From the NCBI GenBank assembly GCA_964550425.1, contig CAZJZB010000002.1, forward strand, positions 1,626 to 65,625: a stretch of 64,000 bases of DNA, read 5' to 3'. How positions within the stretch are numbered: position 1 is the first letter of the stretch; each line of letters opens with the position of its first letter. A program made the position numbers and the translations under genes. This DNA is from an uncultured Candidatus Saccharibacteria bacterium (lineage in GTDB: Bacteria > Patescibacteriota > Minisyncoccia > Phycocordibacterales > Phycocordibacteraceae). Positions 1 through 64,000 of the stretch are shown piece by piece. Under the pieces are notes generated by a model. That model had not been told where the DNA came from, ran no database searches, and saw only the letters and a list, made by a program, of their open reading frames with translations.

Positions 1-1
1 C

Positions 2-130
2 GAGCTAGAGCCCTTCAGGGAAGGTCTACATAAGTGGGGTGCAACCGCTTCAGTTTACAAACAGCTCGGCGTCGGCGCTGGTTTAACATTTGTAGTCGGA
101 TTAGTACTCAGAGCATTTGGGATTCTGTAG
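2..130 (+). CDS. 3' end (C-terminal fragment) of an upstream gene; hydrophobic tail ...GVGAGLTFVVGLVLRAFGIL*
   Basis: Frame 2 is open from the window edge to TAG at 128-130. The hydrophobic C-terminus suggests a membrane protein. Identity unknown. Confidence 0.3.
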   Translation, partial: ELEPFREGLHKWGATASVYKQLGVGAGLTFVVGLVLRAFGIL

Positions 131-185
131 TTTCTTTACATAGGGCTGCCTTATGTATTTATTCCAAAAGCTAGAAGGTATGTGA

Positions 186-299
186 ATGACGAAGTGGTAC
201 AATAGAGAAATGAACGACCCTTGGGACTTCGCAGTTATACAGATTCTCTTGTTCGTCATTCTGATATTGCTTAGTGTTGCTGTGTGGCACTTTTGGTGA
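186..299 (+). CDS. hypothetical small membrane protein (37 aa, MTKWYNREMNDPWDFAVIQILLFVILILLSVAVWHFW)
   Basis: ATG at 186, single hydrophobic helix, stop TGA at 297-299 immediately before the next small ORF. Not on the provided track (<60 aa). Speculative. Confidence 0.2.
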   Translation: MTKWYNREMNDPWDFAVIQILLFVILILLSVAVWHFW

Positions 300-301
300 A
301 A

Positions 302-490
302 ATGAAAAAGTTATTGGCTTTTGTCTTTTTATATCCAGTGGCCTTACTACTAGCTATGCTAGATAAGATTGGCGACGCCTTGAGCAATTTATTTGGCAAG
401 AAACGGATACGGGATTTAGAGGACAGGGTTGCTCAATCAGAACAAATAAACAAATACTTGATAGAGAAAACTTCTTCTAATCAGCACTAG
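302..490 (+). CDS. hypothetical small protein with N-terminal TM helix (MKKLLAFVFLYPVALLLAML...)
   Basis: ORF track 284..490 (GTG start). ATG at 302 gives a plausible signal-anchor-like N-terminus. No recognisable domain. Confidence 0.3.
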   Translation: MKKLLAFVFLYPVALLLAMLDKIGDALSNLFGKKRIRDLEDRVAQSEQINKYLIEKTSSNQH

Positions 491-651
491 GGCTTTGTAT
501 TAAATAGTGGAAGATTACGGCGGTTTTTGGTAGTATCAGAAAATCCGAGCCAGACCAATGAGGAACCGCAATCGTATGGAGTACCATACTGCTTGCTCGC
601 TCGGAGAATGTGAAAATGAGTGTCTGCACTTATTTTCACATTTCCTCGCTC

Positions 652-725
652 GCAAGCGTAGCTCAGTTGGTAGAGCACCCGACTGATACTCGGGCGGTCG
701 TAGGTTCGACCCCTACCGCTTGCAC
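652..725 (+). tRNA. tRNA-Ile (anticodon GAU)
   Basis: Canonical cloverleaf read directly. Acceptor is GCAAGCG/CGCTTGC, D-arm is GCTCAGTTGGTAGAGC, and the anticodon stem CCCGA/TCGGG carries loop CTGATAC (anticodon GAT). The T-arm is GTAGG-TTCGACC-CCTAC with discriminator C. CCA is not encoded. Confidence 0.85.
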
Positions 726-728
726 TAT

Positions 729-1286
729 ATGCACAAAATAACCAACACCTTCAGTAAGGAACCACAGGCGACGCTAGACCTGATAGCGACGTATGACCCG
801 CGAGTCATATCCTGGCTGGATAACAAAGTTAATCTGTTGTTAACTGACTATTTAGGAATAAGAAACTCGCCGTACGGGATTGTTAATATGAGTGACTATT
901 CATACTTGATTACTCCTGCTTTCAAAGCTCTCGAGGGTACCCTAATTCAAATTGCGCGAGAACTCGGTCTTAATGTCGAAAAGGCGGATATAAGAATAGG
1001 AGTAGTTTTTAGTGAGGAGAATCTTGAAATGTTTTACCAGGATGTATTGAATCAAATTGAAGATTTATCAAAAGAATCCAAGGCCGATATCACAATGTGG
1101 CTTAATGACGCACGTCGTTTTCTTCGTCATTTTCGTCATTCGCCAGCCCACTACGGTGGAGATACTAAACAGAACTGGGATCAAGCTTTTGCTGATGGTG
1201 ACCACGTGTTACGAATAATCAATGGTATGTGTTCCGTTTTGTTAGAAAGTGGGGTTTTTGAAAAAGCGAAAACCAAAAAGACGTAG
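729..1286 (+). CDS. hypothetical protein (185 aa) with a possible HEPN-like Rx4H motif (RRFLRH) near the C-terminus
   Basis: ORF track 720..1286 (TTG); the first ATG is at 729. Amino-acid composition is protein-like. It has motif NDARRFLRHFRHSPAHYGG and sits between the tRNA-Ile gene and tRNA-Ile fragments. The stop TAG at 1284-1286 lies inside a tRNA-like CGTAGCTCAG segment. Confidence 0.5.
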   Translation: MHKITNTFSKEPQATLDLIATYDPRVISWLDNKVNLLLTDYLGIRNSPYGIVNMSDYSYLITPAFKALEGTLIQIARELGLNVEKADIRIGVVFSEENLEMFYQDVLNQIEDLSKESKADITMWLNDARRFLRHFRHSPAHYGGDTKQNWDQAFADGDHVLRIINGMCSVLLESGVFEKAKTKKT

Positions 1287-1444
1287 CTCAGCTTGTAAGC
1301 CGTCGGAACGGCTTTTGCCGCGCCGCTCGCTCAGCAGTAAACTTTCTTTCATTTCATTCAAGAAAGTTTTCTCCTGCGTCATTCGGTCGAAATATAAGTG
1401 CAGACACTTTATTTCACCTCATTCCTTGTAGTAGATCACCCTGC

Positions 1445-1461
1445 CTGATACTCGGGCGGTC
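1445..1461 (+). repeat. 17-nt direct repeat of tRNA-Ile anticodon-loop/stem segment (identical to 683-699)
   Basis: Exact identity seen in sequence. Confidence 0.7.
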
Positions 1462-1521
1462 TTAGCGACCAGTTTTGTCCAAGAGCGAAGCGATTGGAAA
1501 CAAAACAGAAGTCCCGTGGGA

Positions 1522-1538
1522 GTTCGACCCCTACCGCT
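1522..1538 (+). repeat. 17-nt direct repeat of tRNA-Ile T-loop/acceptor segment (identical to 704-720)
   Basis: Exact identity seen in sequence. Confidence 0.7.
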
Positions 1539-1625
1539 CGCACCAATTAATACCACGAAAGAAAAGGCAGTTCATTTATACCCACGTTGCACGGTACTAC
1601 GGACACCTGTTGCTATACTGGTAAC

Positions 1626-2138
1626 ATGCGGCGAATGCTCATTATCATTGGATTGGCGCTTGTTGTTGCTATTGCTGCGTTCATTCTCTCCGGACCCGGA
1701 CAGCATCCCCAAAAGAATCCGCTCCATGATGTCGCCGAGGCAAATTTATCCCCGAGAGCCGTGCCGTTCACAAAGCTCGCGCGTGGCACCTATTCGACCG
1801 TAACTAAGCGCGTCAACTACCTCATTACCTCGCCGACCGAACTAGACGAACTTTGGCAGATGCTTGACGCGAAGGGGAACAAGCCCTCGGTCGATTTCAC
1901 ACAAAACGAGGTCATCGCGGTTTTTGCGGGGCAACAACAAGATGCACATCATGAGGTTACGGTCTCAGAGGTTCAGGATGCTGCCGCACGCACAATTTCT
2001 ATAACGTTCACAAATCCGAGCGCCAACTGTGCATCAAAGAAGGCCACCACTGCACCCTACGAGGTCATTGCGATACCGGCCACGTCACTTCCCATCACGC
2101 ACGAGAATATCTCTACGACCACTACCTGCTCGGAGTAA
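1626..2138 (+). CDS. hypothetical membrane-anchored/secreted protein (N-terminal TM helix MRRMLIIIGLALVVAIAAFIL)
   Basis: ORF track 1587..2138; start chosen at the ATG preceding the hydrophobic helix. No confident domain assignment. Confidence 0.45.
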   Translation: MRRMLIIIGLALVVAIAAFILSGPGQHPQKNPLHDVAEANLSPRAVPFTKLARGTYSTVTKRVNYLITSPTELDELWQMLDAKGNKPSVDFTQNEVIAVFAGQQQDAHHEVTVSEVQDAAARTISITFTNPSANCASKKATTAPYEVIAIPATSLPITHENISTTTTCSE

Positions 2139-2176
2139 GCGTGCATGAGGCGTGAGGGTGCGCTACGATTCGCGTC

Positions 2177-3931
2177 ATGGATGCAAAAGCGCATTTTCAT
2201 GGGAAGCGCATTACCGTGATGGGTCTCGGCCTCTTGGGCCGTGGCGTGGGGGATGCGCGGTATCTGGCCGAATGCGGTGCGGAGCTCATTGTGACCGACC
2301 TTAAAACGCGTGAGGAGCTCGCAGAATCGGTAGCGCAGTTGGAGTCATTCTCAAACATCACATTTATCTTTGGCGAACACCGACTCGAAGATTTCCGCGA
2401 CCGCGATCTCATCCTTAAGGCCGCAGGCGTTCCCTTTGATTCGCCCTATATTGCGGAGGCGAAGAAACACAAGATACCGGTCCGCATGAGCGCTGATTTA
2501 TTTGCGGAGATCTCAAAGATTTCCATCATCGGCGTGACGGGCACCCGCGGCAAATCGACCGTGGCGCACATGGTGTACGCCATTCTCAAAGAAGCCGGAA
2601 GGAAGGCCGTGCTCGGGGGGAACGTGCGCGGTGTTTCAAATCTTGAACTGTTAAAAGAGGTTACATCAGAACATACTGCCGTACTTGAACTTGACTCGTG
2701 GCAGCTACAAGGGTGGGGCGACGCGAAGATGAGCCCATATATCGCGGTATTTACCACACTCTACCCGGATCATTTGAACTATTATGGTTCGACTTCGCTC
2801 ACCACAGGCACGAACAATCTGGATGCATATTTAGCGGACAAAGCGAATATCTTCCGCTTCCAGAAGCCCGCGGATACGCTCATACTCGGCAAGCAGTGTG
2901 CACCGACTATCATTGATACGTACGGCGAGCAGATTGAATCAAAAACGTCCATCATTGACGAGACGAAGATTCCTGATACCTGGGTTCTGAAGGTTCCCGG
3001 GATGCATAATCGTTACGACGCCGCACTCGCGCTCGCTGCCGCTCGCGCGGCCGGCGCCCCTGACGAGACGAGCCGTAAGGCGCTCGAGGTGTTTGTCGGC
3101 GTCCCGGGCCGACTTGAGCTCGTGAGGGAGGTGAAAGGCGTGAAGATATATAACGACACTACCTCAACCACGCCAGAGGCAACACTTGCTGCACTCTCTG
3201 CGTTCGATCCGGCGCACACAATACTGGTCATGGGAGGCGCCGATAAGATCCTCGACATGGAAGTGCTGCTCGCACGTCTTCCAGAAACAAAGAAAGTCAT
3301 TGCGCTCGCCGGCAGTGGTACGGAACGTATCAAAAGCCAGTTGCCAGAAGGTACGGTGACGTACCATTCTATCTTTGATGCAACCGCCGCTGCGCTCTGC
3401 GCTGCCGGGCTTGGCGACATCGTCCTTCTCTCGCCGGCATTTGCTTCATTTGGCATGTTCAAGAACGAATTTGATCGCGGGGATCAGTTCAATACGCTGA
3501 TTCGCAACATACCCGATATAAGCTTGCTCAAGCCGAAAGTCAGAGAACTCGCAGGTCGGTTGATTACAGAGTGCGAGCGGCGAGGATTCGCCGTTGTTGT
3601 TTCTCGGGCGTTCCGCACATCCGAGGAGCAGGACGAATTCTATGCGCAGGGACGGACGAAATCGGGAGCAATCATCACTATGGCACAGGGAGGTTCATCT
3701 TTTCATAACTACGGAGTCGCATTTGATATAAAGCCAATAGTCACAGACGGCGATGAAAAGACGAGAGCGGAGCTATACCGGAAAGCGGGGAAGATTGGCA
3801 TGGACCTCGGGCTTGAATGGGGCGGGATCTGGAAAGAATTTGTAGATCCACCACACTTTCAGTACACAGCCGGGTACTCGATCGAGGACTTTAAAAATGG
3901 TCGAATAGAAGAGGAAAAATTTTCCCTATGA
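2177..3931 (+). CDS. murD: UDP-N-acetylmuramoylalanine--D-glutamate ligase (MurD) fused to a C-terminal peptidase M15 (CwlK/VanY-like, L-Ala-D-Glu peptidase-type) domain
   Basis: The N-terminal about 440 aa is a Mur ligase (ITVMGLGLLGRG Rossmann-like, GVTGTRGKST P-loop, MurD-like architecture). The C-terminal about 130 aa has the M15 SxHxxGxAxD (SFHNYGVAFD) and W...H (LEWGGIW...PPHFQ) motifs. Confidence 0.8.
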   Translation: MDAKAHFHGKRITVMGLGLLGRGVGDARYLAECGAELIVTDLKTREELAESVAQLESFSNITFIFGEHRLEDFRDRDLILKAAGVPFDSPYIAEAKKHKIPVRMSADLFAEISKISIIGVTGTRGKSTVAHMVYAILKEAGRKAVLGGNVRGVSNLELLKEVTSEHTAVLELDSWQLQGWGDAKMSPYIAVFTTLYPDHLNYYGSTSLTTGTNNLDAYLADKANIFRFQKPADTLILGKQCAPTIIDTYGEQIESKTSIIDETKIPDTWVLKVPGMHNRYDAALALAAARAAGAPDETSRKALEVFVGVPGRLELVREVKGVKIYNDTTSTTPEATLAALSAFDPAHTILVMGGADKILDMEVLLARLPETKKVIALAGSGTERIKSQLPEGTVTYHSIFDATAAALCAAGLGDIVLLSPAFASFGMFKNEFDRGDQFNTLIRNIPDISLLKPKVRELAGRLITECERRGFAVVVSRAFRTSEEQDEFYAQGRTKSGAIITMAQGGSSFHNYGVAFDIKPIVTDGDEKTRAELYRKAGKIGMDLGLEWGGIWKEFVDPPHFQYTAGYSIEDFKNGRIEEEKFSL

Positions 3932-5196
3932 AAAAGCTCCATTTTATCGGCATCGGCGGTATCGGGATGAGTGCCCTGGCGCAGTATTTTAAAGACCAAG
4001 GGGCAATAATGACGGGTTCAGATAGGGAATCGAGTCCGGTGACTGAGCTTCTGGAACAGAAGGGAATGAAAGTTGTGATAGGGCAGAGGTTCGAGAATGT
4101 GCCGACTGACGCAGAGATGGTCGTCTACAGCGATGCGGTCCCGGCGGACAACTCCGAACGCGTCCGTGCGGAGGAACTCGGTATTCCGCAGAAGTCGTAC
4201 TTTCAGATGATCGGCAGGGTTTCAGCGGAGAAGCGCACAGTCGCAGTCGCGGGTACGCACGGCAAGACGACCACGACCGGGATGCTTGCCAAGATTTTGA
4301 AAGACGCAGGAGTATCGCCAACGGCAATTATTGGTTCAATCGTGAAAGATTTTGATTCAAATTATCTGCATGGCGATTCTGATTTATTTGTTGTCGAGGC
4401 ATGTGAATATCGTGATCATCTTCTCGAACTCTTACCACAAGTCCTCGTGATCACAAATCTTGAGTGGGACCATACGGATTATTTCCCATCACTCAAAGCA
4501 TTACAAGACACATTTAAAAAAGCGATTGAGAGAGTTCCTGCGGACGGGGTTATTGTCACCGACCCGACCCATAAAAATATCGCGCCGCTTCTTGCTGCCG
4601 CGCGGGCGCATATTGCTGATTACACGCAAGAGCCCGCGTATACGCTCCGCCTACCTGGAGAATTCAACATGATGAATGCGCGCGCGGCCGCTGCGGCCGC
4701 GCGCGCCGCCCTTCCATCCATTTCAGACAAAATAATTGTCGAATCGCTTTCAGCATTCCAAGGCACATGGCGCCGTTTTGAATACAAAGGAAAAACTTCC
4801 AGCGGCGCGGATGTTTATGATGACTACGCCCACCATCCGACGGCGGTACAAGCGACTCTGAAAGCGCTTCGAGCGCAAACGAAAGGAAAGATCATTGTCG
4901 CCTTCCACCCACACCTTTTCAGTCGCACCAAGGATCTCCTCGATGAATTCGCCGTCGCCTTTGCCGACGCCGACCAAGTATTCATCGCGCCTATTTATGC
5001 TGCCCGCGAAGTGGATGACGGGACGATCTCAAGCGAATTACTCGCCAAACGTATCCGGGATGCCGGTACGGACGCGACCGCACTTGATTCTTTTAGCGCC
5101 ATTGAGCGCTCTCTCAGTGATGCCAAGAAAGGCGACACCATCATGGCAATGGGTGCCGGCGACATTTACAAGATCGCCGATGCGATTATTGTATGA
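3928..5196 (+). CDS. murC: UDP-N-acetylmuramate--L-alanine ligase (MurC)
   Basis: MKKLHFIGIGGIGMSALAQ N-terminus and AVAGTHGKTTTTGML P-loop, typical of MurC. ATGA overlap with murD. Confidence 0.85.
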   Translation: MKKLHFIGIGGIGMSALAQYFKDQGAIMTGSDRESSPVTELLEQKGMKVVIGQRFENVPTDAEMVVYSDAVPADNSERVRAEELGIPQKSYFQMIGRVSAEKRTVAVAGTHGKTTTTGMLAKILKDAGVSPTAIIGSIVKDFDSNYLHGDSDLFVVEACEYRDHLLELLPQVLVITNLEWDHTDYFPSLKALQDTFKKAIERVPADGVIVTDPTHKNIAPLLAAARAHIADYTQEPAYTLRLPGEFNMMNARAAAAAARAALPSISDKIIVESLSAFQGTWRRFEYKGKTSSGADVYDDYAHHPTAVQATLKALRAQTKGKIIVAFHPHLFSRTKDLLDEFAVAFADADQVFIAPIYAAREVDDGTISSELLAKRIRDAGTDATALDSFSAIERSLSDAKKGDTIMAMGAGDIYKIADAIIV

Positions 5197-5927
5197 ACAT
5201 GGGAACGTTTTCTAATATGGTCAAAGGAAAACTTTCGGTCGTCGCGACGCCTATCGGAAATCTGGAAGATATAACGCTGCGCGCTCTGCGTACGCTCAAA
5301 GAGTGCGACGTGATATATGCCGAAGATACACGCGTCGTTTCAAAGTTACTCGCAAGATACGATATTAAAAAACCGTTGCAGCGGCTCGATGCAGCAACGG
5401 AAATGAAGAAGGCGGATGAAATCATCGCTCGGCTTGAGGCGGACGAGCACGTGGCACTTGTCAGCGATGCTGGCACACCGGGGATTTCCGATCCCGGAGG
5501 GCAGCTTGTCGCTTCAGTGCGACAAGCTGCCCTCCGGTCCTTCGTAGCTTCACGCGAAGAAGGGCAGCAAATTATTATTGAAGCGATACCGGGGCCGTCC
5601 GCGCTCACCGCCGCACTTTCTATCGCAGGACTGGATGCGACTGGATTTACGTTTCTCGGATTTCTTCCGCATAAGAAAGGACGCCAAACCGCACTCAAAA
5701 AAATAGCGGTAAGCGAGATTCCGGTTGTGCTCTACGAATCGCCATACCGCATATTGAAACTGCTCAAAGAATTGGGGACCTTGGACATAGCAAAGATCAG
5801 TATTGCTCGTGAACTTACCAAAATCCACGAAGAGGTCATTGTAGGAAGCGTTCAAGAGGCGCAGGACTATTTCGCCGCGCACCCAGGGGCAGTGCGCGGC
5901 GAATTTGTCGTCATCGTAACGCCCTGA
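5193..5927 (+). CDS. rsmI: 16S rRNA (cytidine1402-2'-O)-methyltransferase RsmI (tetrapyrrole-methylase fold)
   Basis: GKLSVVATPIGNLEDITLRA...YAEDTR signature. ATGA overlap with murC; an internal ATG at 5217 is an alternative start. Confidence 0.8.
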   Translation: MNMGTFSNMVKGKLSVVATPIGNLEDITLRALRTLKECDVIYAEDTRVVSKLLARYDIKKPLQRLDAATEMKKADEIIARLEADEHVALVSDAGTPGISDPGGQLVASVRQAALRSFVASREEGQQIIIEAIPGPSALTAALSIAGLDATGFTFLGFLPHKKGRQTALKKIAVSEIPVVLYESPYRILKLLKELGTLDIAKISIARELTKIHEEVIVGSVQEAQDYFAAHPGAVRGEFVVIVTP

Positions 5928-5939
5928 TATACTCGACAC

Positions 5940-6092
5940 ATGTCTCGCGCAGGCACTCTCATCCTTCTGGGCGTTCTTGTCATCCTCGTACCTTTTTCGG
6001 GACTTCCGTCATCTATTCGTTCGTTGCTTGCGGTCATACTCGGCGTGTGTGTCCTCTGTATCGGCCTCATACTTCGGGCTCGGAGTGAGTGA
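5940..6092 (+). CDS. hypothetical small membrane protein (50 aa, two hydrophobic segments)
   Basis: ATG at 5940, MSRAGTLILLGVLVILVPFSG...VCVLCIGLILRARSE*. Fills the gap between rsmI and the ATPase gene. Below the track's 60-aa cutoff. Confidence 0.25.
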   Translation: MSRAGTLILLGVLVILVPFSGLPSSIRSLLAVILGVCVLCIGLILRARSE

Positions 6093-6113
6093 TTTTTGCT
6101 ATACTAAAACGTA

Positions 6114-7952
6114 ATGGAAAACCCAGAACGCGTTACCTACTTCGCGGCAACTGATTCGCGGGGGAAGTATGTGCCTTTCGGCATCAAGGCGAAGGACCGG
6201 GACCGCCACATGTACGTTATCGGCAAAACCGGCATGGGCAAGTCGACCTTGCTCGAGAACATGGCGATCCAGGATCTCAGGAACGGCGAAGGATTCGCTT
6301 TCATTGATCCGCACGGGGGAACCGTCGACCGGCTTCTCGATTATATTCCCGAAGACCGCATACAGGACGTGGTGTACTTCGCTCCGTTCGATCTAGAGCA
6401 TCCTATCGCGTTCAATGTGATGGAGGACGTCGGTTACGACAAGCGCCACCTCGTCGTGAGCGGCCTCATGGCGACTTTCAAGAAGATATGGGTAGACGCA
6501 TGGAGTTCCCGCATGGAGTACATTCTCACGAACACACTCCTTGCTCTGCTTGAGTATCCGGGCGCGACTCTTTTGGGCGTGAACCGCATGTATACGGACA
6601 AAGAGTATAGGAAAAAAGTCGTTGAAAACGTGAAAGATCCGGTCGTGAAGGACTTCTGGACGAAGGAGTACGCGGTCTACACTGACCGTTACACGCAGGA
6701 GGCGACGCCCGCCATCCAGAACAAAGTCGGCCAATTTACCGGCAACCCGCTCATCAGGAACATTATCGGGCAGCCGAAATCCTCATTTGATATTCGCACG
6801 ATGATGGACGAGAAGAAAATACTCATCATCAATCTTTCCAAGGGTCTCGTGGGAGAGACCAATATGCGGCTTCTCGGTTCCATGCTCACGACGCGCATAT
6901 TCCTCGCCGCGATGAGCCGTGCGAATCTTCCCGCCGAAGGCCTCAAGAAGCTCCCGAATTTTTATTTCTATGTTGATGAGTTCCAGAATTTCGCGAACGA
7001 GACCTTCGCGGAGATCCTCTCTGAGGCGCGCAAATATAAATTGAATCTCGTCATTGCGCATCAGTACATAGAGCAGATGGAAGAAGAAGTGCGCGATGCC
7101 GTCTTCGGCAACGTAGGCACGACAATCGTCTTCCGGGTGGGGCCTTTTGACGCCGAAGTGCTGGAGACCATTTTCATGCCAAGGTTCACGAAGGAGGACG
7201 TCGTCGTACTCGATCGCCGGCAGATATATCTCACGCTCATGATAGACGGGGTCGGATCGGAACCTTTCTCAGCGGTAACGATTCCTCCGATAGAGCCGCC
7301 ACCTTCCTCTCACAGAGAAAAAGTACTCGCCTCATCGCGCACGCAATTCACCGCGCTGCGCGCCGGAGTCGAGAAAACCATTATGGAAGAACTCGCTGCA
7401 AGCGGATTCTCCGAACCCGCGCCCGAAGCGCGGATGCGCAGAAAACCGACAGGTACAAATCCGCCCCTCCGTCAGAGTGCGGAACCGGTCAAATCGTTTA
7501 TGCCCCGCGAAGCGACTGGGTCCGTGCCGCTCGTGCAGGCGAAACATACTGTTGCGCCTCCTGTGAGTACGCGTCCGAATCTGCCGGTAAAAAACATCGC
7601 TACTTTTCCAGCAAAAAACATTCCCGTCTCCGGCGGGAAATCATCAGAAGACCTGAAGTCGATCCTGCGCACCATGACTGCGAAGACCGGCGCGGAGAGG
7701 GAAGAGAAGAAATCACAAAACCAACAGTCCCTCAAAGGAGTTCTTGCGGACGTATTAACGCGAGGTGAGCAACCGAAGAAAGCGCAACAATCCACGCCGG
7801 CCCGGCCGCCTTTGGAGGCCCCGCCGCAGCAGAATCTTCTTGCAGCAGCTCCAGCGACAGTCGGCACCTCGTCAAGTGTCCCGATGCGCGAGAAAAAGCC
7901 CTTCGAGGTTTCCGAAGATACGCTCCGAAAGGTGTTCAAAGACGAGACATAA
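6114..7952 (+). CDS. TraD/VirD4-like (FtsK/HerA superfamily, DUF87-type) P-loop ATPase with an about 230-aa Pro/Ala/Ser/Gln-rich disordered C-terminal tail
   Basis: Walker A is VIGKTGMGKST and Walker B is FYFYVDEFQNF...LNLVIAHQY. No N-terminal TM segment. The low-complexity tail runs from about 7250 to 7950. Confidence 0.7.
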   Translation: MENPERVTYFAATDSRGKYVPFGIKAKDRDRHMYVIGKTGMGKSTLLENMAIQDLRNGEGFAFIDPHGGTVDRLLDYIPEDRIQDVVYFAPFDLEHPIAFNVMEDVGYDKRHLVVSGLMATFKKIWVDAWSSRMEYILTNTLLALLEYPGATLLGVNRMYTDKEYRKKVVENVKDPVVKDFWTKEYAVYTDRYTQEATPAIQNKVGQFTGNPLIRNIIGQPKSSFDIRTMMDEKKILIINLSKGLVGETNMRLLGSMLTTRIFLAAMSRANLPAEGLKKLPNFYFYVDEFQNFANETFAEILSEARKYKLNLVIAHQYIEQMEEEVRDAVFGNVGTTIVFRVGPFDAEVLETIFMPRFTKEDVVVLDRRQIYLTLMIDGVGSEPFSAVTIPPIEPPPSSHREKVLASSRTQFTALRAGVEKTIMEELAASGFSEPAPEARMRRKPTGTNPPLRQSAEPVKSFMPREATGSVPLVQAKHTVAPPVSTRPNLPVKNIATFPAKNIPVSGGKSSEDLKSILRTMTAKTGAEREEKKSQNQQSLKGVLADVLTRGEQPKKAQQSTPARPPLEAPPQQNLLAAAPATVGTSSSVPMREKKPFEVSEDTLRKVFKDET

Positions 7953-7960
7953 TCATTTTT

Positions 7961-9379
7961 ATGCGCACACTCGGCTTGTTCATGCTAGCCATTCTCTTCC
8001 CTGCGTTTGCTCATGCCTCAGTCATCATCACCGAGATCATGTATGACTATCCCGGCACCGAAGGAAGCGGAGATCATGATTGGGTCGAGATATACAACAA
8101 CGGGCAATCAACGGTTGATCTTGGGGGTTCAACCGTGCGTTTTATGGAACGGGGGAACAATCATATTATTGCGTCGTTCAACGGAAGTTCGACACTACTT
8201 GCACCCGGTGCGGTGGCGGTAATTGCCAACAATCCCACACAGACCAAACTTGATTTCCCGAACATAGGACTCTTGCTTGATAGTTCATTTTCTTTGACGG
8301 GAACTACCACAGCGCTCGGCATCATTATTGACGGCATCAATGTTAGTCCGGTGACCTACACACCCGCACCCAGCGCATCAAATCTCGGCGATTCTCTCCA
8401 ACTGATTAATGGGGCCTGGAGTGCTGCGACACCGACGCCTGGCACGTATGCCGGAACATCTTCTTCCGCTGATGATTCCGGCGATTCTTCGATCTCCTCT
8501 TCCGATTCTTCATCGGTTGTCACAATTCAAACTTCTTCAAGCGGCGCGCCGGCTGAATATCTTCCTATACCGACGCTCCGCATAGTAACCGGGGGCGATC
8601 GTACGGTATCAACAGGAGCAGATACTGTATTCACCGCCGTCGTATATGACGGTAAAGGCAATAAGCGTGATGATGCTACGGTGCTATGGTCGTTTGGCGA
8701 CGGCATGCAGAGAACCGGTGCGAGCGTCTATCACAAGTATTACGATCCAGGCGAATATGTCGCGATTGTGCGCGCCACTACTTCCGACGGCGGAGATGCG
8801 CGAAGCGAAATGGTCATGACGGTGAAGAATGCCGGCATTAAAATTGTTTCAGTATCAACTCGCGGCATCACGCTGGAAAATACAGATTCGCGCATGCTCG
8901 ATCTCTCGCTCTGGCGTCTATCAATGGGCGGAAAAGAATTTAGAATACCGGAGGACACGCAGATTCTCGCCGGCAAGACAATTCTATTTCCGTCGCAGAT
9001 AATTCAACTCCCGATATCAGATACGGCATCGCTTCTGTATCCGAGTGGTGAGGTGGTGTTTGTGTACCCGCCATCGCTTCCAGCGAAGCAACCTTTCACT
9101 CCCGTGTCGAGTTATGAAAAAGTACAGGCGGTCCGCCTTGAGGAAGCTCCGGCGAGACAGGCCGAAGCAATTATCAGTACAAAAACGAACATTCAAACAC
9201 ATGAGGAAGCAGTAGCCGCCCCCGCAGCGACGACAAAGCTCGCCGCTGCGGGGGCGGCATTGCTCCCGTCTCAAGCACCGCCCGTCACCGCACCTGCTTC
9301 TGGTCTTCTCCATTCGCCATGGACACTCAGTTTCCTCGGCATCGTTGCGCTTGCCGCCAGTGCATTCATATTTCTCTAA
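7961..9379 (+). CDS. secreted cell-surface protein with lamin-tail domain(s) and a PKD domain, Ser-rich linker, C-terminal TM anchor
   Basis: Signal peptide MRTLGLFMLAILFPAFAHA. Lamin-tail-domain signature ITEIMYDYPGTEGSGDHDWVEIYN. PKD-like WSFGDG...YHKYYDPGEYVAIVRATTSDGG. C-terminal hydrophobic stretch LSFLGIVALAASAFIFL. Confidence 0.75.
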   Translation: MRTLGLFMLAILFPAFAHASVIITEIMYDYPGTEGSGDHDWVEIYNNGQSTVDLGGSTVRFMERGNNHIIASFNGSSTLLAPGAVAVIANNPTQTKLDFPNIGLLLDSSFSLTGTTTALGIIIDGINVSPVTYTPAPSASNLGDSLQLINGAWSAATPTPGTYAGTSSSADDSGDSSISSSDSSSVVTIQTSSSGAPAEYLPIPTLRIVTGGDRTVSTGADTVFTAVVYDGKGNKRDDATVLWSFGDGMQRTGASVYHKYYDPGEYVAIVRATTSDGGDARSEMVMTVKNAGIKIVSVSTRGITLENTDSRMLDLSLWRLSMGGKEFRIPEDTQILAGKTILFPSQIIQLPISDTASLLYPSGEVVFVYPPSLPAKQPFTPVSSYEKVQAVRLEEAPARQAEAIISTKTNIQTHEEAVAAPAATTKLAAAGAALLPSQAPPVTAPASGLLHSPWTLSFLGIVALAASAFIFL

Positions 9380-9418
9380 TGGCGTCAGTACAGCGATTTT
9401 CATACTAATCTTTCACGC

Positions 9419-10552
9419 ATGAAGCGCGTACTCATCTTCTCCCTCGCTTATTACCCGCATGTCGGCGGAGCTGAAGTCGCTCTCAAAGAAATCACCGACC
9501 GCCTGTCTGATAGTGAATTTCACATGCTCACACTCAACTTCGGCGCTGATGCACCGGAAGAAAAAATCGGGAATATTTTTGTACACCGGATAGGGAACAG
9601 CTCCTCGTATCTTTCTAAAATCTTGTTTGCGCCGCGCGCCGCAAGAGCGGCGCGCGTTCTCCATCAAACGCTTCATTTCGACGCTTTCTGGGCGCTGATG
9701 TCTTACATGCTGTTTCCCATCGTCCTGCTTCGCCTCATCGGAATTCGCGTGCCGTATCTGCTTTCGCTCCAAGAAGGCGATCCTTTCTCGCGTATGTTCA
9801 ATCGCTGGTTTATCCTCCCATTCCGACCACTCCTCTCTATCGGATTCCGAAATGCTTCGGCAGTGCAAGCTATCTCCACGTATCTTGCTCAGTGGGCAAC
9901 TATTATGGGTTTCAAAAAAGAGGTTGCAGTTATCCCAAATGGGGTAGATCTCGAACGTTTTACGGAAACCTCACATCCTACCATCGTGACCGCAGGCGTC
10001 GTTAATCTCATTACCGCCTCCCGCTTGGTCTACAAGAACGCGCTTGATGAGGTCATTCGGGCTCTCGCACTGCTGCCGGAAAACGTTCAGTTTGTAGTAT
10101 ATGGCAGCGGTCCTGACGAAAAGAAATTGCGTTCGCTCGCCGAAGATTTAAAGGTGTCAAACCGTGTACTCTTTAAAGGCCACAGGCCTCATGCTGATTT
10201 AGCTCGAGCATTTGCCACGGCCCATATCTTTATCCGTCCTTCGCGTTCAGAAGGAATGGGAAACTCGTTTGTTGAAGCGATGGCGGCTGGGCTGCCAGTT
10301 ATCGGGACGCAGGAGGGCGGCATCAGCGACTTCCTCTTTGATGCGAAAAGAAACCCCGATAAGGAGCCGACCGGCTGGGCGGTTGATGTTGATTCGCCAG
10401 AACAAGTCGCAGAAGCGGTTAGGGATATTCTTACTCATCCCGAACAGGTTGCGCAGATGACCGCGAATGCTAAACGCATGGTGACGGAGAAATATGATTG
10501 GAATCTCATCGCCAAGCAGATGCGGGGCATATTCGCTAGAATAGGCGTATGA
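9419..10552 (+). CDS. glycosyltransferase family 4 (GT-B, glycos_transf_1)
   Basis: Has the C-terminal GT4 motif RPSRSEGMGNSFVEAMAAGLPVIGT. Confidence 0.8.
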   Translation: MKRVLIFSLAYYPHVGGAEVALKEITDRLSDSEFHMLTLNFGADAPEEKIGNIFVHRIGNSSSYLSKILFAPRAARAARVLHQTLHFDAFWALMSYMLFPIVLLRLIGIRVPYLLSLQEGDPFSRMFNRWFILPFRPLLSIGFRNASAVQAISTYLAQWATIMGFKKEVAVIPNGVDLERFTETSHPTIVTAGVVNLITASRLVYKNALDEVIRALALLPENVQFVVYGSGPDEKKLRSLAEDLKVSNRVLFKGHRPHADLARAFATAHIFIRPSRSEGMGNSFVEAMAAGLPVIGTQEGGISDFLFDAKRNPDKEPTGWAVDVDSPEQVAEAVRDILTHPEQVAQMTANAKRMVTEKYDWNLIAKQMRGIFARIGV

Positions 10553-11643
10553 AGCTCGTCATCGCGACCCCCCTCTATCCGCCCGAAATAGGCGGTCCGG
10601 CGACCTACGTGAAGCTCTTAGAAGAGGGACTACCCAAGAGGGGTATCGGAGTTTCTGTGGTCAAATTTGGCGAGGTGCGGTATTTGCCGAAGCTTATCCG
10701 GCACTATGTCTACTACCGCCGCGTCCTCGCGGCGGCGCGCGGTGCCGACGCCGTTCTCGCGCTTGACCCGGTCTCGGTCGGCTTGCCGGCGATGAAGGCG
10801 GCGCAAAAGGCGGGGAAGCCCTTTGTCGTGAAGGTTGTGGGCGACTATGCGTGGGAGCAGGGTACCCAGCGGTTTGGCGTAAAGCAGAATCTAGATGAGT
10901 TCGTGCGCACGCCACAAAAATCTTTCTTCGTACGCAGAATGCAAAGAGTTCAGACGCTTGTGGCACAAAGCGCCGCACAGGTTATCGTGCCGAGCGAATA
11001 TCTGAAAGGTATCGTAACAGCGTGGGGCATCTCAAGCCAGAAGATACAGGTTATCTATAATGCCGTGTCTATCGATTCAATAGGGACAGTGCCTGAAGCC
11101 ATGAATAAACTACCGCGACCATTAGTTGTCTCTGTTGGTCGCCTCGTACCATGGAAGGGTATGGACCGCCTCATCGATGGAATGTGGGCAGCACGTAGAA
11201 AAGGGTCAAATGCCTCGCTGGTTATTGTGGGTAGCGGACCTCTAAAAACCGAACTTGAGAGGAAAGCAAGATTTCTACTAAAGGATAATTACTGGTTTGC
11301 TGGAGAGCTCTCGCATATTGATACACTCGCGGCCATCAAAGATGCCGATATTTTCGTCCTAAATTCTTCGTATGAAGGGCTTTCGCATGTCTTGATAGAG
11401 GCTCTCAAGCTTGGAACATGCATTCTCACCACGAACGCTGGAGGAAATGACGAGATTGTTGTACGAGGCACCGGGATTACCATTAAAGTCGGGGATGAAG
11501 CTCGATTTGCTTCGAGCCTTCGAATACTTATTGAACACCAGGAAGAACGATCTCGTCTTTCATCTGCTGCGAAACAATCCGGACAAAGGTTTTCGTTAGA
11601 AACTATGCTCTCTGCAACGGTTACGGCGTTGCAAAACATATGA
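10549..11643 (+). CDS. glycosyltransferase family 4
   Basis: The YPPEIGGPATYV N-terminus and SYEGLSHVLIEALKLGTCILTT motif are typical of GT4. ATGA overlap with the upstream gene. Confidence 0.8.
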   Translation: MKLVIATPLYPPEIGGPATYVKLLEEGLPKRGIGVSVVKFGEVRYLPKLIRHYVYYRRVLAAARGADAVLALDPVSVGLPAMKAAQKAGKPFVVKVVGDYAWEQGTQRFGVKQNLDEFVRTPQKSFFVRRMQRVQTLVAQSAAQVIVPSEYLKGIVTAWGISSQKIQVIYNAVSIDSIGTVPEAMNKLPRPLVVSVGRLVPWKGMDRLIDGMWAARRKGSNASLVIVGSGPLKTELERKARFLLKDNYWFAGELSHIDTLAAIKDADIFVLNSSYEGLSHVLIEALKLGTCILTTNAGGNDEIVVRGTGITIKVGDEARFASSLRILIEHQEERSRLSSAAKQSGQRFSLETMLSATVTALQNI

Positions 11644-12761
11644 AAGTCCTCTTTATTTCAAATGATCCGACGATATTTGATGCGGGGAGCGTTGCTCGCG
11701 GGCGCATGCGCACATACGCGGCGTTCATGGGAGAATTGCACATTCTGTCTTTTGCCGATCGAAATACAACAGAAGAGCAAGAACAAAATCTTTTTCTTCA
11801 TCCAGTGCATGCATGGGCATTCTTGCGCATTCGTGTGCTCGCGGAGCGGGCACACGAACTTATTCTGAAGCATGACATTGAAGTTGTCTCGGCGCAGGAC
11901 CCTTTTGAACATGGACTTGCCGCGCTACGGGCCGTGCAGGGCACGAACGCGAAGCTGCATATTCAAGTGCATACCGATTTTCTTTCACCATGGTTTGTGA
12001 AGGGTGGCACGTTACGCACCTCATTCCTCAATCGTTACCGCCGTAGGATCGCTGATCGTGTTTTGCCAGCGGCTAGCGGTGTCCGAGCAGTTTCCGAGCG
12101 CGTAAAGGATTCACTTGTGGCCCGCTATGGTTCGCGCATTCCCGAACCATCGGTCATTCCCCTTACGGTTTCTATGGAGATACCAACACGCGCATCATTG
12201 CCTACGCACACCTTCACTTTCGCACTCATTGCGGTCGGGCGCTTGGAGCCCGAGAAACGCATTGAGGATATCCTTACAGCACTCTCGCTTGTCATCAAGC
12301 AGTATCCGATACTAGGACTTTTCATCGTCGGCGATGGTCGCGAGCGCGGTCGGCTTGAACGCCTGACACGTACTCTTAATCTTGAGAAACATATCGTCTT
12401 TCTCGGAGAACGTTCCGACGCGCGAGCGCTTATGGGAAGCGCGCAGGCATTCATCCAAGCGAGCGCGTATGAGGGATATGGCCGTACGCTTATTGAGGCA
12501 GCGCTTGCCAGGATTCCTATCATCACGACCGATGTCGGCATCGTGGGGGAAATATTTAAAGACCATACAGATGTGCTTGTAGCGCCGGTTGCCAATCCCA
12601 AAGCTCTCTCGCTCAATATCATCAGATTCATAGAAGATACCGCGATGCGACAAGAACTTCCGAGGCACGCCGAAGATACTGCGCGAGTGCATCTTGCCGT
12701 ACAAGGGAATATCGCGGAACGCATCCGGGACGACCTCATAGGCACACTGCAGAAGATATGA
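11640..12761 (+). CDS. glycosyltransferase family 4
   Basis: Has the GT4 motif SAYEGYGRTLIEAALARIPIITTDVG. ATGA overlap. Confidence 0.8.
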   Translation: MKVLFISNDPTIFDAGSVARGRMRTYAAFMGELHILSFADRNTTEEQEQNLFLHPVHAWAFLRIRVLAERAHELILKHDIEVVSAQDPFEHGLAALRAVQGTNAKLHIQVHTDFLSPWFVKGGTLRTSFLNRYRRRIADRVLPAASGVRAVSERVKDSLVARYGSRIPEPSVIPLTVSMEIPTRASLPTHTFTFALIAVGRLEPEKRIEDILTALSLVIKQYPILGLFIVGDGRERGRLERLTRTLNLEKHIVFLGERSDARALMGSAQAFIQASAYEGYGRTLIEAALARIPIITTDVGIVGEIFKDHTDVLVAPVANPKALSLNIIRFIEDTAMRQELPRHAEDTARVHLAVQGNIAERIRDDLIGTLQKI

Positions 12762-13852
12762 CAACACGAGCGCAGAAACGCCTTACCATTTGTTTTTTTG
12801 GTTACGATGAGAAAGATGAAGGCGGACGCGCATGGACAATACGGACCGGTCTTGCTGAAAACGGTGTCACGATCAAACAGTGTCGGACGCTTGTTAACGG
12901 GTTTTTTCCGAAATATCGCAATCTATATCTGAAATGGAGAGACATATCAGCTGTGGATGCGATGTACGTTATTTTCATGGGCTACTATCTGATGCCGCTT
13001 GCGTGGTACCTCGCGCGCCGACGGGGGATTCCGGTAATACTCGATACGCTCGTATCGCAATATGATACCGAAGTCACAGATCGCAAGAGAGTGTCGCGTT
13101 TTAGTTTGCGTGCGTGGTTTTTATGGGCAGCGGATTTCATTTCCTGTTTCATTGCCGATGCGATTGTCGTTGATACGCGCGAGCATAAGAGATTTTTTGC
13201 CGAAAAGTTCTTCGTCAATCCTCGGAAGATTATCATCATTCCTGTCGGATGCCGTTCCGACCTCTTCAAACCGTTTCCTCATGTGAAGAAATCGGACGAT
13301 GAATGTACCGTTGAATTTCACGGGGGGTTTAGTCCATTACATGGCGTCGAATACATCATGGAGGCAGCAAAAATTCTGCAGGATAAGAATGAGAATGTAC
13401 ATTTTGAGATTACCGGCAGAGGGCAAATGTTTGCAGAGATCACTCATATGGCTAGAGAGCTTCATCTCGCGAACGTTGCATTTTTTGATATGAAACCAAT
13501 AGAAGAACTTCCTCGTTCTATTGCGCGAGGCGATATATGTCTCGGTGTATTTGGAACGAGCGCAAAGGCATTGCGTATTATTCCAAATAAGGTTTATGAA
13601 TGTCTCAGTTGCGGAAAGCCGGTCATCACCGAACGTTCCCCGGCCGCGCTTGAGATGTTGCACGATCGCGAAGATGTCTACATGGTAGAGCCAGGTAATG
13701 GGACCAATCTTGCCGAGAAAATCTTGGAACTGAAACACAACTCAGCGGAGCGCGCCCGTCTCGGCGAGCGCGCCCGCGCCATCTCGCTTGCCGCATTCTC
13801 CTCGCATACAATCACTCTTCCGCTCGTAGAGTGGCTCGAATCACACGCATGA
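12758..13852 (+). CDS. glycosyltransferase, GT4-like
   Basis: Has the C-terminal motif KVYECLSCGKPVITERS and Rossmann-like halves. ATGA overlap. Confidence 0.7.
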   Translation: MTTRAQKRLTICFFGYDEKDEGGRAWTIRTGLAENGVTIKQCRTLVNGFFPKYRNLYLKWRDISAVDAMYVIFMGYYLMPLAWYLARRRGIPVILDTLVSQYDTEVTDRKRVSRFSLRAWFLWAADFISCFIADAIVVDTREHKRFFAEKFFVNPRKIIIIPVGCRSDLFKPFPHVKKSDDECTVEFHGGFSPLHGVEYIMEAAKILQDKNENVHFEITGRGQMFAEITHMARELHLANVAFFDMKPIEELPRSIARGDICLGVFGTSAKALRIIPNKVYECLSCGKPVITERSPAALEMLHDREDVYMVEPGNGTNLAEKILELKHNSAERARLGERARAISLAAFSSHTITLPLVEWLESHA

Positions 13853-13917
13853 ATCCCGTTAGAAATCACGAACCACAACCAATAAACCGAAAAACATCGG
13901 GTTCTATTTCTAACGGG

Positions 13918-14901
13918 ATGAAGCTACTGATCATCACCCAAGTAGTTGATTCCGAAGACCCGATATTGGGATTTTTTCACCGTTGGATAGAGGAGTTTGC
14001 CAAGCATGTCGAGCGAGTCGAGGTTATTTGTCTCAAGGAGGGTCGCCACGTTCTGCCGGCACATGTACAGGTTCATTCTCTGGGCAAAGAACGTGGAGCA
14101 GTCGGGCGCGCCACGTACGCGCTACGCTTTCTCCTGCTTGCATGGCGCTTGCGGCGCGATTACAACGCGGTTTTCGTGCATATGAATCCCGAATACGTTA
14201 TGCTCGCCGGGCCGCTCTGGCGGCTCTGGGGCAAGCATGTCGCCTTATGGTACACACATAAAAGCGTCAATCTGAAATTACGGATAGCAGTTCTATTTGC
14301 ACATGTCGTTTTCACCGCCTCGATAGAGAGTTTCCGGTTGGGGACAGCGAAACTCCGCATCATGGGGCATGGCATCGATGTTGATTTTTTCTCTCCCGAT
14401 TCAAGCGTACAGCGAGGAACTACAGTGCTTTCAGTAGGTCGACTTTCCCCGATAAAGCGCCACGATATCGTCATTCGCGCGGCGAAGCATTTCCCAAATG
14501 ACGTCCATATCGCAGGCGATGGACCGGAAATGCGTCATTTAGAGAATCTAACAAAACATCTCTCCCTCGTTTCGCGCGTGCATTTTCTAGGATCGAAAAC
14601 ACAAGAACAATTGCGAGAAGAATACCGGCGGGCAGGCGTCTTCGTTCATGCGAGCGAGACGGGTAGTTTGGACAAAGTCGTGCTTGAAGCGCTCGCCTGC
14701 GGCCTCCCGGTCATTACGACGAGCGCGTCTTTAAAGAATCTTCCGGTCACTGTAGTGTCCGCCACGCCGGATGCCATCGCACAAGCAGTTATCAGCGTGC
14801 GAGACGCGAACGCGCAATCGCTCGTTACCTATGTACAAGAACATCATTCGCTGCAGCGTCTCGTTCCCACGATACTTGGTATTATGCGAGACACTATATG
14901 A
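13918..14901 (+). CDS. glycosyltransferase family 4
   Basis: ORF track 13831..14901; start chosen at MKLLIITQV (ATG 13918). Carries the motif ASETGSLDKVVLEALACGLPVITT. Confidence 0.75.
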   Translation: MKLLIITQVVDSEDPILGFFHRWIEEFAKHVERVEVICLKEGRHVLPAHVQVHSLGKERGAVGRATYALRFLLLAWRLRRDYNAVFVHMNPEYVMLAGPLWRLWGKHVALWYTHKSVNLKLRIAVLFAHVVFTASIESFRLGTAKLRIMGHGIDVDFFSPDSSVQRGTTVLSVGRLSPIKRHDIVIRAAKHFPNDVHIAGDGPEMRHLENLTKHLSLVSRVHFLGSKTQEQLREEYRRAGVFVHASETGSLDKVVLEALACGLPVITTSASLKNLPVTVVSATPDAIAQAVISVRDANAQSLVTYVQEHHSLQRLVPTILGIMRDTI

Positions 14902-15992
14902 AAATCGGATTCGTCGCAGAGCCCTATGAAGAGTCCGGTGCTTCCGGCATGGGCTATATGATTTGGGAGTTCTTGAAAAATCTGCCTGTTGCGGGAAGAA
15001 ACCACGAGTTCACCATCTATTCTTCTATGCCTATACGAAAAGATCTTGTACCAGTTCCTGTGCGCAATGTCATAGTCCCAAAAGGTTTTCTAGGGAAGTT
15101 TCTCTGGTTTTTATGGACAAAGGAAGATATAGATGTCCTCTTGTTTGTTACGCCGCTCCTGCCGCTCATACTGCCACATCGCATTGGGGCAGTGTCTATT
15201 TGTCCGGAACTAGTGAGTCAAAAAATAATGCCCGGATCGCTCCGCGACAAATTCTTGGCATTTCTTCGCGATTATATACTTATGCCGATATGCTTGCGGC
15301 GTGCTCTTAAAATCATCACTATCTCGCACGCTACAAAAGAAGATATAATTAAATATTATAAGATTCCATCAGAGGATATCTCCGTCATATACGTTGGTTT
15401 TCAGGACCTCAGCCCGTATAAAGACACAGCGCCCGTGGTTGATGAGAAAATCAAGCCATATTTCTTTTTTACTGGAAGGGTAAAACCGCGTAAAAATGTC
15501 CACGCGATAGTATCCGCATTCATACGATTCAAGAAACGGACGCACGCTGACTGCAAGCTTGTGATAGCAGGCAAGGCCGGTGGCGACTATTACCAATTGA
15601 TGCTTACAGAGCTTGAGAAAAATGGAATGCAAGCCGATGTATTTTTTGTCGGTTATGTGTCGACGGAATTGCTCTGTTCGTATTACATGCATGCGTTGGC
15701 GTTTGTCTTTCCGTCGCTAAACGAAGGGTTCGGCATGCCGGTTGTTGAGGCAATGAACCTTGGTGCGCCCGTTATTACCTCCTCTATTTCATCTCTACCC
15801 GAGGCGGCCGGAGACGCAGGGTTATTGGTTGATCCATATGATATCGAGGATATTAGCCGCGCTATGGAAAAAATATTTTCTGATTCCGGTCTGCGCGCGA
15901 CACTTATCGAAAGAGGATACGCGCAGGCAAAGAAATTCTCTTGGGAGAAAACAGCGAGAGAATATATGTCCGTCATAGAAGGGGTCATATGA
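14898..15992 (+). CDS. glycosyltransferase family 4
   Basis: Has the GT4 motif PSLNEGFGMPVVEAMNLGAPVITSS. ATGA overlap. Confidence 0.8.
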   Translation: MKIGFVAEPYEESGASGMGYMIWEFLKNLPVAGRNHEFTIYSSMPIRKDLVPVPVRNVIVPKGFLGKFLWFLWTKEDIDVLLFVTPLLPLILPHRIGAVSICPELVSQKIMPGSLRDKFLAFLRDYILMPICLRRALKIITISHATKEDIIKYYKIPSEDISVIYVGFQDLSPYKDTAPVVDEKIKPYFFFTGRVKPRKNVHAIVSAFIRFKKRTHADCKLVIAGKAGGDYYQLMLTELEKNGMQADVFFVGYVSTELLCSYYMHALAFVFPSLNEGFGMPVVEAMNLGAPVITSSISSLPEAAGDAGLLVDPYDIEDISRAMEKIFSDSGLRATLIERGYAQAKKFSWEKTAREYMSVIEGVI

Positions 15993-17086
15993 CACCGACC
16001 GATCACCTTACGCTGTATGTGAATCCTTCGTGGCGCCGTTCAGGTATCCATACGCCGCTCCTGAACCCATGGTGGGGTAATCCAAACGAGGAATCATCGG
16101 TCTTAGCAAAACAGCTCTTTGATACCTATTCGTTTGATACTGCGTACTACACCATCACTGATAACCTTGAAAAGGCCGATATGGTGTTCGCGCCCTATCG
16201 GCATAATTGGCTGTTACAGTTCGATACCGCTTTACTTGCGGAGTGTACTAATGCCGCACAAACTGCAAATCTTCCACTGCTCTTAGATGGTTGCGGAGAT
16301 GTTGAGCATCCCCTTGATATAGAAAACGCATTTATTCTTCGCATCGGCGGGTACCGTTTTATGAGCGAGCGTGGGAGGATACAGATACCACCTCTCGCGG
16401 ACGATCTCTTGGAGCGGTACAGGGCCGGCCGCCTTGATATTCGCAAAAAAACAGAAGGGAAGCCCATCGTCGGATTTGCGGGTTGGACCAAGCTCTCTCC
16501 CACGCAGTATCTCCGAACGGTTATAAAAGAGTTGCCGGTGCGCGCACGCGGCGTCATTGACGCACGATATCGAGCTTGTATCAAGGGCGTATTGTGGCGT
16601 CAAAAGGCGATACAGATACTAAAACACTCTTCCCTCGTAACGCTCACTCTCCGCGCGCGACATTCTTTTTCCGCGAGTCCAAAGACGGCAGAAGGCGATA
16701 TGTCGAAACTCCGAGAGGAAATGGTTGAGACCATACTGCAAAGCGATTACGCGCTTGATGTGCGCGGGGACGCAAACGATTCAACGCGGCTGTTTGAGAT
16801 ACTATCGCTGGGGCGCATTCCCGTTATCGTTGATACTGAACGAAACTTTCCTTTCAGCGACACAATTGATTACTCGTCTTTTGCGCTCATAATTGATTTC
16901 CGCGATATCAATCGTTTATCCGAACGGATAGCAGAATTTCATAAGAACATTTCGCCGGAACGATATGAACAGATGCAACAGAATGCTCGCGATGCCTACA
17001 TGAATTATTTCCGCATTGATGCGCTTATGCGGCCGATTGTAGAGGAACTACAAGCAAGAATGTCATCTAAAATCACTTTTCGCTAG
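15989..17086 (+). CDS. exostosin-like (GT47-type) glycosyltransferase domain protein
   Basis: Start at the ATG overlapping the upstream stop (MTPTDHL...). C-terminal RLFEILSLGRIPVIVDT...FPF resembles the exostosin-family signature. Moderate confidence. Confidence 0.6.
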   Translation: MTPTDHLTLYVNPSWRRSGIHTPLLNPWWGNPNEESSVLAKQLFDTYSFDTAYYTITDNLEKADMVFAPYRHNWLLQFDTALLAECTNAAQTANLPLLLDGCGDVEHPLDIENAFILRIGGYRFMSERGRIQIPPLADDLLERYRAGRLDIRKKTEGKPIVGFAGWTKLSPTQYLRTVIKELPVRARGVIDARYRACIKGVLWRQKAIQILKHSSLVTLTLRARHSFSASPKTAEGDMSKLREEMVETILQSDYALDVRGDANDSTRLFEILSLGRIPVIVDTERNFPFSDTIDYSSFALIIDFRDINRLSERIAEFHKNISPERYEQMQQNARDAYMNYFRIDALMRPIVEELQARMSSKITFR

Positions 17087-17916
17087 CGCCATGCGAAAAT
17101 CATATACGTATAAATAGTGTCTTTGCCGATCATCTGGTGCGGCAGTGCTGTGGACTGCACAAATGTATGGAACCCATGCGTCTTGAGCAAGGTAAGCATC
17201 TCACTCAGCGTTCGTGTGAAGAATCCAGGGATGTAATGGTACTCAAGCTGTATTGACGCAATATGCCGTAACGCATGTTGTGCTTCGAGTTCTTCCAGGA
17301 CATCAAGCTCTCCTCCTTCAATATCTATCTTGAGCAGATCAATCGCTTCATCGATATAGTGCGAAAGAGTATCAACTTCTACTTTATACGAGTTGAGAAC
17401 ACGACCACTCTTTCCCAAATGATGTGCGACGCTCCCTCCGCTACTTGTTGGCACTTTGTCCTCAACGAAAAACTCTGTCCTACCTTTTTCTTTTCCGAGT
17501 GCGTACGGGAATACCCGGACGTCCTTTCCCCAAGCATTTGCCTCGATATTTTTCTCTAGCACCGCCCGGGCGGCGGGATTTGGCTCAAAACACATAACGC
17601 GTGCATGAGGCGCACGGGTCTTGATATAGAGAAGCGACACGCCGATATTCGCTCCGCAGTCGATGACATTAATCGGCTCCTGTGTAGGTACGAGGGAATA
17701 GGTCTCTTTGAAGAAGATTTCTGTGAAAAGCCCTTCGAAGAAGGCAAGTGAGGGAAAATAAAATACATATGTTCCTACAGGGATGCGAGCAAGTTTTCCT
17801 CCGCGGGGTGGGTTGATCTTGTTCCTTATATGCGCCACCGTAAAGGCGCACGCCGCTCTAAAACCGATAAGCGCACGAAGCTGCGAAAAGTATCCAATGA
17901 ATCTGAAAAATTTCAT
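17083..17916 (-). CDS. FkbM-family SAM-dependent methyltransferase
   Basis: IDCGANIGVS...FEPNP and LLKIDIEGGELDVL signatures. Confidence 0.75.
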   Translation of the reverse strand: MKFFRFIGYFSQLRALIGFRAACAFTVAHIRNKINPPRGGKLARIPVGTYVFYFPSLAFFEGLFTEIFFKETYSLVPTQEPINVIDCGANIGVSLLYIKTRAPHARVMCFEPNPAARAVLEKNIEANAWGKDVRVFPYALGKEKGRTEFFVEDKVPTSSGGSVAHHLGKSGRVLNSYKVEVDTLSHYIDEAIDLLKIDIEGGELDVLEELEAQHALRHIASIQLEYHYIPGFFTRTLSEMLTLLKTHGFHTFVQSTALPHQMIGKDTIYTYMIFAWR

Positions 17917-17961
17917 TTCGGGCTCATTCTATCGCACTTTGTTAGATGCTACTATTGTGTC

Positions 17962-18336
17962 ATGCATATCCTGAAATTTTTTACGACGGGAATGATCGGA
18001 CTCAGTATAAATCTTGGCGCATTCCATATTCTGTATGTGCTTGGTGTGCCTTATCTCGCAGGATCTGCCACGGCATTGTTCGTTGCAATGCTCGTCGGCT
18101 TTGTACTCCAGAAATACTGGACATTTCAAGACCGCTCATCGGAGCGTATGCATATACAGTTCGCACTATACGCAGCGCTTGCGCTCGGTAATCTCGCAGT
18201 GAACACTTTCATCGTATTCCTTCTTGTCGAATACGCGAGCGCACACTACCTCATCGCACAAACCGTCGGAGCCGGTTTGGTTGCCACTACGAGTTACTTT
18301 ATCTACAGGTTTTATATATTTGCGGATGTGTCCTAG
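17962..18336 (+). CDS. GtrA-family membrane protein (polysaccharide synthesis/translocation accessory)
   Basis: Start at MHILKFFTTGMIGLSINLG. Four hydrophobic helices of GtrA-like size (about 124 aa). Confidence 0.7.
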   Translation: MHILKFFTTGMIGLSINLGAFHILYVLGVPYLAGSATALFVAMLVGFVLQKYWTFQDRSSERMHIQFALYAALALGNLAVNTFIVFLLVEYASAHYLIAQTVGAGLVATTSYFIYRFYIFADVS

Positions 18337-18383
18337 AGAAGTACCTCTTTCTTCACCTTCCCGCGCTTTGTGTATTACGGAAA

Positions 18384-19094
18384 TTATAGTGCCCCGAAGC
18401 GATATTTGAGCATCTCTATTATTGTAGGCACAATAACGCTCATTTTTGACCCAGAAGCAAGACCTTCAGTACGCGGCAAATGCGTGACAGGGAATTGTGC
18501 GACTTTAAACCCGGCCTTTTTCGTCTTAATGATCATTTCCGCATCAATAAAACAGCTCGAGCTCTTGATAGAGATATTCTCTAAAACGCGTCGTTTATAT
18601 ATCTTCATCGCACAATTGATATCGCGACACCGGATGAAAAATAAAAAGTAAATGAGTAAATTCCAGGCCTCAGATTGGACCTTGCGACGAAAGGAAACTG
18701 ATTTCTTCGTCGCATATCCACTTAAAACATCAGCGGTCTCGAGTAGGGTAAGGTAGGGTAAGAATTCTCGCACGTCATACTGATTGTCGCCATCGGTGTA
18801 CATTACATAATCATATTTCGCGGCAGCATATCCATCGCGGAGCGCAACTCCATAGCCCATGTTTTTAGCGTGATGTATCACCCGTACATTTGGGTATTTT
18901 TTTGCCAGCGCGTCCGCCACTTCTCCGGTCTTATCCGGACTGCCATCATGAACGATAATAATCTCGTACACGTCGGTTATTTCTTTTAAAAATTCGCTCA
19001 CGTGTGGCACCAGAACCGGCAGATTTTTTTCATCGTTATACGCCGGGCAGAAAAACGACACTGAACTTAATCTATATAGAGACTGCTCTTCCAT
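18384..19094 (-). CDS. GT2 glycosyltransferase, polyprenyl-phosphate sugar synthase type (DPM1/GtrB-like)
   Basis: Has FFCPAYNDEKNL, IIIVHDGSPDKT and DGDNQYD motifs. It is convergent with the GtrA-like gene. Confidence 0.8.
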   Translation of the reverse strand: MEEQSLYRLSSVSFFCPAYNDEKNLPVLVPHVSEFLKEITDVYEIIIVHDGSPDKTGEVADALAKKYPNVRVIHHAKNMGYGVALRDGYAAAKYDYVMYTDGDNQYDVREFLPYLTLLETADVLSGYATKKSVSFRRKVQSEAWNLLIYFLFFIRCRDINCAMKIYKRRVLENISIKSSSCFIDAEMIIKTKKAGFKVAQFPVTHLPRTEGLASGSKMSVIVPTIIEMLKYRFGAL

Positions 19095-19095
19095 A

Positions 19096-19854
19096 TTATT
19101 TTTTTATCGTCGTTGACGGAGAATCCCGCCAATATTCTCCAGCCTGTATCTGTATTGTTGCCATCGTTTCTTTCTCCATTGTTTCCTTCCACGTGGGTAA
19201 CTGTCGTGCCGCATCTATGACTTTCTTATAATGCGGATTAGCCACGAGAAGAACCTCTTCTGCAGAGACGAACGCAATATATACCGACTGCATTTCTTTG
19301 AATTTTTTTAATGCTTCTTGCACTTCCGGTTTTTCTGAGTATCCATTAGGATCGTGTAAGTCATTGATATGCGCAAGCATCGCTTGTGCTCTCGGGATAT
19401 GAAATTCATTAGCGATTACCACTGTATTATGCCAATCGTTTTGTACGATCAGTTTGATAAGTTCGATAAGTTCAGTGAAGGTAGAGTAGGATTCTTCTTG
19501 AATAATTATCTTTTCTTGTTGAACCCCCCTGTTTTGTAGTTCTTGTGCGGTAACACGCGCCATACTGGCAGGCATCTGTGGTATCAAGCTATTAGCGACT
19601 ACCGACGAGTTAGGAAAAAAACGATGCAGTTCTGCCGCGGCGATACTCCTGGCCTTCGCCCCACCAACCATCCCGTGTAGATCGGTATCCCCGTAGCCCA
19701 ACGATTTAAATTCGCCGGTGGCTTTATTTTCGACTACGCCACGAGCCAAGATAAATAGCACGTCTGGTTTACCCCCGCAGAGCTGTTCATAGATTCGTCT
19801 TTTCTCAGACTCTAATGCAGAAACATCGGGATTCGGAATATGCTCTCTGACCAT
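19096..19854 (-). CDS. DUF218 (YdcF/ElyC/SanA-like) family protein
   Basis: Conserved VVIANEFHIPRA motif (family HMPRA-like) and GGK... segment. Confidence 0.5.
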   Translation of the reverse strand: MVREHIPNPDVSALESEKRRIYEQLCGGKPDVLFILARGVVENKATGEFKSLGYGDTDLHGMVGGAKARSIAAAELHRFFPNSSVVANSLIPQMPASMARVTAQELQNRGVQQEKIIIQEESYSTFTELIELIKLIVQNDWHNTVVIANEFHIPRAQAMLAHINDLHDPNGYSEKPEVQEALKKFKEMQSVYIAFVSAEEVLLVANPHYKKVIDAARQLPTWKETMEKETMATIQIQAGEYWRDSPSTTIKK

Positions 19855-19916
19855 GTGTGCATTATTGTAGGTCTTGTTTTGTACTACGTCAAATCTGCTA
19901 TGATACTTTTATATCT

Positions 19917-21704
19917 ATGTTCAGGATAAAAGAATTTCTCCGGCAACACCGTCCCGCTGCAGTGCTTGTGGCGATTACGCTGATACTCACGACCATTCCA
20001 GTTCTTGATATATTTCTTGTCCTCGGTAACACCTGGCAGGGCATTACGCCTACGTTCGGCGACGAAACTTTTTATCTGGCGCGCGTACAGACAATAGTAA
20101 AAGGACATATCACTGCAGGCAATCCGTATTTTATGGAACACAGTGATGGTCCGCCACTGGTCATCTTTGCTGGCGTCTGGCTCAACGCTCTACCGCAGCT
20201 AGCGGGGTTCTCACTCAATGTATCGCTTCTCATCAACTTCGTTCTGTGGAGCTTAGTATTTGTCGCATCGCTCTACTGGCTTTTTCGAGAGTTACGGGTG
20301 CCTCCTTGGATAGCAGTGTTCGGTACGATGTTCCTCTATATACAGTCGTATTGGCACGTCTGGCGACCGGTTAATCTCCAGACGGTATACCCCCTTTATT
20401 TTCTATTCTATCTAACGCTTCTACGCCTTATTCGTGAACAGAGCCGCAAGAACATTATCCTCGTTGGTCTCACGACCGGTTCGACCTTCTACCTCTTCGC
20501 CTATCTATGGCAAACGATCGTCATCACGCTCGGTCTCCTCTTCTTATATGCACTCGCCAGAAAGGATTGGCCGCTCCTGAAGGCCACACTCCTCTCCTCA
20601 TGTATTGGAGGTGTCATTGGGCTTCCTGTCCCGCTTTACGCACTTTGGCTCTCTCATACCTCGCCATATTTCTGGGAAAGTGTCGGTCGTCTTGGACTCG
20701 TCAATACACATTTACCAATGGCTGAAGTCATTTATTCGGGTGGATGGATCGGCGCCGTACTCGCACTACTGGCGATTCTCTTTTGGCGTACCCGCGCTCT
20801 ACGCGAAGACAAAGAATTCATATTTCTCAGTCTGTTCCTCACACTGAGCGGGTTCGGTCTCTGGATTATGCAGGGGAGCAATCTCATCACGGGAAAATTA
20901 TTGGAGACCGGTGAGCACGTTCGTTTATTAATCCAACCATGGCTTGTATTTTCCACCATCAGCATTGGAGTATTTCTCTGGAAGCAGCGTACGCACATAT
21001 CAAAAGAACTTCGAACACTTTCAGTTATTGTGATCGCTCTGTTGTCAGCCGTGAGTGTGCAGTACGCCTATCAACGCTTCTCCCCGTTTCTTATTACACA
21101 AGTGGATCGCGGAGCATGGCAAACTGCACAGCTCTATGCGAAACCCTTTGCATGGCTCCAGAATGCAGAAAAGGATCCTGTTGTCGTATGGAGTAACCCC
21201 GAAAACTATCTAACAACCTATCTACCCATATTTACGAAACACCTCACGCTCTATACGTGGCCCGGAATGATGGAACTGGTGCCCGAGGGTGAAATTCATG
21301 AGCGGTATCTCATTGCTCACTATTTTAATAATCCGACCACGGCAGACCTCAGGAATGATCTAGCCAGGTACGTTGGGCGGCAAGACGCTGCTCATGCGGC
21401 AAAGACCATTGAGCGTAAAATAAAAATATGCCGAGTACTTTTCTTTTTCGAAAAGAACAAAAACTGCGGGATCATACCAACGCCCCAGAGTTTGCTCGGT
21501 GACCAGTTTTTTACTGACCTTGAGAAAAAGTTCCAAACGGATATAAAACTCAATATTAAAGCGTATCTCAAGAAATATCACGTCTCATATATTCTTAAAG
21601 ATAAGGTGCTGGACCCAGAGTATCATCCAGAGAAACTAGGAGCAGTATTGGTATACACTGATGATCGCTATGAAATCTACCACCTCTTGTATGACCACAA
21701 ATAA
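19917..21704 (+). CDS. large polytopic membrane protein, probable glycan-assembly membrane enzyme (GT-C-like or polymerase). Function not assigned.
   Basis: ORF track 19857..21704; start at MFRIKEFL (ATG 19917). More than 10 predicted hydrophobic helices followed by a soluble C-terminal domain. Confidence 0.55.
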   Translation: MFRIKEFLRQHRPAAVLVAITLILTTIPVLDIFLVLGNTWQGITPTFGDETFYLARVQTIVKGHITAGNPYFMEHSDGPPLVIFAGVWLNALPQLAGFSLNVSLLINFVLWSLVFVASLYWLFRELRVPPWIAVFGTMFLYIQSYWHVWRPVNLQTVYPLYFLFYLTLLRLIREQSRKNIILVGLTTGSTFYLFAYLWQTIVITLGLLFLYALARKDWPLLKATLLSSCIGGVIGLPVPLYALWLSHTSPYFWESVGRLGLVNTHLPMAEVIYSGGWIGAVLALLAILFWRTRALREDKEFIFLSLFLTLSGFGLWIMQGSNLITGKLLETGEHVRLLIQPWLVFSTISIGVFLWKQRTHISKELRTLSVIVIALLSAVSVQYAYQRFSPFLITQVDRGAWQTAQLYAKPFAWLQNAEKDPVVVWSNPENYLTTYLPIFTKHLTLYTWPGMMELVPEGEIHERYLIAHYFNNPTTADLRNDLARYVGRQDAAHAAKTIERKIKICRVLFFFEKNKNCGIIPTPQSLLGDQFFTDLEKKFQTDIKLNIKAYLKKYHVSYILKDKVLDPEYHPEKLGAVLVYTDDRYEIYHLLYDHK

Positions 21705-22569
21705 GTCAGCACCAGAAGGGAAACGTAGTACCTCCGAACACGGAGAAGATGCGGTTATCGAATGGATCTTCGGCGTTATCGGCGAAGGTGCGAAATGGTG
21801 TGTTGATCTAGGTGCACTGAACGGCACACACGGTAGCAACGTGTGGCGACTCATCAAAGAGTGTGGTTGGTCAGCGGTGCTGATCGAAGCCGACAAGACG
21901 TACTTTGAAAAACTTGAAAAGGAATTTGCCGATACCGACCGAGTTCACTGTATAAACGCTTTCGTATCTTTCGAGGGAGAACAATCGCTCGATGTCGTTT
22001 TTGCCCGTACACTCCTGCCGCAGTCGTTCGATTTATTTTCTCTTGATATCGATGGGAATGAATATCATGTATGGGATTCTCTGACCACCTATCGCCCACG
22101 AGTTATGTTGATCGAGTTTAATCCAACCATTCCGAACGAAGTGGTATTTATTCAACCACGTGATATGAAAGTTTTTCAGGGGTCTTCGCTTCGCGCCCTC
22201 ATTGCATTGGGGAAGCATAAGGGGTACGAACTGGTCGCCACGAACGACGTAAATGCCTTTTTTGTGCTCAAAGAATTATTTCCATTGTTTGCCATTGCTG
22301 ACAATTCAATTGATGCGCTCCATACCACCCACGAGTATGAGACAAAACTTTTTCAACTCTATGATGGGACGCTCCGCATTTCCGGCTATGATTGTCTCTT
22401 GTGGCACCACATCCCTCTTGATGTTGAAAAGATGCAAGTCCTGCCACCAAACGGTCGTCGTTACCCAGCTCATATCGACGAGAGCGAAAGTATGCGCACG
22501 TTCAAATATTGGGTGAGGAAATTTCCACTTTATCCGTTTCTTCAACGTATGCGTAAGTTGTTAAAGTAG
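21661..22569 (+). CDS. FkbM-like methyltransferase family protein
   Basis: WCVDLGALNGTHGS and FDLFSLDIDGNEYHV resemble the FkbM DxGAxxG and IDxEGxE signatures. The start is uncertain; ATG 21691 is an alternative that avoids a 44-nt overlap. Confidence 0.55.
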   Translation: MIAMKSTTSCMTTNKSAPEGKRSTSEHGEDAVIEWIFGVIGEGAKWCVDLGALNGTHGSNVWRLIKECGWSAVLIEADKTYFEKLEKEFADTDRVHCINAFVSFEGEQSLDVVFARTLLPQSFDLFSLDIDGNEYHVWDSLTTYRPRVMLIEFNPTIPNEVVFIQPRDMKVFQGSSLRALIALGKHKGYELVATNDVNAFFVLKELFPLFAIADNSIDALHTTHEYETKLFQLYDGTLRISGYDCLLWHHIPLDVEKMQVLPPNGRRYPAHIDESESMRTFKYWVRKFPLYPFLQRMRKLLK

Positions 22570-22643
22570 TAAGGGGAAGTAAGTTACTGTGGTATTTCTC
22601 TGGAGCACCTTTTAGTACGATCGCCGGGTTATAGTGAGTACCC

Positions 22644-23807
22644 ATGAAGCTTGTTTGCATCTCCCACTGGCGATTCCCGTCCGAGAAGACCATGGCCCCT
22701 TATATGATGAGGGTTTTGGAGTCGCTCGCCCGCGAAGGAATTGATGTGGAACTTTGGGCACCCCGCCGACAAAACCCGTCCGAGTTCACGCATACCGATC
22801 CTTTTGACTACCATCTCATTGAACGCAATTTCAAGATACGAAAATTGCCGGTGATAGATATTATGCCTTTGTCGGCGGGGAAGTTCGGATTCCTCCTCAT
22901 GCTCGGAACGTTCGTGGTATCGGTCTTCTTCAAGATGCTGTTCATGCGCGGGCGCAAAGATGCAATATTTTATTTCTTTGATCTCAGGGATGCATTCACG
23001 GCTCATTGGCTGAGCGATAACACTTTCTCAGAGGTACACATGTACTACAAGAGCGGTCTTGACTTTATCAATCGGCGCGGTTTTAAAAAACTGAGAGGCA
23101 TCATCGCGGCCACAAAACCCTTACAGACAGAGATCATGCGGGAATACGCTGTGCCGGAGGAAAAAATTCTCTATGCACCCTGCGGCGTGAATTTTGAACG
23201 ATTTGGTATTGATACGTCTCGGGTAGAGGCACGCACTAAGCTCGGTCTCCCGCAGGACAAGAAAATCGTGCTCTATGTCGGACATCTTTTCCCGGTCAAG
23301 GGCGTCAATGTTCTCTTTGACACCCATCAATATCTCGCGGCGAACGAGGTTATTTATTTTGTCGGTGGCACTGACGAAGATATAGATCATTTCAAGCAGA
23401 AATGGAAGAAGGCAGGATCGCCCCCAAACATCGTTATCGTGGGCCGAAAACCGCACGGAGACATTCCGCTATGGCTACGCGCGGCGGATGTTTTGAGCAT
23501 TCCCAATACCGCCAAAGATGCTGCCGGTGCAATCGAATCGTCACCCTCAAAACTCATTGAATACATGGCTTCCGGAGTGCCGATAGTCGCCTCGGACGTG
23601 CCGGGTATTCGCGACGTACTCGAGAGCAATATGGGATTTTTCTGCGCGCCAGACAGTCCAGAAGCTCTTAACCGTACCATACGTGAAGTTCTAATAGTCC
23701 CAAAAGAAGCAGAGCGTCGAGCAGCTGTCGCACGAGTTGCCGCACGCGGTCTTGGGTGGGATGCGCGCACACAGAAGATAAAAAAGTTTATAGAGAGTAC
23801 GATATAA
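22644..23807 (+). CDS. glycosyltransferase family 4
   Basis: Has the GT4 motif PSKLIEYMASGVPIVASDVPGI. Confidence 0.8.
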   Translation: MKLVCISHWRFPSEKTMAPYMMRVLESLAREGIDVELWAPRRQNPSEFTHTDPFDYHLIERNFKIRKLPVIDIMPLSAGKFGFLLMLGTFVVSVFFKMLFMRGRKDAIFYFFDLRDAFTAHWLSDNTFSEVHMYYKSGLDFINRRGFKKLRGIIAATKPLQTEIMREYAVPEEKILYAPCGVNFERFGIDTSRVEARTKLGLPQDKKIVLYVGHLFPVKGVNVLFDTHQYLAANEVIYFVGGTDEDIDHFKQKWKKAGSPPNIVIVGRKPHGDIPLWLRAADVLSIPNTAKDAAGAIESSPSKLIEYMASGVPIVASDVPGIRDVLESNMGFFCAPDSPEALNRTIREVLIVPKEAERRAAVARVAARGLGWDARTQKIKKFIESTI

Positions 23808-23819
23808 CAGAGGCGCCTT

Positions 23820-24467
23820 ATGTCCTTCCTTAAAAAAATCGTTCCAGTATCAGTGCATTACACTTTTTCAAATCTAAAGCGTAAGGTGTTTGGGTATACC
23901 GAGTATGCTCAGTTTGGGGAGGATGTGGTACTCGCAGAATTTTTTGAAGATACTCCGCACGGGATATATGTTGATGTCGGAGCACACCACCCCTATCGCT
24001 ATTCAAATACGTACCTGCTCTATAAAAAGGGTTGGCACGGAGTGAATATCGATCCCAATCCGCACACCATTGTACTCTTCAATAAAGCGCGCCCCGCCGA
24101 TACAAACATTTGCACTGGGGTCGGTCGCACAGGGACACTTACGTATTATCAATTCTCTGATCCGGCAGTGAACACGTTTAAAAAAGAAGAAGCGGAGAAG
24201 TGGAAGAAAAAGTCGTTTCTCAAATTTCTCGGGACGACTGATGTCGAGATTAAGCCGCTCTCAGTATTGGTCCACGGGCCGATAGACCTTCTTACCATTG
24301 ACGCCGAAGGAATGGATCTGGAAGTTCTTCAATCATATGACTGGGAGCACTACCCGAAGGCGATTGTGATAGAGGGAGACGAGGCGAAACAATTTCTCCT
24401 CCAGAAGGGTTATATGCTGTATGCGGAACGTGGTGCCTCGCGCGTCTATATGAAACTTAGAAAGTAA
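23820..24467 (+). CDS. FkbM-family methyltransferase
   Basis: YVDVGAHHP...NIDPNP and LLTIDAEGMDLEVL signatures. Confidence 0.75.
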   Translation: MSFLKKIVPVSVHYTFSNLKRKVFGYTEYAQFGEDVVLAEFFEDTPHGIYVDVGAHHPYRYSNTYLLYKKGWHGVNIDPNPHTIVLFNKARPADTNICTGVGRTGTLTYYQFSDPAVNTFKKEEAEKWKKKSFLKFLGTTDVEIKPLSVLVHGPIDLLTIDAEGMDLEVLQSYDWEHYPKAIVIEGDEAKQFLLQKGYMLYAERGASRVYMKLRK

Positions 24468-24474
24468 TAGGCCT

Positions 24475-24870
24475 TTATTCTTGTTCAACGAGGGTATGAA
24501 GTGGTACCTCAAGACGAAAAGTATCTTTCTCATATTCATCTCCACCTCGCAATCCATCGATAAAGGTAATCCATAATGAGTCCTCAAGAGCAACAAACTC
24601 ATGCACTTCTCCCGGCTCGAACGTCAAAAGATCATAGGGTTGCCATAACGTTTTTACTATAGGTCCCTCATTATTTTTTCGAGAATACACGTCAAACTTT
24701 CCTTGTATTAAAAAATCATGCTGCCGGGACACGTTGTGGTAATGGTTGCCGCGTACACCACCTTTTTTGGTAAAGATGATGGTGCAATGTTCCTTGGGCT
24801 CTTTGACGAAGATGTCAGTGATGGTGCCGCGTGCATCTTCAAAATTAATGTTCTTGTGTTCAAGTTGCAT
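24475..24870 (-). CDS. cupin-fold sugar 3,4-ketoisomerase-like protein (FdtA/WxcM C-terminal domain type)
   Basis: RGNHYH (RGxHxH) motif, about 130 aa, cupin beta-barrel pattern. Confidence 0.6.
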   Translation of the reverse strand: MQLEHKNINFEDARGTITDIFVKEPKEHCTIIFTKKGGVRGNHYHNVSRQHDFLIQGKFDVYSRKNNEGPIVKTLWQPYDLLTFEPGEVHEFVALEDSLWITFIDGLRGGDEYEKDTFRLEVPLHTLVEQE

Positions 24871-24880
24871 GTGGATGCCA

Positions 24881-26122
24881 TTATTGCATATGCGGGGTGA
24901 TAAATGAAATCTGGGGGTATTTTGGAGCGAGCTTACCTTTCAGAAACTCGGCAATATTCCACGGCAAGATGAGAGCATGTGTCACTGCACTAGTGATAGC
25001 TTCATCCGGCAAAATGGGGATATGCGAGCCGGGAGTATATTTGCCAATTTTAAGTGGCGAGGCGTCGGTAATGAAATCGAGCAGCGTTGAATCTATCCCG
25101 CAATAATTGAGAAGGGTGTTCCCCTTCGCTGGAGCGCCTATGCCAATAATGGTGCCCCCTCCGAGACGTACATCAAAGAGCTGCTTCACAAGAGCGTATT
25201 TAAATTGCCGCATGCGCGTAGATAGGCCGGTGTAGGTAGCGAGATCGTATAAATGTGCAGTATTTTCTCGCTCAATATTTTTCTCCACCACAGGAGATAG
25301 CTCCGTACCAAATCGTACATAGAGCCGCATCGAGCCGCCCATGTAATCGTTCTCAAGAATATCGGTAATCACCATACCAAACTTTTTGAAGTATTGGACG
25401 AGTGGCTTGATGGAAAAATATGACACATGTTCAAGATAGATCGTATCGAATGCCAACTTCTGTACGAGATGCAGTAAGTAGGGCGCTTCAATCACAAACG
25501 CTCCATCCGGGGCAAGCGTTGCAACAATATTGCGCATAAAGTCATCGAGGTCGCTAATGTGATTGAACGCGTTGGTTATAGTGATCGCTTTTGCCTTTCC
25601 AACTTTCAACACTTCTGCGGCCGCAGCATCGTTCCAAAAGTCATGAATAGTCGGGACATTGTTCTTGTCGGCGAGAAGAGCGATGTTATGTGCGGGCTCT
25701 ACTCCCAAAATATTCGCTCCAGTTCGATCTTTAAAAGCTTGCAGTAGTGTTCCAACCGAGCTCCCGATGTCGACTACCAAGTCGCCTCCGGTAATTCCAA
25801 CTCGCTCTGCAACGTCTCCTGCCATCTCTTTGAAATGTTCTATGGAAACTTTCGAATTACTTGAATCGTAACTGTAGTCGTGATCCTGGTACCGTGCCGT
25901 GGGCGGGACAACAAAAGAGTTCATCGCGTGGCCACAGCTCTGACACATGAGTACTTGGAGCGGGTAGGTTGCCTCAGGCAGGAGCAATTCTTCTTTTTTG
26001 AGAAAGGAGTCCGCAAGCGGGTGGAATCCGAGATCAAGGATGATCCTGAGGTCGCTTGAATTGCAAAGCGCGCAAGAAATGACGAGCATGATATGCCTAG
26101 TATATAGCGTCTCACTTTTCAC
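24881..26122 (-). CDS. NDP-hexose C-methyltransferase (TylCIII-like; Zn-ribbon + class I MTase + C-methyltransferase C-terminal domain)
   Basis: Has an N-terminal CxxC...CxxC, VVDIGSSVGTLL SAM motif and the C-terminal domain pattern. It is a paralog of 37385..38629. A GTG start at 26122 or ATG at 26088 are both possible. Confidence 0.75.
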   Translation of the reverse strand: MKSETLYTRHIMLVISCALCNSSDLRIILDLGFHPLADSFLKKEELLLPEATYPLQVLMCQSCGHAMNSFVVPPTARYQDHDYSYDSSNSKVSIEHFKEMAGDVAERVGITGGDLVVDIGSSVGTLLQAFKDRTGANILGVEPAHNIALLADKNNVPTIHDFWNDAAAAEVLKVGKAKAITITNAFNHISDLDDFMRNIVATLAPDGAFVIEAPYLLHLVQKLAFDTIYLEHVSYFSIKPLVQYFKKFGMVITDILENDYMGGSMRLYVRFGTELSPVVEKNIERENTAHLYDLATYTGLSTRMRQFKYALVKQLFDVRLGGGTIIGIGAPAKGNTLLNYCGIDSTLLDFITDASPLKIGKYTPGSHIPILPDEAITSAVTHALILPWNIAEFLKGKLAPKYPQISFITPHMQ

Positions 26123-26223
26123 TCATAGAGCTTGCATTTTATATAATAGTGTGATATAGTATAAATCGGTGGTATTTGGGGATTTCCCTCGGTACCGTGG
26201 TCTTTTAACGCTCTAGAAGGGAG

Positions 26224-27144
26224 GTGCCAATGAGCAATCAAAAGTTCTTTAAAATCCTGGCCGAGGGTACATTCATTCCCGAGCAGATCGACACCGAAAT
26301 CACAGTGTCGGGAATAACGATGGTGCGAAACAGTCAATCAGACGCCTTTATCGAGGGCGGATGGGAGATGCATCTGGCGAAGGGTAACAAACCCTGGCCG
26401 AACGACACTAAACCTGGACGCTATCGCACGGCCAACGTCGAGGTACAGGACAACCGACTCAAGCTCACCCTTGATCCCTGTGTTTCGTACAAGGATTTCC
26501 TAGCTTCCTTGTCGACAGTGTTCGAGGAGTATTATGGTCATGATGCCGTGCCCGATCCACTGGCGATCTCAGTGCTACTCCGCACCGCCGACAACCAGAC
26601 GTTACTGACGGTTCGGGATCAGAAGACCGATTACAAGCCCGGCGGCTGGCATGCCTCGACCGGCGGCTTCATGGAGATCAAGCGTAACGAGTCCCCGGTG
26701 GAGGCTGGCCTGCGCGAGCTCGAAGAAGAAACTGGCGTCCAACCAGGTGAACTGGACGGGCTCGTAGCTATCGGTGTGGTTTACAACCCGTGGACACTCC
26801 ATACCGACCTCATCCTCTCGGCCAAAACCCGGTTCACCGCAGCAGAGGTACTGGAGCGTAAGCACGACGACGAGAACGAACTTCTCTTCGTCGACACGAC
26901 TGCCGAGTCGTACGAGCACTGGATCGTCGGTGGCATGCACGCCAACGTGATCATTGCGATGGCGGCTCTGATAATGGTTGGTACGGACCTCTTCGGTCTG
27001 GAGTGGCGAGAAAAGATGCTCGACGCGCTCGCCGAGGGCAGCCGTAACTACGATTCGCTCGAAGTCCGGCAAAAGCTCGAGAAGCGCGACCTTACCAACT
27101 TTGCCAAAATGGTTGCCGACTATCGCAAAAAAAAAACAGCCTGA
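26224..27144 (+). CDS. NUDIX hydrolase with extra N-terminal domain
   Basis: Nudix box GGFMEIKRNESPVEAGLRELEEETGV. The gene is noticeably GC-richer than its neighbours. Confidence 0.75.
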   Translation: MPMSNQKFFKILAEGTFIPEQIDTEITVSGITMVRNSQSDAFIEGGWEMHLAKGNKPWPNDTKPGRYRTANVEVQDNRLKLTLDPCVSYKDFLASLSTVFEEYYGHDAVPDPLAISVLLRTADNQTLLTVRDQKTDYKPGGWHASTGGFMEIKRNESPVEAGLRELEEETGVQPGELDGLVAIGVVYNPWTLHTDLILSAKTRFTAAEVLERKHDDENELLFVDTTAESYEHWIVGGMHANVIIAMAALIMVGTDLFGLEWREKMLDALAEGSRNYDSLEVRQKLEKRDLTNFAKMVADYRKKKTA

Positions 27145-27161
27145 CGTAGACAGCATGGCTT

Positions 27162-27198
27162 GCTGCCTCATCCCCGAGTGGGTGAGGCAGCTTTTATT
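27162..27198 (+). terminator. Rho-independent terminator
   Basis: GCTGCCTCATCCCC-GAGT-GGGTGAGGCAGC hairpin followed by TTTTATTTA. Confidence 0.6.
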
Positions 27199-27215
27199 TA
27201 TAGTAGTATAGATTC

Positions 27216-27845
27216 ATGCAAATTCTTCTTACTGGTGCAGGGGGCGGGATCGGGAGCGCCACAAAAGCGGCACTTGAGGCGGCCGGAGCGCATGTTATCG
27301 CCGTAGATCGGCAGGATGCCGACTTGGCCTCGTATGAGGAGATGAAGGCGCTCTCCGAGCGAGTTGCCAAAGACGTGTCGCTCGACTGGCTCGTGTTTGC
27401 GCATGGGTTTATCAGCGCCGAGACAGAATTCGAGAAGCAAAAACCAGAAGAAATAAAATTAACCTTCGACCTCAACATCCTTTCAGTCATGTATCTTACG
27501 CAACTCCTTCTCCCCTCTTTGCGGCCAGGGGGCGGCGTTATTTTTATCTCCTCGAGTGCAGGGCTTAACCCCAATGGGAAATATGCCGCCTACTCGGCGT
27601 CGAAAGCGGCGGTAAACGCTTTTGCCAAAGCGCTCGCACGCAACAAAACAGGATATATGTTCTTGAGTGTGTGTCCCGGCCCTACTAACACTGCCATGCG
27701 TCTAAAAATCGGTGAAGACCCTCGGGCAGCACAATCGCCCGCTGTAGTCGCTCATCTCATCACACAATTAGTTTTTGGCACGGGCGAGTACCACAGTGGA
27801 GATGTTATCGTCGTACGCGACGGGAAGATATCGGTCGAATCCTGA
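27216..27845 (+). CDS. SDR-family oxidoreductase
   Basis: Has TGAGGGIGSA cofactor motif, catalytic YAAYSASKAA and the PG motif. Confidence 0.75.
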   Translation: MQILLTGAGGGIGSATKAALEAAGAHVIAVDRQDADLASYEEMKALSERVAKDVSLDWLVFAHGFISAETEFEKQKPEEIKLTFDLNILSVMYLTQLLLPSLRPGGGVIFISSSAGLNPNGKYAAYSASKAAVNAFAKALARNKTGYMFLSVCPGPTNTAMRLKIGEDPRAAQSPAVVAHLITQLVFGTGEYHSGDVIVVRDGKISVES

Positions 27846-27901
27846 TCAGGGTAACCGTGCATGTACTTGAGAATATGTGGTTGGCGATATAGAGTAGTCG
27901 C

Positions 27902-28429
27902 ATGCTTAGAAGCCGAACCGAAAACGCGATTGTGAGCATTAAGGATCTGCCGCGTCTGCGCAAAAAGTACCGCAATAAGCGTATAGTATTTTGCACGGGA
28001 TGTTTTGATCTAACACATCCGGGGCATGTGTTATTTTTTGAAGAATGCAAGAAGCAAGGAGACCTGCTCGTGGTCTGCGTCAGTGACGACGCCTTGGTGC
28101 GCAAGTATAAGAAGGGCAGACCGATACAGAATGAACATGTACGACTTAGGATGGTGGCCTCTCTCAAACCGGTAGACTATTGTTTTCTCCAACCCAAGAC
28201 ATCGTTTACATCGCTTGAGCAGATAAACGACTGGATAGGCGACATGTTTGCAAAGCTGAAGCCAGACGTGTATGTCATCAATGACGATGCAAACGGGGTT
28301 CCTCGCAGGAAACAAATGATGAAGGAGCATCCGGACGTGAAAATGCGGATTTTAAAACGCACGGCACCCAAAGAATTTGAAAAAATATCAACCTCGGGTA
28401 TTATCGAAAAAATACGCAAAATACCCTAA
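27902..28429 (+). CDS. cytidylyl/adenylyltransferase (RfaE domain II / TagD-like, HxGH nucleotidyltransferase)
   Basis: Has the HxGH nucleotidyltransferase motif FCTGCFDLTHPGHV, about 160 aa. Confidence 0.7.
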   Translation: MLRSRTENAIVSIKDLPRLRKKYRNKRIVFCTGCFDLTHPGHVLFFEECKKQGDLLVVCVSDDALVRKYKKGRPIQNEHVRLRMVASLKPVDYCFLQPKTSFTSLEQINDWIGDMFAKLKPDVYVINDDANGVPRRKQMMKEHPDVKMRILKRTAPKEFEKISTSGIIEKIRKIP

Positions 28430-28450
28430 ATGTAAGGCCTTTTCCAAAAA

Positions 28451-29446
28451 CTATTTCTTTCCTGGTTTAGGGTTCTTGAGATACCACTCTATTGTTTTCT
28501 GAAGGCCATCTTCAAGAGATGTCTTCGCTTCCCAGCCGATATCTTTTTTTATCTTCGATACATCTGCTAAACGGCGCTTCACGCTGCCTTCTGGAGAATT
28601 TTTAATATCAAGTGTTTGCGGTTTCCACCCCATCAACTCAAACATTTTCTCTATCAAATCAGAAATGACTGTCTCTTCGTGTGTGCCAATATGATAGGTA
28701 CCACCATCGGTCACGGGTGATTCCATGACCGCTTGTATCGCCTCAACTGCGTCGTCGATGTAGCAAAACGAGCGTGTATCGTCAGCACCAAAGATTGGAA
28801 ACGGCTCAACCTTGGCGCTCACTCTCCGGACTATCTCTGGGATGACATGCTCATATCCCGCGCGTGGCCCGTAGAAGTTATGTGGACGCACTATAGACAT
28901 ACGGAAATTGTACGCCTTCGCGTAGTGGATAAAGAAAAGCTCGCCGATGAGTTTCTGGCCGCCATACGACCAGCGCGGGTTGTACGTGTCAGCAATAACG
29001 AGAGGAACATTTTCTGGTGTCGGAATAGGAAGCTTGCCGAATGCCTCAAGTGCGCTAGCGTACGCCTCATTGGAAGAGGTATAGAGAATTTTTGCCCCCG
29101 GCTTATTATTTTTTGAACGGAACCATTCAAGCACATTCATCGTTGTTGAGACGCCGATGCGAAGCACCTCGTGCGGGATTTCGTAGAAAAATTTTGTCCC
29201 ATTGATGCCGACTAAATGGTAGACCTCATCGTACCCCGTGCCGATAGCATCCCATGCCTCTAGTCGTGTCAGGTCTGTCTCAATAAGCGTAACGTTCGGT
29301 AATGCGAGGAGCGTTGCGAGATCGGTATCGTGCCGACTGCGAAAGAAATTGTCTGCAATCGTAATGTCGTGGCCGGCTGTCGCAAGACGCTTCGAGAGAT
29401 GGTATCCGATAAACCCCGCCCCGCCCGTGATGAGGATTTTCTTCAT
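28451..29446 (-). CDS. NAD-dependent sugar epimerase/dehydratase (extended SDR)
   Basis: Start at MKKILITGGAGFIGYHL (ATG 29446). Catalytic YGGQK. The track ORF extends to 29614 but that extension overlaps the neighbouring gene. Confidence 0.8.
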   Translation of the reverse strand: MKKILITGGAGFIGYHLSKRLATAGHDITIADNFFRSRHDTDLATLLALPNVTLIETDLTRLEAWDAIGTGYDEVYHLVGINGTKFFYEIPHEVLRIGVSTTMNVLEWFRSKNNKPGAKILYTSSNEAYASALEAFGKLPIPTPENVPLVIADTYNPRWSYGGQKLIGELFFIHYAKAYNFRMSIVRPHNFYGPRAGYEHVIPEIVRRVSAKVEPFPIFGADDTRSFCYIDDAVEAIQAVMESPVTDGGTYHIGTHEETVISDLIEKMFELMGWKPQTLDIKNSPEGSVKRRLADVSKIKKDIGWEAKTSLEDGLQKTIEWYLKNPKPGKK

Positions 29447-29454
29447 TTCTCGCA

Positions 29455-30246
29455 CTATAGCACCGTCGTTTTGTAGCGTTTGTTTATCTCGACTATGTGA
29501 TCGAATAGAGACAAGTTCTCGGTTTCGCCCAACATTCGCTGCGCGTACTTTGCGAACGCGCTGGTGTCCTTGGGCAAGCACGACCCGCCAAAGCCGCGGA
29601 AGTTGTCGTTGCAATCGAGATATACAGGCGGTACCACGCGATGCTTAGTAATAGCGTTTTTTATCTTTTGATAATCAGCACCAGCTGCTTTCGTCACATC
29701 GTAAAACTGATTTGCGTACACGATACGGAGCGCGTTAAAGACGTTGAGGAAATATTTGCAGAACTCCGCCTCAAGTGGAGTCAGATATGCATAATTTTCA
29801 GGCAGGGGGTGATGCACTTTTTTAACCAGCTCGAAATCTTTCTCGTTGTATGCACCGACGATGCATATGTCGTGCTGTTCGACAAAGTCCGTATATGTAG
29901 CTTTTTCGCGCAAGAATTCCGGGCAAAATGCAAGGCGCAACTTTCGGTGCCGTGCGTGGAGTTTGTCGGTAGTTCCTGGTTCGACCGTCGACTTGATAGT
30001 CACGAGCCCTTTATATTTAGCTTTAGCGAGGTCCGCAACCACTTTTTCGACAACAGAGGTATTGCAGGTACCGTCTGGATTGGAGGGAGTTGGCACAGAA
30101 ATAAAGACCAGTTCAGAGGATAGAACGTCCTTGAGAGACGTTTCGGGAAGCTTAGTGTCAAACACATCTATGTCGTGGCCGATGCGGGAGAGACCGTGGT
30201 GCATGGTCTTACCGACAATGCCAACACCGATAATTCCTATATTCAT
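29455..30246 (-). CDS. UDP-glucose/GDP-mannose dehydrogenase-family protein, truncated form lacking the C-terminal UDP-binding domain
   Basis: NAD-binding MNIGIIGVGIVG and catalytic-Cys motif GFGGSCLPKD are present. The protein ends about 30 aa after the catalytic Cys (263 aa versus about 400-450 typical). Confidence 0.65.
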   Translation of the reverse strand: MNIGIIGVGIVGKTMHHGLSRIGHDIDVFDTKLPETSLKDVLSSELVFISVPTPSNPDGTCNTSVVEKVVADLAKAKYKGLVTIKSTVEPGTTDKLHARHRKLRLAFCPEFLREKATYTDFVEQHDICIVGAYNEKDFELVKKVHHPLPENYAYLTPLEAEFCKYFLNVFNALRIVYANQFYDVTKAAGADYQKIKNAITKHRVVPPVYLDCNDNFRGFGGSCLPKDTSAFAKYAQRMLGETENLSLFDHIVEINKRYKTTVL

Positions 30247-30325
30247 ACTGGGTGATAGTACCTCATTTTTAGTCGAAATTGCAACTAAAGTAACCAGGTA
30301 TGATACGATTAAGTTACTAGTAGCA

Positions 30326-31351
30326 ATGAAGATTTCGTTAACAAAAAATACGAAGGTGTATGTCGTAGCGCCTGCGGGAGTGGTAACTGGCGGTCCTGAG
30401 GACTTGTACGAGCTCGCGTACAGCTTGCGTGAGATGTATCCGAGAGTACGCGTGTATATGTATTATATCGCTAGGAGTGGTGTAGAAAACCCAATCGCTC
30501 CGGAGTACGAACATTTTGGTATGGAGCGCGCCACTACAATAGAAGACAGTGAGGATAATGTACTGATTCTCCCTGAGTATTACACAACCGAATTGCAGGA
30601 GCTTACCCGTATCAAAAAAGCGATCTGGTGGCTGGGAGTCGACGGCTACTATACATCTCCTGCACTTTCAAAAAATAAACGTTGGTTCAACAGCATGCTG
30701 CTGCGCCGTTTTAGGATCCAACGTTTCTTCTTCTTCAATAAGGAGCTTAGAAAGATCAAATGGAATTTTGTGCAAAACCGTCGCTTCTACGACCACCTCA
30801 CGCGTAAGGGGATGCCAAATATTTCTTATTTGATTGACCACGTAAACCCCATTTTTACCAATTACGAAATAGATGAATCGATTAAAGAGGACATCGTTTT
30901 GTATAATCCGGTCAAAGGGTATCGCTTTACTAGAAAACTCATAGCTGCCTCGCCGGACATCACGTTTATACCGACCTCATCTATACCACGTATGAGCGAG
31001 GAGGATAAAATAGCATTGATCAAACGCGCAAAAGTATACATAGATTTCGGCACTCACCCGGGCGGAGACCGGTTTCCTAAGGAGACGGCGCTGCTTGGTT
31101 GTTGCGTAATAACCGGCAAAGCCGGTACCGCAAACTATTTCGACGATGTGCCGATTCCACCCGACTATAAATTTTCTCAACCATACTTTATGGATCGTCT
31201 AACCATTTACCGGGTAAGGCGAAAGATAAAGCATTGCTTTGCAAACTACCACAACGAGGCGCGTCGATTCATACCTTTCCGTGAGCGCGCTCGGAGAGAT
31301 CATGAGACACACCTTTCCGACATCAAACACATCTTCTCGTATGAAGAATAG
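30326..31351 (+). CDS. hypothetical protein, possibly GT-B-like glycosyltransferase
   Basis: ORF track 29846..31351, but its 5' 480 nt overlap the UGDH-like gene on the other strand. Start chosen at MKISLTKNTKVYVVAPAGVVTGGPE. Weak GT-B-like motifs only. Confidence 0.4.
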   Translation: MKISLTKNTKVYVVAPAGVVTGGPEDLYELAYSLREMYPRVRVYMYYIARSGVENPIAPEYEHFGMERATTIEDSEDNVLILPEYYTTELQELTRIKKAIWWLGVDGYYTSPALSKNKRWFNSMLLRRFRIQRFFFFNKELRKIKWNFVQNRRFYDHLTRKGMPNISYLIDHVNPIFTNYEIDESIKEDIVLYNPVKGYRFTRKLIAASPDITFIPTSSIPRMSEEDKIALIKRAKVYIDFGTHPGGDRFPKETALLGCCVITGKAGTANYFDDVPIPPDYKFSQPYFMDRLTIYRVRRKIKHCFANYHNEARRFIPFRERARRDHETHLSDIKHIFSYEE

Positions 31352-32297
31352 GAAGGTTTTGACCTTCCGACCCGGCTCGATCGGTGATTGTTTGATGGGT
31401 AAGTATTTCTTGGAGCAGGTTCGGGCAACACATCCTGCTCTCACGGCTACTATTGCCGTACCGACGAGGGTCCAGATGGTGCGCGAACTTTTGGCGGCGT
31501 ATCCATGGATACACGTGGTGGAGATAAAAGCACTACGTCTACCTCGGCGTGATCTGGTTGTTACCCCCTATACCGGCGGCGTCTTCCCGCTGCGGACTAA
31601 ACTTTTTGCGCGTTTACTGGCTAAAAAATTAATCGGCTTTTCTGACCGCTCGCCGCTGAACCGTTTTTTGTACGACAAGGTTATAGAGCTTGTCGGCCGT
31701 TCGCGCGCTCCGCGTATCCTTGAGTGTGATGCTCTTGCGGCGGCGGGCATTCCGGTATCTTTTACGCAACCATCGTTTGCATATGTGCTGCAGCCGCAGC
31801 TTTTATCAAAACTTGGATTACAGGGGGGAAAATATGCTGTACTGCATCTTTTTTCCGGGAGCAATGCTCGGGGGCTCTCGCCGGATACTAAACGGTCATT
31901 GATTGAAGAGCTCGCAAAAATCTTGCCTGTGCCGCTGGTACTCACCGGCTCGCGCGCAGAAACTGATAGTCTGGGCGTATTGCCCGCGGGCGTATGTAGA
32001 GTAGAGACAACCATCCAAGAACTTGCGCACCTCATCGACCACGCGGCAGTGATAGTGTCACTCGATACAGGCGCCGCGCACATCGCCGCGCACCTGCGGA
32101 AACCTTTGGTGGTACTCGCCAGTTGTGTAGGAGTGCAGTGGTGGAACAAAGATATGTATGGTAGCGGCGTACCCACAGCACTTGTCACGCGATTAGACGT
32201 TTGTGAAGGCAATCACGATTATTCTGGCTATGCCAAATGTCTCGATGCCATCGACCCTGTCGAGGTCGCCAAGAGGGTGCGCGCCTTACTGCTATGA
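31341..32297 (+). CDS. glycosyltransferase family 9 (heptosyltransferase-like)
   Basis: GT9 hallmarks FRPGSIGDCLM and SLDTGAAHIAAHLRKP. Start at MKNRKVL (ATG 31341). Confidence 0.75.
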   Translation: MKNRKVLTFRPGSIGDCLMGKYFLEQVRATHPALTATIAVPTRVQMVRELLAAYPWIHVVEIKALRLPRRDLVVTPYTGGVFPLRTKLFARLLAKKLIGFSDRSPLNRFLYDKVIELVGRSRAPRILECDALAAAGIPVSFTQPSFAYVLQPQLLSKLGLQGGKYAVLHLFSGSNARGLSPDTKRSLIEELAKILPVPLVLTGSRAETDSLGVLPAGVCRVETTIQELAHLIDHAAVIVSLDTGAAHIAAHLRKPLVVLASCVGVQWWNKDMYGSGVPTALVTRLDVCEGNHDYSGYAKCLDAIDPVEVAKRVRALLL

Positions 32298-33367
32298 CCA
32301 TACATTTTTTCACATATGGGAATGAGCAGTCCGGATCGTCGCGTCAGCGAGCGTTTAAAGTTGCCAATGAACTGAACGCGCGTGGGATGCACGCTGTCGT
32401 ACATCGTCCTTCGACGATGTCGATGTCTCTTACTCCATGGCCAAAGAAAGGCGCGCTCATACTGCAACTTCTGCGCTCGCTCGCTTCTGTTAAAAAAGGA
32501 GATATCGTCTATTTACAAAGGACTATCTCAAACAAATATTTTTTTATCATTGTGGTTGTATATCTTTTCTTCTTTCGTCGGAAGATGATTTTTGACTTCG
32601 ATGACCCTGTCTATATCCATACATTTTTCAAGACAATGGTGTTTGTTAAAATGGCCAACGCAGTGATTGTGTGCAGCCATGGACAAAAAGAATGGGCCTT
32701 ACAATTTAATCCAAACGTACATCTGTTCCATATTTCGCTTGATTTCTCGGCGTATCGGAAATTTACAAAAGAATATGCGAATGAACAGAATCCTCTCATA
32801 ATTGGTTGGGTAGGGAATGGTCCGGAGCATATTGACCATTTTAAAATACTCGTTCCCGTCTTTAAAAAACTACTGACGGGAACAACTACCCCTTTCAAGT
32901 TTCGTCTTATCGGAGCACTCAAAAATAAAAATGTGTATGAGCTATTCGAAAATATTCATGACCTCAATGTTGAATATATAGATAGTTTGGATTGGACTGA
33001 TCCAGAGAGTGTCCCACGAGAAATTCAAAAATTTGATATCGGCGTCATGCCACATTTGTCTGACGGCAAATGGAACCAGAGTAAAACGGCCTTTAAGCAC
33101 CTTGAATATATGGCCTGCGGGGTCGCGACCATGGTGAGCACTTTCGGAGAGATGCCCTATATCTTCCGTGAAGGGGTAAATGGGTATATGGCGTCGAATA
33201 CAGACGAGTGGGTTTTGAAGCTTCAAAATCTTCTTTCAGACAAAGAGCTCCGGATGAAACTAGGGTTAGCCGGTCAGAAAACGGTTCAAGAGGGTTATTG
33301 CTACGAGGTAATGATTCCTCGCTTCATTGAGTTGATTAACTCGTTGTCAGAGAGTACCATTTCATGA
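32293..33367 (+). CDS. glycosyltransferase, GT4-like
   Basis: C-terminal motif FKHLEYMACGVATMVSTFGE. AT-rich gene. ATGA overlap. Confidence 0.7.
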
Positions 33368-34389
33368 TGCGAGGGTTTGGCAATACGACCATGGTAGTGC
33401 TTGGTGGAGCCGGTTTTATCGGCTCCAATTTCATTCGACAGGTGATATCAAAGTCCCCAAAAACTAAGATTGTCTGCGTTGATGCTCTTACCTATGCTGG
33501 CAATCGAGAAAATCTAAAAGGTCTTCCCGCAAAGCGCTTCGCGTTTATAAAAGGAGATATTACTGACACAGTGCACATGAAAAAGATTTTTATAAAGTAT
33601 GCTCCCTCATATGTGATTAATTTTGCAGCGGAGTCGCATGTCGATAGGAGTATTCACGGGGGAGCTGGAGTGTGTATACGGACAAATGTGTATGGCACCA
33701 CCGTACTGCTTGAAGCATTGCGGCACACACCATCGGTGAAGAAATTTGTACAGGTAAGCACCGACGAAGTGTATGGAGCCCTTTCGCTCAACTCGAAGAG
33801 TACATTTACTGAACAGTCACCGCTTGCCCCTAATTCCCCTTACGCCGCCTCAAAGGCCTCATCTGATCTTGTTGCCAGTGCCTACTACGCTACCTACGCG
33901 TTACCTATCGTGATTACTCGTTGTTCTAACAACTATGGTCCGTATGCGTATCCAGAGAAATTCATTCCTTACTCAATAACACGCCTTATGGAAGGGAAAT
34001 CTATCGCGCTCTACGGTGACGGGAAATACGTACGTGACTGGATTCATGTGGAGGATCACTGTAGAGCCCTAGTCCTCGCTTTAGTGAAGGGAATACCTGG
34101 TGAGATATATAACGTTGGTGCAAATGATGAAGTAGATAATCTTACCCTGGCAAAAAACATACTCAAATACTTCAAGAAAGATATGTCGGCGCTCACTTTT
34201 GTGAAGGATCGACCCGGTCACGATCGTCGGTATGCCATTGATGCTTCCAAAATTAAGAAAGAATTGGGGTGGAAACCGAAACATTCATTTCGCACCTCAT
34301 TCAACCCAACTATCGCGTGGTATGTACAAAATGCAGGGTGGGCGCGCCGCGCGCTGAAACGTACTGGTATAGCGAACATTCATATATGA
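33364..34389 (+). CDS. rfbB: dTDP-glucose 4,6-dehydratase
   Basis: Has GGAGFIGSNF, TDEVYG, YAASKASSD and DRPGHDRRYAID motifs. Confidence 0.9.
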   Translation: MMRGFGNTTMVVLGGAGFIGSNFIRQVISKSPKTKIVCVDALTYAGNRENLKGLPAKRFAFIKGDITDTVHMKKIFIKYAPSYVINFAAESHVDRSIHGGAGVCIRTNVYGTTVLLEALRHTPSVKKFVQVSTDEVYGALSLNSKSTFTEQSPLAPNSPYAASKASSDLVASAYYATYALPIVITRCSNNYGPYAYPEKFIPYSITRLMEGKSIALYGDGKYVRDWIHVEDHCRALVLALVKGIPGEIYNVGANDEVDNLTLAKNILKYFKKDMSALTFVKDRPGHDRRYAIDASKIKKELGWKPKHSFRTSFNPTIAWYVQNAGWARRALKRTGIANIHI

Positions 34390-35102
34390 AAGGAGTGATT
34401 CTTGCTGGGGGGCTCGGTATGCGATTGTATCCGCTTACCAAAATAACCAATAAGCATCTCTTGCCGGTATACGACAAGCCGATGATACTGTATCCGCTCG
34501 AGACATTGAAGCGCTCCGACATAACTGACATTATGATTGTTTGTGGCCGGGAGCACGCAGGGCATTTTATGCAGTTTTTGGGCTCGGGAAAAGAGTTCGG
34601 GGTAAAGATGTCCTACGCGCTTCAAGATGCGAATAATGGCGGCATTGCTGATGCACTTTCTTATGCAGAAGATTTTGCTGAAGGTGCGCCTATTGCCGTC
34701 ATTCTCGGCGATAATATATTCGAGCATGATTTTAAAAAAGCGGTGAATAGGTATACGGGTGGTGCGACAGTGTTCTTTAAGAAGGTAAAAGATCCAAAAC
34801 GATTCGGTGTCCCCGTATTCTCAAAAGACGGAAAGAAGATTCTGCGTATTGAAGAGAAGCCGAAAAAACCGAAGTCGCCTTACGCTCAGACGGGGTTCTG
34901 GATTCTTGAGCCAAGCGTTTTCTCTGTCGTGAAAACGCTTAAACCGTCCGGGCGCGGAGAGCTGGAAATGACTGATGCCATCAATCATTATGTGCGTGCG
35001 GGGAGTATTTCTTTTGATGTTGTGCGCGGAGCATGGCTTGATGCTGGCACGATAGAATCTTTGCACCGTGCCTCGGTATTTATACGAAATAAGAAAGTAT
35101 AA
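34386..35102 (+). CDS. rmlA: glucose-1-phosphate thymidylyltransferase-like sugar nucleotidyltransferase (short form)
   Basis: MKGVILAGGLGMRLYPLT nucleotidyltransferase motif. ATGA overlap with rfbB. Operon context with rmlB/C/D. Confidence 0.7.
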   Translation: MKGVILAGGLGMRLYPLTKITNKHLLPVYDKPMILYPLETLKRSDITDIMIVCGREHAGHFMQFLGSGKEFGVKMSYALQDANNGGIADALSYAEDFAEGAPIAVILGDNIFEHDFKKAVNRYTGGATVFFKKVKDPKRFGVPVFSKDGKKILRIEEKPKKPKSPYAQTGFWILEPSVFSVVKTLKPSGRGELEMTDAINHYVRAGSISFDVVRGAWLDAGTIESLHRASVFIRNKKV

Positions 35103-35109
35103 TTAAAAT

Positions 35110-35664
35110 ATGGCATCTTCATCACTTGAAATCAAAGAGCTCGATTTGCCGGGCGTGTTGCTCTTGCAACCGAAGCGGTACGATGATGCCCGCGGCTTTT
35201 TCGTGGAAACTTTTCACCACAAGGATCTGGCAGCTGTCGGTATCACCAGTGCTTTTGTACAAGACAACCTCTCATATTCAAAAAAGAATGTTCTTCGCGG
35301 CATGCATTTCCAGAAGAAGCCACATGCGCAAGCGAAACTCGTGCGTTGTGTATCGGGAGAGATATATGACGTGGTCGCTGACTACGATCGGGACTCGGCG
35401 ACCTTTGGAAAAAGTGTCGCGGTACATCTTACTGGAGAAAAACAGAATATGCTCTACGTTCCTCCCGAATATGCTCACGGTTTCTGCGTTCTCTCTAATG
35501 AGGCAGTGGTTGAATATAAAGTAGATGATTACTACCATCCCGAAAGTGCCTTTGGTCTACGGTATGATGATCCAGTATTTGAGATCGCATGGCCGCTGCA
35601 CGATCCCATTCTCTCAGAACAAGACAAGAAATGGCCGTTACTTGCATCAATCCGGGATTATTAA
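35110..35664 (+). CDS. rfbC: dTDP-4-dehydrorhamnose 3,5-epimerase
   Basis: RmlC cupin signature DDARGFFVETF...RGMHFQ. Confidence 0.85.
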   Translation: MASSSLEIKELDLPGVLLLQPKRYDDARGFFVETFHHKDLAAVGITSAFVQDNLSYSKKNVLRGMHFQKKPHAQAKLVRCVSGEIYDVVADYDRDSATFGKSVAVHLTGEKQNMLYVPPEYAHGFCVLSNEAVVEYKVDDYYHPESAFGLRYDDPVFEIAWPLHDPILSEQDKKWPLLASIRDY

Positions 35665-35682
35665 TGTGGCTACACACCTTCC

Positions 35683-36522
35683 ATGACCAACAACCCCACG
35701 CACGATCTCTTTGCGAAGACGCTCATTACAGGATCGGATGGTATGGTCGGTAGCTACATACATTTTGGAGTTCGTATGAATCATCATTCTCTCGATGTAA
35801 CAAATCTCTCGAATGTTATGTCCGTATGTACAGAACATATGCCGCGCATCATCATCCACTTCGCCGCCGCTACCGATCTCACACGTTGTCAACAGGATCC
35901 CGCATATGCCTATACAGTGAATTCTGTTGGGACGTATAATCTCGCTCTTGCCGCACGCCGTATTGGTGCCAAGCTTGTATACATTTCGACATTTGCTGTG
36001 TTTGACGGCACCAAGGAAGAACCATACACGGAGACTGACATTCCAAATCCGCTAAACATATACGGTCATTCAAAATATCTTGGCGAGCTTGCTGCGCGGG
36101 GTATTCTTGATGATTTCCTTCTCGTGCGTGCTTCGTGGATATTTGGCGGCGGTAAAGATAAGGATATAAAGTTTGTAGGGAAGATCTTGAAGCAGCTCGA
36201 TAAGGATGAAATAAAAGTAATTACTGATAAACGCGGCTCGCCGACGTATGCAAAGGATTTGGTTGCGAGTATTCGGCAGCTTATTGTGGAGAATAAAAAA
36301 GGGATATATAACGTGGGAAATGTTGGGAGTGCGACTCGATATGACATCGCCAATGAGATCAAGTCGATTATGGGAGCACAAACAAAGATTATTCCGATTA
36401 CATCAGCTGATTTTCCACTCGTGTACCCGATTGGAGCAAATGAAGGCATGGTGTCGAGAGTCCCTATACGGTCTTGGCAAGAAGCGTTACGAGAATATAT
36501 AGAAACAGAATGGAAAAAATAA
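35683..36522 (+). CDS. rfbD: dTDP-4-dehydrorhamnose reductase
   Basis: RmlD-like: LITGSDGMVG, YGHSKYLGE catalytic YxxxK, about 280 aa. Confidence 0.8.
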   Translation: MTNNPTHDLFAKTLITGSDGMVGSYIHFGVRMNHHSLDVTNLSNVMSVCTEHMPRIIIHFAAATDLTRCQQDPAYAYTVNSVGTYNLALAARRIGAKLVYISTFAVFDGTKEEPYTETDIPNPLNIYGHSKYLGELAARGILDDFLLVRASWIFGGGKDKDIKFVGKILKQLDKDEIKVITDKRGSPTYAKDLVASIRQLIVENKKGIYNVGNVGSATRYDIANEIKSIMGAQTKIIPITSADFPLVYPIGANEGMVSRVPIRSWQEALREYIETEWKK

Positions 36523-37388
36523 TACTAAAGAAAAGTGTTGAAGAGAAAGCTGCGGAGAGATCGCGGTCCGTGGAGAGAATATATGCAGCAGCACTTGAAC
36601 AGCACACACAGTTCAAACAGATTCCTGAACAAGATATCAAGGAGGTTATAGGAACAGCTCTTGAAGAGATAGAGAAATTAGAAAGGGCAGGCAATCTTTC
36701 GGATGCTCTTACTGCTCTTACGCTCGAAGTGGCTGAGAGTATTTCGGCGTTGTGGGTACTTTCGGGTCCCGGGAGCTATGATGAACCAGCTAAAGAAGAT
36801 CGCTATAAGAATTATTCTTGGGCTAGAGGTATGGACAGAGCGCGTCTTTCTTACGGAGCTCTTCTTTCTCGGAAGATTTCAGAAAAACTTTCCAGTGAGA
36901 TTCTGAAAGGATCTATAAGTAAAGTTCCTGCAAGAATACAAAAAGCTCGTGAATTGATAGCTGAGCATGGTCCAACCATCATATACAACGGTACAGAACT
37001 CGAGAATTCAGTGGCACGAGATGTGCTTACCAGGGAGGGTATCATCATTCCACCCGAGAGGGCTATAATTGCAGGAGAAGGTATAGACAATACGGTCGAT
37101 CAAATAAAGGATTTTAAATTTCCAGAAGAATTACATCAATCAGGTGGTGAAATTGGTATCGTCTCGCATGCTCCTCACATAATGCGCATTATCCATATGT
37201 TAAGTCAGTACCAAACGCTTCCCAAAGATATGACTGTGCGACTCTTTCCCATGGTCACACCACAAGGAGGAAAGGAAGAATATGCGGACAATGAAATCAA
37301 AGGTCTTTTATACTATGTTTTCTTGGCAAAAAAAGCTCAACCCACCGCCTACCCGGCGCTCATCCATGGAGAGAAGCACCTATCGTGA
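36510..37388 (+). CDS. DUF218 (YdcF/ElyC-like) family protein
   Basis: Start at MEKIILKK (ATG 36510, 13-nt overlap with rfbD). Motif GIVSHAPHIMR (family HMPRA-like). Confidence 0.5.
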   Translation: MEKIILKKSVEEKAAERSRSVERIYAAALEQHTQFKQIPEQDIKEVIGTALEEIEKLERAGNLSDALTALTLEVAESISALWVLSGPGSYDEPAKEDRYKNYSWARGMDRARLSYGALLSRKISEKLSSEILKGSISKVPARIQKARELIAEHGPTIIYNGTELENSVARDVLTREGIIIPPERAIIAGEGIDNTVDQIKDFKFPEELHQSGGEIGIVSHAPHIMRIIHMLSQYQTLPKDMTVRLFPMVTPQGGKEEYADNEIKGLLYYVFLAKKAQPTAYPALIHGEKHLS

Positions 37389-38629
37389 ACGAAACTTTTA
37401 TGCAAGATTATATTCATAAAACAACGTGCCGTGTATGCGAAGGGACAGATGTAGTACAAGTGCTTGATTTGGGTTCTACGCCGCCCGCAAACGCGTATCT
37501 GAAAAAAGAGGATCTGGAGAAACCAGAAAAGTTTTTTCCGTTGGTACTGTATTTTTGTAGAACATGCTCGCTTGCACAACTTCTAGATGTGGTGAATCCA
37601 GAAATTCTATTTAAAGATTATCATTTCTTAACCGGTGCGAGTTCTCCGTCAATCATACATTTTAAACGTTATGCAGAGGAGGCGATACTGCCGCTCATAA
37701 CTTCACCGAACGACCTCGTGATTGATATAGGCGGGAACGATGGCATACTTCTGAGCTATGTTAAAGATTTTGCACGCGTGCTTAACGTTGATCCTGCCGA
37801 CAATCTAGCTCCCCTTTCAGAAGGAAACGGCGTGCCGTTCTATCCGGCATTCTTCACTTCAAAAGTCGCCAATGATATTCTGAAAGAATACGGAGAGGCG
37901 AAGGTCGTCGTCGCGAATAATGTGTTCGCCCATACCGACCCAATTCGAGATGTATTCAAGGGGGTATCGAAACTCATTGGAGAGGATGGGACGTTTATAT
38001 TTGAAGTGCATTGGGCAAAACACCTCATCGAAAGTTGCGTATTTGATCAAATCTATCATGAGCATCTTTGTTTCTACTCATTGCACGCAGCGAAATATCT
38101 CGTTGAGGCGGTAGGGATGAAGATATTCGATGTTGCTATTGTCCCCGAGCAGGGTCAGTCACTTCGAGTGTATGCCAGTAAGAAGAGGGCTGAAAGAGAT
38201 TCAGTCAATGAAATTTTGAATATTGAGAAAAAAGCGGGGTTGACTGATGAGAAGACATTTCTTGCTTTTGGGAAAAAAGTAAGCGCCAATAAGGAGAAGC
38301 TTCGGATACTTCTCCTGGATTTAAAAGCGAAAGGGAAGAGTATTATCGGCTATGGAGCTCCCGCTAAAGGCAACACACTTCTCAATTACTACGAGATTGG
38401 GCCAGACATTCTTGACTACCTCACCGACACCACGATCCTCAAGCAGGGGCTCTATAGTCCAGGCATGCATATCCCCATTGTCTCGCCAGAGAAACTTCTC
38501 ACCAACACTCCCGATTATATTCTCCTTCTTGCCTGGAATTTCAAAGATGCGGTTTTGGAAAAGGAAAAAACACTTCGAGCGAAAGGGGTCAAATTCATCA
38601 GCACGGTACCGCAGATAGAAATCCTCTAA
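37385..38629 (+). CDS. NDP-hexose C-methyltransferase (TylCIII-like), paralog of 24881..26122
   Basis: Zn-ribbon CRVCEG...CRTCS, SAM motif VIDIGGNDGILL and the C-methyltransferase C-terminal pattern. GTGA overlap with the upstream gene (ATG at 37400 is an alternative start). Confidence 0.75.
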   Translation: MNETFMQDYIHKTTCRVCEGTDVVQVLDLGSTPPANAYLKKEDLEKPEKFFPLVLYFCRTCSLAQLLDVVNPEILFKDYHFLTGASSPSIIHFKRYAEEAILPLITSPNDLVIDIGGNDGILLSYVKDFARVLNVDPADNLAPLSEGNGVPFYPAFFTSKVANDILKEYGEAKVVVANNVFAHTDPIRDVFKGVSKLIGEDGTFIFEVHWAKHLIESCVFDQIYHEHLCFYSLHAAKYLVEAVGMKIFDVAIVPEQGQSLRVYASKKRAERDSVNEILNIEKKAGLTDEKTFLAFGKKVSANKEKLRILLLDLKAKGKSIIGYGAPAKGNTLLNYYEIGPDILDYLTDTTILKQGLYSPGMHIPIVSPEKLLTNTPDYILLLAWNFKDAVLEKEKTLRAKGVKFISTVPQIEIL

Positions 38630-38638
38630 GTCCACTCA

Positions 38639-39325
38639 TTAGATCTTCCTCCCGTAGTATTCAATAGTCGCATCATTGTAAAATAGTTGCTCCGTCTTAA
38701 AACCGAGGTGAGTCATCATTTCGCGCACCAAATTTTTATCAAACACATGGAAATGTGTATAAATTTGTGGGTTCGTTATGTAATTTGCATACCAGGCGTC
38801 GTAGTCATGGTAGACCAGCTCTTTTGTAGCATCAAAGTTCTTTAGAAATTCTTCAGTATGCGTTTTGTCGTCCAACCCAGTATTATTCTTGTAGTCGTCT
38901 ATGAGATGTTCGAAAGGAGTAAGCGAGCGCTTATGATCAAAAGTCCTTTTGTAATAGGGAATACCGGCGTACATGAGACCATCCTTTTTTAAGATTCTTT
39001 TCCATTCATAAAGTGCCTTCAACGGATTCGTGAGGTGTTCAATCGTTCCGGAGGACGCCACGAAATCAACGCTCTCGTCTGCGAGCATAGGCAAAGAGTG
39101 TGCATCTGCTTTTATATCAACGGTATTTTTTCTGTCATGATAGGTGTCGCTAATGTTTACCTCGATTACTTTTTTTGCTCGAGCTATCCTGCCATCCAAT
39201 ATACGTATTGCACCGCCAACCTTCAGAACAGTCGTATTGTCCCAGTTCATACGTCGTATGGACATCGGTATGGTGAGACGGGAAAAATATTGTCTGTATT
39301 TGTTGAGCAGATAATCTTGTATCAT
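38639..39325 (-). CDS. class I SAM-dependent methyltransferase (Methyltransf_11-like)
   Basis: Motifs VDFVASSGTIEHL and LKKDGLM. Confidence 0.7.
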   Translation of the reverse strand: MIQDYLLNKYRQYFSRLTIPMSIRRMNWDNTTVLKVGGAIRILDGRIARAKKVIEVNISDTYHDRKNTVDIKADAHSLPMLADESVDFVASSGTIEHLTNPLKALYEWKRILKKDGLMYAGIPYYKRTFDHKRSLTPFEHLIDDYKNNTGLDDKTHTEEFLKNFDATKELVYHDYDAWYANYITNPQIYTHFHVFDKNLVREMMTHLGFKTEQLFYNDATIEYYGRKI

Positions 39326-39405
39326 GACGTAAAAATGCAGTACGAGACACTATTGCATCGCCTCAGCGATTGTGCAAGGGTCAGAAACCCCGGGCGGTAT
39401 CTGTT

Positions 39406-39414
39406 TGTTATAAT
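39406..39414 (+). promoter_or_regulatory. putative extended -10 promoter element (TGTTATAAT) 16 nt upstream of the ATG at 39430
   Basis: Seen in the divergent intergenic region 39326-39429. No clear -35 element. Confidence 0.3.
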
Positions 39415-39429
39415 CTGCAAGCACTCGAA

Positions 39430-41337
39430 ATGGAAAAACGAGAAAACGAGATACATAAAAGAACCGTACTTTTTCTCTCCGAGATCGGTCACGTCTCCCA
39501 AGCAGAGAAATTCATAGCAGAGCATCCAGACCTCAAAACAGAGGGGTATATGATTGTGGCGCTTGATATTACTATCGAGTGGGAGCTCGCCCGCAAAGGG
39601 GTGCCCTACTCCTCGGGGAGAGAGTATCGCACCCATGACGCGAGCCCTCTGACTCTATCGGAAGAGTGGGTAACTGCTCTTTTTAAAGATACGAGATGGC
39701 AGTTCTTTTCGTATCGGGGAGTGTCGCTCTTGCGAGTGTATTTTTTCTCCCTCCAAACATATCTCACTCCGCTCCTTTATTACATAGATATTGTAACAAA
39801 TGTTCTCGCGCGGCATCCTTCCGTAACGCGTTGCATTGTGTTCCCCCCGCTTCGTTCTGCACCGCCCGCGGGTGACGATTTTATCCCGCAAGAAAAAGAC
39901 GTGCTTATGGACGCTGTTCGTGAGGTCGCCACACAGATAGGTAAAGAACTATTAGTGCCAGGGGGTATTCCCAATTTCGGCGCGCGCAATGGCTCAACAG
40001 TATTTGCATATAAACGTGCACTTTTCAGCGTCTGCATTAGTGTACTCAACATTCTGGTTGCGCTTGTGCGGCCCCCCAAGCACATAACGATCCTCGTAAG
40101 TGATTACTGGAGGAATCTTGCACCCTTACTTCCACATCTAAACGGGGCCGAAGTACTGCTCCTTGGCCGAATGGAGGCATTTAAGGCCGGATTTAAAAAT
40201 ATTTTTACTTACCGCATGCGCTTTCTGCACAGCGACTCGTTTGTTTCTCGGGATCCAACACAGCACAAAGATGTTCACTTTCTTTTTGAGCGCGAGTGGC
40301 GCTCTCTGCAAGCATCGGGTGCGGTACATTTACCAGAGTTTAAGGGAATATCGCTCAACCCTCTTTTCAGCAAGGTGCTTAACGCGTGTATTACGAACGT
40401 TCTCACAAAAACACTTGACACTATCGACAACATGCATGCGCTACTTGCGTCTTATAAACCCGACATAGTCCTCTTGCGCATATCAACGAGTCCTAACCAG
40501 GCACATTTTCCCGTCCTAGCTCAGGTTGCACGCGCACACGGTATACCATCGATTGAGATACAGCATGGATTGGGATATTACGGTCCCGGATCGTTAGATC
40601 TGCGGCATCTCGCCGAATACACGGGGGTCTATGGAACGCTCACTGCTCGCGAGATGAAACAGGTTGGGGATGACTATACAACACCAGTCATTATCGGCTC
40701 GCCGCGTTTTGATATATATACTCCCGTACCCCGCGCATCAGAAGAGAGAGATTCTCAAAGCACTGTATCGGTTGTCGTTATTGCACCACTGTCGCACCTC
40801 GGCATCTTAGACACATATGACGTTGAAGAGTATTTTCAAGAGGTAGCGTCGGCGCTCGAAAAAGTCAAAAACGTTACAGCTACTATCAAACTCCGTCCAG
40901 GATCAGGGGGAGTGTCGTTTTATGAACATATTATTGCAAGTGCTTTTGCGGGAGTGCCCCACCATATCGTGAGCGATGAGCCGCTCGTCGAACTATATAA
41001 AAAAACGGACATTGTGATCTCCGGCTACTCCACTGCCGCACTTGAGGCGCTAGCGTGCGGAAAGCCACTCATATATTTTGCGCTTTCTCCCGGGGAGCAG
41101 ATGATGGGGCTTCATCATTTTTCTCTATATGCAGAGCACCAGGCGATGCGTATTGCCACAACTAAAGAGCACCTTGAGGTGGCGCTTGCGGAGCTTGTGG
41201 CAGACTCACAAAAACGTGCAGAACTTGAGGATGGAGCGAAGGCGTTTATGAAAGAACAGTACCTTTTTGATGGCAAGTCAGGCGAGCGAGCTGCGGCGCT
41301 TATTGAGGTCCTTGCCAAAGGGAAGGGATCTCGTTGA
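39430..41337 (+). CDS. large soluble protein with TagB/TagF- or capsule-synthesis (KpsC/KpsS)-like C-terminal GT-B domain; candidate glycosyl/glycerophosphotransferase
   Basis: The C-terminus has IIGSPRFD and DIVISGYSTAALEALACGKPLIYF, reminiscent of the CDP-glycerol glycerophosphotransferase / capsule-synthesis family. The N-terminal half is unassigned. The track uses a TTG start at 39370. Confidence 0.45.
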   Translation: MEKRENEIHKRTVLFLSEIGHVSQAEKFIAEHPDLKTEGYMIVALDITIEWELARKGVPYSSGREYRTHDASPLTLSEEWVTALFKDTRWQFFSYRGVSLLRVYFFSLQTYLTPLLYYIDIVTNVLARHPSVTRCIVFPPLRSAPPAGDDFIPQEKDVLMDAVREVATQIGKELLVPGGIPNFGARNGSTVFAYKRALFSVCISVLNILVALVRPPKHITILVSDYWRNLAPLLPHLNGAEVLLLGRMEAFKAGFKNIFTYRMRFLHSDSFVSRDPTQHKDVHFLFEREWRSLQASGAVHLPEFKGISLNPLFSKVLNACITNVLTKTLDTIDNMHALLASYKPDIVLLRISTSPNQAHFPVLAQVARAHGIPSIEIQHGLGYYGPGSLDLRHLAEYTGVYGTLTAREMKQVGDDYTTPVIIGSPRFDIYTPVPRASEERDSQSTVSVVVIAPLSHLGILDTYDVEEYFQEVASALEKVKNVTATIKLRPGSGGVSFYEHIIASAFAGVPHHIVSDEPLVELYKKTDIVISGYSTAALEALACGKPLIYFALSPGEQMMGLHHFSLYAEHQAMRIATTKEHLEVALAELVADSQKRAELEDGAKAFMKEQYLFDGKSGERAAALIEVLAKGKGSR

Positions 41338-41360
41338 GGAATAGAGGGTACTTCGGTACT

Positions 41361-41717
41361 ATGGTGTCTATGAAGGTAACAGGTATAGGAGTTGATGTGG
41401 CCGATATTGCGCGATTTCGGACGTCGAAGATGCGCCGTAACGAGCGGTTCGTTCACAACATTTTTAGCAAAAACGAGCGGGACTACTGTTTTTCCTACCG
41501 CGACCCGGCACCGCATCTGGCGGGCGCCTTTGCGGCCAAAGAGGCGGTTCGCAAGGTCTACGGCGACGAACCGATACTGCTTGCCGATATTGAAGTACGT
41601 CATCGTCCATCAGGGAAGCCAGAGATTTGGATTAACGGCAGGCGTTCGCGCACTTTCCTCATCTCAATCTCACACAATTCCACTATGGCAATTGCAATCG
41701 CTCTCAAGCAATCATGA
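41361..41717 (+). CDS. acpS: holo-[acyl-carrier-protein] synthase (4'-phosphopantetheinyl transferase)
   Basis: GIGVDVADIARF and ISISHNSTMAIAIAL signatures, about 118 aa. Confidence 0.8.
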   Translation: MVSMKVTGIGVDVADIARFRTSKMRRNERFVHNIFSKNERDYCFSYRDPAPHLAGAFAAKEAVRKVYGDEPILLADIEVRHRPSGKPEIWINGRRSRTFLISISHNSTMAIAIALKQS

Positions 41718-42751
41718 AAAAATGCATCGTACTTGATCTGGATAACACACTCTGGGGAGGTGTCATTGGTGAAGACGGGTTCGACAACATCGCGCTGTCG
41801 CTCACACCACCCGGCGCGAGCTTCATCGCGTTCCAACAAGCACTTCGAGACCTTCATGACCGGGGAATCATTCTGGCCATTAACAGCAGCAATAATCCTG
41901 ACGATGCGCTACACGTGATACGCAACCACCCGAACATGATTCTCAAAGAGAATCATTTCGCCACACGGCGTATTAATTGGAACGACAAGGTTAAGAATAT
42001 GCGCGAACTTGCCACCGAGCTCAACATCGGCCTCGACTCGATGGTGTTTCTCGATGACAGTCCTCTTAATCGTGAGGCAATGCGTACTTTTTTGCCAGAA
42101 GTGGAGACGCCAGATTTGCCAGTCGACCCTTCAAAATATGTAAAGTTTCTCCATGCACTCCCTTATTTCGAGAATGAAGCCATCACTGACGAAGATAAAA
42201 TGCGTGGAAATTTATATGTTACGGAACGGCTTCGCAAAGAAACAGAGAAGCATTTCGAGAGCCGCGAAGCGTTTCTAAAAAGTTTGGGAATAGAACTCAC
42301 TATGTATGAAGACAATCCTTCATCGCTTGCGCGACTCGCGCAGCTCACCGAGAAGACGAATCAATTCAACGTAAAGAAACGGCCACTCCGTGAGGAAGAA
42401 ATTGAAGCGTACATGCGGGATAAGACACATGCAATATTCCACGCGCGCGCGATTGATCAATTTGGTGATCAGGGAATTATCGCCTTTGCGCTCGTGCGTA
42501 AAGAAAAAGAATTGTGGCATATCGAATCCCTGCTCATGAGTTGTCGAGTCATTGGGCGCAGCATTGAAGATGCTTTTATCGCAGCAATCGCACGAAGAGC
42601 CGAGAGTGAAGACGCTCACGACCTTGGTATCACCTTCGAGCCATCCGAGAAGAATGATCCTGCGCGCATAGCGGTCGAGCGTCTGTTTAAGGGAGCGCTG
42701 CGCGCTCCCGTGGTAGAATTCAAGACACCGGATTGGATCACGCTCGTATGA
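41714..42751 (+). CDS. HAD-superfamily subfamily IIIC / FkbH-like domain protein (candidate glyceryl-ACP forming enzyme)
   Basis: N-terminal CIVLDLDNTLWGGVIGEDG (FkbH/HAD-IIIC hallmark), HAD motifs and a C-terminal acyltransferase-like region. Confidence 0.7.
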   Translation: MKKCIVLDLDNTLWGGVIGEDGFDNIALSLTPPGASFIAFQQALRDLHDRGIILAINSSNNPDDALHVIRNHPNMILKENHFATRRINWNDKVKNMRELATELNIGLDSMVFLDDSPLNREAMRTFLPEVETPDLPVDPSKYVKFLHALPYFENEAITDEDKMRGNLYVTERLRKETEKHFESREAFLKSLGIELTMYEDNPSSLARLAQLTEKTNQFNVKKRPLREEEIEAYMRDKTHAIFHARAIDQFGDQGIIAFALVRKEKELWHIESLLMSCRVIGRSIEDAFIAAIARRAESEDAHDLGITFEPSEKNDPARIAVERLFKGALRAPVVEFKTPDWITLV

Positions 42752-42978
42752 AAGATTTCAACACGCTCGTAGCCGAGCATTTCAAGATAGCGGGAACGGC
42801 GATTAAAGATACCCTCAGTGCAAAGGATATCCCCGAGTGGGATTCCATGAATTATCTACTCTTCATTGCTGATGTTGAAAAAGCGTATGAGGTGTCATTC
42901 AGTATGGACGAAGTACTTGGCGCGCAAACACTTGGAGATATAAAAAAGGTGTTGCGCGCCAAATTAATCAATATATGA
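42733..42978 (+). CDS. acyl carrier protein (DltC/ACP-like, phosphopantetheine Ser in EWDSMNY)
   Basis: An 81-aa acidic helical protein with a DSM motif at the canonical ACP position. Confidence 0.7.
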   Translation: MDHARMKDFNTLVAEHFKIAGTAIKDTLSAKDIPEWDSMNYLLFIADVEKAYEVSFSMDEVLGAQTLGDIKKVLRAKLINI

Positions 42979-43400
42979 CGCCTGCTGATGACAGATCATT
43001 TATCTCTCTGCAAGTCGGTGACACATCCTCTTTTGAACGTCGTATCTCAGAGGACGATGTACGGGCATTTGCCGTACTTTCCGGCGACTATAACCCACTC
43101 CATATGGACGATGCATATGCTCGTTCCACGCCGTTTGGCGGTAGGGTTGTGCACGGTATGCTTCTCGCGGCTATGATCTCACGTCTGGTCGGAATGCAAT
43201 TGCCGGGGAAGCGGGCTCTCCTAATGAAAGAATCCCTTGAATTTAAAAAGCCGATACGTATCGGGGATATGGTGAAAGTTGAAGGAGCGGTTGTAAACGT
43301 GAGTATCGCGACGCATATCGTTGAGTTAGAGATACACATATATGCAGAGAGCATCATAGTTGTGACAGGGCATGTGCAGGTACAAGTGCGCGATGAATAA
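42975..43400 (+). CDS. MaoC-like (R)-specific hydratase/dehydratase (hotdog fold)
   Basis: LSGDYNPLHMD...VVHGML hotdog-fold signature. Confidence 0.75.
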   Translation: MTPADDRSFISLQVGDTSSFERRISEDDVRAFAVLSGDYNPLHMDDAYARSTPFGGRVVHGMLLAAMISRLVGMQLPGKRALLMKESLEFKKPIRIGDMVKVEGAVVNVSIATHIVELEIHIYAESIIVVTGHVQVQVRDE

Positions 43401-44118
43401 CATGAACACAGGCAACCATAGCAAATCTCTGGCGGTCGTTTCAGGCGGTACAGGATACCTCGGTACAGCCATAGCCACAGAACTGAAGAATGCAGGGTGG
43501 AGAGTGGTCTCGCTCTCAAAAAGCGCCTCAAAATCTAACGACGAAGTATATACGTGCGACATTGCGAATGAAAAAGATGTCCGTGAGGCGATAGCGAGCA
43601 TCACGAAAATCCATGGTCCTCTTTCAGCATGTATCCACGCAGCTTCACCGCCCTTAGAACGTATACCAATTCTTTCAGTTCCGACCGCATCGTTTGACGC
43701 GGCTCTTAACACGAATGCCCGTGCAGCGTTCCTTCTTGCGAGGGAGATGGCCGAACATATGGCGGAGAATGCTGTGTTTATTGGCATAACAACACACGCT
43801 ATTGAACCAGGCACGCTACAGCCGCACGGTGCCTATATACCGGCTAAATATGCACTCCGCGGATTTTTGCGGGCACTATCAGCAGAAACGAAAAAGTCCG
43901 GCATCCGCGTCTATGCCGTTGCGCCAGGATTTCTTCCTGGTGGATTGAATAAGGGTATACCCAAAACCATACAGGATTTTTTCGCACGTAAGAGCGGTAC
44001 CGACTCCGAATCACCAAAAGAGATTGCCACTCTCATACGAAGGCTATGCGTTGGCGATACCAAGTTTCCCCCCGGCTCTTCAATAGCTTTCCCCTCTCTC
44101 GTCGCCAGCCCTCTGTAG
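43372..44118 (+). CDS. SDR-family reductase (3-oxoacyl-ACP reductase-like)
   Basis: AVVSGGTGYLGTAIA and catalytic YIPAKYAL motifs. Start uncertain (MNNMNTG at about 43393 is possible). Confidence 0.7.
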   Translation: MCRYKCAMNNMNTGNHSKSLAVVSGGTGYLGTAIATELKNAGWRVVSLSKSASKSNDEVYTCDIANEKDVREAIASITKIHGPLSACIHAASPPLERIPILSVPTASFDAALNTNARAAFLLAREMAEHMAENAVFIGITTHAIEPGTLQPHGAYIPAKYALRGFLRALSAETKKSGIRVYAVAPGFLPGGLNKGIPKTIQDFFARKSGTDSESPKEIATLIRRLCVGDTKFPPGSSIAFPSLVASPL

Positions 44119-44216
44119 GGAGGCGGAACCTTTTGTTTTCTTCGTTGGTTGTAGCTCTGTATGGAAAGAACTGGGGACACTTGCCATAGGTCCATATTTG
44201 TGCGATACTATTTCTT

Positions 44217-45239
44217 ATGGGTCTAAAACAGTTGAGCGGCAAGACAGTGCTTATTACCGGAGGCACCGGTTCTTTTGGCAAAAACTTTGCTAAACACATT
44301 CTCGCCAACTCGAAACTTAAAAAGTTGATTATTTTTTCTCGCGATGAATTGAAGCAGTTCCAAATGGAGGCAGAAATAAGTGATAAACGAGTGAGGTTTT
44401 TTATTGGCGATGTACGCGATCTCCCGCGGCTCGAGCGCGCCTTTGACGGGGTTGATGTTGTTATTCATGCCGCAGCGCTTAAACAAGTCCCAGCGCTTGA
44501 ATACAATCCATTTGAAGCGGTTAAGACGAATATTTTGGGAAGTCAAAATGTTATTGAGGCAGCACTTGATCAGCGCGTGCAGAAAGTCGTGCTTGTATCA
44601 ACTGATAAGGCAGCGATGCCAGTCAATCTCTATGGTTCCACCAAGCTCTGCGCAGAGAAACTTTTCATAGCAGGTAATGCCTACAGTGCTACCGGCGAGA
44701 CGTCCTTCAGTGTTGTTCGCTACGGAAATGTCATTGGCAGTCGCGGGAGTATCATCGATAAACTTATCTCCTTAAACAAAAGCGGACCGCATACGGTGCA
44801 CGTTACCGATGAGCGTATGACGCGTTTCTGGATAGACCTTGAGCAATCCTTCCGTATTGTCCTCTTTGCTCTCGAGCATATGGCGGGTGGAGAAATCTTC
44901 ATACCCAAGGCACCTGCGATGAAGATGACCGATCTCTTTGACATTCTTGCGCCCAAAGCCAAGCGCAGCGTCATTGGTATTCGTCCGGGAGAGAAGATCC
45001 ACGAAGTGCTTCTCACGAAGGAGGAGGCACGCCACGCACGAGAATTAAAAGAGTATTTCGTCGTTCTACCGGAGCACGCGAATTCTGAGAGACAACAGAA
45101 AGGTCTCCTCAAGCACCTTAAGAACGGCAAAGCACTTGAATCAGAATTTCATCTAACGAGCGATACCACTGACAATCGTTTGTCGCGCAAGACGCTCCTT
45201 CAGATAGTTGCGAATATGGAGAAGACCATAAAAAATTAA
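44217..45239 (+). CDS. UDP-N-acetylglucosamine 4,6-dehydratase, CapD/PseB/FnlA-like
   Basis: VLITGGTGSFGKNF, YGSTKLCAEKL, RYGNVIGSRGS and TRFWI signatures. Confidence 0.8.
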   Translation: MGLKQLSGKTVLITGGTGSFGKNFAKHILANSKLKKLIIFSRDELKQFQMEAEISDKRVRFFIGDVRDLPRLERAFDGVDVVIHAAALKQVPALEYNPFEAVKTNILGSQNVIEAALDQRVQKVVLVSTDKAAMPVNLYGSTKLCAEKLFIAGNAYSATGETSFSVVRYGNVIGSRGSIIDKLISLNKSGPHTVHVTDERMTRFWIDLEQSFRIVLFALEHMAGGEIFIPKAPAMKMTDLFDILAPKAKRSVIGIRPGEKIHEVLLTKEEARHARELKEYFVVLPEHANSERQQKGLLKHLKNGKALESEFHLTSDTTDNRLSRKTLLQIVANMEKTIKN

Positions 45240-46147
45240 TGGTCCCATACTCTACAGAGGACTTAAACGAGACCGACACTAAGTTGACCATAGCAGTGAA
45301 TGGTTCGCGCGGACTTCTCGGCTATACACTGCTCCGTACGCCAATGACAGGACGCGCTCCTATTGCACTTAGTGCAGACATACGCGACGCACAGGCAGTA
45401 TTCACGGAAATAGAAGCACTCAAGCCACAATTGGTAATTCATACGGCGGCAAAGACGGATGTTGCTGAGTGTGAGCGCAATCCTGAAGAAGCGAGAGCAG
45501 TGAATGTTGAGGGAACAAAAAATGTAGTAGATGCCGCACGCGCCGTTGGTGCACGTCTTATATACATATCAACAGCATCTGTATTTTCTGGGCGTGAAGG
45601 GAATTATAGAGAAAAGGATATTCCAGAGCCAATGAATGTGTATAATACAACAAAACGTGATGGAGAAGCCGCAGTATCGGCATATGAAAAAGGCATGATA
45701 CTTCGACTAAATCTTATAGGGATACATCCAGAGGGTTCGCGCGGAAAGAATTTTATGGAGTGGCTTGTTGATTCCGTCCGTGCGAATAATGATCTGACGT
45801 TATTCAACGACCAGTTTATTAATCCTCTCTCAAATTGGACGGTAGCCGCACGTATCAAAATGATAATTGAAAAAAACGTGCAAGAAAAAATCCTGCACAT
45901 CGGCAGTACAGACCGTTTATCTAAAGCAGAGATAGGGAAGTTGGTACTCGCACGATTCCAAAATTATTGCGGGAACGTAACGGAAAGAAGTATTGATAAC
46001 GTTGTCGACGGAGTAATTCGTCCGAAACAGATGTGGCTCAATGTAGATAAAGTTCTCGGGCATGAAATTACATTGCCAACACTTACAAGTGAGGTAGCGA
46101 CTATTCTTGAAAAATATAAGAAATCCGTGCTACATTCGGGCATATGA
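45239..46147 (+). CDS. NAD(P)-dependent sugar-nucleotide reductase/epimerase (RmlD-like fold)
   Basis: Rossmann N-terminus and YNTTKRDGE catalytic YxxxK. TAATG overlap with the dehydratase. Confidence 0.65.
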   Translation: MVPYSTEDLNETDTKLTIAVNGSRGLLGYTLLRTPMTGRAPIALSADIRDAQAVFTEIEALKPQLVIHTAAKTDVAECERNPEEARAVNVEGTKNVVDAARAVGARLIYISTASVFSGREGNYREKDIPEPMNVYNTTKRDGEAAVSAYEKGMILRLNLIGIHPEGSRGKNFMEWLVDSVRANNDLTLFNDQFINPLSNWTVAARIKMIIEKNVQEKILHIGSTDRLSKAEIGKLVLARFQNYCGNVTERSIDNVVDGVIRPKQMWLNVDKVLGHEITLPTLTSEVATILEKYKKSVLHSGI

Positions 46148-47865
46148 GGAAGAAAAACATTACTATTCTTGGAATTTCTTATAACTCAACGGCTGAAGCG
46201 GCAATAATCAAAAATGGCGTAGTAGTCTGCGCCATAGCCGAGGAACGTCTCAACAGGATAAAAAATTGGTATGGCATACCAAAGCGATCGATTGAGTGGG
46301 TACTCCAAGAAGCGGGTCTTACCATGAGTGATATTGATATAATCGCGACCCACGATGGGACGAATATAGAAGAAGACAGAAAACCTCTGTTTGAACGACA
46401 AGCCGAACTGATACGCGCATCAGAAACGATTGATAGCAAAAGAAAGGAAGCACAACTGAAAATATTGTGGGAGAAGTTCAAGCATGTTGAAGAGGTAATC
46501 CATCATCGACATGTTACGTACATCAAGGAACTAGAGTCATTTGGTCCGCCGGTGTACAGGGTTAGCCATCACACGGCGCATGCCGCAAGTGCGTATTTTA
46601 CGAGCGGGTGGGATAACTGCTATGTGTTAACCGCCGATGGATGGGGTAGTGACATGTCGAACGGATTGTACCAATGTCGCCAGGGCAAGCTGAAGGAAGT
46701 GAGCAATTCATCAATTATAGATTCACTCGGTTATTTTTACGGCAGTATTACCAAACATCTTGGATTCAAGCCACACAGGCACGAAGGCAAGGTGTTAGGA
46801 CTCTCTGGCCATGGCAACCCAAAGAAGTTGGAACTATTTTTTTCTAGAATGATCGGATTTGACCATACACGTAAGTCATTTCGGGGATTTATGGAGAATG
46901 GTTATTATGTACCTATTTTCGACAACCCGTGGCTCGCTGAAGCATTGCGCAACGAATCAAGAGAAGATATTGCGGCTGGAGCCCAACGAGTTCTCGAGGA
47001 TGTGATTCTTGAATATGTTAAAACAATGGTGCCGACGAAGAGTAAATTGTGCCTTGCGGGAGGAATTTTTGCTAACGTGCTACTAAACCAAAAAATCGCA
47101 TTACTACCGAAAATGGCAGAAATTTATGTGTATCCGAATATGGGCGATGGTGGACTTGCAGTGGGGAGCGCATTGTATGCATATTCACAATTAACTTCTC
47201 TGCGTCCAAAAGTTATTGACACCGTATACTGGGGGCCAGAATATTCGGCTAAAGACATAGAAAGTGTTTTGAAAAATAGCAATGTGTTATACAAAAAAAT
47301 TAAGAATATTGAAACGGTTACTGCTCGATTGCTAGCCGATGGACATGTCGTGGCGCGTTTCAACGGGAAAATGGAAAATGGTCCTCGTTCGTTAGGCAAC
47401 CGTTCGGTTCTCTACAGACCTGATGACCCATCGGTAAATGATTGGTTAAATAAAAAATTAAAGCGTACTGAATTTATGCCATTTGCACCGGTAACTCTTG
47501 TTGAACATGCTCGTGAGTGTTACCGAGGATGGAAGAAGTACGCTCGGCCGGCGACTTTCATGACCGTAACCTGTGATTGCACCAGAATTATGAAGAAAAT
47601 GTCTCCTGGAGTGGTGCACGTGGACGGCACGGCAAGACCGCAATATATAAGCCGCTCTCAAAATCAAAGTTGCTATAAGATTCTTAAAGAATTCTACAAA
47701 CGTACCGGGAATCCCAATCTAATCAATACTAGTTTCAATATGCACGAAGAACCGATCGTGTGTTCGCCATACGATGCGGTCAGAGCTTTTCTTGACTCGG
47801 ATCTGCCTTATCTTGCTATTGGAGATTATTTGGTTACTCCTAATGGTGCGGGTAAAAGTGCATGA
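46144..47865 (+). CDS. carbamoyltransferase (NodU/CmcH family)
   Basis: N-terminal ILGISYNSTAEAAI...HHTAHAASAYF and a C-terminal carbamoyltransferase domain, about 570 aa. Confidence 0.8.
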   Translation: MRKKNITILGISYNSTAEAAIIKNGVVVCAIAEERLNRIKNWYGIPKRSIEWVLQEAGLTMSDIDIIATHDGTNIEEDRKPLFERQAELIRASETIDSKRKEAQLKILWEKFKHVEEVIHHRHVTYIKELESFGPPVYRVSHHTAHAASAYFTSGWDNCYVLTADGWGSDMSNGLYQCRQGKLKEVSNSSIIDSLGYFYGSITKHLGFKPHRHEGKVLGLSGHGNPKKLELFFSRMIGFDHTRKSFRGFMENGYYVPIFDNPWLAEALRNESREDIAAGAQRVLEDVILEYVKTMVPTKSKLCLAGGIFANVLLNQKIALLPKMAEIYVYPNMGDGGLAVGSALYAYSQLTSLRPKVIDTVYWGPEYSAKDIESVLKNSNVLYKKIKNIETVTARLLADGHVVARFNGKMENGPRSLGNRSVLYRPDDPSVNDWLNKKLKRTEFMPFAPVTLVEHARECYRGWKKYARPATFMTVTCDCTRIMKKMSPGVVHVDGTARPQYISRSQNQSCYKILKEFYKRTGNPNLINTSFNMHEEPIVCSPYDAVRAFLDSDLPYLAIGDYLVTPNGAGKSA

Positions 47866-48545
47866 AAGTCTCTATCATCATTCGTGCATATAATTCCGAA
47901 ACAACACTTGCGCGGGCGATAGAGAGTGCTTTGCATCAGGACTTTCCTAGTGACCAGTATGAAGTGATTGTACTAGACGATGGTTCTACCGATGGCACCC
48001 AAACAGTTGCAAAACGTTTCGAAAAGGATAAACGCATACGCTATATTTTTCAAGAAAACAAAGGGCACATTGCAGCTGCAAACAGGGGATTTAAAGAAAG
48101 CCAAGGACTCTACGTTACCCTACTGGATGCAGACGACGAATTTCTCCCGACGCTACTTTCCACCATGATAGCTGAGTTTGAAAAAGATTCAGAAATTGAT
48201 TTGGTATATTCAGATTACAAAGAAGAATACAATGGTACGGAACGAGGCGTGAGGGTGAAGCATGTGTTAGAGACCACCGGAGCAGGAATCATATATCGTA
48301 AAGACCGTTTGGAAGAAGTCGGATTATGGAACAAGGATCTATTGTTTCCCGAATGCGACCTTATACTTCGTACCTCAAGCAGATGGAAATTCGCCTATGT
48401 ACCCGAACCGCTTTTCATATACCACAGAAGAACGAACAGTTTGACCGGTGATGGTACCTACGAGGAACGAGGAAGAGCGCAACTTATATCGCTACATCCT
48501 GATAAAATTGATGAGATCTCTCACATCCGCTCGTATGCACTATGA
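47862..48545 (+). CDS. GT2 glycosyltransferase
   Basis: Has VSIIIRAYNSE, VIVLDDGSTDGT and LDADDE (DxD) motifs. Confidence 0.8.
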   Translation: MKVSIIIRAYNSETTLARAIESALHQDFPSDQYEVIVLDDGSTDGTQTVAKRFEKDKRIRYIFQENKGHIAAANRGFKESQGLYVTLLDADDEFLPTLLSTMIAEFEKDSEIDLVYSDYKEEYNGTERGVRVKHVLETTGAGIIYRKDRLEEVGLWNKDLLFPECDLILRTSSRWKFAYVPEPLFIYHRRTNSLTGDGTYEERGRAQLISLHPDKIDEISHIRSYAL

Positions 48546-49678
48546 ATACACGACCATTACTAATTAACGAACGCATTATTGGTGCAGGCCACCCCACATT
48601 TGTTATTGCTGAAATATCGGGCAACCATCATCAGAAGTATGAAGAGGCCGAGACGCTCGTGCATGTAGCGAAGGATGCAGGCGCTGATGCAGTGAAACTT
48701 CAAACCTATACCGCCGATACAATCACACTCAATTCGGATAAAGAATATTTCAGAGTGAGCGGTAAAGATCAGCCGGATACATGGAAGGGAGAAACACTCT
48801 ACAATCTCTATACAACAGCCTATACGCCGTGGGAGTGGCAGCCGAAATTAAAAAAACTTGCTGACGACATCGGCATACTTCTCTTTTCCACTCCCTTTGA
48901 CGATACAGCAGTAGATTTTCTAGAGAAAGAGGTGGAAGTCAGTTTTTACAAAATCGCTTCGTATGAGGCAGTACATATTCCGCTACTGCGAAAAGTGGCC
49001 TCGACGGGGAAGCCGGTTATTATTTCAGTTGGTTTTGCTGACGAAGAAGAAATAGCGCTCGCTATAGAAACACTGAAGAATAATGGAGCGTCGGATGTGG
49101 TGGTTCTGCACTGCGTCACTACTTATTCGGATACGCCAAGATTTTTTAATATGAACCTTACGACTATTGATGACATCAGGAATCGTTTTAGCGTTGAAGC
49201 TGGTTTTTCTGACAATAACGCCGGCATTGTTGCGCCTATCATCGCCGCTGTGGTCCACAAGGCCGTTGCAGTAGAGAAACACATCACGCTCTCACGAGCT
49301 CTGGGAGGACCCGACGCGCGCTTCTCACTTCAGCCCGATGAACTGCGGGAGATGGTTACTCGTATACGGAAGGGCGAGAGAGAAGGAATCGAGGCAGCAC
49401 TTGAGGGTGTCGGGACTATGGCAGATGTTGCGGAAGTAAATGGGGTAGTGAACTATGGCCCGGCTTCACCACAAGAGGCGGAGAATAGAATATTCCGCCC
49501 CTCTATCTGGGTGAAGAAGGATATAAAAAAAGGCGAAACACTGACACTTGAAAATATCCGTGTCGCGCGACCCGCTCACGGGCTCGCACCAAAGTTCTTT
49601 GATGACGTACTTGGTACCGTAGCCACGCGCGATATCGAGGCGGCCACTCCTTTTTCGTGGGATCTAGTGTCTACATAG
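48542..49678 (+). CDS. nonulosonic acid synthase (NeuB/PseI/LegI family) with C-terminal SAF domain
   Basis: Has FVIAEISGNHHQ and TIM-barrel NeuB motifs, plus a C-terminal SAF/antifreeze-like domain. Confidence 0.85.
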   Translation: MNTRPLLINERIIGAGHPTFVIAEISGNHHQKYEEAETLVHVAKDAGADAVKLQTYTADTITLNSDKEYFRVSGKDQPDTWKGETLYNLYTTAYTPWEWQPKLKKLADDIGILLFSTPFDDTAVDFLEKEVEVSFYKIASYEAVHIPLLRKVASTGKPVIISVGFADEEEIALAIETLKNNGASDVVVLHCVTTYSDTPRFFNMNLTTIDDIRNRFSVEAGFSDNNAGIVAPIIAAVVHKAVAVEKHITLSRALGGPDARFSLQPDELREMVTRIRKGEREGIEAALEGVGTMADVAEVNGVVNYGPASPQEAENRIFRPSIWVKKDIKKGETLTLENIRVARPAHGLAPKFFDDVLGTVATRDIEAATPFSWDLVST

Positions 49679-49682
49679 AGCT

Positions 49683-50306
49683 ATGGAACAACTCATCGGA
49701 ATACTCAATTACGGTCTTGGTAACTTAAGTTCGATTTCTCACGCACTTACATCACTTGGCGTTGCTCACGAAATACTCACGTCTCCTAATGCCCTGACGC
49801 GGGTGAGTCATATCATCCTACCGGGCGTTGGGTCATTTAAAGAGGGAATGGCCGGTCTAGAACGTGCAGGCTTTATAGAGCCATTGCGTCAAGCGGTGTT
49901 AATCGGAAAAAAACCACTCCTCGGTATCTGTCTCGGTATGCAGTTACTAGCCGACGTAGGACTCGAGCATGGCGAGCACGCTGGGCTCTCTTTTCTAGCT
50001 GGTCGTGTCGAGCGCATACCCGCGGAAGTACACAAATTACCCCTGCCACACATAGGGTGGAATTCCGTACATTTCTCAGAAGGAAAAAGAATAACAAGAG
50101 GATTGACGCAAGATACTGACTTCTACTTTGTGCACAGTTATCATTTTCTTCCTACTGAAGAAGAAGTTATTGCTGGTGTCACTGAATATGGTATTCAGAT
50201 TGCCGCGATCGTGGAGAAGGGCAATATATTTGGTACGCAATTTCACCCTGAGAAGAGCGGCGAGGAAGGCCTCAAGATTCTTAAGAATTTCTCAGAAATA
50301 GTATAA
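49683..50306 (+). CDS. glutamine amidotransferase, HisH-like (WbuY-type)
   Basis: IGILNYGLGNL, GICLGMQLL (catalytic Cys) and HSYHF triad residues. Confidence 0.8.
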   Translation: MEQLIGILNYGLGNLSSISHALTSLGVAHEILTSPNALTRVSHIILPGVGSFKEGMAGLERAGFIEPLRQAVLIGKKPLLGICLGMQLLADVGLEHGEHAGLSFLAGRVERIPAEVHKLPLPHIGWNSVHFSEGKRITRGLTQDTDFYFVHSYHFLPTEEEVIAGVTEYGIQIAAIVEKGNIFGTQFHPEKSGEEGLKILKNFSEIV

Positions 50307-50308
50307 GT

Positions 50309-51127
50309 ATGCTTAAGCCCCGTCTCATACCCGTCCTCCTTTTTAAAAACGGCGTTCTGGTGCGCAGTCAGCATTTCGATTTCTTTCAATCGACCGGCGA
50401 TCCTATAGGACAGGTGGAGCGATTTACACAGTGGAAAGCAGATGAGCTTATCTATCTTGATATTTCGCGCGTTGATATCTACAACGCGCAGGGAACGATG
50501 CAAAATATTGGCTCCACGACCTCGGGCAAGGATACCGGCGCAGCTGCCTCTCACAATTTTATTGAAGTGATACAGGCCGTCGCTCAGAAATGCTTCGTAC
50601 CGCTTACGGTGGGCGGCAAGATACGCACGATAGACGATATCCGGGTACGTCTCAAAAGCGGGGCGGATAAAGTCAGCATTAACAGCATGGCGTTTGAGAA
50701 TCCGGCCTTTATTACTGAAGCGGCACAGGTCTTCGGCAGCCAATGCATCGTCGTCTCTATCGACGTACGGAAATCAGTGAATGGATGGGACGTATATTCG
50801 CACAACGGAGAACGCGCGACTGGACGACAGGCAGTAGCGTGGGCTGTCGAGGCCGCCGAACGTGGAGCAGGCGAGATACTGCTTGGTTCTATAGATTGTG
50901 ATGGAGCGGGAGACGGGTATGACACTGAACTCATAAACGCGGTCGCACACGCCGTTGCAGTGCCAGTTATCGCGCTTGGTGGAGTAGGCACGTTCGAACA
51001 CTTTGTAGAAGGGCTCCATGCGGGTGCAAGCGCGGTCGCTGCCGCTAACATATTCCACTTCACCGAACAAAGCATCATTAATGCGAAACGCTACCTGCAA
51101 CACTCCGGCGTTGCTGTGAGATTATAG
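50309..51127 (+). CDS. imidazole-glycerol-phosphate synthase cyclase-like subunit, HisF-like (WbuZ-type)
   Basis: LIPVLLFKNGVLVRS and LTVGGKIRT (HisF TIM barrel). Confidence 0.8.
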   Translation: MLKPRLIPVLLFKNGVLVRSQHFDFFQSTGDPIGQVERFTQWKADELIYLDISRVDIYNAQGTMQNIGSTTSGKDTGAAASHNFIEVIQAVAQKCFVPLTVGGKIRTIDDIRVRLKSGADKVSINSMAFENPAFITEAAQVFGSQCIVVSIDVRKSVNGWDVYSHNGERATGRQAVAWAVEAAERGAGEILLGSIDCDGAGDGYDTELINAVAHAVAVPVIALGGVGTFEHFVEGLHAGASAVAAANIFHFTEQSIINAKRYLQHSGVAVRL

Positions 51128-51147
51128 AGGGGAGTATACTCACGCAT

Positions 51148-52374
51148 ATGACCCGCGCCTCTCCAGAGTTACGTCCGTCAGACATGCCGGCAATGATCTA
51201 TTGCACGCGTTGCACCTACCCAATTATCGCGGTCAATTTAACGATTGGAACGAATGGCGTCTGCAGCGGTTGTCGCGTACATGACGAAAAGGAGGCACTC
51301 GACTGGTCCGCACGCGAGGAAGAATTTAAAAAGCTGCTGTACTCATATCGCACAGACGGCAAGAACTACGATTGCATCATTCCTGTATCCGGCGGCAAGG
51401 ACAGCCATTTTCAGGTTTGGTATATCAAGGAAAAGCTCGGGTTGAATCCGCTTCTCGTGACGTATTACACGCACAACTACACTCCTACCGCTGAGGCAAA
51501 TTTACGCAATATAAGCAAGCATTTTGGCGTCGACCATTATATTTTTACGCCGAGTTACAAGATGATTCAGAAAATGAATCTTGCCGGTTTCGAAATGATG
51601 GGTGACATGAGTTGGCACTTCCATGCTGGCGTGAATACCTTGCCGTTCCAAATGGCAGTGAAGTTCAATGTGCCTCTTGTCATCTACGGCGAGCATGGAT
51701 TTATGGATTTAGCAGGACAATTCCAATTTGCCGATCGGCCGGAGTTTACGGCGCGTTACCGCAAAGAGCATCAGCTGCGCGGATATGATTGGCAAGATTT
51801 TATCGGCAAAGAAGGCCTTACCGAAAAAGACCTACTATGGGCGCAATACCCCTCAGATAAAGAAATAGCTCAAGTGGGGGTGCGCGGTATTTATATGGGT
51901 GTCTATGTCTACTGGGATGCTAACAAGCATGGTAAAAAAGTAGAAGAAGAATTTGGATTTAAACCCAATCCCGAGCCATTTGAGCGCACCTATCGCCGCG
52001 CATCAAATGTGGACGACATCCATGAGAACGGCATCAAGGACTATCTGAAATTTGTTAAGTTCGGCTACGGCCGAGGGACCGACCACACCGCAAAAGATAT
52101 TCGCCTTGGCAGTATGACCCGCGACGAGGGCATCAAGCTCGTGCGCCAGTATGATGCTGTCGTCCCGCGCAAATCACTCGAACATTTCTTGACGATGACC
52201 GGTATGAGTGAAGAAGAGTTTTGGCCGATTACCGACTCCTTCCATGATCCGCGGGTGTGGTGGATACGGGGCGGGGAGTGGTGGAAAGATACACTATGGG
52301 GGACTCCGGAGCCATTTGGCAAGGTCCATTTGTCTCCCGATAAGCAAAAAATGTATCGTCACGTCATAACATAG
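51148..52374 (+). CDS. N-acetyl sugar amidotransferase (WbuX/PseA-like PP-loop ATP pyrophosphatase)
   Basis: Has an N-terminal Cys cluster CTRCTYP...CSGC and the PP-loop motif IPVSGGKDS. It is co-located with the HisH/HisF-like pair. Confidence 0.75.
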   Translation: MTRASPELRPSDMPAMIYCTRCTYPIIAVNLTIGTNGVCSGCRVHDEKEALDWSAREEEFKKLLYSYRTDGKNYDCIIPVSGGKDSHFQVWYIKEKLGLNPLLVTYYTHNYTPTAEANLRNISKHFGVDHYIFTPSYKMIQKMNLAGFEMMGDMSWHFHAGVNTLPFQMAVKFNVPLVIYGEHGFMDLAGQFQFADRPEFTARYRKEHQLRGYDWQDFIGKEGLTEKDLLWAQYPSDKEIAQVGVRGIYMGVYVYWDANKHGKKVEEEFGFKPNPEPFERTYRRASNVDDIHENGIKDYLKFVKFGYGRGTDHTAKDIRLGSMTRDEGIKLVRQYDAVVPRKSLEHFLTMTGMSEEEFWPITDSFHDPRVWWIRGGEWWKDTLWGTPEPFGKVHLSPDKQKMYRHVIT

Positions 52375-52375
52375 T

Positions 52376-53056
52376 ATGAATCAGGCACCGATTGTACTCG
52401 TTATTATTCCCATCAAGGAACGCTCAACGCGATTGCCAGGGAAGAATCTCAAAGACCTCTGCGGTAAACCAATGATGGCGTATCCGATTGAGGCGGCAAA
52501 AGGTGCGAAGGGAGTGAGTCGTGTCATCGTCACCACAGAATCAGAGAAGATAAAAGAAATAGCGCTCAAGTACGGAGCGGAGGTACCTTTTTTGCGGCCA
52601 ATGGAGCTCACGGAAGATGCAGTGACTTCACAGCAGGTGTTAGTGCATGCGCTCGATGAGCTCAAGAAACTTGAGGACTACGAACCCGACTATGTACTCC
52701 TCCTTTATCCGACCTCGCCACTTCTCTCGCGAGAGAGAATAGAGCAGGCTATCGCACTCGCCATTGAGAAGAATGCTGATTCAGTTATCAGCGGCCATTA
52801 TGACAAAGGGCATTACTGGCTACCCGAAGGCGATGCATGGAAACGTCTCTACCCGACTAAGCTAGTGAACAGCCAGTACCAGAGGCCTCTTTTTGTAGAA
52901 AATGGGGCCCTCTATATGACACGTGCTTCTATTGTGCGCACTCAGATAGTCGCCAACCAGGCACAAGTGCTTTTGATGAAGCCAGATGAAAACGTGGATG
53001 TGGATTATCCCGAAGATTTCATAAAAGCGGAGTCGATGCTTAAGAACGGGGCATAG
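52376..53056 (+). CDS. CMP-nonulosonic acid synthetase (acylneuraminate cytidylyltransferase family)
   Basis: VLVIIPIKERSTRLPGKNL N-terminus of the CTP_transf_3 family. Confidence 0.8.
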   Translation: MNQAPIVLVIIPIKERSTRLPGKNLKDLCGKPMMAYPIEAAKGAKGVSRVIVTTESEKIKEIALKYGAEVPFLRPMELTEDAVTSQQVLVHALDELKKLEDYEPDYVLLLYPTSPLLSRERIEQAIALAIEKNADSVISGHYDKGHYWLPEGDAWKRLYPTKLVNSQYQRPLFVENGALYMTRASIVRTQIVANQAQVLLMKPDENVDVDYPEDFIKAESMLKNGA

Positions 53057-53098
53057 TAGCCTTTAGCATTCTATGCAGGTTATAGTTGTAAACCACCC

Positions 53099-54874
53099 AT
53101 GAAAGTCACGATATTGACGCTCTGGCGTATATTCAATCGTTATCGCTGGCATATCGCTGCGCTTGTTGTGCTAAGTTTCTTGAGCGCCATACTGGAAGGC
53201 ATCGGTATTAACTCCGCTATTCCGCTGATCTCGTTTTTCACTGGCGCAAACAGTGCACCGACCGATGTCATCACGCATGCGATCAAAGCGCTGTTCGATT
53301 TCCTACGTATACCTTTCAGCTTCCGGTATCTCCTCGGCTTCATACTCGGACTCTTCATCCTGCGCGCCGTATCAATGGTGGTATTCGGCTATATCCGTGG
53401 ATGGATAAGTGCCGACTTTCTCGGCAAAGAGAGCGAGGATGTGCTTCGTCGGACGCTCCTGTCGTCGTGGCCTTTTCTTCTGAAACAGAGAATAGGAACC
53501 GTGCACAACACGCTCGTGCGAGACGTCCAGCAAACCTGCGGACTTCTCGGGATTATCGCGCAAGTCGTACAGTCCTTCAGCGGATTCCTGATGTATCTCA
53601 TCGTGGCTGTAAACATTTCGCCAACGATGACGTTCTACACGCTCGGCGGCGGTGCATTCATTCTGCTCATAGTGAGGCCACTTATCCGACGTACGCGGAA
53701 CATCGGAGAACGTGCAGCCGGAGTGGAGAAACAATTCTCGCAATTCCTGAGTGAACACATTATCGGCATGAAGTCCATCAAGGCGGCCGGTGCTGAACGC
53801 GCCGCGCTCGTTGATGGTACCGCGCACATACAAGTATTACGCACGTTCTCGATTCGTCAGGCATTTGTGCAGTCCGTCAGCTCTAGCGTCTTCCAGCCGG
53901 CCATCCTTGTCCTTGTCGTTGTGCTTTTTATACTGACGTATAATTCGCCCGGATTCAACATTATTTCATTCGCAGCGGCACTCTATCTCATTCAAAAGAT
54001 ATTCACGTATCTTGAGTCCGGCCAGAATGCACTCATCGGCATGAGCCAATTCTTGCCGTACGCGCAGAATGTGTACAACTTCAAGAAAATGCTTTCGGAA
54101 CATCGCGAACAGCCGGCGAAAGAAGGGAAGCCGTTCGTTTTCAATAATTCGCTTTCCTTCGACCACGTAACGTTCTCGTATGCCGGATCGCCATCCGTAC
54201 TAAAGGATGTATCATTCTCGATTGCCAAAGGAGAAACCATCGGTCTCATCGGTCCGTCGGGGGCGGGCAAGACCTCCATTGCCGACCTCCTCTTACGTCT
54301 ATTCCGCCCCACCGAGGGCAATGTCTATTTGGACGGACTGTCGGCGGATGATATCAACGTGGCGGAATGGAGGAAGCATTTCGGATATGTTTCCCAGGAC
54401 GTGTTTCTCTTCAACGGCACGATTGAAGAGAATATCCGATTCTATCGCTCCGAACTATCCTTGGACGATATTACCGAAGCGGCAAAACAGGCCAATATCT
54501 ATGACTTCATAATTGGATTGCCGGACGGTTTTCAGACGTTCACCGGTGATAACGGTGTGATGCTCTCGGGAGGTCAGCGCCAACGCATCGTGCTTGCGCG
54601 TGCGCTCGCAGGCAGACCTTCTCTTCTCATTCTTGACGAAGCGACAAGCGCGCTTGATTCGGCTTCGGAGAAGCTCATACAGGAGTCCATCCATAACTTG
54701 CACGGCAACGTGACGGTATGTATCATCGCGCACCGTTTGAGTACCATTGAGCATTCTGATCGCCTGCTTGTTCTTGATCACGGGAAGATTATCGAAGAAG
54801 GTACGCCGAGCGAGCTTCTGGCACGGCCGGATTCCTACTTTTCAAAACATCACGGGTCTCACAAATCGGTATAG
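53099..54874 (+). CDS. ABC exporter, fused permease/ATPase (MsbA-like)
   Basis: Six TM helices plus an NBD with GPSGAGKTS (Walker A), LSGGQRQR and ILDEATSALD. Confidence 0.85.
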   Translation: MKVTILTLWRIFNRYRWHIAALVVLSFLSAILEGIGINSAIPLISFFTGANSAPTDVITHAIKALFDFLRIPFSFRYLLGFILGLFILRAVSMVVFGYIRGWISADFLGKESEDVLRRTLLSSWPFLLKQRIGTVHNTLVRDVQQTCGLLGIIAQVVQSFSGFLMYLIVAVNISPTMTFYTLGGGAFILLIVRPLIRRTRNIGERAAGVEKQFSQFLSEHIIGMKSIKAAGAERAALVDGTAHIQVLRTFSIRQAFVQSVSSSVFQPAILVLVVVLFILTYNSPGFNIISFAAALYLIQKIFTYLESGQNALIGMSQFLPYAQNVYNFKKMLSEHREQPAKEGKPFVFNNSLSFDHVTFSYAGSPSVLKDVSFSIAKGETIGLIGPSGAGKTSIADLLLRLFRPTEGNVYLDGLSADDINVAEWRKHFGYVSQDVFLFNGTIEENIRFYRSELSLDDITEAAKQANIYDFIIGLPDGFQTFTGDNGVMLSGGQRQRIVLARALAGRPSLLILDEATSALDSASEKLIQESIHNLHGNVTVCIIAHRLSTIEHSDRLLVLDHGKIIEEGTPSELLARPDSYFSKHHGSHKSV

Positions 54875-54883
54875 AATGCCCGT

Positions 54884-55975
54884 ATGGATAGGAGACAGTA
54901 TCTCACGATAACCGCTGGCATCATGATGTCAGCATTTCTGTTTGTGCCGATAATGGAATTTGTTGATGCCAATGATTACAACATACTTTCTACCGACCCC
55001 ACGACAGGGCTCTATCGATATATACAAAATAGCTCATTCAGGACGACAAGCGATTGTTATGAAAATACGGTAGTAGTCAATAACCTGGGTTTCCACGGAC
55101 CTCAAGTGTCTCCCGAAAAAGGGAAGAACACATTCAGGATTATCTTGATAGGAAGTTCATATGTTTCGGCAATACAAGTTCCTGTAGAAGCTATGTTTTC
55201 AAGGATTCTTGAGGAAAAACTTAATGCTGATCCCAGTCGTCCCTACACCTACGAGGTGATTCCAATCGCGATTGGCGGGCAGAGCAAAATGCTTCTTGAT
55301 ATATTTTATTACCTCAAGTACGGCTCCGTGCTCAATCCCGATCTCGTCATTGATGTTGAGAGTGGTAATGAACTGATTGATGAACACACGATCGATACGT
55401 CCGTTCTAGATGCGCAGGGAAATATCGTGGTACAAACCCCTAAAGGTAGTGAAAGCAAAACAGTCGCCTTTGTTCGTGCAGTAAGTCGAAACTCCAAGTT
55501 TCTTGTAAACCTCTACAATCGAACCCTCATATTTAAGAGCAATCTAGAATCCTTCTTTTCCGCACCATTTGCATCAACAGCACCTCCTCCTCTCGTACCG
55601 GATTCCATTATGGCAAAAAAACATGCAGAAGCAGAACAAGTACTCTGGCAAAACAAAGAAAAAATGTTAAGCACTTTTGCAAAGTATGTAGAAAAAGATG
55701 GCGCGCAATTCCTATATGCGTCATGGACTGGTTCGTGGGTAGCAACTGGAACGGCTGCAGAATTCCCCCAGTATGGGCAGAAAATTGCCGAACGGAATAA
55801 TTTTCATTATGTTGACCTCGTACCGGTGTTCCAATCAGAAGAAGCGGCATCTGGCAGACAAGGTACCTATACGTGTGATACTCACTGGAATAGTGAAGGT
55901 AATCGTTATAGTGCCGACGCTTTCTTTCTATACCTCACGGATCATCCTGTGTTGTTGTCTAGAAAATCACTATGA
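54884..55975 (+). CDS. DltD/AlgJ/AlgX-like SGNH-type protein (polysaccharide O-acyl transfer accessory)
   Basis: Has an N-terminal TM anchor and the CDTHWN motif (the DxHW of AlgJ/AlgX/DltD). Confidence 0.65.
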   Translation: MDRRQYLTITAGIMMSAFLFVPIMEFVDANDYNILSTDPTTGLYRYIQNSSFRTTSDCYENTVVVNNLGFHGPQVSPEKGKNTFRIILIGSSYVSAIQVPVEAMFSRILEEKLNADPSRPYTYEVIPIAIGGQSKMLLDIFYYLKYGSVLNPDLVIDVESGNELIDEHTIDTSVLDAQGNIVVQTPKGSESKTVAFVRAVSRNSKFLVNLYNRTLIFKSNLESFFSAPFASTAPPPLVPDSIMAKKHAEAEQVLWQNKEKMLSTFAKYVEKDGAQFLYASWTGSWVATGTAAEFPQYGQKIAERNNFHYVDLVPVFQSEEAASGRQGTYTCDTHWNSEGNRYSADAFFLYLTDHPVLLSRKSL

Positions 55976-57450
55976 CCTTTATCTCAATCGCTTTTGTCGT
56001 CTTCTTTGTTGCGATAGTAGTCGCGTACTACGTGTGCCCACAGCGTTATAGATGGGCGCTTCTGCTTGCTGGTAGCTGTTACTTCTACATTGCCTTCGTG
56101 CCTAAGTACATTTTTATCCTCTTTTTTATTATTATTGTCAGCTTCATCCTTGCCAAGCAGGTTGAGCGGAACATTGGGAAGGGGAGGCAAATCCTGTTTA
56201 TCGCGAGTGTAGTTATTATTGCCAGCGTTCTATTTATATTTAAATACTTTAACTTCTTTAACGAAAATGTCGGCGCAATCGCGAGTGTGCTGCATTGGAA
56301 TTATTCAATAGAGTTCCTCTCAATACTCCTCCCGCTCGGGCTCTCATTTCACACGTTCCAGATAATCAGTTATCTCATAGAAGTGTACAGAGGCAAGTAC
56401 CCGGCAGAACAGCATCTCGGGCACTATTCACTCTACGTAATGTTCTTCCCACAGCTTGTCGCAGGTCCCATCGAGAGACCAGCACACTTACTACCGCAAT
56501 TTAAGAGAGCGATCGTTTTTGATAAAAACAACATACTTTCTGGGTTGCGACTCATGGCTTGGGGATTCTTCAAGAAAATAGTTATTGCAGACAGGTTTGC
56601 AGTTTCGGTCAATTATATATACGCGAACATTGCCGATGTCTCTGGGCCGAGCATACTATTTGCAATGCTGGCGTTCTCTCTCCAGCTCTATGCAGATTTC
56701 TCCGGTTATACCGACATAGCACGCGGTAGCGCACGCGTGCTCGGTATTGAGCTTGTTCGCAATTTTGACCAACCCTATTTTTCTCGTTCAGTTGAAGAAT
56801 TCTGGCGCCGCTGGCACATATCCCTTTCATTTTGGTTTCGAGACTACGTGTACCTTCCACTTGTTTGGAAGAGAAGAGAATGGGGCATCTGGTGGATGTA
56901 TTGCGCAATCGTCATTACATTTGTTCTAGTTGGAGCGTGGCACGGAGCTGCATGGACGTATGTCGTTATGGGCATCTTATTTGGTTGTTACATAATCATA
57001 GGTCGTCTTACGAAGTCAATGCGTCAGACATTCGCGGTATGGATCGGCCTCACGCGCACTCCTCGCTTGCACACCTTGGTGCGGACAGCCATAACTTTTG
57101 CACTGGTGAGTGTCGCCTTCGTCTTTTTCCGTTCTCAGGATCTACCGAGCGCGATGTCTTTTTTGAGGCAGATGTTCGCAGGATGGAATATTTCGTTCGA
57201 ACAATTTATAGAAGGATATATCGTTCACCCATTCGCAATGATTGGAATGAAAAACACCGAGTTAGGCATTTCACTCGTCGTTGTGGCAATCCTCTTTTTT
57301 GTTGAAAATCTTGAGCGCCGCGGGTGTCTTAATGAGTTTCTTAGCAGAAAGTCGTTATTTACCCGCTCTGTATTCTACAGTTCTATAGTTCTTGCCATTG
57401 TCCTTCTTGGCATGTTCACCGCCAGCACCTTTATTTACTTTCAGTTTTGA
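55972..57450 (+). CDS. MBOAT-family membrane-bound O-acyltransferase (AlgI/DltB/PatA-like)
   Basis: Polytopic. It carries the conserved MBOAT His region FHTFQIISYLIEVYRG and the downstream WRRWHISLSFWFRDYVY. ATGA overlap with the DltD-like gene. Confidence 0.85.
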   Translation: MTFISIAFVVFFVAIVVAYYVCPQRYRWALLLAGSCYFYIAFVPKYIFILFFIIIVSFILAKQVERNIGKGRQILFIASVVIIASVLFIFKYFNFFNENVGAIASVLHWNYSIEFLSILLPLGLSFHTFQIISYLIEVYRGKYPAEQHLGHYSLYVMFFPQLVAGPIERPAHLLPQFKRAIVFDKNNILSGLRLMAWGFFKKIVIADRFAVSVNYIYANIADVSGPSILFAMLAFSLQLYADFSGYTDIARGSARVLGIELVRNFDQPYFSRSVEEFWRRWHISLSFWFRDYVYLPLVWKRREWGIWWMYCAIVITFVLVGAWHGAAWTYVVMGILFGCYIIIGRLTKSMRQTFAVWIGLTRTPRLHTLVRTAITFALVSVAFVFFRSQDLPSAMSFLRQMFAGWNISFEQFIEGYIVHPFAMIGMKNTELGISLVVVAILFFVENLERRGCLNEFLSRKSLFTRSVFYSSIVLAIVLLGMFTASTFIYFQF

Positions 57451-57509
57451 GCGGATCGGTTTGTTTGCAAGAATGTGCTATAATTTCTTGTGATATGCAG
57501 TCAGGAGAT

Positions 57510-59675
57510 ATGGCGAAACAGATTGTGAGATGGGTCGCGCTCGGAGCGCTTTTTCTTATTCCGCTCGCGCCGCTTATGGTCGCGAACAGCTATTTTTTCC
57601 CTTTCATCACCGGCAAAGCGTTTTACTTACGCATCCTCATCGAGATAGTGGTTGTCGCGTGGGTGGTACTGGCGCTTCTTGATAAAGAATATCGTCCGCG
57701 CTACTCGCTCATCGGTGCGACAGTTGTCGGTTTCGTTGCTTGGATGTTCGTAGCGGACGTGTTCGCATTGAATGTCGTGAAGGCCTTCTGGAGCAATTTT
57801 GAACGCATGGAGGGTTGGGTGCTTCTTATTCATTTGCTCGGTTTCTTCTTTGCGGCGAGCGCAGTACTACGGGTGGAAAAAAAATGGCGTGCATGGTTCT
57901 TCACATCCCTTGGCGTTGCAGCGGTTATTTCCGGATATGCTCTTCTTCAGATGAACGGCTCTCTTGCGATACATCAGGGCGCAGCGCGCATCGATGCGTC
58001 ACTCGGCAATTCCGCCTATCTTGCGATTTATCTCCTGTTTAATACCTTCATCGCACTCTGGCTCGCCTTAACCTCAAGACACGCATGGGTGAAATGGTTA
58101 CTGATCGCTTTTGCGGTGCTTGAGGCGGTACTTATATTCTTTACCGAAACGCGCGGTACTATCATCGGACTCGCACTCGCACTCGCACTTGCAGCTCTTC
58201 TAACGGCGCTCACGGCGGGGAAACACGCCCGCCGCGCTGCGGCGGGCGCATTCGTTTTTATTCTGATTCTTGTGGGCAGCTTCTATCTTGCACGCAATTC
58301 TGACTTCGTACAAAACAATCACGTTCTGCAGCGCGTCGCCTCTATTTCGCTCAACGATGGCCAGACCCGCTTCACTATTTGGAACATGGCATGGAAAGGG
58401 GCTCTGGAGCGTCCTCTCACCGGCTGGGGACAGGAGGGTTTCAACTACGTTTTCAATAAATACTATGATTCGTCCCTCTATCATCAGGAGCCGTGGTTTG
58501 ACCGCGCGCATAATGCTTTCATCGACTGGCTTTCCGCAGGCGGCATACCGGCATTCCTGCTCTATCTCGCGCTCTATGCTTCTGCCGTAGTACTGCTCTG
58601 GAAGAGTTCAGAACTCTCGAGAAGCGAACGCATTGCTCTCACCGCCGCGCTAATCGGGTACGCCGTCCACAACCTCTTTGTTTTTGACAATCTCTACTCA
58701 TATATATATTTCTTTGTGCTCCTGGCGCTTATCGATTCACAGGTCGCACGGCCTTTCGAGCGACTTGAACAGGCGCCCGAGCTTGATGCTGCGGACGGTA
58801 TGACCTACGCGCTTCCTATCGCTATCGTTGTCGCGGTTACGCTCATCTGGACCGTAAATATTTCCGGGATGCGCACGGCGAAAGGACTCATCACCGCATT
58901 GTCGCCTTCCGCTGCCGGTCTTTCAACTAATTTTGCCGTCTTTGAGAATTTCGCGGCGCACCCACCTCTTCTTGGCATGCAGGAAGTACGGGAACAGATG
59001 GTCGCCTTCGCGGGTAGAGTGGTAGGGAGCCAACAAACGACTAATGAGGATAAACAGCGGGCGGTCTTGCTTGCAATCACCGAGATGCAGAAACAAGTTG
59101 CCGCGTATCCGCTTGACACGCGCGAACATCTCCAGCTCGCGCAAGCATATCGGATAGCTGGCGACAATACTTCGGCACTTAAGGAAATTATGACCGCCGC
59201 AGAACTCTCGCCAGGAAAAGAGGAAATCTGGATTCAGGCGGGCGCGACTGAATGGGATTTGGGCGATGCCGCCGCCGTGCAGAAGAATTTCAATACCGCG
59301 TACGAGCTCGGCCCGCAATTTCCGGACCTAGCCGTGTATGCCGCCGCCGGAAACATCATTGTCGGTGATATTGAGAGGGCCGATCAGATCCTGCTCGCCG
59401 CCTATGGTTCCGAAAGCGTGGACAGCGATGTTCTTGCTGCCGCATACTATCGAACCCAGAATTGGCTCCGCCTCATCGCTCTGTTGAAAGCGCGCACTGA
59501 TAAACCCGATGCAGGGGCTGATGCATGGTTCTCTCTTGCGGCGGCTTATTACAGCATGGGTGATAAGGCGAACGCCGTTACAACGATCAATACCGCTATG
59601 GCGCGGTATCCGGATGCCGCCGCCCAGGGCGCTGCCGCTCTAGAACAGATACAAGGAAAGGCGGCTGGGCAATGA
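57510..59675 (+). CDS. O-antigen ligase/polymerase-like (Wzy_C) membrane protein with C-terminal TPR-like domain
   Basis: Start chosen at MAKQIVRW (ATG 57495 or track start 57447 also possible). About 10 TM helices, then a soluble Ala-rich helical repeat region. Confidence 0.65.
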   Translation: MAKQIVRWVALGALFLIPLAPLMVANSYFFPFITGKAFYLRILIEIVVVAWVVLALLDKEYRPRYSLIGATVVGFVAWMFVADVFALNVVKAFWSNFERMEGWVLLIHLLGFFFAASAVLRVEKKWRAWFFTSLGVAAVISGYALLQMNGSLAIHQGAARIDASLGNSAYLAIYLLFNTFIALWLALTSRHAWVKWLLIAFAVLEAVLIFFTETRGTIIGLALALALAALLTALTAGKHARRAAAGAFVFILILVGSFYLARNSDFVQNNHVLQRVASISLNDGQTRFTIWNMAWKGALERPLTGWGQEGFNYVFNKYYDSSLYHQEPWFDRAHNAFIDWLSAGGIPAFLLYLALYASAVVLLWKSSELSRSERIALTAALIGYAVHNLFVFDNLYSYIYFFVLLALIDSQVARPFERLEQAPELDAADGMTYALPIAIVVAVTLIWTVNISGMRTAKGLITALSPSAAGLSTNFAVFENFAAHPPLLGMQEVREQMVAFAGRVVGSQQTTNEDKQRAVLLAITEMQKQVAAYPLDTREHLQLAQAYRIAGDNTSALKEIMTAAELSPGKEEIWIQAGATEWDLGDAAAVQKNFNTAYELGPQFPDLAVYAAAGNIIVGDIERADQILLAAYGSESVDSDVLAAAYYRTQNWLRLIALLKARTDKPDAGADAWFSLAAAYYSMGDKANAVTTINTAMARYPDAAAQGAAALEQIQGKAAGQ

Positions 59676-60736
59676 GAAGGAAATCAGAATCCAACGTCAC
59701 GACGAGTAAGGGAGGTATAGTTTCCACGCATGTTCCGCTCGCGCCATTCACGACGTTTGGTGTCGGAGGAGAGGCGCGTTTTTTCATAGAGGCGCACACC
59801 GAAAAAGATATTAAAGATGCGATAACGCTTGCACGACAACATGCTCTTCCACTGTTCGCGTTAGGCGGAGGCAGCAATGTGCTTGTACCGGACGCGGGCA
59901 TTGTCGGCGTTGTGCTGAAAATAGCGATGAGCGATATCGTATGTGAAAAGGAAGGTGATGAAACGTTGCTTGTTGCGGGCGCCGGTGCTCTCTGGGATGA
60001 CGTCGTCGACAATGCGGGTGCGCGCGGCCTCTTTGGCATTGAGAATCTTGCGGGTATCCCCGGCACGGTTGGAGGCGCCGCAGTACAGAACATCGGCGCT
60101 TATGGTGCGGAGCTGGAAAATGTATTCGCGTACGCCGATGTCATTGATAGTGCGACTAGTTCGCCTCGGCGCATTACTCGTGCGGAAGCGGCATTCGCCT
60201 ACCGCACCAGTTTTTTCAAAGAGCATCGCGAACATATTATTACGCGCGTTGCAGTACGGCTCTTTGAGCGCGCAAAACCGAATATTTCCTACGCCGATCT
60301 CGTCCGTGCAAGTGCAGAGGGCGTGCCGCTTGCGACGCCCGTTGAGATTGCGCGCGCCGTCCGCACCATCCGCAGTAAAAAATTCCCTTCCACGTCCGGA
60401 GAAGGGACCGTCGGCTCGTTCTTCAAGAACCCCATAATCTCGAGTGAGATTTTCCCATCGCTCATCAGGCGTTTCCCTGGTCTTCCTGCGTTTCCACAAG
60501 CAGACGGTCGCATAAAAGTGTCGCTCGCATGGATTCTGGACCACGTACTGTCGCTTAAAGGGTTCGCTAAAGGTCCAGTGCGGTTGTATGAACACCATCC
60601 GCTCGTTATTGTCGCTCGCGCCGGCGCGCGCGCGGCGGACATTGACGCTTTTGCGCGCGACATTGAAGAGCGCGTGCTCGCCGCCACCGGTATCACTATT
60701 GAACGGGAGGCGGAAATGTTCGGTACCCCTCGATAA
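59672..60736 (+). CDS. murB: UDP-N-acetylenolpyruvoylglucosamine reductase
   Basis: FTTFGVGGEARFF, LGGGSNVLV and MurB C-terminal domain motifs. Confidence 0.85.
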   Translation: MRRKSESNVTTSKGGIVSTHVPLAPFTTFGVGGEARFFIEAHTEKDIKDAITLARQHALPLFALGGGSNVLVPDAGIVGVVLKIAMSDIVCEKEGDETLLVAGAGALWDDVVDNAGARGLFGIENLAGIPGTVGGAAVQNIGAYGAELENVFAYADVIDSATSSPRRITRAEAAFAYRTSFFKEHREHIITRVAVRLFERAKPNISYADLVRASAEGVPLATPVEIARAVRTIRSKKFPSTSGEGTVGSFFKNPIISSEIFPSLIRRFPGLPAFPQADGRIKVSLAWILDHVLSLKGFAKGPVRLYEHHPLVIVARAGARAADIDAFARDIEERVLAATGITIEREAEMFGTPR

Positions 60737-60777
60737 CTTTCACAAAAAAATCCCTTAGGATTTTTTGTGAAAGTTAT
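60733..60777 (+). terminator. long near-perfect palindromic stem-loop (about 19-bp stem, loop CTTAG) overlapping the murB stop; candidate terminator/regulatory hairpin
   Basis: ATAACTTTCACAAAAAAATCC / GGATTTTTTGTGAAAGTTAT read directly. No clean downstream U-tract. Confidence 0.4.
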
Positions 60778-60909
60778 CCACACTCTGCAATTTTTTGTCA
60801 CACAAAGTTTTTATACGCGCGATAATGATACGTAGAAACGTTTGTGCATGACATATTTCAGGCACAGACGGGTCGACATATCAACCACGATTTCTAATTT
60901 GCAACCACC

Positions 60910-60975
60910 ATGGCAAAAAAGCGCAAGGCCGCAAAGAAAGCGACGAAGAAACGCACGGCAAAGAAGCGCCGCTAG
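60910..60975 (+). CDS. tiny Lys/Arg-rich ORF (21 aa, MAKKRKAAKKATKKRTAKKRR)
   Basis: ATG at 60910. It is followed by two hairpins and sits in the murB-secA intergenic region. Could be a small basic protein or non-coding. Confidence 0.25.
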   Translation: MAKKRKAAKKATKKRTAKKRR

Positions 60976-61011
60976 TTCTCTATCTGCCTGAATCTATCAG
61001 GCAGAAAAGAA

Positions 61012-61047
61012 GAAACGTCCCGTCTCTACGGCGGGACGTTCTTTCTT
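61012..61047 (+). terminator. Rho-independent terminator
   Basis: AACGTCCCG-loop-CGGGACGTT followed by CTTTCTTTT. Confidence 0.55.
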
Positions 61048-61085
61048 TTAGTCCATAGGCGGATTATGTGGTATAGTGCGGCATA

Positions 61086-63617
61086 ATGTTCGGACTCTCC
61101 CGTTTTTTCTCAAAAAATCAATCCGCGACCTTTCTAAAGACCGCGGCTAGAAGTGTTGCGGCGATAAATGCGCACTCTGAGGAACTGAAAGAAATTCCGG
61201 ACTCTGCTCTGCGCGCTCGGATGCTCGAAGTGCGCACCCGCGCACAAGAGGCGGGCATGACACTCGTGGCCGACCTCCCGTTAGTATTCGCGCTTGTGCG
61301 CGAAGCGGCACATCGTACGCGCAGTGAGCGTCATTTCGATGTGCAACTTATCGGCGGTCTTGCACTCACGGAGGGTAACATCGCTGAAATGCGCACTGGC
61401 GAGGGAAAGACGCTTGTCGCGACGTTACCAGCAACTTTTCATGCGCTTTCCGGCAAAGGCGTACAGATCGTTACGGTAAACGATTATCTCGCGCGCCGCG
61501 ACACCACCTGGATGGGTCAGGTCTATGACTATTTCGGTCTGACCGTCGGCGTTGTTACCTCCACCGGCGCGTACCGTTACGACGCATCACACGTTGCAAA
61601 AGAAGAAGACGCAGAACGCGATGTGGAAGGATCCTTCAAAGTGTTCTACGACTATTTGCATCCCGCAACCAAAAAAGAGGCGTACGCGTGCGACATCACC
61701 TATGTCACCAACAATGAACTCGGTTTCGATTATCTGCGCGACAACACAGCGTACGATGCATCGCAGGTCGTGCAGCGTCCGTTCAACTATGCGATCATCG
61801 ACGAAGTTGACTCCATTCTGATAGACGAGGCGCGCACACCACTCATTATTTCGGGACCCGCGCCCGATGCGCAGATGTTCTACGAGCGCTTCGCAGGCAT
61901 TGTCCGTGGCATGAACGAGAGTGAGGATTATACTGTTGATGAGAAACAAAAAGCCGTTCAAATAACGGAGGAAGGAATGCATAAAGCCGAAGCCGCACTC
62001 GGCCTGGAGAACCTCTACACCGAAGGCGGAATAAAATACGCGCACCATCTCGAAACGGCAGTACGAGCAAAAGCGCTTTTCCACAGGGATAAGGAATATG
62101 TGGTGCGTGACAATGAGATTGTCATCGTGGATGAGTTTACGGGAAGGATGCAGCCGGGTCGGCGCTGGTCGGAAGGCCTCCATCAGGCGATTGAGGCGAA
62201 AGAGGGTGTGAAGATACACGAGGAAACGCGCACCTATGCAACCGTCACGTTCCAAAATCTCTTCCGCATGTATAAGCGGCTTGCCGGTATGACCGGCACC
62301 GCGCTTTCTTCGGAGGAGGAATTCTATACGGTGTACGGACTCGAGGTTGTTGCGGTGCCGACCAATAAACCCTTGGAACGCAAAGATCATGACGACCTCA
62401 TCTTCCAAACGGCGGCGGGAAAATATCGCGCCGTCGCGCGAGCCGTGAAAGAGCGGCATCTGAAGGGACAGCCGGTTCTCGTCGGGACGGTCTCCGTCGA
62501 GGATAACGAGACAGTAAGCACATATCTCGCAAATGAGGGTGTGCCGCATGAAGTGCTGAACGCGAAGAATCATGAACGCGAGGGAGAAATCATCGCGAAT
62601 GCGGGGAAAGAAGGATGTGTGACGGTCGCAACCAATCTTGCGGGTCGCGGCGTTGATATCAAGCTCGGGGGTGCGCTCGCGTCAAACGAAGAGCGCGCTT
62701 TGGTCCTTAGGAATGGGGGTCTGGCGGTCATCGGCACCGAGCGGCACGATGCGCGCCGCATCGACGATCAACTACGCGGTCGTTCCGGCCGCCAGGGCGA
62801 TCCGGGTGAGACGCGTTTCTATGTTTCCCTGGAGGATAAGCTTATGCGTGTTTTTGCATCCGAGACCCTGAAGAAGGTTATGGGGCGCTTCGGCATTCCA
62901 GAAGACGAACCCATTGAGAGTGCGATGATTACACGGTCTCTGGAGACCGCACAGGGACGCATTGAAGGATTTAACTTCGATTCGCGCAAGCAGGTACTTG
63001 CCTACGACGATGTGATGAATACGCAGCGTCTGGCGATGTATGCGCGGCGCCGCGCCGCGCTCCTCGGAAGCGATGCGGAAGTAGAAGGACTCATTCGCGA
63101 GTTTATCGGGGATGGCGAAGTGGCGCTCGTCGCGTTTGAAGCGAAGAAAACTGATCTTGGTGCCGCATTCGCCACACATCTGCGGCGCCTCCTTCTGCAG
63201 GTGATAGATACTTTTTGGCTTGAACACCTTGAAACCATGGACTACCTGCGTCACTCGGTATCGCTCCGGGCCTACGGTCAAAGGGATCCTCTCATAGAAT
63301 ACCGGCGGGAGGGGCTTACGCGATTTCGCCAACTTGAAGAGAATATCCGAGCGGCGGTCGTCGAGGCCTTGCCGCGTCTCATGTCTGCGGAGGACATTCG
63401 TTTGGCCAACCAGCGGGCGGCAGAGGAAGCAAAAGTCCGGGCGGCGCTTACGACCGGACATGAAGAGGAAAACGGCCCACAGATGCCTATCAAAAAAACG
63501 CTTGAATATGGCCGTAATGATTTCGTCACTATTAAGAAAGGCGATAAAACCCAAACACTCAAATTCAAAAAAGCAGAACCTCTGCTGTTAGAGGGGTGGG
63601 AAATAGTACAGCAGTAG
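61086..63617 (+). CDS. secA: preprotein translocase ATPase SecA
   Basis: DEAD-like motor motifs (MRTGEGKTLVATLP, IIDEVDSILIDEARTPLIISG), preprotein cross-linking and helical scaffold regions, 843 aa. Confidence 0.9.
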   Translation: MFGLSRFFSKNQSATFLKTAARSVAAINAHSEELKEIPDSALRARMLEVRTRAQEAGMTLVADLPLVFALVREAAHRTRSERHFDVQLIGGLALTEGNIAEMRTGEGKTLVATLPATFHALSGKGVQIVTVNDYLARRDTTWMGQVYDYFGLTVGVVTSTGAYRYDASHVAKEEDAERDVEGSFKVFYDYLHPATKKEAYACDITYVTNNELGFDYLRDNTAYDASQVVQRPFNYAIIDEVDSILIDEARTPLIISGPAPDAQMFYERFAGIVRGMNESEDYTVDEKQKAVQITEEGMHKAEAALGLENLYTEGGIKYAHHLETAVRAKALFHRDKEYVVRDNEIVIVDEFTGRMQPGRRWSEGLHQAIEAKEGVKIHEETRTYATVTFQNLFRMYKRLAGMTGTALSSEEEFYTVYGLEVVAVPTNKPLERKDHDDLIFQTAAGKYRAVARAVKERHLKGQPVLVGTVSVEDNETVSTYLANEGVPHEVLNAKNHEREGEIIANAGKEGCVTVATNLAGRGVDIKLGGALASNEERALVLRNGGLAVIGTERHDARRIDDQLRGRSGRQGDPGETRFYVSLEDKLMRVFASETLKKVMGRFGIPEDEPIESAMITRSLETAQGRIEGFNFDSRKQVLAYDDVMNTQRLAMYARRRAALLGSDAEVEGLIREFIGDGEVALVAFEAKKTDLGAAFATHLRRLLLQVIDTFWLEHLETMDYLRHSVSLRAYGQRDPLIEYRREGLTRFRQLEENIRAAVVEALPRLMSAEDIRLANQRAAEEAKVRAALTTGHEEENGPQMPIKKTLEYGRNDFVTIKKGDKTQTLKFKKAEPLLLEGWEIVQQ

Positions 63618-63643
63618 GTAGTTTATAGAAGGTAGAATGTAGT

Positions 63644-63997
63644 ATGAAAGAATACCAACCAAGTGCTTTTAAGAATCTGATTGTCTGGCGCAAGAGTATG
63701 GATGTCGCGCGGCTTTCCTATGCACTTGCAAACAGACTGCCGAAGGAAGAACAGTTTGGCTTAGCGAATCAAATACGACGCTGCGCAGTATCCATTCCAT
63801 CGAATATCGCAGAAGGTTCTAAGAGGAGCGGCAAAAAGGAATTTAAGCAATTCCTACGCATCGCTGCGGGCTCAGCAGCCGAACTCGAAACACAACTGCT
63901 TCTTTCGAAAGATTTATACGAAAACAACCCGGAAAGTGCATTATCGCTATTAAATGAAGTTGAACGTATGATTGAATCGTTGTCTCGGAAGATCTGA
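63644..63997 (+). CDS. four-helix-bundle protein (23S rRNA intervening-sequence protein family)
   Basis: A 117-aa helical protein with the WRKSMDVARLSYALANRLPKEEQFGLANQIRRCAVSIPSNIAEG pattern typical of this family. Confidence 0.7.
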   Translation: MKEYQPSAFKNLIVWRKSMDVARLSYALANRLPKEEQFGLANQIRRCAVSIPSNIAEGSKRSGKKEFKQFLRIAAGSAAELETQLLLSKDLYENNPESALSLLNEVERMIESLSRKI

Positions 63998-64000
63998 CTA

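Follow-up and report, generated by a model that had tools for sequence, protein, structure and literature searches.

How did a single small ORF come to lie between an intact tRNA-Ile gene and the broken remains of a second copy of that gene? tRNA genes are the classic landing sites of integrase-bearing islands, and at this locus an island-type footprint surrounds a single 0.56-kb gene whose family repeats the footprint at different tRNAs; no description of such an arrangement was found in the literature that we searched. The window, that is, the whole 64-kb stretch of DNA that was analysed, comes from a host genome that is probably one of the CPR/Patescibacteria. The anatomy of the locus could be read directly, and its 5' side comprises three features:

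607–642, plus strand: imperfect palindrome with a 13-bp stem and the loop TCTG, 10 nt 5' of the intact tRNA (inverted-repeat search)
652–725, plus strand: intact tRNA-Ile(GAU) gene without an encoded CCA (ARAGORN; Rfam RF00005; 72/74 identity to the tRNA-Ile of the relative L019)
729–1286, plus strand: predicted 185-aa stand-alone HEPN protein of the RnlA/LsoA type (RNase LS 'DBD') (Pfam; AlphaFold2/Foldseek)

The tRNA-Ile(GAT) gene was the sole tRNA called by ARAGORN in the whole window, and the Rfam tRNA model RF00005 scored 73.2 bits at 652–724. CTAT comes next after the discriminator A724, so that the gene does not encode a CCA; the canonical tRNA-Ile of the preliminary description was borne out. 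The hairpin upstream of it has a second copy at 1391–1417, with an exact inverted match of 15/15 (E 0.002–0.013 within the window), and is missing in the relative L019. The arms at 610–636 and 1391–1417 are 85% complementary and each is itself palindromic; no target-site duplication surrounds the two arms in the sequence, and no comparable hairpins were found at other loci of the ORF family. The hairpin pair may represent transposon or MITE ends, or a leader carried inside the duplication; the likeness outside the hairpin was not above that of shuffled sequences (z ~1.6), and the loop is inverted.

On the 3' side of the ORF, pieces of the tRNA-Ile sequence recur in collinear order at 1282–1298, 1426–1465 and 1522–1545, the last with CCA, and are interspersed with hairpins:

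1282–1298, plus strand: fragment F1, tRNA positions ~6–21, from the end of the acceptor stem through the 5' strand of the D stem into the D loop (14/16 to 657–672)
1299–1316, plus strand: small GC hairpin followed by TTTT (GCCGT-CGGA-ACGGC-TTTT), terminator-like, directly 3' of the ORF (read from the sequence)
1323–1330, plus strand: CCGCTCGC, copy 1 of an 8-nt direct repeat (sequence; comparison with L019)
1332–1376, plus strand: second hairpin with 17-nt arms that are 88% complementary (repeat search; fold)
1391–1417, plus strand: second occurrence of the upstream hairpin, its loop reading CAGA instead of TCTG (inverted) (repeat search, 27 nt at 85%; alignment)
1426–1465, plus strand: relic F3, comprising D loop, D stem 3' strand, anticodon arm with the loop CTGATAC intact, and variable loop (gapped alignment)
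1466–1521, plus strand: insertion of 56 nt that splits the relic between variable loop and T arm and folds into a hairpin by itself (alignment gap; MFE and centroid folds)
1522–1545, plus strand: relic F4, comprising T loop, T stem 3' strand, acceptor 3' strand CGCTCGC, discriminator A and an encoded CCA (21/22 to 704–725)

The three collinear pieces that had been noticed beforehand, with their two 17-nt identities and the final CCA, were all found. The sequence CGTAGCTCAG stands at 1282–1291, where the match extends to 14/16 over 1282–1297; CTGATACTCGGGCGGTC at 1445–1461 equals 683–699 (17/17); and GTTCGACCCCTACCGCT at 1522–1538 equals 704–720 (17/17), is part of a match of 21/22 over 1522–1543 and is followed by CGCACCA. 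Against the whole 64-kb window, the two 17-nt blocks gave BLAST E values of 2e-4 and 9e-4; they are collinear and have no further occurrence there. The 10-nt piece is weak by itself (E 0.36), and what validates it is the related contig L019, which matches 16/16 at the corresponding position. The gaps between the pieces measured 153 and 60 nt, in agreement with the earlier estimates of about 150 and 60 nt, and the latter is due to the 56-nt hairpin insertion, which has no second copy within the window. The hairpin at 1299–1316 pairs in the MFE fold and has a diverged counterpart in L019, and it was not called by the consensus terminator scan. A second copy of CCGCTCGC lies at 1534–1541, where it forms the acceptor 3' strand of the relic.

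The relic F3 is devoid of the 5' strands of both acceptor and D stem, with a 19-nt gap relative to the intact gene, and its 1440–1465 segment is 88% identical to 678–703, the 17/17 block included. The duplication boundary had been placed in the anticodon loop; the gapped alignment does not stop there and continues in the 5' direction over the anticodon stem and the D loop (1426–1444) as far as the hairpin at 1391–1417. In F4, the acceptor 3' strand carries one T-to-C change compared with the intact gene. Neither ARAGORN nor Rfam (E<=10) detected a tRNA at 1282–1545, and the MFE fold of the second copy is a row of hairpins in which the 5' acceptor and D-stem strands are absent. As such, the second tRNA-Ile copy is not a tRNA and forms no cloverleaf, as had been argued for it. 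A tmRNA, a permuted tmRNA and an intron-containing tRNA were rejected for the same region, where ARAGORN and Rfam (tmRNA and intron families, E<=10) were negative.

The ORF between these repeats had been taken for a lone ORF of no stated kind. It stands as a single cargo gene, but it is not anonymous: based on its predicted structure, it is an RnlA/LsoA-like HEPN domain. Pfam assigned it to PF19034 (32.2 bits versus a cutoff of 27), its AlphaFold2 model had a pLDDT of 86, and the top 8 Foldseek matches in the PDB were RnlA or LsoA, with probabilities of 0.99–1.0 and TM scores of 0.51–0.61. The link to RnlA required this comparison of folds, because a PDB search with the sequence profile of the family gave no significant match and did not reach RnlA. 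The motif R136-x4-H141 is invariant among 43 homologs. The family is rare, with 61 representatives of clusters at 50% identity among 1.84 billion; it is always stand-alone, and all 61 representatives are 92–275 aa long. PADLOC gave no match of the HEPN protein to a known defence system, NCBIfam yielded only sub-threshold matches to Cas13a HEPN, and neither an antitoxin of the RnlB/LsoB type nor any other conserved neighbour was found across 16 loci.

The ATG of the HEPN ORF lies 4 nt past the tRNA discriminator base, no Shine-Dalgarno sequence precedes it, and its TAG stop falls inside the first tRNA fragment. Considering these three features, the ORF is probably transcribed from the tRNA promoter, and processing of the tRNA 3' end would free it as an mRNA nearly without a leader. 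The GC content of the ORF, 0.409, is the lowest among 53 window genes, and the gene is probably foreign. The segment 1–1500 lies only at the 5th–10th percentile of window segments in GC, a modest contrast with the host, which weakened the case for an island based on an abrupt change in GC at 1545. Between the tRNA repeats the HEPN ORF is the only real ORF, with no recombinase or integrase and no credible ORF in 1287–1545; the 10 other window ORFs that were sampled encode biosynthetic enzymes or SecA and no recombinase. The preliminary description of an insertion or duplication scar at a tRNA, with one 185-aa ORF and no integrase inside, was supported. A prophage end was rejected as well, since tblastn gave no match for the ORF in 50,697 phage records, IMG/VR held no relative, the 17-mer was not in viral contigs and PHROGs returned only noise.

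The states of the locus in two relatives were observed directly, using the gene on the 3' flank as an anchor:

1626–2138, plus strand: flanking host gene of the PrcB_C family, synteny anchor (Pfam; homologs at 92% and 75% identity; blastn)

Homology with the relatives begins at ~1563. In L018, whose PrcB identity is 75%, there is one intact tRNA-Ile; it is located 13 nt before the shared flank, where the debris lies in the window, and neither the HEPN ORF nor tRNA debris occurs between it and prcB. The closer relative L019 (92% PrcB identity) has kept the intact tRNA, F1 and the following hairpin. There, F1 matches 16/16 (L019 239–254) and begins 14 nt past the intact tRNA, with no ORF in between, and no significant resemblance between the 14-nt spacer and the HEPN ORF was seen. 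L019 is also without a 211-nt block (~1331–1541), which in the window is flanked by both CCGCTCGC copies. An empty-site comparison had been proposed in which 729–1545 would be present or absent as a unit; that expectation did not hold, since L019 drops the ORF and ~1331–1541 and keeps F1 and the next hairpin. A conserved locus with two tRNAs, the arrangement that would have spoken against a duplication scar, was not seen either, as the second copy is more decayed in the closest relative and the distant one has a single tRNA. The tRNA debris in L019, which has no ORF, means that the tRNA could have been duplicated before the ORF arrived.

Genomic contexts were compared for the 16 available loci that encode the HEPN ORF family, and the recurrence at tRNAs could be counted directly. 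An intact tRNA gene adjoins the ORF at 5 of the 16 loci (Ile, Ala, His and two Leu; binomial P 1e-5 if 2% is expected), and at several loci part of the target is duplicated beyond the far end of the ORF. Of the HEPN genes, 6 of 11 are flanked by direct repeats of at least 12 nt, versus 3 of 103 other genes on the same contigs (Fisher P 1.3e-5). In L002, a tRNA-Ala lies 36 nt 5' of the ORF and is accompanied by an inverted tRNA-Ala 3' relic that is split by a 25-nt hairpin. L005 has a 5' copy of tRNA-His (63–69 nt, 91–94% identity) upstream of the ORF and the intact tRNA-His 21 nt downstream, and in L015 a tRNA-Leu(CAA) is found 106 nt 5' of the ORF. In L021/L022, a tRNA-Leu(TAA) is positioned 69 nt 5' of the ORF and its last 12 nt, with CCA, recur 14 nt past the stop codon, and L012 has a tRNA 5' fragment 15 nt past the stop codon. 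The right-hand junction is tight, at 0–17 nt past the stop in independent loci. The duplications are of several kinds and lengths: the 5' part of a tRNA, its 3' part, 12 nt or an entire tRNA. Inside the repeat brackets of L005 and L022, too, the HEPN gene is the only real ORF, and no integrase lies there.

At about half the loci (e.g. L003, L010 and L020), both the tRNA and the flanking repeat are absent. The repeats near the ORF in L009 and L010 are repeated terminator-promoter modules that flank neighbour genes too, and no repeat directly flanks the ORF itself in L010. The surroundings of the homolog in L020 are island-like and include a Fic gene and, judged by eye, an excisionase-like HTH protein. 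Apart from a Shine-Dalgarno-like AAAGGA, the loci share no conserved non-coding cassette ends and no promoter, so that no recombination site could be defined. A scan of genome contigs returned only one Peribacteria contig.

Taken all together, we read the region as a scar left by recombination at an insertion hot spot, the tRNA-Ile gene, with a single HEPN gene as the cargo and a duplication of the target, and we give this reading a probability of roughly one half. A small foreign DNA would have entered through a crossover in or beside the tRNA-Ile gene, with the predicted stand-alone RnlA/LsoA-type HEPN ribonuclease gene as its sole cargo, and the crossover would have duplicated the tRNA target. 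The upstream copy at 652–725 is, on this reading, the working tRNA gene. The downstream copy or copies at 1282–1545, being redundant, would have decayed by deletions and insertions, among them the 19-nt loss of the 5' strands, the 56-nt hairpin insertion and the gain of more hairpins. The downstream debris sits where the more distant relative has its only tRNA-Ile. The recombinase may act in trans, or the conserved tRNA may serve as a one-sided homology anchor. We infer that insertion of the ORF and duplication of the tRNA were one event, and the mechanism of recombination is put forward on the same footing.

The explanation that competes best is that the region is the decayed remnant of one or more integrase-bearing islands or prophages in tRNA-Ile, in which deletions spared only the gene beside attL and the fragments are att leftovers of serial integration. 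Direct repeats of the tRNA 3' part bracket foreign DNA here with the intact tRNA on the 5' side, as attL and attR predict, at least two generations of fragments can be distinguished (F1 and CCGCTCGC versus the F3–F4 relic), and L019 indicates that deletion between short repeats operates at this locus; the island-like setting of L020 would also fit. Nevertheless, the same lone gene is kept at five different tRNAs with junctions 0–17 nt past the stop, whereas the ends of random deletions would be less regular, and no bracket contains an integrase or an integrase remnant. The family has no relatives in the 50,697 phage records or IMG/VR, and the att-like 17-mer block is not in viral contigs. We consider this decay rather unlikely. 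The recurrence of a rare ORF family at tRNAs, often with a partial duplication on the far side, points to a single-gene cassette without its own recombinase and favours such a cassette over the random decay of large islands. Of the three options left by the preliminary description, a small cargo carried at a tRNA is thus favoured, though not proven, by the recurrence at five tRNAs; random decay of an island is disfavoured, and serial events are compatible with the several generations of debris.

Alternatively, tRNA-Ile could have been duplicated in tandem long ago, independently of the ORF, and have left a pseudogene; the HEPN gene could have entered the 14-nt spacer later, for instance through homology-facilitated illegitimate recombination with the tRNA as a one-sided anchor. 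Integration by one-sided homology is documented in naturally transformable bacteria (review, PMC2884548). L019 has what this order of events predicts, namely an intact tRNA and debris with no ORF and a spacer that has no significant similarity to it, and the divergence of the relic from the intact window copy (about 85–88% identity plus gaps) exceeds that between the tRNA-Ile genes of the window and L019 (97%). However, two unrelated events leave the fresh tRNA-His duplication in L005 (91–94%) and the tRNA-Leu 3'-end repeat in L022 unexplained and would need a coincidence at several independent tRNAs, and we regard them as unlikely.

A functional role of the broken copy, whether as an antitoxin or decoy that mimics a tRNA and acts on the HEPN ribonuclease or as another tRNA-like RNA with CCA, seems very improbable. 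HEPN RNases of other families cleave tRNA anticodon loops, the anticodon loop, the anticodon stem 3' strand and the T loop are exact in the relic, which has a CCA end, the region is somewhat more structured than shuffles (z -2.7 to -2.9), and a protein antitoxin was not found at the 16 loci. Even so, the copy has no cloverleaf and no match to an RNA family, two terminator-like hairpins separate it from the ORF, and the partner differs per locus (5' part, 3' part, 12 nt or nothing), which leaves no conserved RNA component; two exact 17-mers are, moreover, fairly often expected at ~12% divergence (0.88^17 ~0.11). An assembly artefact or a chance resemblance is hardly credible, even though the source is a metagenome assembly in which short repeats can misjoin, because window 652–1713 recurs with 100% identity in an independent Logan contig of 1,062 bp (L001), which also settles the earlier concern that the 17-nt identities were artefactual, the repeats of 17 nt are shorter than the assembler k-mers (Logan k presumably being 31), the blocks are collinear with E values of 2e-4 and 9e-4, and F1 is also present in L019.

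Beyond this locus, we tentatively put forward a wider claim that we hold to be possible but doubtful: the stand-alone HEPN family of CPR/Patescibacteria-like genomes would be a minimal mobile unit that has no recombinase and no conserved ends, lands at or beside tRNAs (Ile, Ala, His, Leu) with partial duplication and is expressed via the tRNA transcription unit. Such a unit may be linked to other selfish ORFs at tRNAs in the same lineages, e.g. HTH and LAGLIDADG-like genes. If true, the unit would move and be expressed in a manner other than that of integrase-bearing islands, integron cassettes and transposons. If the recurrence holds, single accessory genes could be acquired and expressed without a dedicated recombinase in very small genomes, by tRNA-anchored recombination or by recombinases in trans, and a new solitary branch of RnlA-like HEPN RNases, perhaps with a role in defence, in addiction or related to tRNA, would be added. 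If the recurrence fails, the locus is an ordinary decaying att scar.

Compared with known systems, the locus resembles tRNA-targeted integrative elements in that an intact tRNA is immediately followed on its 3' side by foreign DNA and a distal direct repeat of the tRNA 3' part is present, and in that the displaced fragment abuts the host flank at the place where a distant relative has a single tRNA. It departs from them in having no integrase and a bracket of 0.7 kb with one gene, in a similarity that spans nearly the whole tRNA and perhaps the leader, in homologous loci that duplicate the tRNA 5' part (L005) or only 12 nt (L022), and in the lack of a clean presence/absence unit, as L019 without the ORF keeps part of the debris. 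CIMEs are cis-mobilisable, att-flanked and integrase-less derivatives of integrative conjugative elements in streptococci. The att-like flanks and the absence of an own recombination module, so that only an outside recombinase could move the unit, are shared with them; unlike CIMEs, no parent element with the same site was found, the unit is far smaller, and the same cargo occurs at many tRNA sites rather than variable cargo at one site.

The protein has the same predicted HEPN 'DBD' fold as the RnlA/LsoA toxins (type II, RNase LS), and its Rx4H (R136...H141) and K66-x2-E69 align with the region of their catalytic R/E residues. In contrast with these toxins, it consists of the HEPN domain only (185 aa versus ~350 aa), with no NTD or NRD, and has no RnlB/LsoB-like neighbour in the 16 loci. 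Morons of phage genomes and the promoter-stem-loop cassettes of T4-type phages are single genes between repeated regulatory modules. The repeats in the window differ from these in being tRNA sequence rather than regulatory modules, and phage relatives of the gene were not found; the HEPN gene of L009, however, does lie between repeated terminator-promoter modules, and recombination between such modules could circularise single genes. In this company, the locus is a variant of tRNA-site insertion whose scar is itself of a familiar kind, and the HEPN gene may move as an unusually minimal single-gene unit.

The only tRNA gene that ARAGORN called in the 64-kb window is a tRNA-Ile(GAT) at 652-725, of which 652-724 scored 73.2 bits against the Rfam tRNA model. 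Its 3' end (…CGCTTGCA and then CTAT) encodes no CCA. As the preliminary description held, pieces of a second copy follow downstream in tRNA order, and the two long blocks are collinear and have no other copy in a search of the whole window (E 2e-4 and 9e-4). Window positions 652-1713 are identical to a 1,062-bp contig that was assembled independently (Logan, SRR8863434), which rules out a misassembly, one of the possibilities that had been named as fatal to the observation.

Features of the tRNA-Ile locus in the window
652-725: intact tRNA-Ile(GAT)
729-1286, + strand: ORF of 185 aa, RnlA/LsoA-type HEPN domain protein
1282-1297: tRNA piece matching 657-672 at 14/16, within the first fragment, F1 (1282-1298)
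1299-1316: hairpin with a TTTT tail, downstream of F1
1332-1376: second hairpin downstream of F1
1445-1461: tRNA piece equal to 683-699 (17/17)
1466-1521: hairpin insertion of 56 nt, between the variable loop and T arm of the relic
1522-1543: tRNA piece matching 704-725 at 21/22 (17/17 in one block), and then ACCA

The second copy does not fold as a tRNA, as had been proposed: no tRNA, tmRNA or intron was called in 1282-1545 by ARAGORN or by Rfam at E<=10, and the fold of this region is a series of hairpins instead of a cloverleaf (z about -2.7 to -2.9). The duplication boundary had been placed inside the anticodon loop, but when the intact gene plus leader was aligned with gaps to 1270-1560, the similarity extended further back, across the anticodon stem and D loop (1426-1444) and as far as an imperfect palindrome (1391-1417). 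This palindrome matches another at 607-642, which sits 10 nt 5' of the intact tRNA (85% over 27 nt, 15/15 in the core), but its loop is inverted relative to that one (CAGA vs TCTG). Outside this hairpin, the similarity was no better than that of shuffles, and the leader is thus only a possible part of the duplication. Compared with the intact gene, the relic lacks 19 nt, comprising the leader end and the 5' strands of the acceptor and D stems, while its acceptor 3' strand carries one T-to-C change and its 3' end encodes the CCA that the intact gene lacks, as first described.

The ORF starts 4 nt past the tRNA discriminator base with no Shine-Dalgarno sequence ahead of it, and its TAG stop falls within the tRNA fragment CG-TAG-CTCAG, where F1 overlaps it. 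Since the N-termini of its homologs line up with its own, the ATG at 729 is the real start. Its position suggests that it may be expressed from the tRNA promoter, in which case tRNA 3' processing would free a nearly leaderless mRNA. The product matches Pfam RnlA-toxin_DBD (PF19034) at 32.2 bits (cutoff 27), and an AlphaFold2 model from 43 homologs was confident (pLDDT 86, pTM 0.85), with E. coli RnlA and LsoA as its best eight PDB matches (probability 0.99-1.0, TM 0.51-0.61). R136-x4-H141, the HEPN Rx4H motif, is invariant in the homolog alignment, as are K66/E69. Only 61 relatives, of 92-275 aa, came out of a profile search against 1.84 billion cluster representatives; the family is thus a rare one whose members always stand alone and lack the NTD and NRD domains found in RnlA. 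PADLOC left the window protein unmatched, and NCBIfam gave nothing beyond sub-threshold Cas13a HEPN matches. Across 16 loci no gene is conserved next to it, and an RnlB-like antitoxin is therefore lacking. The GC content of the ORF, 0.409, is the lowest of 53 window genes (against 0.484 ± 0.038). Upstream of the tRNA, 184-299 and 302-490 encode small predicted membrane peptides of low GC (38 and 62 aa), the latter with no record in the protein collection.

Using the downstream PrcB_C gene (prcB, 1626-2138) as an anchor, we compared the locus with contigs of two relatives, L018 (75% protein identity) and L019 (92%). In L018, one intact tRNA-Ile lies 13 nt ahead of homology to window 1576 onward, at the position of the window relic, and the stretch from that tRNA to prcB has neither a HEPN ORF nor debris. 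Upstream of the tRNA, the minus strand carries a tRNA 3' relic that includes CCA (about 1934-1965). In L019, the intact tRNA-Ile (72/74 identical to the window copy) is followed after 14 nt by F1 (16/16), a diverged first hairpin, CGCTCGC and the shared flank; window 504-541, upstream of the tRNA, is also common to L019. Two blocks of the window are extra relative to L019: the ORF (726-1281) and 211 nt (about 1331-1541) bracketed by the 8-nt repeat CCGCTCGC. In this comparison, the block 729-1545, which the preliminary description had put up for an empty-site test, therefore does not come and go as a unit, since L019 keeps F1 without the ORF and about 1331-1541. The simplest reading is that the tRNA duplication is older than the window/L019 split and that deletion between short repeats later removed the ORF and most of the relic from L019; small variable segments are known to arise in this way (PMC2884548). 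The order may also have been the reverse, with the debris first and the ORF arriving later.

Upstream in L018, a 229-aa ORF with an HTH and a LAGLIDADG-like motif (2033-2722) abuts the tRNA-Ile (2713-2786), and a homologous ORF in L012 (751-1413), a contig with a HEPN-family locus, abuts a tRNA-Gly (1414-1487). These ORFs, of about 220-229 aa on unrelated contigs, share 26-30% identity, end at or overlap the tRNA 5' end, and carry an HTH at the N-terminus (Pfam HTH_23) as well as a LAGLIDADG-like motif recognised by eye (LFIAGLMLYAAEGDK / LWLLGLGVYLGEGSK); a tRNA 5' fragment lies near the L012 ORF (669-700). They may be free-standing homing endonucleases targeting tRNA genes. Also in L018, the 3' region of the 16S rRNA gene (1-1020) is broken by an insertion encoding a LAGLIDADG_1 protein (415-873), and the 16S gene is followed by protein genes, not 23S, an arrangement typical of CPR rRNA genes. 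The probable assignment to CPR/Patescibacteria is based on the source names attached to homologs and on traits of related contigs. The window ORF at 2177-3931 (584 aa) fuses a MurD-like ligase to a C-terminal VanY / Peptidase_M15_4 D-Ala-D-Ala carboxypeptidase domain; the L018 MurD is separate (452 aa) and followed by a DUF212 gene.

Across 16 distinct genomic contexts of the ORF family, some of them short contigs, an intact same-strand tRNA gene lay within about 110 nt of the ORF in five, against about 2% expected by our own estimate of one tRNA per about 20 kb (P about 1e-5).

tRNA genes beside ORFs of the family, with the accompanying duplication
Window: tRNA-Ile 4 nt upstream; relic pieces at 1282-1545
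L002: tRNA-Ala 36 nt upstream; at a distance of 1.5 kb, a tRNA-Ala 3' relic in inverted orientation (7470-7424), interrupted by a 25-nt hairpin (12/12 + 10/10)
L005: tRNA-His 21 nt downstream; 63-69-nt 5' copy 105 nt upstream, 91-94% identical and ending in the T loop
L015: tRNA-Leu(CAA) 106 nt upstream; contig ends within the ORF
L021/L022: tRNA-Leu(TAA) 69 nt upstream; its 3'-terminal 12 nt, CCA included, recur 14 nt past the stop

In L012, a 31-nt tRNA 5' fragment lies 15 nt past the HEPN stop codon. The L002 locus is bordered by long non-coding stretches (7140-7790 and 5420-5890); the downstream one holds the inverted relic plus several strong hairpins, and the structured-looking stretch upstream (about 470 nt) has no Rfam match at E<=1. 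The L005 contig also carries a LOOT RNA (Rfam RF03000) at 7153-7285 (60.8 bits, gathering score 46.4).

Direct repeats of at least 12 nt flank 6 of 11 evaluable HEPN genes and 3 of 103 other genes on the same contigs (Fisher P 1.3e-5), and not every repeat counted is tRNA sequence. In L013 the repeat is 33 nt long and in L006 12 nt, while those of L009 are terminator-promoter modules also found around neighbouring genes; L010 has similar modules, none directly flanking the ORF. Both contigs hold single-gene arrays (L009 705-5256, L010 984-4758) spaced by repeated terminator plus -10-box modules of 50-200 nt; in L009, which has five module copies, the HEPN gene is one unit of the array. The arrays resemble cassette-like phage or plasmid gene arrays. 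In L006, a pseudo-copy of the plsY promoter and first ~45 nt (6660-6735 vs 7020-7100), about 90 nt past the HEPN gene and about 280 nt before the real plsY, is a further partial target duplication beside the family. No flanking repeat was found in L003, L010 or L020. In L003 (5229-6481, identical to L008, Candidatus Peribacteria), the homolog lies between divergent trmD, which encodes the tRNA m1G37 methyltransferase, and the PFOR beta subunit gene, which it overlaps by 8 nt. As this locus has neither a tRNA nor a flanking repeat, not all family members occupy tRNA slots.

Taken together, the window locus is most likely a scar left by recombination at a tRNA hot spot, in which one tRNA copy would still work, a foreign solitary HEPN gene would have settled next to it, and debris of further copies would be decaying. 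The gene recurs at different tRNAs, with junctions 0-17 nt past the stop codon, which speaks for its moving essentially by itself; large islands decaying at random would not leave the same single gene each time. The relic is unlikely to be a functional RNA, since the loci do not share a conserved RNA partner, and exact 17-mers are unsurprising at about 12% divergence. For the scar itself, the crossover could have involved a recombinase acting in trans, as with CIMEs. Homology-facilitated illegitimate recombination (PMC2884548), with the conserved tRNA as anchor, is also possible, as is repair after cutting by tRNA-associated homing endonucleases like those of L018 and L012. The cassettes have no conserved non-coding ends in common. 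A more novel reading, in which the HEPN gene is a minimal single-gene mobile unit targeting tRNA genes, is possible but less likely than not. The original observation therefore stands, and its interpretation is supported in part: the locus is a tRNA-site insertion with target duplication, which is of a known kind, and what sets it apart is that the insert is one HEPN gene, lacking a recombinase of its own (10 other window ORFs were also checked for recombinases), and that the arrangement recurs with the gene family.

Follow-up and report, generated by a model that had tools for sequence, protein, structure and literature searches.

A single-domain relative of the RnlA and LsoA toxins encoded in a variable slot behind tRNA-Ile

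Between an intact tRNA-Ile gene and a broken copy of the same tRNA, the window (the whole stretch of 64,000 nucleotides analysed here) carries a reading frame of 185 codons closed by a TAG stop, at 729..1286 of the plus strand in the open reading frame list. What does it encode, and what kind of place does it occupy? We find that the ORF encodes a small single-domain relative of RnlA and LsoA, and that the gene is accessory foreign cargo in a variable slot after tRNA-Ile. The neighbourhood was compared with the same locus in five related lineages (L018, L019, L020, L021 and the group L022-L029) and consists of the following features.

507..537, plus strand: promoter-like block GTGGAAGATTA..TTTTTGGTAGTATC, kept in the window, L018, L019 and L020 (alignment)
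541..651, plus strand: leader between the promoter-like block and the tRNA, unique to the window and absent from L018, L019 and L020
652-725, plus strand: intact tRNA-Ile, anticodon GAU (ARAGORN; Rfam RF00005, 73.2 bits)
729..1286, plus strand: HEPN gene, 185 aa, RnlA/LsoA family (Pfam, homologs, AF2, Foldseek)
1282..1297, plus strand: D-arm piece of the pseudo-tRNA, tRNA positions ~6-21, 88% identical to 657-672
1299..1316, plus strand: terminator-like hairpin GCCGT-CGGA-ACGGC followed by TTTT, in a D-loop insertion (read from the sequence)
1391..1417, plus strand: hairpin that is an inverted copy of leader positions 610-636 (27 nt, 85% complementary)
1431..1465, plus strand: 3' side of the D-stem and anticodon arm of the pseudo-tRNA (1440-1465 88% identical, 17 nt exact)
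1466..1521, plus strand: 56-nt insertion in the 5' strand of the pseudo-tRNA T-stem, centre of an 89-nt block (1445-1533)
1522..1546, plus strand: T loop, 3' side of the T-stem, 3' acceptor strand and encoded CCA of the pseudo-tRNA (1522-1543 95% identical to 704-725)
1626..2138, plus strand: gene with a PrcB_C domain, the first host gene past the slot (Pfam)

The intact tRNA-Ile is the sole tRNA in the 64 kb. It does not encode CCA (it reads CTA), and it is 100% identical in L022-L029 and identical at 73/74 positions in L018. Only 3 nt separate its end from the ATG of the HEPN gene (725 vs 729). Downstream of the ORF, three colinear pieces of tRNA-Ile make up the degenerate copy; the sequence-only reading of this DNA had recognised a fragmented copy there. 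It had also placed the stop codon within a tRNA-like fragment, and indeed the TAG (1284-1286) is U8-A9-G10 of the D-arm piece CGTAGCTCAG.

The same arrangement is partly kept in the relatives. The D-arm piece has a counterpart in the same position at 2204-2219 of L019 and at 2226-2236 of L020, hairpins similar to 1299..1316 occur at the matching place in both, and one related to 1391..1417 is found at 2253-2280 of L019. The 5' acceptor strand is missing from the pseudo-tRNA of the window, L019 and L020 alike. In the piece 1431-1465 the anticodon loop CTGATAC is intact and its stem is degenerate. The promoter-like block precedes the tRNA by 8-25 nt in L018, L019 and L020, versus ~114 nt in the window, where the leader holds hairpins at 574-589 and 607-642, the arms of the latter (607-622 / 627-642) being 94% complementary. 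The inverted repeats 610-636 / 1391-1417 might mark a transposon or an invertible segment, although they come with no recombinase and no junction evidence in favour.

The last piece, 1522-1546, ends ~80 nt before prcB, at the ancestral tRNA position: L018 has its intact tRNA-Ile there. Conserved promoter-like motifs stand before prcB (TTATACCCA at 1576-1584 and GCTATACTG at 1612-1620), and the genes past the slot are syntenic host genes, with PrcB_C followed by murD, murC, rsmI and a TraG-like gene in the same order in L018, L019 and L020. A separate assembly of SRR8863434 (Logan contig, 1,062 bp) is 100% identical over 652-1713, so that the junctions are not an assembly chimera.

Contrary to the sequence-only reading, the encoded protein is no orphan. 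It matches Pfam PF19034 (RnlA-toxin_DBD, the HEPN domain of RNase LS) with 32.2 bits and E=1.6e-7, above the gathering cut-off of 27 bits; the match spans residues 30-141 and profile positions 20-123 of 125. At E<=1e-3 it has 48 homologs, the best at 1e-63, most of them with PF19034 precomputed. Because of these homologs and of the invariant residues described below, the ORF is a real gene and not a chance frame; an identical 185-aa product is present in a public gene call (P0001). A profile of the homolog family also matches LsoA (PDB 5hy3) with E=2e-6. The related model PF18869 (HEPN_RnaseLS) gives 14.1 bits only, under its own cut-off, and searches of PADLOC defence models, PHROGs and NCBIfam with the 185-aa protein returned nothing significant. 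The profile searches assign it to a HEPN family, and none assigns it confidently to a non-HEPN one.

RnlA (RNase LS of E. coli K-12) and LsoA (plasmid pOSAK1) are the HEPN toxins of the anti-T4 systems RnlAB and LsoAB (PMC3710099; PMC8266594). The AF2 model of the 185-aa protein (pLDDT 89, pTM 0.87) is all-alpha, and its top Foldseek matches in the PDB are RnlA (6y2p, 4i8o) and LsoA (5hy3), with a probability of 0.96-1.0. By other measures the same matches are weak, with E-values of 0.07-0.45, TM-scores of 0.52-0.59 and ~15-21% identity in the structural alignments. The top viral match, at a probability of 0.99, is an 'RNaseLS-like protein'. Altogether, the Pfam match, the LsoA match and the predicted fold bear out the HEPN-type protein, all-alpha, that had been expected from the letters.

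The motif string NDARRFLRHFRHSPAHYGG holds two overlapping Rx4H motifs, R129..H134 and R136..H141. The sequence-only reading had rightly pointed to an R-x4-H arrangement near the C-terminus but chose the wrong one, RRFLRH, in which R129 is kept in 51/76 and H134 in 25/76 homologs. The true pair is R136-x4-H141 (RHSPAH): in the alignment both residues are invariant (76/76 each), as are E69 and D56, while K66 occurs in 75/76 homologs and is replaced by R in the remaining one. When the family profile is aligned with 5hy3, RHSPAH falls on R305-HGLF-H310 of LsoA and FKALEG (K66-x2-E69) on L-R243-A-I-E246-G. The RnlA equivalents of K66, E69, R136 and H141 are R255, E258, R318 and H323, all essential (PMC8266594). 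From these alignments, we predict that K66, E69, R136 and H141 form the catalytic tetrad.

The fused N-terminal domains, TBP-like (NTD/NRD) or RNase H-like, are absent from the 185-aa protein and from its family. In place of the TBP-like domains, the AF2 model has a helical N-terminal extension of ~50 aa that is conserved in the family. RnlA lacking its TBP1 domain is inactive, as substrate binding is lost (PMC8266594). Since RnlA needs TBP1 for its substrate, a HEPN domain on its own may cut RNA poorly or need an extra factor.

The family is small and taxonomically narrow. Its ~50-80 homologs, all single-domain proteins of 180-222 aa, come from Patescibacteria (CPR) or metagenome contigs. In a set of 1.84 billion proteins the family counts 44 representatives at 50% identity. 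A profile scan of genome contigs found a single locus, from a Peribacteria MAG. No relatives, by protein or by pseudo-tRNA DNA, occur among IMG/VR contigs, GenBank phages and PLSDB plasmids. This RnlA-type family without TBP domains is so far known only from Patescibacteria and metagenome contigs.

We examined the surroundings of homologs at 16 loci. Restriction-modification (R-M) genes, an OLD-family nuclease, PIN and NYN nucleases, a HEPN-MNT pair and a resolvase lie nearby, in keeping with the mobile or defence context suggested earlier; some homologs sit singly among housekeeping genes, such as L006 between trmD and POR genes. A neighbouring antitoxin or MNT partner, which the sequence-only reading anticipated, did not emerge: apart from the HEPN gene, no ORF family recurs within 2.5 kb across the 16 loci (BLASTP, 1e-4), and neither the window slot nor the DNA directly beside the homologs contains an MNT nucleotidyltransferase gene. 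The window slot has no second credible ORF and no antitoxin of RnlB/LsoB type. Small ORFs abut some homologs (in L016, 163 aa 5 nt upstream and 74 aa 10 nt downstream; in L017, 66 aa upstream); in Pfam, the ones tested match neither RnlB nor MNT.

The lack of an antitoxin counts against a toxin reading, as a strongly toxic RNase would be expected to have one.

At four of the 16 loci a tRNA lies within ~110 nt of the gene (binomial P ~2e-4 at an assumed background of 2%), and the other 12 have no adjacent tRNA or tRNA piece. Three of the four (Ile, His, Ala) also carry part of their tRNA a second time. In L005 the order is a partial tRNA-His copy (54 nt, 96%), the gene and the intact tRNA-His; in L002, tRNA-Ala and the gene are followed by tRNA-Ala fragments in inverted orientation. 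In the fourth locus a tRNA-Leu stands ~106 nt upstream of the gene.

Several observations mark the HEPN gene as foreign cargo. Its GC content is 40.9% versus 48.8 +/- 4.1%, in the lowest 1% of stretches of the same size, and its GC3 is 0.40, versus 0.53-0.66 in the neighbouring genes. The gene is absent from this locus, the former spacer between 16S and tRNA-Ile, in all five related lineages. L018 has tRNA-Ile directly before prcB (55 nt from PrcB_C), with no pseudo-tRNA or slot, and L022 likewise has neither; in L020 tRNA-Ile is followed after 12 nt by the pseudo-tRNA, with no ORF in the slot; L019 has an ORF of 151 aa in the same slot. Considered as a HEPN relative, this L019 ORF proved unrelated on comparison. 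The sequence-only reading had proposed a tRNA integration hot spot with defence or toxin cargo. The variability of the site stands, but the structure is not a textbook att one: between 726 and 1521 there is no integrase or recombinase, the HEPN gene being the only ORF, and the inserted cargo of ~560 bp is essentially this ORF alone.

The position of the gene bears on its expression. With its ATG 4 nt past the discriminator base of the tRNA, the HEPN gene has no space for its own promoter or Shine-Dalgarno sequence, so that the tRNA promoter most likely drives its transcription. The block 507..537 is the presumed promoter of this tRNA-Ile/HEPN transcript, and the hairpin 1299..1316 its putative terminator. 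A scan for sigma-70 and terminator consensus did not call the block, and the hairpin fell under the T-run threshold.

A possible course of events is as follows. Co-transcribed with the tRNA, the HEPN mRNA would be freed, nearly leaderless, by tRNA 3' processing, and the hairpin in the pseudo-tRNA would end the transcript. Two copies of the protein may form a canonical HEPN dimer, as RnlA does, which by analogy would bring the R136-x4-H141 and K66-x2-E69 motifs of both copies together in one composite, metal-independent site that cuts RNA. The protein could thus serve as an RNA-degrading toxin or anti-phage effector, under a control that would not involve a conserved neighbouring protein. Taken as a whole, we consider it fairly probable that the gene product is an endoribonuclease of the RNase LS family reduced to a single HEPN domain, encoded by foreign cargo in a tRNA slot and acting as a toxin or anti-phage effector.

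The pseudo-tRNA has its own pattern of conservation. Its 89-nt block (1445-1533) is identical at 83-86/89 positions (93-97%) among the window, L019 and L020, and the 56-nt insert at 53-54/56; the real tRNA-Ile of the same three is below the block, with 59-66/74 (80-89%). An Rfam search of the block found no match at E<=10, and its predicted fold (z = -1.8) is not clearly better than that of shuffled sequences. A functional intron-containing or split tRNA was rejected, given the 5' acceptor strand missing in three genomes and anticodon and T stems without co-variation. We also rejected the pair as a 'resistant tRNA' antidote, since the intact and the degenerate copy have the same anticodon loop. 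It is distinctly unlikely, though worth stating, that the HEPN gene is one cargo of an undescribed tRNA-embedded expression slot in CPR, where the intact tRNA and the conserved pseudo-tRNA, truncated at its 5' end and interrupted twice, would form a landing pad for promoter-less ORFs; the tRNA promoter would drive these ORFs, tRNA processing would free them, and the 89-nt block would be a functional RNA or a recombination site. In a stronger version, the RNase family itself would be functionally tied to tRNA transcripts, hence its recurrence between a tRNA and a damaged copy (Ile, His, Ala).

Three other explanations compete with the minimal endoribonuclease. The protein could be the toxin of a conventional toxin-antitoxin pair, whose antitoxin was overlooked because it is tiny, evolves fast, is encoded at another place or is an RNA. 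As type II toxins, RnlA and LsoA are restrained by RnlB and LsoB (PMC3710099; PMC8266594), and the ORFs abutting the homologs of L016 and L017 would fit such a pair; we nevertheless hold it unlikely, as no neighbour family recurs at the 16 loci, the slot has no other credible ORF and the abutting ORFs tested lack the Pfam matches. Quite improbable, to our judgement, is a non-toxic housekeeping HEPN protein for RNA processing or binding that matures, for example, the rRNA/tRNA transcript around it. The old 16S-tRNA-Ile spacer would suit this role, as would the missing antitoxin, the inactivity of RnlA's bare HEPN domain and the homologs among housekeeping genes (trmD). Against it stand the absence of the gene from this locus in five of five related lineages, the tiny family of 44 representatives, the foreign composition, the invariant catalytic tetrad and the defence or mobile neighbours of many homologs.

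Very improbable, finally, is a tRNA-coupled module in which the RNase, an anticodon nuclease or a processing enzyme, acts on tRNA or tRNA-like transcripts and the linked tRNA or pseudo-tRNA is its substrate, decoy or antidote. Such a module would explain why the gene recurs in tRNA transcription units with a damaged second tRNA copy: three loci, each with a different tRNA (Ile, His, Ala), combine the intact tRNA with the gene and a degenerate copy of that tRNA, the tRNA-Leu of the fourth locus adds to an enrichment of P ~2e-4, and HEPN anticodon nucleases are known (PrrC, RloC; PMC3710099). However, at 12 of the 16 loci neither a tRNA nor a piece of one adjoins the gene, the identical anticodon loops give no sign of a 'resistant' tRNA variant, L019 and L020 hold the pseudo-tRNA scaffold without the HEPN gene, and tRNA-targeted recombination yields breakpoints close to the T loop anyway.

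As a minimal endoribonuclease of the RNase LS family, which we still favour, the protein adds to the RnlA/LsoA branch an architecture reduced to the catalytic domain, in which the N-terminal extension is new and no antitoxin is apparent. Little is known of the defence and toxin genes of its hosts, the Patescibacteria. Since RnlA needs its TBP domains for the substrate and RnlB for control, a HEPN-only relative with the full tetrad is a useful test case for substrate choice and self-protection without either. The locus also shows, concretely and in a form that can be checked, what a variable slot linked to a tRNA looks like in a streamlined genome. Unless a function emerges for the pseudo-tRNA block or for the tRNA coupling, the practical gain is modest.

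Among known systems, the HepT/MntA (HEPN-MNT) modules contain small single-domain HEPN RNases with an Rx4-6H motif, which act as dimers. The 185-aa protein shares the size, the single domain and the motif, but has no adjacent MNT and matches the RNase LS subfamily in Pfam, not PF05168; the HEPN-MNT pairs near some homologs are separate genes.

Islands and prophages targeted to tRNAs are bounded on one side by the intact tRNA and on the other by a direct repeat of the tRNA's 3' part (for example, Williams 2002). The present locus has such a direct repeat (704-725 / 1522-1543, 22 nt, 95%), the distal copy adjoining host DNA, together with foreign composition and a site that is empty or otherwise filled in relatives. 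Unlike these islands, it is only ~800 bp long without an integrase, and its degenerate copy keeps ordered D-arm and anticodon-arm pieces with two insertions, is present in cargo-free relatives and is better conserved than the functional tRNA. In L005, moreover, the partial copy represents the 5' 60 nt and stands upstream of the gene.

PrrC and RloC, too, are HEPN-type RNases, with ties to tRNA biology and to phage defence (PMC3710099). Both are large proteins with a fused ABC-ATPase and go together with R-M systems, whereas ours is a single domain in which Pfam, NCBIfam and PADLOC found neither an ABC-ATPase/Rad50-like region nor a PrrC/RloC match; tRNA as its substrate is pure speculation.

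RnlA and LsoA (~350 aa) remain the closest systems. The differences are the length of 185 aa, the ~50-aa helical N-terminus of its own instead of the TBP-like NTD/NRD, the lack of an RnlB, LsoB or Dmd-type partner, and the Patescibacteria hosts. The likeness lies in the HEPN domain, which falls in the same Pfam family PF19034 and has its best structural matches there; R136/H141 correspond to R305/H310 of LsoA and R318/H323 of RnlA, and K66/E69 to R243/E246 of LsoA and R255/E258 of RnlA, with K conservatively in place of R. The 185-aa protein is a modest variant within the known RnlA/LsoA toxin type.

The 185-codon reading frame, hereafter the HEPN gene, occupies a slot between the sole tRNA gene of the 64-kb window and a degenerate copy of that tRNA. 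Its surroundings comprise the following features.

507-537: promoter-like block upstream of tRNA-Ile, conserved in all four genomes compared (the window and L018, L019 and L020, tRNA-Ile/murD loci of relatives)
541-651: extra leader of ~110 nt with two hairpins, between that block and tRNA-Ile; window only
652-725: intact tRNA-Ile(GAU), found by ARAGORN and by Rfam (73.2 bits)
729-1286, + strand: HEPN gene, 185 codons, ending in TAG
1282-1297: pseudo-tRNA piece 1, D arm
after the D-arm piece: terminator-like hairpin, in all three scaffolds (window, L019, L020)
1440-1465: pseudo-tRNA piece 2, anticodon arm with its loop CTGATAC intact
1522-1543: pseudo-tRNA piece 3, T loop and acceptor 3' strand, then encoded CCA

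The ATG lies 3 nt past the end of tRNA-Ile, and an alternative, longer TTG start at 720 would fall within the tRNA; the public gene call P0001 has exactly the same 185-aa product. The three downstream pieces follow the order of the tRNA, and the stop codon is the TAG within CGTAGCTCAG of the D-arm piece. An earlier, sequence-only reading had placed the frame between tRNA-Ile and a fragmented copy, with its stop inside a tRNA-like fragment; coordinates, tRNA, all three pieces and the TAG were verified. Because a second, independent assembly (run SRR8863434) is identical to the window over 652-1713, this arrangement is not a chimera.

The protein, previously taken for an orphan of no recognisable family, belongs to Pfam PF19034 (RnlA-toxin_DBD, the HEPN domain of RNase LS), scoring 32.2 bits where the curated cut-off is 27. 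A large protein collection contains 48 homologs (E from 1e-63 to 1e-8, 180-222 aa), nearly all with this domain; searches of PADLOC, PHROGs and NCBIfam with the protein gave no useful match. The family is small, since HMMER, run exhaustively against 1.84 billion representatives, returned only 44 members. Its profile has one match among PDB sequences, LsoA (5hy3, E=2e-6). The AlphaFold model built from the family alignment is confident (pLDDT 89, pTM 0.87) and purely helical, and Foldseek places RnlA and LsoA at the top of the PDB matches, with probability 0.96-1.0, TM 0.52-0.59 and weak E-values of 0.07-0.45; in BFVD the top match is an 'RNaseLS-like protein' (probability 0.99). The HEPN identity and the all-α fold anticipated by the sequence-only reading are thereby supported.

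Across an alignment of 76 homologous sequences, residues D56, E69, R136 and H141 are invariant and K66, H137, P139 and A140 almost so. The catalytic Rx4H motif expected earlier does exist, as the invariant R136-HSPA-H141, but RRFLRH was the wrong choice for it: the neighbouring R129-RFLR-H134 is variable, with H134 in 25 of the 76. Aligned to LsoA, RHSPAH falls on R305-HGLF-H310 and FKALEG on L-R243-A-I-E246-G. The RnlA equivalents of these LsoA-aligned residues are R255, E258, R318 and H323. Each of the four is needed for RNase activity and toxicity, and in the canonical HEPN dimer they come together as a composite site (PMC8266594). Altogether, the Pfam score, the invariant residues, the LsoA profile match and the helical model support the assignment of family and motif to the RNase LS branch of HEPN well, and we make it with high confidence.

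The adjacent MurD marks the genome as one of Patescibacteria (Parcubacteria / Paceibacterota / Kaiserbacteria-like). It is about 71-76% identical to its best relatives, which have the gene order 16S rRNA, tRNA-Ile, (prcB), murD, murC, rsmI and traG-like in common. L018 has an intact tRNA-Ile 55 nt before prcB, at the position of the last pseudo-tRNA piece of the window; L020 has tRNA-Ile, 12 nt and then the same degenerate copy, with no ORF between; L019 holds an unrelated 151-aa ORF in the same scaffold; and in L022-L029, further loci of this kind, tRNA-Ile directly precedes murD. These four states indicate that the HEPN gene occupies a variable slot, in agreement with the proposed tRNA-site placement: the site is empty, filled with other cargo or devoid of the scaffold. 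The build of the degenerate copy is constant, with the D-arm piece, a hairpin-bearing insertion, the anticodon-arm piece, a 56-nt insertion, and the T loop with the acceptor. With a GC content of 40.9%, in the lowest 1% of same-size stretches, and a GC3 of 0.40 versus 0.53-0.66 in neighbouring genes, the HEPN gene is compositionally foreign; it is very probably accessory. The inserted DNA approximates a bare ORF, 3 nt from the tRNA and with its stop codon supplied by the pseudo-tRNA.

Several further observations concern these loci. The L019 slot ORF resembles a membrane protein, as judged by reading its sequence. The spacer from 16S rRNA to tRNA-Ile holds different genes in each relative, and LAGLIDADG homing-endonuclease ORFs lie just past the 3' part of 16S rRNA, upstream of tRNA-Ile, in L019 (446-1090) and L020 (608-1126). 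The public MurD calls of L022-L029 (488 aa; for example L022 3501-4967) begin upstream of tRNA-Ile and span it; their start is probably mis-called. Three consecutive short ORFs of the window (2-130, 186-299 and 302-490), whose translations, as read, appear to contain hydrophobic helices, lie upstream of the tRNA in a low-GC stretch (~42%) and have no counterpart in L018-L020; 2-127 and 186-296 have no Pfam match at E<=0.001, and 302-487 only weak, below-cut-off matches at E<=0.1. The window MurD (2177-3931, 584 aa) carries a C-terminal VanY/peptidase M15-type domain (PF02557, PF13539), while most relatives have 436-460 aa and lack it; the few fused versions are 55-56% identical to it. At about 9400-17100, a run of seven or more ORFs on one strand, each about 360-380 aa long, alternates between higher and lower GC, and the two checked are group-1 glycosyltransferases.

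Within the 89-nt block at 1445-1533, which reaches from the anticodon loop to the T loop and includes the 56-nt insertion (in the T stem), the window, L019 (about 2311-2399) and L020 (about 2293-2381) agree at 83-86 of 89 positions (93-97%); the functional tRNA-Ile genes of these three genomes agree at 59-66 of 74 (80-89%). The adjoining D-loop insertion is barely alignable (19-32% identical), and past the block the acceptor strand varies from genome to genome. Even L019 and L020 have tRNA-like parts of the window/L018 type within the block. Rfam offers no match to the block, and set against shuffled sequence its predicted fold shows no clear advantage. The block would be either a functional element under constraint (RNA or recombination site) or a mobile-element end that has spread recently. 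The intact tRNA-Ile (652-725) is 100% identical to that of L022-L029 (for example L022 3576-3649) despite only 71% MurD identity, and 81-89% identical to that of lineages with 73-74% MurD identity, a hint that the tRNA gene itself may have been exchanged.

A tRNA lies within ~110 nt of the HEPN gene in 4 of 16 loci, the window included (P ~2e-4 at an assumed 2% per-gene background): besides tRNA-Ile, these are tRNA-Ala 37 nt upstream (L002), tRNA-His 22 nt downstream (L005) and tRNA-Leu ~106 nt upstream (L013) of the homolog. In three of the four, the gene is flanked on its opposite side by a second, damaged copy of that tRNA: in the window, in L005 upstream (tRNA-His positions 7-60, 54 nt, 96%) and in L002 870 nt downstream, where a 25-nt hairpin separates inverted tRNA-Ala pieces. 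Breakpoints concentrate at the T loop, consistent with tRNA-targeted recombination; the window slot contains no recombinase gene, and none was seen in the called genes closest to the tRNA-linked homologs. The other 12 loci have no adjoining tRNA or tRNA piece. Their neighbours include restriction-modification methyltransferases, MmeI-type enzymes, an OLD-family TOPRIM nuclease, PIN and NYN nucleases, a HEPN-MNT pair, a resolvase and a superinfection-immunity protein, along with ordinary housekeeping genes. The mobile or defence context suggested for homologs is thus seen at some loci; phage, plasmid and IMG/VR sequences yielded no family member. L005 also has an Rfam LOOT RNA match beside its OLD-family nuclease gene (7153-7285, 60.8 bits, above the gathering score), and a non-coding gap of ~450 nt upstream of tRNA-Ala in L002 (5440-5889) has no Rfam family at E<=1.

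From the bare-ORF insert, the conserved promoter-like block and the terminator-like hairpin, we infer that the HEPN gene would be transcribed together with tRNA-Ile, whose 3' processing would free a nearly leaderless HEPN mRNA; both steps stay conditional because a consensus scan called neither block nor hairpin. The leader hairpin 607-642 (610-636) is an 85% inverted repeat of the pseudo-tRNA hairpin 1391-1417, and between the two repeats lie the tRNA, the HEPN gene and the D-arm piece, with no recombinase in sight.

We consider it probable that the gene encodes a dimeric, metal-independent RnlA/LsoA-type HEPN endoribonuclease, carried as accessory cargo, that would act as an RNA-degrading toxin or defence effector under control without a conserved neighbouring protein. 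Taken singly, the predicted RNase activity is likewise probable, and the putative defence or toxin role is plausible at somewhat less than even chance. The antitoxin or MNT partner that the sequence-only reading expected did not emerge: the window slot has no further credible ORF, and when all ORFs within 2.5 kb of the gene at the 16 loci were compared with one another, no family but that of the HEPN gene itself recurred. A conventional toxin-antitoxin pair whose antitoxin escaped recognition is therefore unlikely. The RNase could alternatively act on tRNA or pseudo-tRNA transcripts as part of a tRNA-coupled module; identical anticodon loops in the intact and degenerate copies, scaffolds that occur without the gene and the lack of a tRNA near three quarters of the homologs weaken this reading, the most doubtful of all. 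Little more credit goes to a non-toxic RNA-processing or RNA-binding protein.

Compared with RnlA and LsoA, the endoribonuclease that we favour is half their size and has neither the pair of TBP-like domains nor the RNase H-like domains of that family (PMC3710099). The absence of TBP-like domains matters, as RnlA without TBP1 cannot bind its substrate and is inactive (PMC8266594). In their place, the window protein has a conserved helical N-terminal extension of ~50 aa, in which close homologs all retain W29, D40 and Y41. The gene adds a minimal form to a known toxin family.

Follow-up and report, generated by a model that had tools for sequence, protein, structure and literature searches.

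A murD gene fused in frame to an endolysin-like M15 peptidase domain in a Candidatus Saccharibacteria genome

MurD (EC 6.3.2.9), the ligase that adds D-Glu to UDP-MurNAc-L-Ala, is described by the NCBIfam model TIGR01087 and by solved structures such as 3LK7 and 1E0D/2JFF. Bifunctional Mur fusions, in which neighboring peptidoglycan-precursor genes are united in one polypeptide, are known: they include MurC-Ddl (NF011171), MurE-MurF (NF008896) and the MurB-MurC protein of Verrucomicrobium (PMC4803751), all of which join two synthetic steps. Enzymes of the same fold family as the peptidase described below, namely Listeria phage A500 Ply500 (2VO9), Bacillus phage LysB4 (6AKV), 8Q2G, Serratia ChiX and B. 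subtilis CwlK, act as endolysin-type M15s on the assembled wall outside the membrane; they either bear a wall-binding domain or signal peptide or rely on a holin. ChiX, which is leaderless, apparently waits in the cytoplasm without acting until it is released through a holin. The amidase PgeF/YfiH edits peptidoglycan in the cytoplasm, at the MurC step (PMC12280929, PMC8844914), and its proofreading activity is proven (PMC12280929).

Unlike the known Mur fusions, the gene analyzed here links a biosynthetic enzyme with a hydrolase whose family cuts the bond made by that enzyme. It lies in a stretch of 64,000 nucleotides from an uncultured Candidatus Saccharibacteria bacterium, one of the ultra-small Patescibacteria; this stretch is referred to below as the window. 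The original prediction, an in-frame fusion of MurD to an M15 peptidase, is borne out: one ATG-started frame of 584 aa, uninterrupted by stops or frameshifts, contains matches to the domains of both enzymes. The gene and its first half comprise the following features:

2177..3931, + strand: murD::M15 fusion ORF, 584 aa, TGA stop included (continuous frame and domain matches)
2177..3511, + strand: MurD half, aa 1-445 (TIGR01087, alignment with solved MurDs, Foldseek)
2540..2560, + strand: ATP-binding P-loop of MurD, G122-T-R-G-K-S-T128, aligned with GSNGKTT of 3LK7

The MurD half scores 305.4 bits against the murD equivalog model TIGR01087 (cutoff 211.95), residues 11-443 covering positions 1-440 of the 441 in the model, and matches MurD structures over its entire length (3LK7, E = 6e-57; E. 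coli 1E0D). Its layout is that of a three-domain Mur ligase with a MurD-type N domain (PF21799, PF08245, PF02875): an N domain (MurD-like_N, aa 10-102), a central ATPase domain (Mur_ligase_M, 120-239) and a C domain (Mur_ligase_C, 311-421), each above the Pfam gathering score, are followed by a C-terminal helix (433-443). Within the P-loop, G125 and T128 are invariant in the MurD alignment, and the C-terminal substrate region, where D-Glu binds (...LLSPAFASFGMFKNEFDRGDQF), aligns with 3LK7. The best 33 Foldseek matches are all MurDs, and the AF2 model of the fusion reaches a mean pLDDT of 90.5 and a pTM of 0.83; compared with close homologs, the MurD half carries a 9-residue insertion (about aa 204-212) of low pLDDT. 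Judged from these sequence comparisons, residues 1-445 are a complete, full-length MurD with murC adjoining, for which D-Glu-adding ligase activity is predicted. Canonical MurD, however, ends about 7 residues past RGDQF, whereas here the chain runs on for 139 residues of hydrolase, with these features:

3512..3928, + strand: M15 (LAS-type) zinc peptidase half, aa 446-584, endolysin-like L-Ala-D-Glu endopeptidase family (Pfam, PDB, PHROG)
3698..3727, + strand: zinc-ligand motif 1, S508-x-H510-x-x-G-x-A-x-D517, invariant in stand-alone and fused homologs
3845..3856, + strand: catalytic and zinc-ligand motif 2, D557-P-P-H560 (D-x-x-H), aligned with D-Y-P-H of Ply500

The M15 domain anticipated in this region is thus present, and at 139 aa it is slightly larger than the estimate of about 130. 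Pfam places VanY at 450-522 and Peptidase_M15_4 at 505-563, both above the gathering score (PF02557, 34.6 bits, and PF13539, 47.9 bits, respectively; cutoffs of 25). Both expected zinc motifs were found, as S508-F-H510-N-Y-G-V-A-F-D517 and as E547-W-G-G ... D557-P-P-H560, and they correspond to the S-x-H-x-x-G-x-A-x-D and D-x-x-H motifs that the endolysin-type M15s have in common with the fusion. Residues H510, D517, D557 and H560 are invariant across stand-alone and fused homologs and align with Ply500, and all 31 family-invariant positions are kept. The best PDB matches are 2VO9 (Ply500, E = 3e-21), 6AKV (LysB4) and 8Q2G; the four matches at E <= 0.01 are all L-Ala-D-Glu peptidases or M15C, and the best PHROGs are endolysins (E = 4.5e-34). 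The proposed kinship to M15 enzymes cleaving L-Ala-D-Glu therefore holds, in that the closest solved relatives, the PHROGs and the D-x-x-H motif all point to it. By homology the half groups with L-Ala-D-Glu endopeptidases, from which its bond specificity is inferred. One detail needed correction: the product of MurD had been thought to go on to form part of that bond, while MurD itself forms it. Peptidases of the VanX/VanY type carry an E-x-x-H catalytic motif; an identity as D-Ala-D-Ala peptidase was rejected, the motif being D-P-P-H and no VanX/VanY chain occurring among the PDB matches at E <= 0.01. On the evidence of their motifs, both halves of the fusion look catalytically competent.

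The peptidase half is 65-67% identical to stand-alone M15 proteins of Patescibacteria, annotated in their source as CwlK. These have leaders of about 6 residues and start with the pattern M-x-(K/N/D)-(L/I)-x-L-LKPKV, one of them with MPDLNLLKPKV. The notion that they are broken-off pieces of fused genes was discarded, as 117 of 120 begin with Met and a short leader and show no trace of MurD. Their genes sit among housekeeping genes and outside lysis cassettes. Neither the 64-kb window nor the surroundings of the stand-alone homologs yielded a holin or lysis gene, and an origin of the local gene from a prophage or lysis cassette was likewise rejected, neither phage nor holin genes being found in the window or beside those homologs. 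No signal peptide was detected in the fusion or in the 120 stand-alone proteins, a feature in which the M15 half resembles ChiX and the phage endolysins, and Pfam searches revealed no SH3 or PG-binding domain in the fusion. Unlike the endolysin-type enzymes, this M15 is the C-terminal domain of a cytoplasmic ligase, has no wall-binding domain and is accompanied by no holin in 64 kb: none of the means by which such peptidases reach the assembled wall, be it signal peptide, wall-binding domain or holin partner, was found. As to the setting, MurD is a cytoplasmic enzyme, and the stand-alone M15 relatives are without signal peptide.

The two halves meet without a linker, and the fusion in turn overlaps the next gene:

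3509..3514, + strand: zero-linker junction, I445 (ATA) to P446 (CCC) (alignments with unfused MurD and stand-alone M15)
3928..3931, + strand: ATGA overlap of fusion stop and murC start (hexamer CTATGA)
3928..5196, + strand: murC (UDP-MurNAc:L-Ala ligase), TIGR01082 399 bits against a cutoff of 335, and synteny
1587..2138, + strand: PrcB_C-domain gene, upstream synteny marker (Pfam)

I445 occupies the position of the normal last residue of MurD (65 of 111 unfused relatives stop 7 residues past RGDQF, with L as last residue in 62 of the 65), and P446 that of residue 2 in stand-alone M15 proteins; pLDDT over residues 441-450 is about 87. No stop codon, start codon or leftover leader is seen near the junction. 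The sole nearby in-frame candidate for an internal start is a TTG at 3524, with no Shine-Dalgarno-like sequence upstream by eye, and separate translation of the peptidase finds no support in the sequence. The same junction, ...RGDQ[FY]-x7 followed by P-[DN]-[LI]..., occurs in the window and in seven further sequences (P0121, P0127, P0336, P0368, P0388, P0392 and L096).

Since the contig is metagenome-assembled, the fusion in the window is known from one sampled population only and its closest MurD relatives are unfused, an indel or chimeric joining might have turned a separate murD and cwlK-like gene into one. We reject this explanation as very improbable. The conserved C-terminal residues of MurD (...FKNEFDRGDQFNTLIRNI) and the peptidase share one frame, nothing of a former stop, start or leader is left between them, and the identical 584-aa protein (P0271) comes from two assemblies, one at ENA (75,790 nt) and the other an NCBI contig (78,304 nt). 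The fusion is not an assembly artefact: its junction register recurs in seven divergent fused sequences taken from unrelated samples, one of which was assembled identically from three sequencing runs. These came to light when the same architecture was sought elsewhere, as had been suggested, and both M15 motifs are retained in all eight fused sequences.

The architecture is rare. At least about 7 clusters at 90% identity were counted; none was found among the best 80 loci of a scan of species-representative genomes, and one among the matches listed in a metagenome scan. The fusion in the window is a singleton lineage without close fused relative: its MurD half shares 76-78% identity with unfused Patescibacteria MurDs but only 44-59% with fused ones, and its M15 half is 51-60% identical to fused homologs, less than to the stand-alone proteins. 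In bootstrapped neighbor-joining distance trees of the MurD half, the other fused proteins are monophyletic in 96 of 100 replicates and the window falls among unfused MurDs in 100 of 100, while a clade of all fused proteins appears in none (0/100) and, in the corresponding M15 tree, in 1 of 200. The latter tree, built on 139 columns, is poorly resolved, recovering the fused clade in 20 of 200 replicates.

A single ancient fusion, common to the window and the fused clade and followed by many losses of the peptidase or by lateral transfer of the module, could draw on this short and weakly resolved M15 tree and on the junction itself, where all fused proteins have [I/V]-P-[D/N]-[L/I] and Pro is found in 5-9% of stand-alone M15s. 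We regard it as improbable. It is contradicted by the placement of the window in the MurD tree and by the higher identity of its M15 half to stand-alone proteins, and also by synteny: the PrcB_C gene upstream of the fusion precedes murD in unfused close relatives (L007-L010) and is absent there in loci of the fused clade (L011, L015). The common register, moreover, would be expected in any lineage that lost an abutting stop/start pair. Taken as they stand, the trees of the two halves show that the fusion in the window arose separately from that of the fused clade, hence that such a fusion arose at least twice.

A plausible route is offered by the boundary between murD and its neighbor. In 49 of 75 loci murD and the gene after it share 4 nt, and the hexamer CTATGA seen between the fusion and murC, which is probably translationally coupled to it, recurs at the boundary of murD and the next gene in unfused relatives (L007 and L009). 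The recurrent junction register is explained by loss of an overlapping stop/start pair between murD and the following gene, and fusions at this boundary are mechanistically cheap because ATGA overlaps are the norm there. The 75 distinct genes found directly 3' of murD comprise 27 murC, 17 glutamate racemase, 8 NUDIX, 3 PgeF/YfiH-family (PF02578) and 2 PF00144 genes, together with one each for a D-amino-acid aminotransferase, DUF218 and an S51 peptidase. The space between murD and murC in relatives is a variable slot holding cytoplasmic accessory enzymes. MurD is itself found fused to MurC, NUDIX, DUF218 and SET partners in these bacteria, and MurD-MurC and triple Mur-ligase fusions were also found (P0122, P0182). 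That MurD has been joined to so many different neighbors suggests that fusions here are mechanistically easy, and possibly neutral.

These data are compatible with a real fusion devoid of functional coupling, which would have arisen when the ATGA stop/start overlap of two adjacent cistrons collapsed in this highly compact genome (about 96% coding) and would then have been tolerated; the M15 half would perform a stand-alone role, such as wall remodelling or, after release, attack on the wall of a host, and the tether would gain nothing. This is a strong rival, to which we assign a substantial chance. It would account for the variety of MurD partners, for the rarity of the architecture, for the lack of close fused relatives of the window and for an M15 half that resembles an ordinary stand-alone enzyme at 31 of 31 invariant positions, whose nearest characterized homologs are wall-lytic endolysins. 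It accords less well with the origin of the same fusion at least twice, or with its survival in one clade whose members have diverged to about 65% identity: in this older clade the M15 half has a dN/dS of 0.18 and the MurD half one of 0.15 at equal dS (L015 against L096), so that purifying selection holds the peptidase half as tightly as MurD. A wall-lytic enzyme tied to a cytoplasmic ligase, with neither signal peptide nor nearby holin, also has no evident route to the wall, and the slot is enriched in cytoplasmic enzymes of the MurC and MurD steps.

The most likely reading, which we nevertheless put forward tentatively, is that of a real bifunctional gene, created by stop/start loss in this slot, in which a cytoplasmic hydrolase is coupled to MurD for salvage or editing. 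A small leaderless gene for an endolysin-type M15 L-Ala-D-Glu peptidase would once have occupied the accessory slot between murD and murC; loss of the overlapping stop/start pair would then have joined the two genes, with the last residue of MurD followed directly by residue 2 of the peptidase, as the sequence comparisons show. The product would be a cytoplasmic polypeptide of ~64 kDa, combining a ligase and a zinc hydrolase whose motifs are intact and whose activities are presumed from them. Its hydrolase half would act intracellularly on soluble species containing an L-Ala-D-Glu bond, candidate substrates being peptidoglycan turnover peptides, the L-Ala-D-Glu dipeptide and wrong or surplus UDP-MurNAc-peptides. 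The products of cleavage, L-Ala, D-Glu or UDP-MurNAc-L-Ala, would serve the neighboring MurC and MurD steps as substrates, and the fusion would tie salvage or editing to re-ligation.

The presence of glutamate racemase, NUDIX, PgeF-family and PF00144 genes in the slot, together with the lack of a signal peptide, favours a cytoplasmic role of this kind, in recycling or editing. The peptidase is probably not simply a replacement source of D-Glu, because the glutamate racemase gene murI is often the next gene after the fusion in loci of the fused clade; no murI was found within the 64-kb window, which is part of the genome only. Against the coupled reading, a futile cycle would result if UDP-MurNAc-L-Ala-D-Glu were cleaved without regulation, and the closest characterized relatives are endolysins acting on the polymeric wall outside the membrane. 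Cytoplasmic presence is, furthermore, no proof of cytoplasmic function, because leaderless endolysins such as ChiX apparently await a holin there.

A more specific version of the coupled reading, rather unlikely in our estimate, takes the M15 domain as a cis-acting proofreading or reset domain of the MurD step, the counterpart at position 2 of the editing performed by PgeF at position 1. Mis-ligated or unwanted UDP-MurNAc-L-Ala-X(-peptide) would be hydrolyzed to UDP-MurNAc-L-Ala and used again by the attached ligase; in a close variant, D-Glu and L-Ala would be freed from scavenged host muropeptides beside MurD and MurC. The likeness to PgeF is confined to the proposed role, that of a cytoplasmic hydrolase undoing the product of a Mur ligase, and to gene position, PF02578 homologs being found in the slot in 3 of 75 cases. 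PgeF is a separate protein of unrelated fold (PF02578 as opposed to M15), which removes a wrong residue 1 (Ser/Gly), whereas the hydrolase of the fusion sits in cis and would act on the bond between residues 1 and 2; a Pfam search gave no match to PF02578 (Cu-oxidase_4, the PgeF/YfiH fold) in the fusion. Aminoacyl-tRNA synthetases have cis-editing domains, and if the editing reading is right the fusion would follow the same design logic, a ligase and a hydrolase of its product in one chain, with no homology between the two systems.

A literature search returned no description of a MurD-M15 fusion, nor of peptidoglycan recycling in Patescibacteria: murD::M15 is a new domain architecture made of known parts, undescribed in the literature searched. 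Synthesis of peptidoglycan precursors is a major antibiotic target, in which fidelity control has only just been recognized (PgeF, 2025), and the fusion raises the question of whether there is a second editing or salvage step, at position 2 of the stem peptide. If the proofreading reading is true, this would be the first case of a Mur ligase carrying its own editing domain, by analogy with aminoacyl-tRNA synthetases; if the fusion is neutral, it would still illustrate cleanly how domain fusions arise repeatedly from 4-nt ATGA overlaps when genomes are compact. The accessory slot between murD and murC could be mined for more enzymes handling precursors. The finding also bears on how ultra-small, host-dependent Patescibacteria, with minimal biosynthesis, maintain or scavenge D-glutamate and the building blocks of their wall.

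The fusion is encoded, as the original prediction had it, by a single in-frame ORF of 584 aa (2177..3931, + strand), which begins with an ATG and contains no stops or frame changes. Its first part (aa 1-445) is indeed a complete MurD, matched at aa 11-443 by TIGR01087, the NCBIfam murD equivalog, over nearly the whole model (305 bits, cutoff 212). The joining of MurD to an M15 peptidase also stands as described, only the size of the latter changing from the proposed 130 or so to 139 aa. All five Pfam domains exceed their own gathering scores:

Pfam domains of the fusion (aa positions)
10-102, MurD-like_N
120-239, Mur_ligase_M
311-421, Mur_ligase_C
450-522, VanY
505-563, Peptidase_M15_4

Solved MurDs, namely 3LK7 (E = 6e-57) and the E. 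coli enzyme, align with the MurD half end to end, including the P-loop (G122-TRGKST) and the C-terminal …SPAFASFGMFKNEFDRGDQF region. AlphaFold2 predicts a confident fold for the whole protein (mean pLDDT 90.5, pTM 0.83), where the last MurD helix (433-443) leads through a short turn (pLDDT about 87) into the first peptidase helix (453-468); no solved structure spanning both halves was found. A 9-residue insertion in the MurD half, GSTSLTTGT (aa 204-212; window 2786-2812), is absent from close homologs and modelled with low confidence (pLDDT < 50 at aa 206-210). The next gene is murC (3928..5196; TIGR01082, 399 bits), whose start overlaps the stop of the fusion in an ATGA, and the two are probably translationally coupled.

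The M15 half (aa 446-584), searched by sequence against all PDB chains, gave only four matches at E <= 0.01, with no VanX or VanY chain among them:

PDB matches of the M15 half
2VO9, Listeria phage Ply500 L-alanyl-D-glutamate peptidase (3e-21)
6AKV, Bacillus phage LysB4 (8e-21)
23RI, M15C-domain protein
8Q2G, peptidoglycan L-Ala-D-Glu endopeptidase by annotation

The best PHROG families are likewise endolysins (4.5e-34). Zinc ligands (H510, D517, H560), the catalytic acid D557 within D-x-x-H, R480 and Q485 are all present, and these motif residues, whose conservation bears directly on the peptidase originally predicted, are invariant throughout the fused and the stand-alone homologs. The nearest homologs are stand-alone Patescibacteria proteins of about 139-146 aa, at most 67% identical, annotated at source as 'CwlK' or 'M15 family metallopeptidase'; all 31 positions conserved at >= 95% in 120 such proteins are kept in the window. 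Of these 120, 117 start with Met, and the first helix (LKPKV) is preceded by a leader of typically 6 residues, which therefore leaves no room for a signal peptide; the fusion, too, lacks an export signal. The polypeptide unites an intact-looking MurD with an intact-looking zinc hydrolase of the M15 L-Ala–D-Glu endopeptidase family.

Fused homologs were sought by exhaustive HMMER analysis of 1.84 billion cluster representatives, by word-indexed search and by metagenome scan, the protein collections searched amounting to about 15 billion sequences. The architecture is rare, with at least about 7 clusters at 90% identity across protein and contig searches, and no fused locus among the best 80 loci of a scan of species-representative genomes. 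At least 7 other fused sequences were retrieved: the database proteins P0121, P0127, P0336, P0368 and P0388/P0392, and the locus L096. Taken singly, both halves belong to well-known families, of which they are ordinary members, and it is the combination that is new: no database source names it and no description was found in the literature searched. Known Mur fusions join two synthetic enzymes, whereas MurD::M15 does not. Other candidate MurD fusions, which may include artefacts, occur in cluster representatives (P0122, P0126, P0128, P0135, P0138, P0182, P0209): MurD-MurC (841 aa), MurD-DUF218, MurD-NUDIX, NUDIX-MurD and SET-MurD types were seen, along with a 1330-aa protein with three Mur-ligase units and an 887-aa double ligase.

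All fused proteins share a zero-linker junction, …RGDQ(F/Y)-x7 | P-(D/N)-(L/I)-x-x-L-x-P-x-V…, in which the peptidase begins exactly where unfused MurDs end. A 7-residue tail follows RGDQF in 65 of 111 unfused MurDs, with Leu last in 62 of these 65, and stand-alone peptidases start with M-x-(K/N/D)-(L/I)-x-L-LKPKV (in one instance MPDLNLLKPKV). Compared with two separate genes, the fusion therefore lacks just a stop and a start codon; no remnant of a stop, start or leader was found nearby in any frame. That the fusion is a sequencing artefact is highly improbable, as an artefact would not recreate this junction; moreover, the 584-aa protein is identical on two recorded contigs, and one other fused sequence was assembled identically from three sequencing runs.

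The window's fusion is not closely related to the others. For its MurD half, identity is 76-78% with many unfused MurDs of Kaiserbacteria, Paceibacterota and Minisyncoccota, but only 44-59% with the other fused proteins (55-59% without the N-terminally aberrant P0127), which mostly share 64-67% in this half with one another; for its M15 half, identity is 65-67% with stand-alone proteins and 51-60% with fused ones. In neighbour-joining trees with bootstraps, the other fused MurDs are monophyletic (96/100), the window groups with unfused MurDs to the exclusion of all other fused ones (100/100), and monophyly of all fused proteins is practically never recovered (0/100 for MurD, 1/200 for M15). 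The gene order PrcB_C-murD-…-murC-methylase-TraG-like is common to the window and to loci of close relatives with unfused murD (L007-L010), and is not found in loci of the fused clade formed by the other fusions. Identities, trees and synteny point to at least two separate origins of the fusion, lateral movement of the module being less likely. In P0127 (558 aa), a DUF7178 domain (aa 23-137) takes the place of MurD's N-terminal domain and of the first part of the central one; this protein may be either a chimeric assembly or a truncated derivative, in the latter case probably not a ligase.

Local gene structure accounts for the common register of the junction: the murD of close unfused relatives terminates in CTATGA, its stop overlapping the next ATG, a 4-nt overlap by the downstream gene occurs in 49 of 75 distinct loci, and the boundary between M15 and murC in the window is likewise CTATGA. 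The junction residue, in the window and in the fused loci L011, L015 and L096, is I (ATA or ATT) or V (GTC), codons one third-position change away from an ATG or GTG start, and is followed in all fused proteins by a Pro that is rare at that position in stand-alone ones. In the window, I445-S583 spans exactly 139 codons, the modal stand-alone M15 length, and after it come a Leu codon and a stop (CTA TGA) identical to a normal murD end (window 3923-3931; junction 3509-3514). This length and ending suggest an alternative route, in which a whole ORF would have been captured in frame (ATG to ATA) just before the last murD codon.

The closest fused pair, L015 and L096, shares 88% amino-acid identity and has a Nei-Gojobori dN/dS of 0.15 in the MurD half and 0.18 in the M15 half, with similar dS (0.45 and 0.44): the M15 half is therefore constrained about as MurD is, both evolving as one gene. 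As no close fused relative of the window was found, these values refer to the fused clade only. Within this clade, E547 is changed to S/T/D and Q562 to E, each in 6 of 7 sequences; both residues, whose conservation among stand-alone M15s is >= 95%, are unchanged in the window. The changes may reflect a shift in specificity, and the pattern fits an older, possibly specialised fusion in the fused clade, the window's being younger.

The murD-murC interval is a variable accessory slot in Patescibacteria:

Genes directly 3' of murD (or of the fusion) in 75 distinct Patescibacteria loci (L007-L175 and window 3928), by Pfam scan of their products
27, MurC
17, Asp/Glu racemase (MurI-like)
8, NUDIX
3, PF02578 (YfiH/PgeF family)
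2, PF00144 serine hydrolase
2, class-I glutamine amidotransferase
1 each, class-IV (D-amino-acid) aminotransferase, DUF218, S51 peptidase, HTH protein
remainder, no Pfam match

In the fused clade, murI (L015, L096) or an HTH-NUDIX gene (L011) lies between the fusion and murC. Downstream genes and fusion partners indicate that the gap gathers cytoplasmic enzymes supplying D-Glu or possibly hydrolysing precursors. For PgeF, experiments have demonstrated a role as cytoplasmic proofreading amidase, which strips wrongly ligated Ser/Gly from UDP-MurNAc precursors at the MurC step (PMC12280929). The window also encodes two DUF218 proteins (19096-19854, -; 36474-37388, +), whose domain is elsewhere fused to MurD (P0126) and also seen in the slot.

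Other features of the window include:

652-725, tRNA-Ile(GAT), overlapping the next ORF
720-1286, 188-aa ORF matching the RnlA-toxin DNA-binding domain (PF19034, 32 bits)
6114-9379, TraG/TrwB-like coupling ATPase (612 aa; same place, after murC and methylase, in unfused L007-L010), then a Lamin-tail-domain and PKD surface protein
9419-59675, surface-glycan island (about 50 kb) between murD-murC and murB
59672-60736, murB
61086-63617, SecA

The island opens with six consecutive GT4 glycosyltransferases (9419-15992) and further contains GT4, GT2 and GT47-like genes, several FkbM and C-methyltransferases, RmlC/RmlD-like genes, NeuB with a cytidylyltransferase (nonulosonic acid), a carbamoyltransferase, HisH/HisF-like genes, an ABC exporter, an MBOAT and a Wzy_C+TPR protein. 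Five of its large ORFs, of 363-655 aa (19857-21704, 29846-31351, 39370-41337, 51148-52374, 54884-55975), have no Pfam match at E <= 0.001.

Stand-alone M15 genes of the same family lie among miscellaneous housekeeping genes, and none was found in a lysis cassette among the loci examined. In Candidatus Niyogibacteria (L001-L003; GCA_002772995.1), the M15 gene, 66% identical to the window's, closes a dcw-type cluster (mraZ-rsmH-(small ORF)-PBP-Mur ligase-152 aa unknown-M15), two genes after the Mur ligase. At locus L014 (1381-2492), a stand-alone M15 gene, 67% identical to the window's, has an S51 peptidase gene immediately downstream; given also the S51 gene in one murD-downstream slot, the two peptidases may be functionally linked. 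Within the 64-kb window, which is part of a genome, no holin, lysis cassette, peptide transporter, murI or second M15 copy was found.

We tentatively propose that the hydrolase acts in the cytoplasm on soluble L-Ala–D-Glu species, for salvage or editing, in line with the original prediction. Candidate substrates are stem peptides, from turnover or scavenged, the dipeptide L-Ala-D-Glu, or UDP-MurNAc-peptides that are wrong or in surplus, and cleavage would hand L-Ala, D-Glu or UDP-MurNAc-L-Ala back to the adjacent MurC and MurD reactions. A plain role as D-Glu source is argued against by the futile-cycle problem and by the murI gene beside the fusion in the older clade. The main rival reading, not much less probable, is that the fusion is simply tolerated, its halves functionally uncoupled: collapse of the ATGA overlap offers an easy route to such a protein, and leaderless M15 endopeptidases such as ChiX and phage endolysins can stay in the cytoplasm without acting there (PMC4259817), while the fusion is recurrent and has been kept in one clade. 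Unlikely, but of high interest if true, is that the M15 half would be a built-in editing or reset domain of a Mur ligase.
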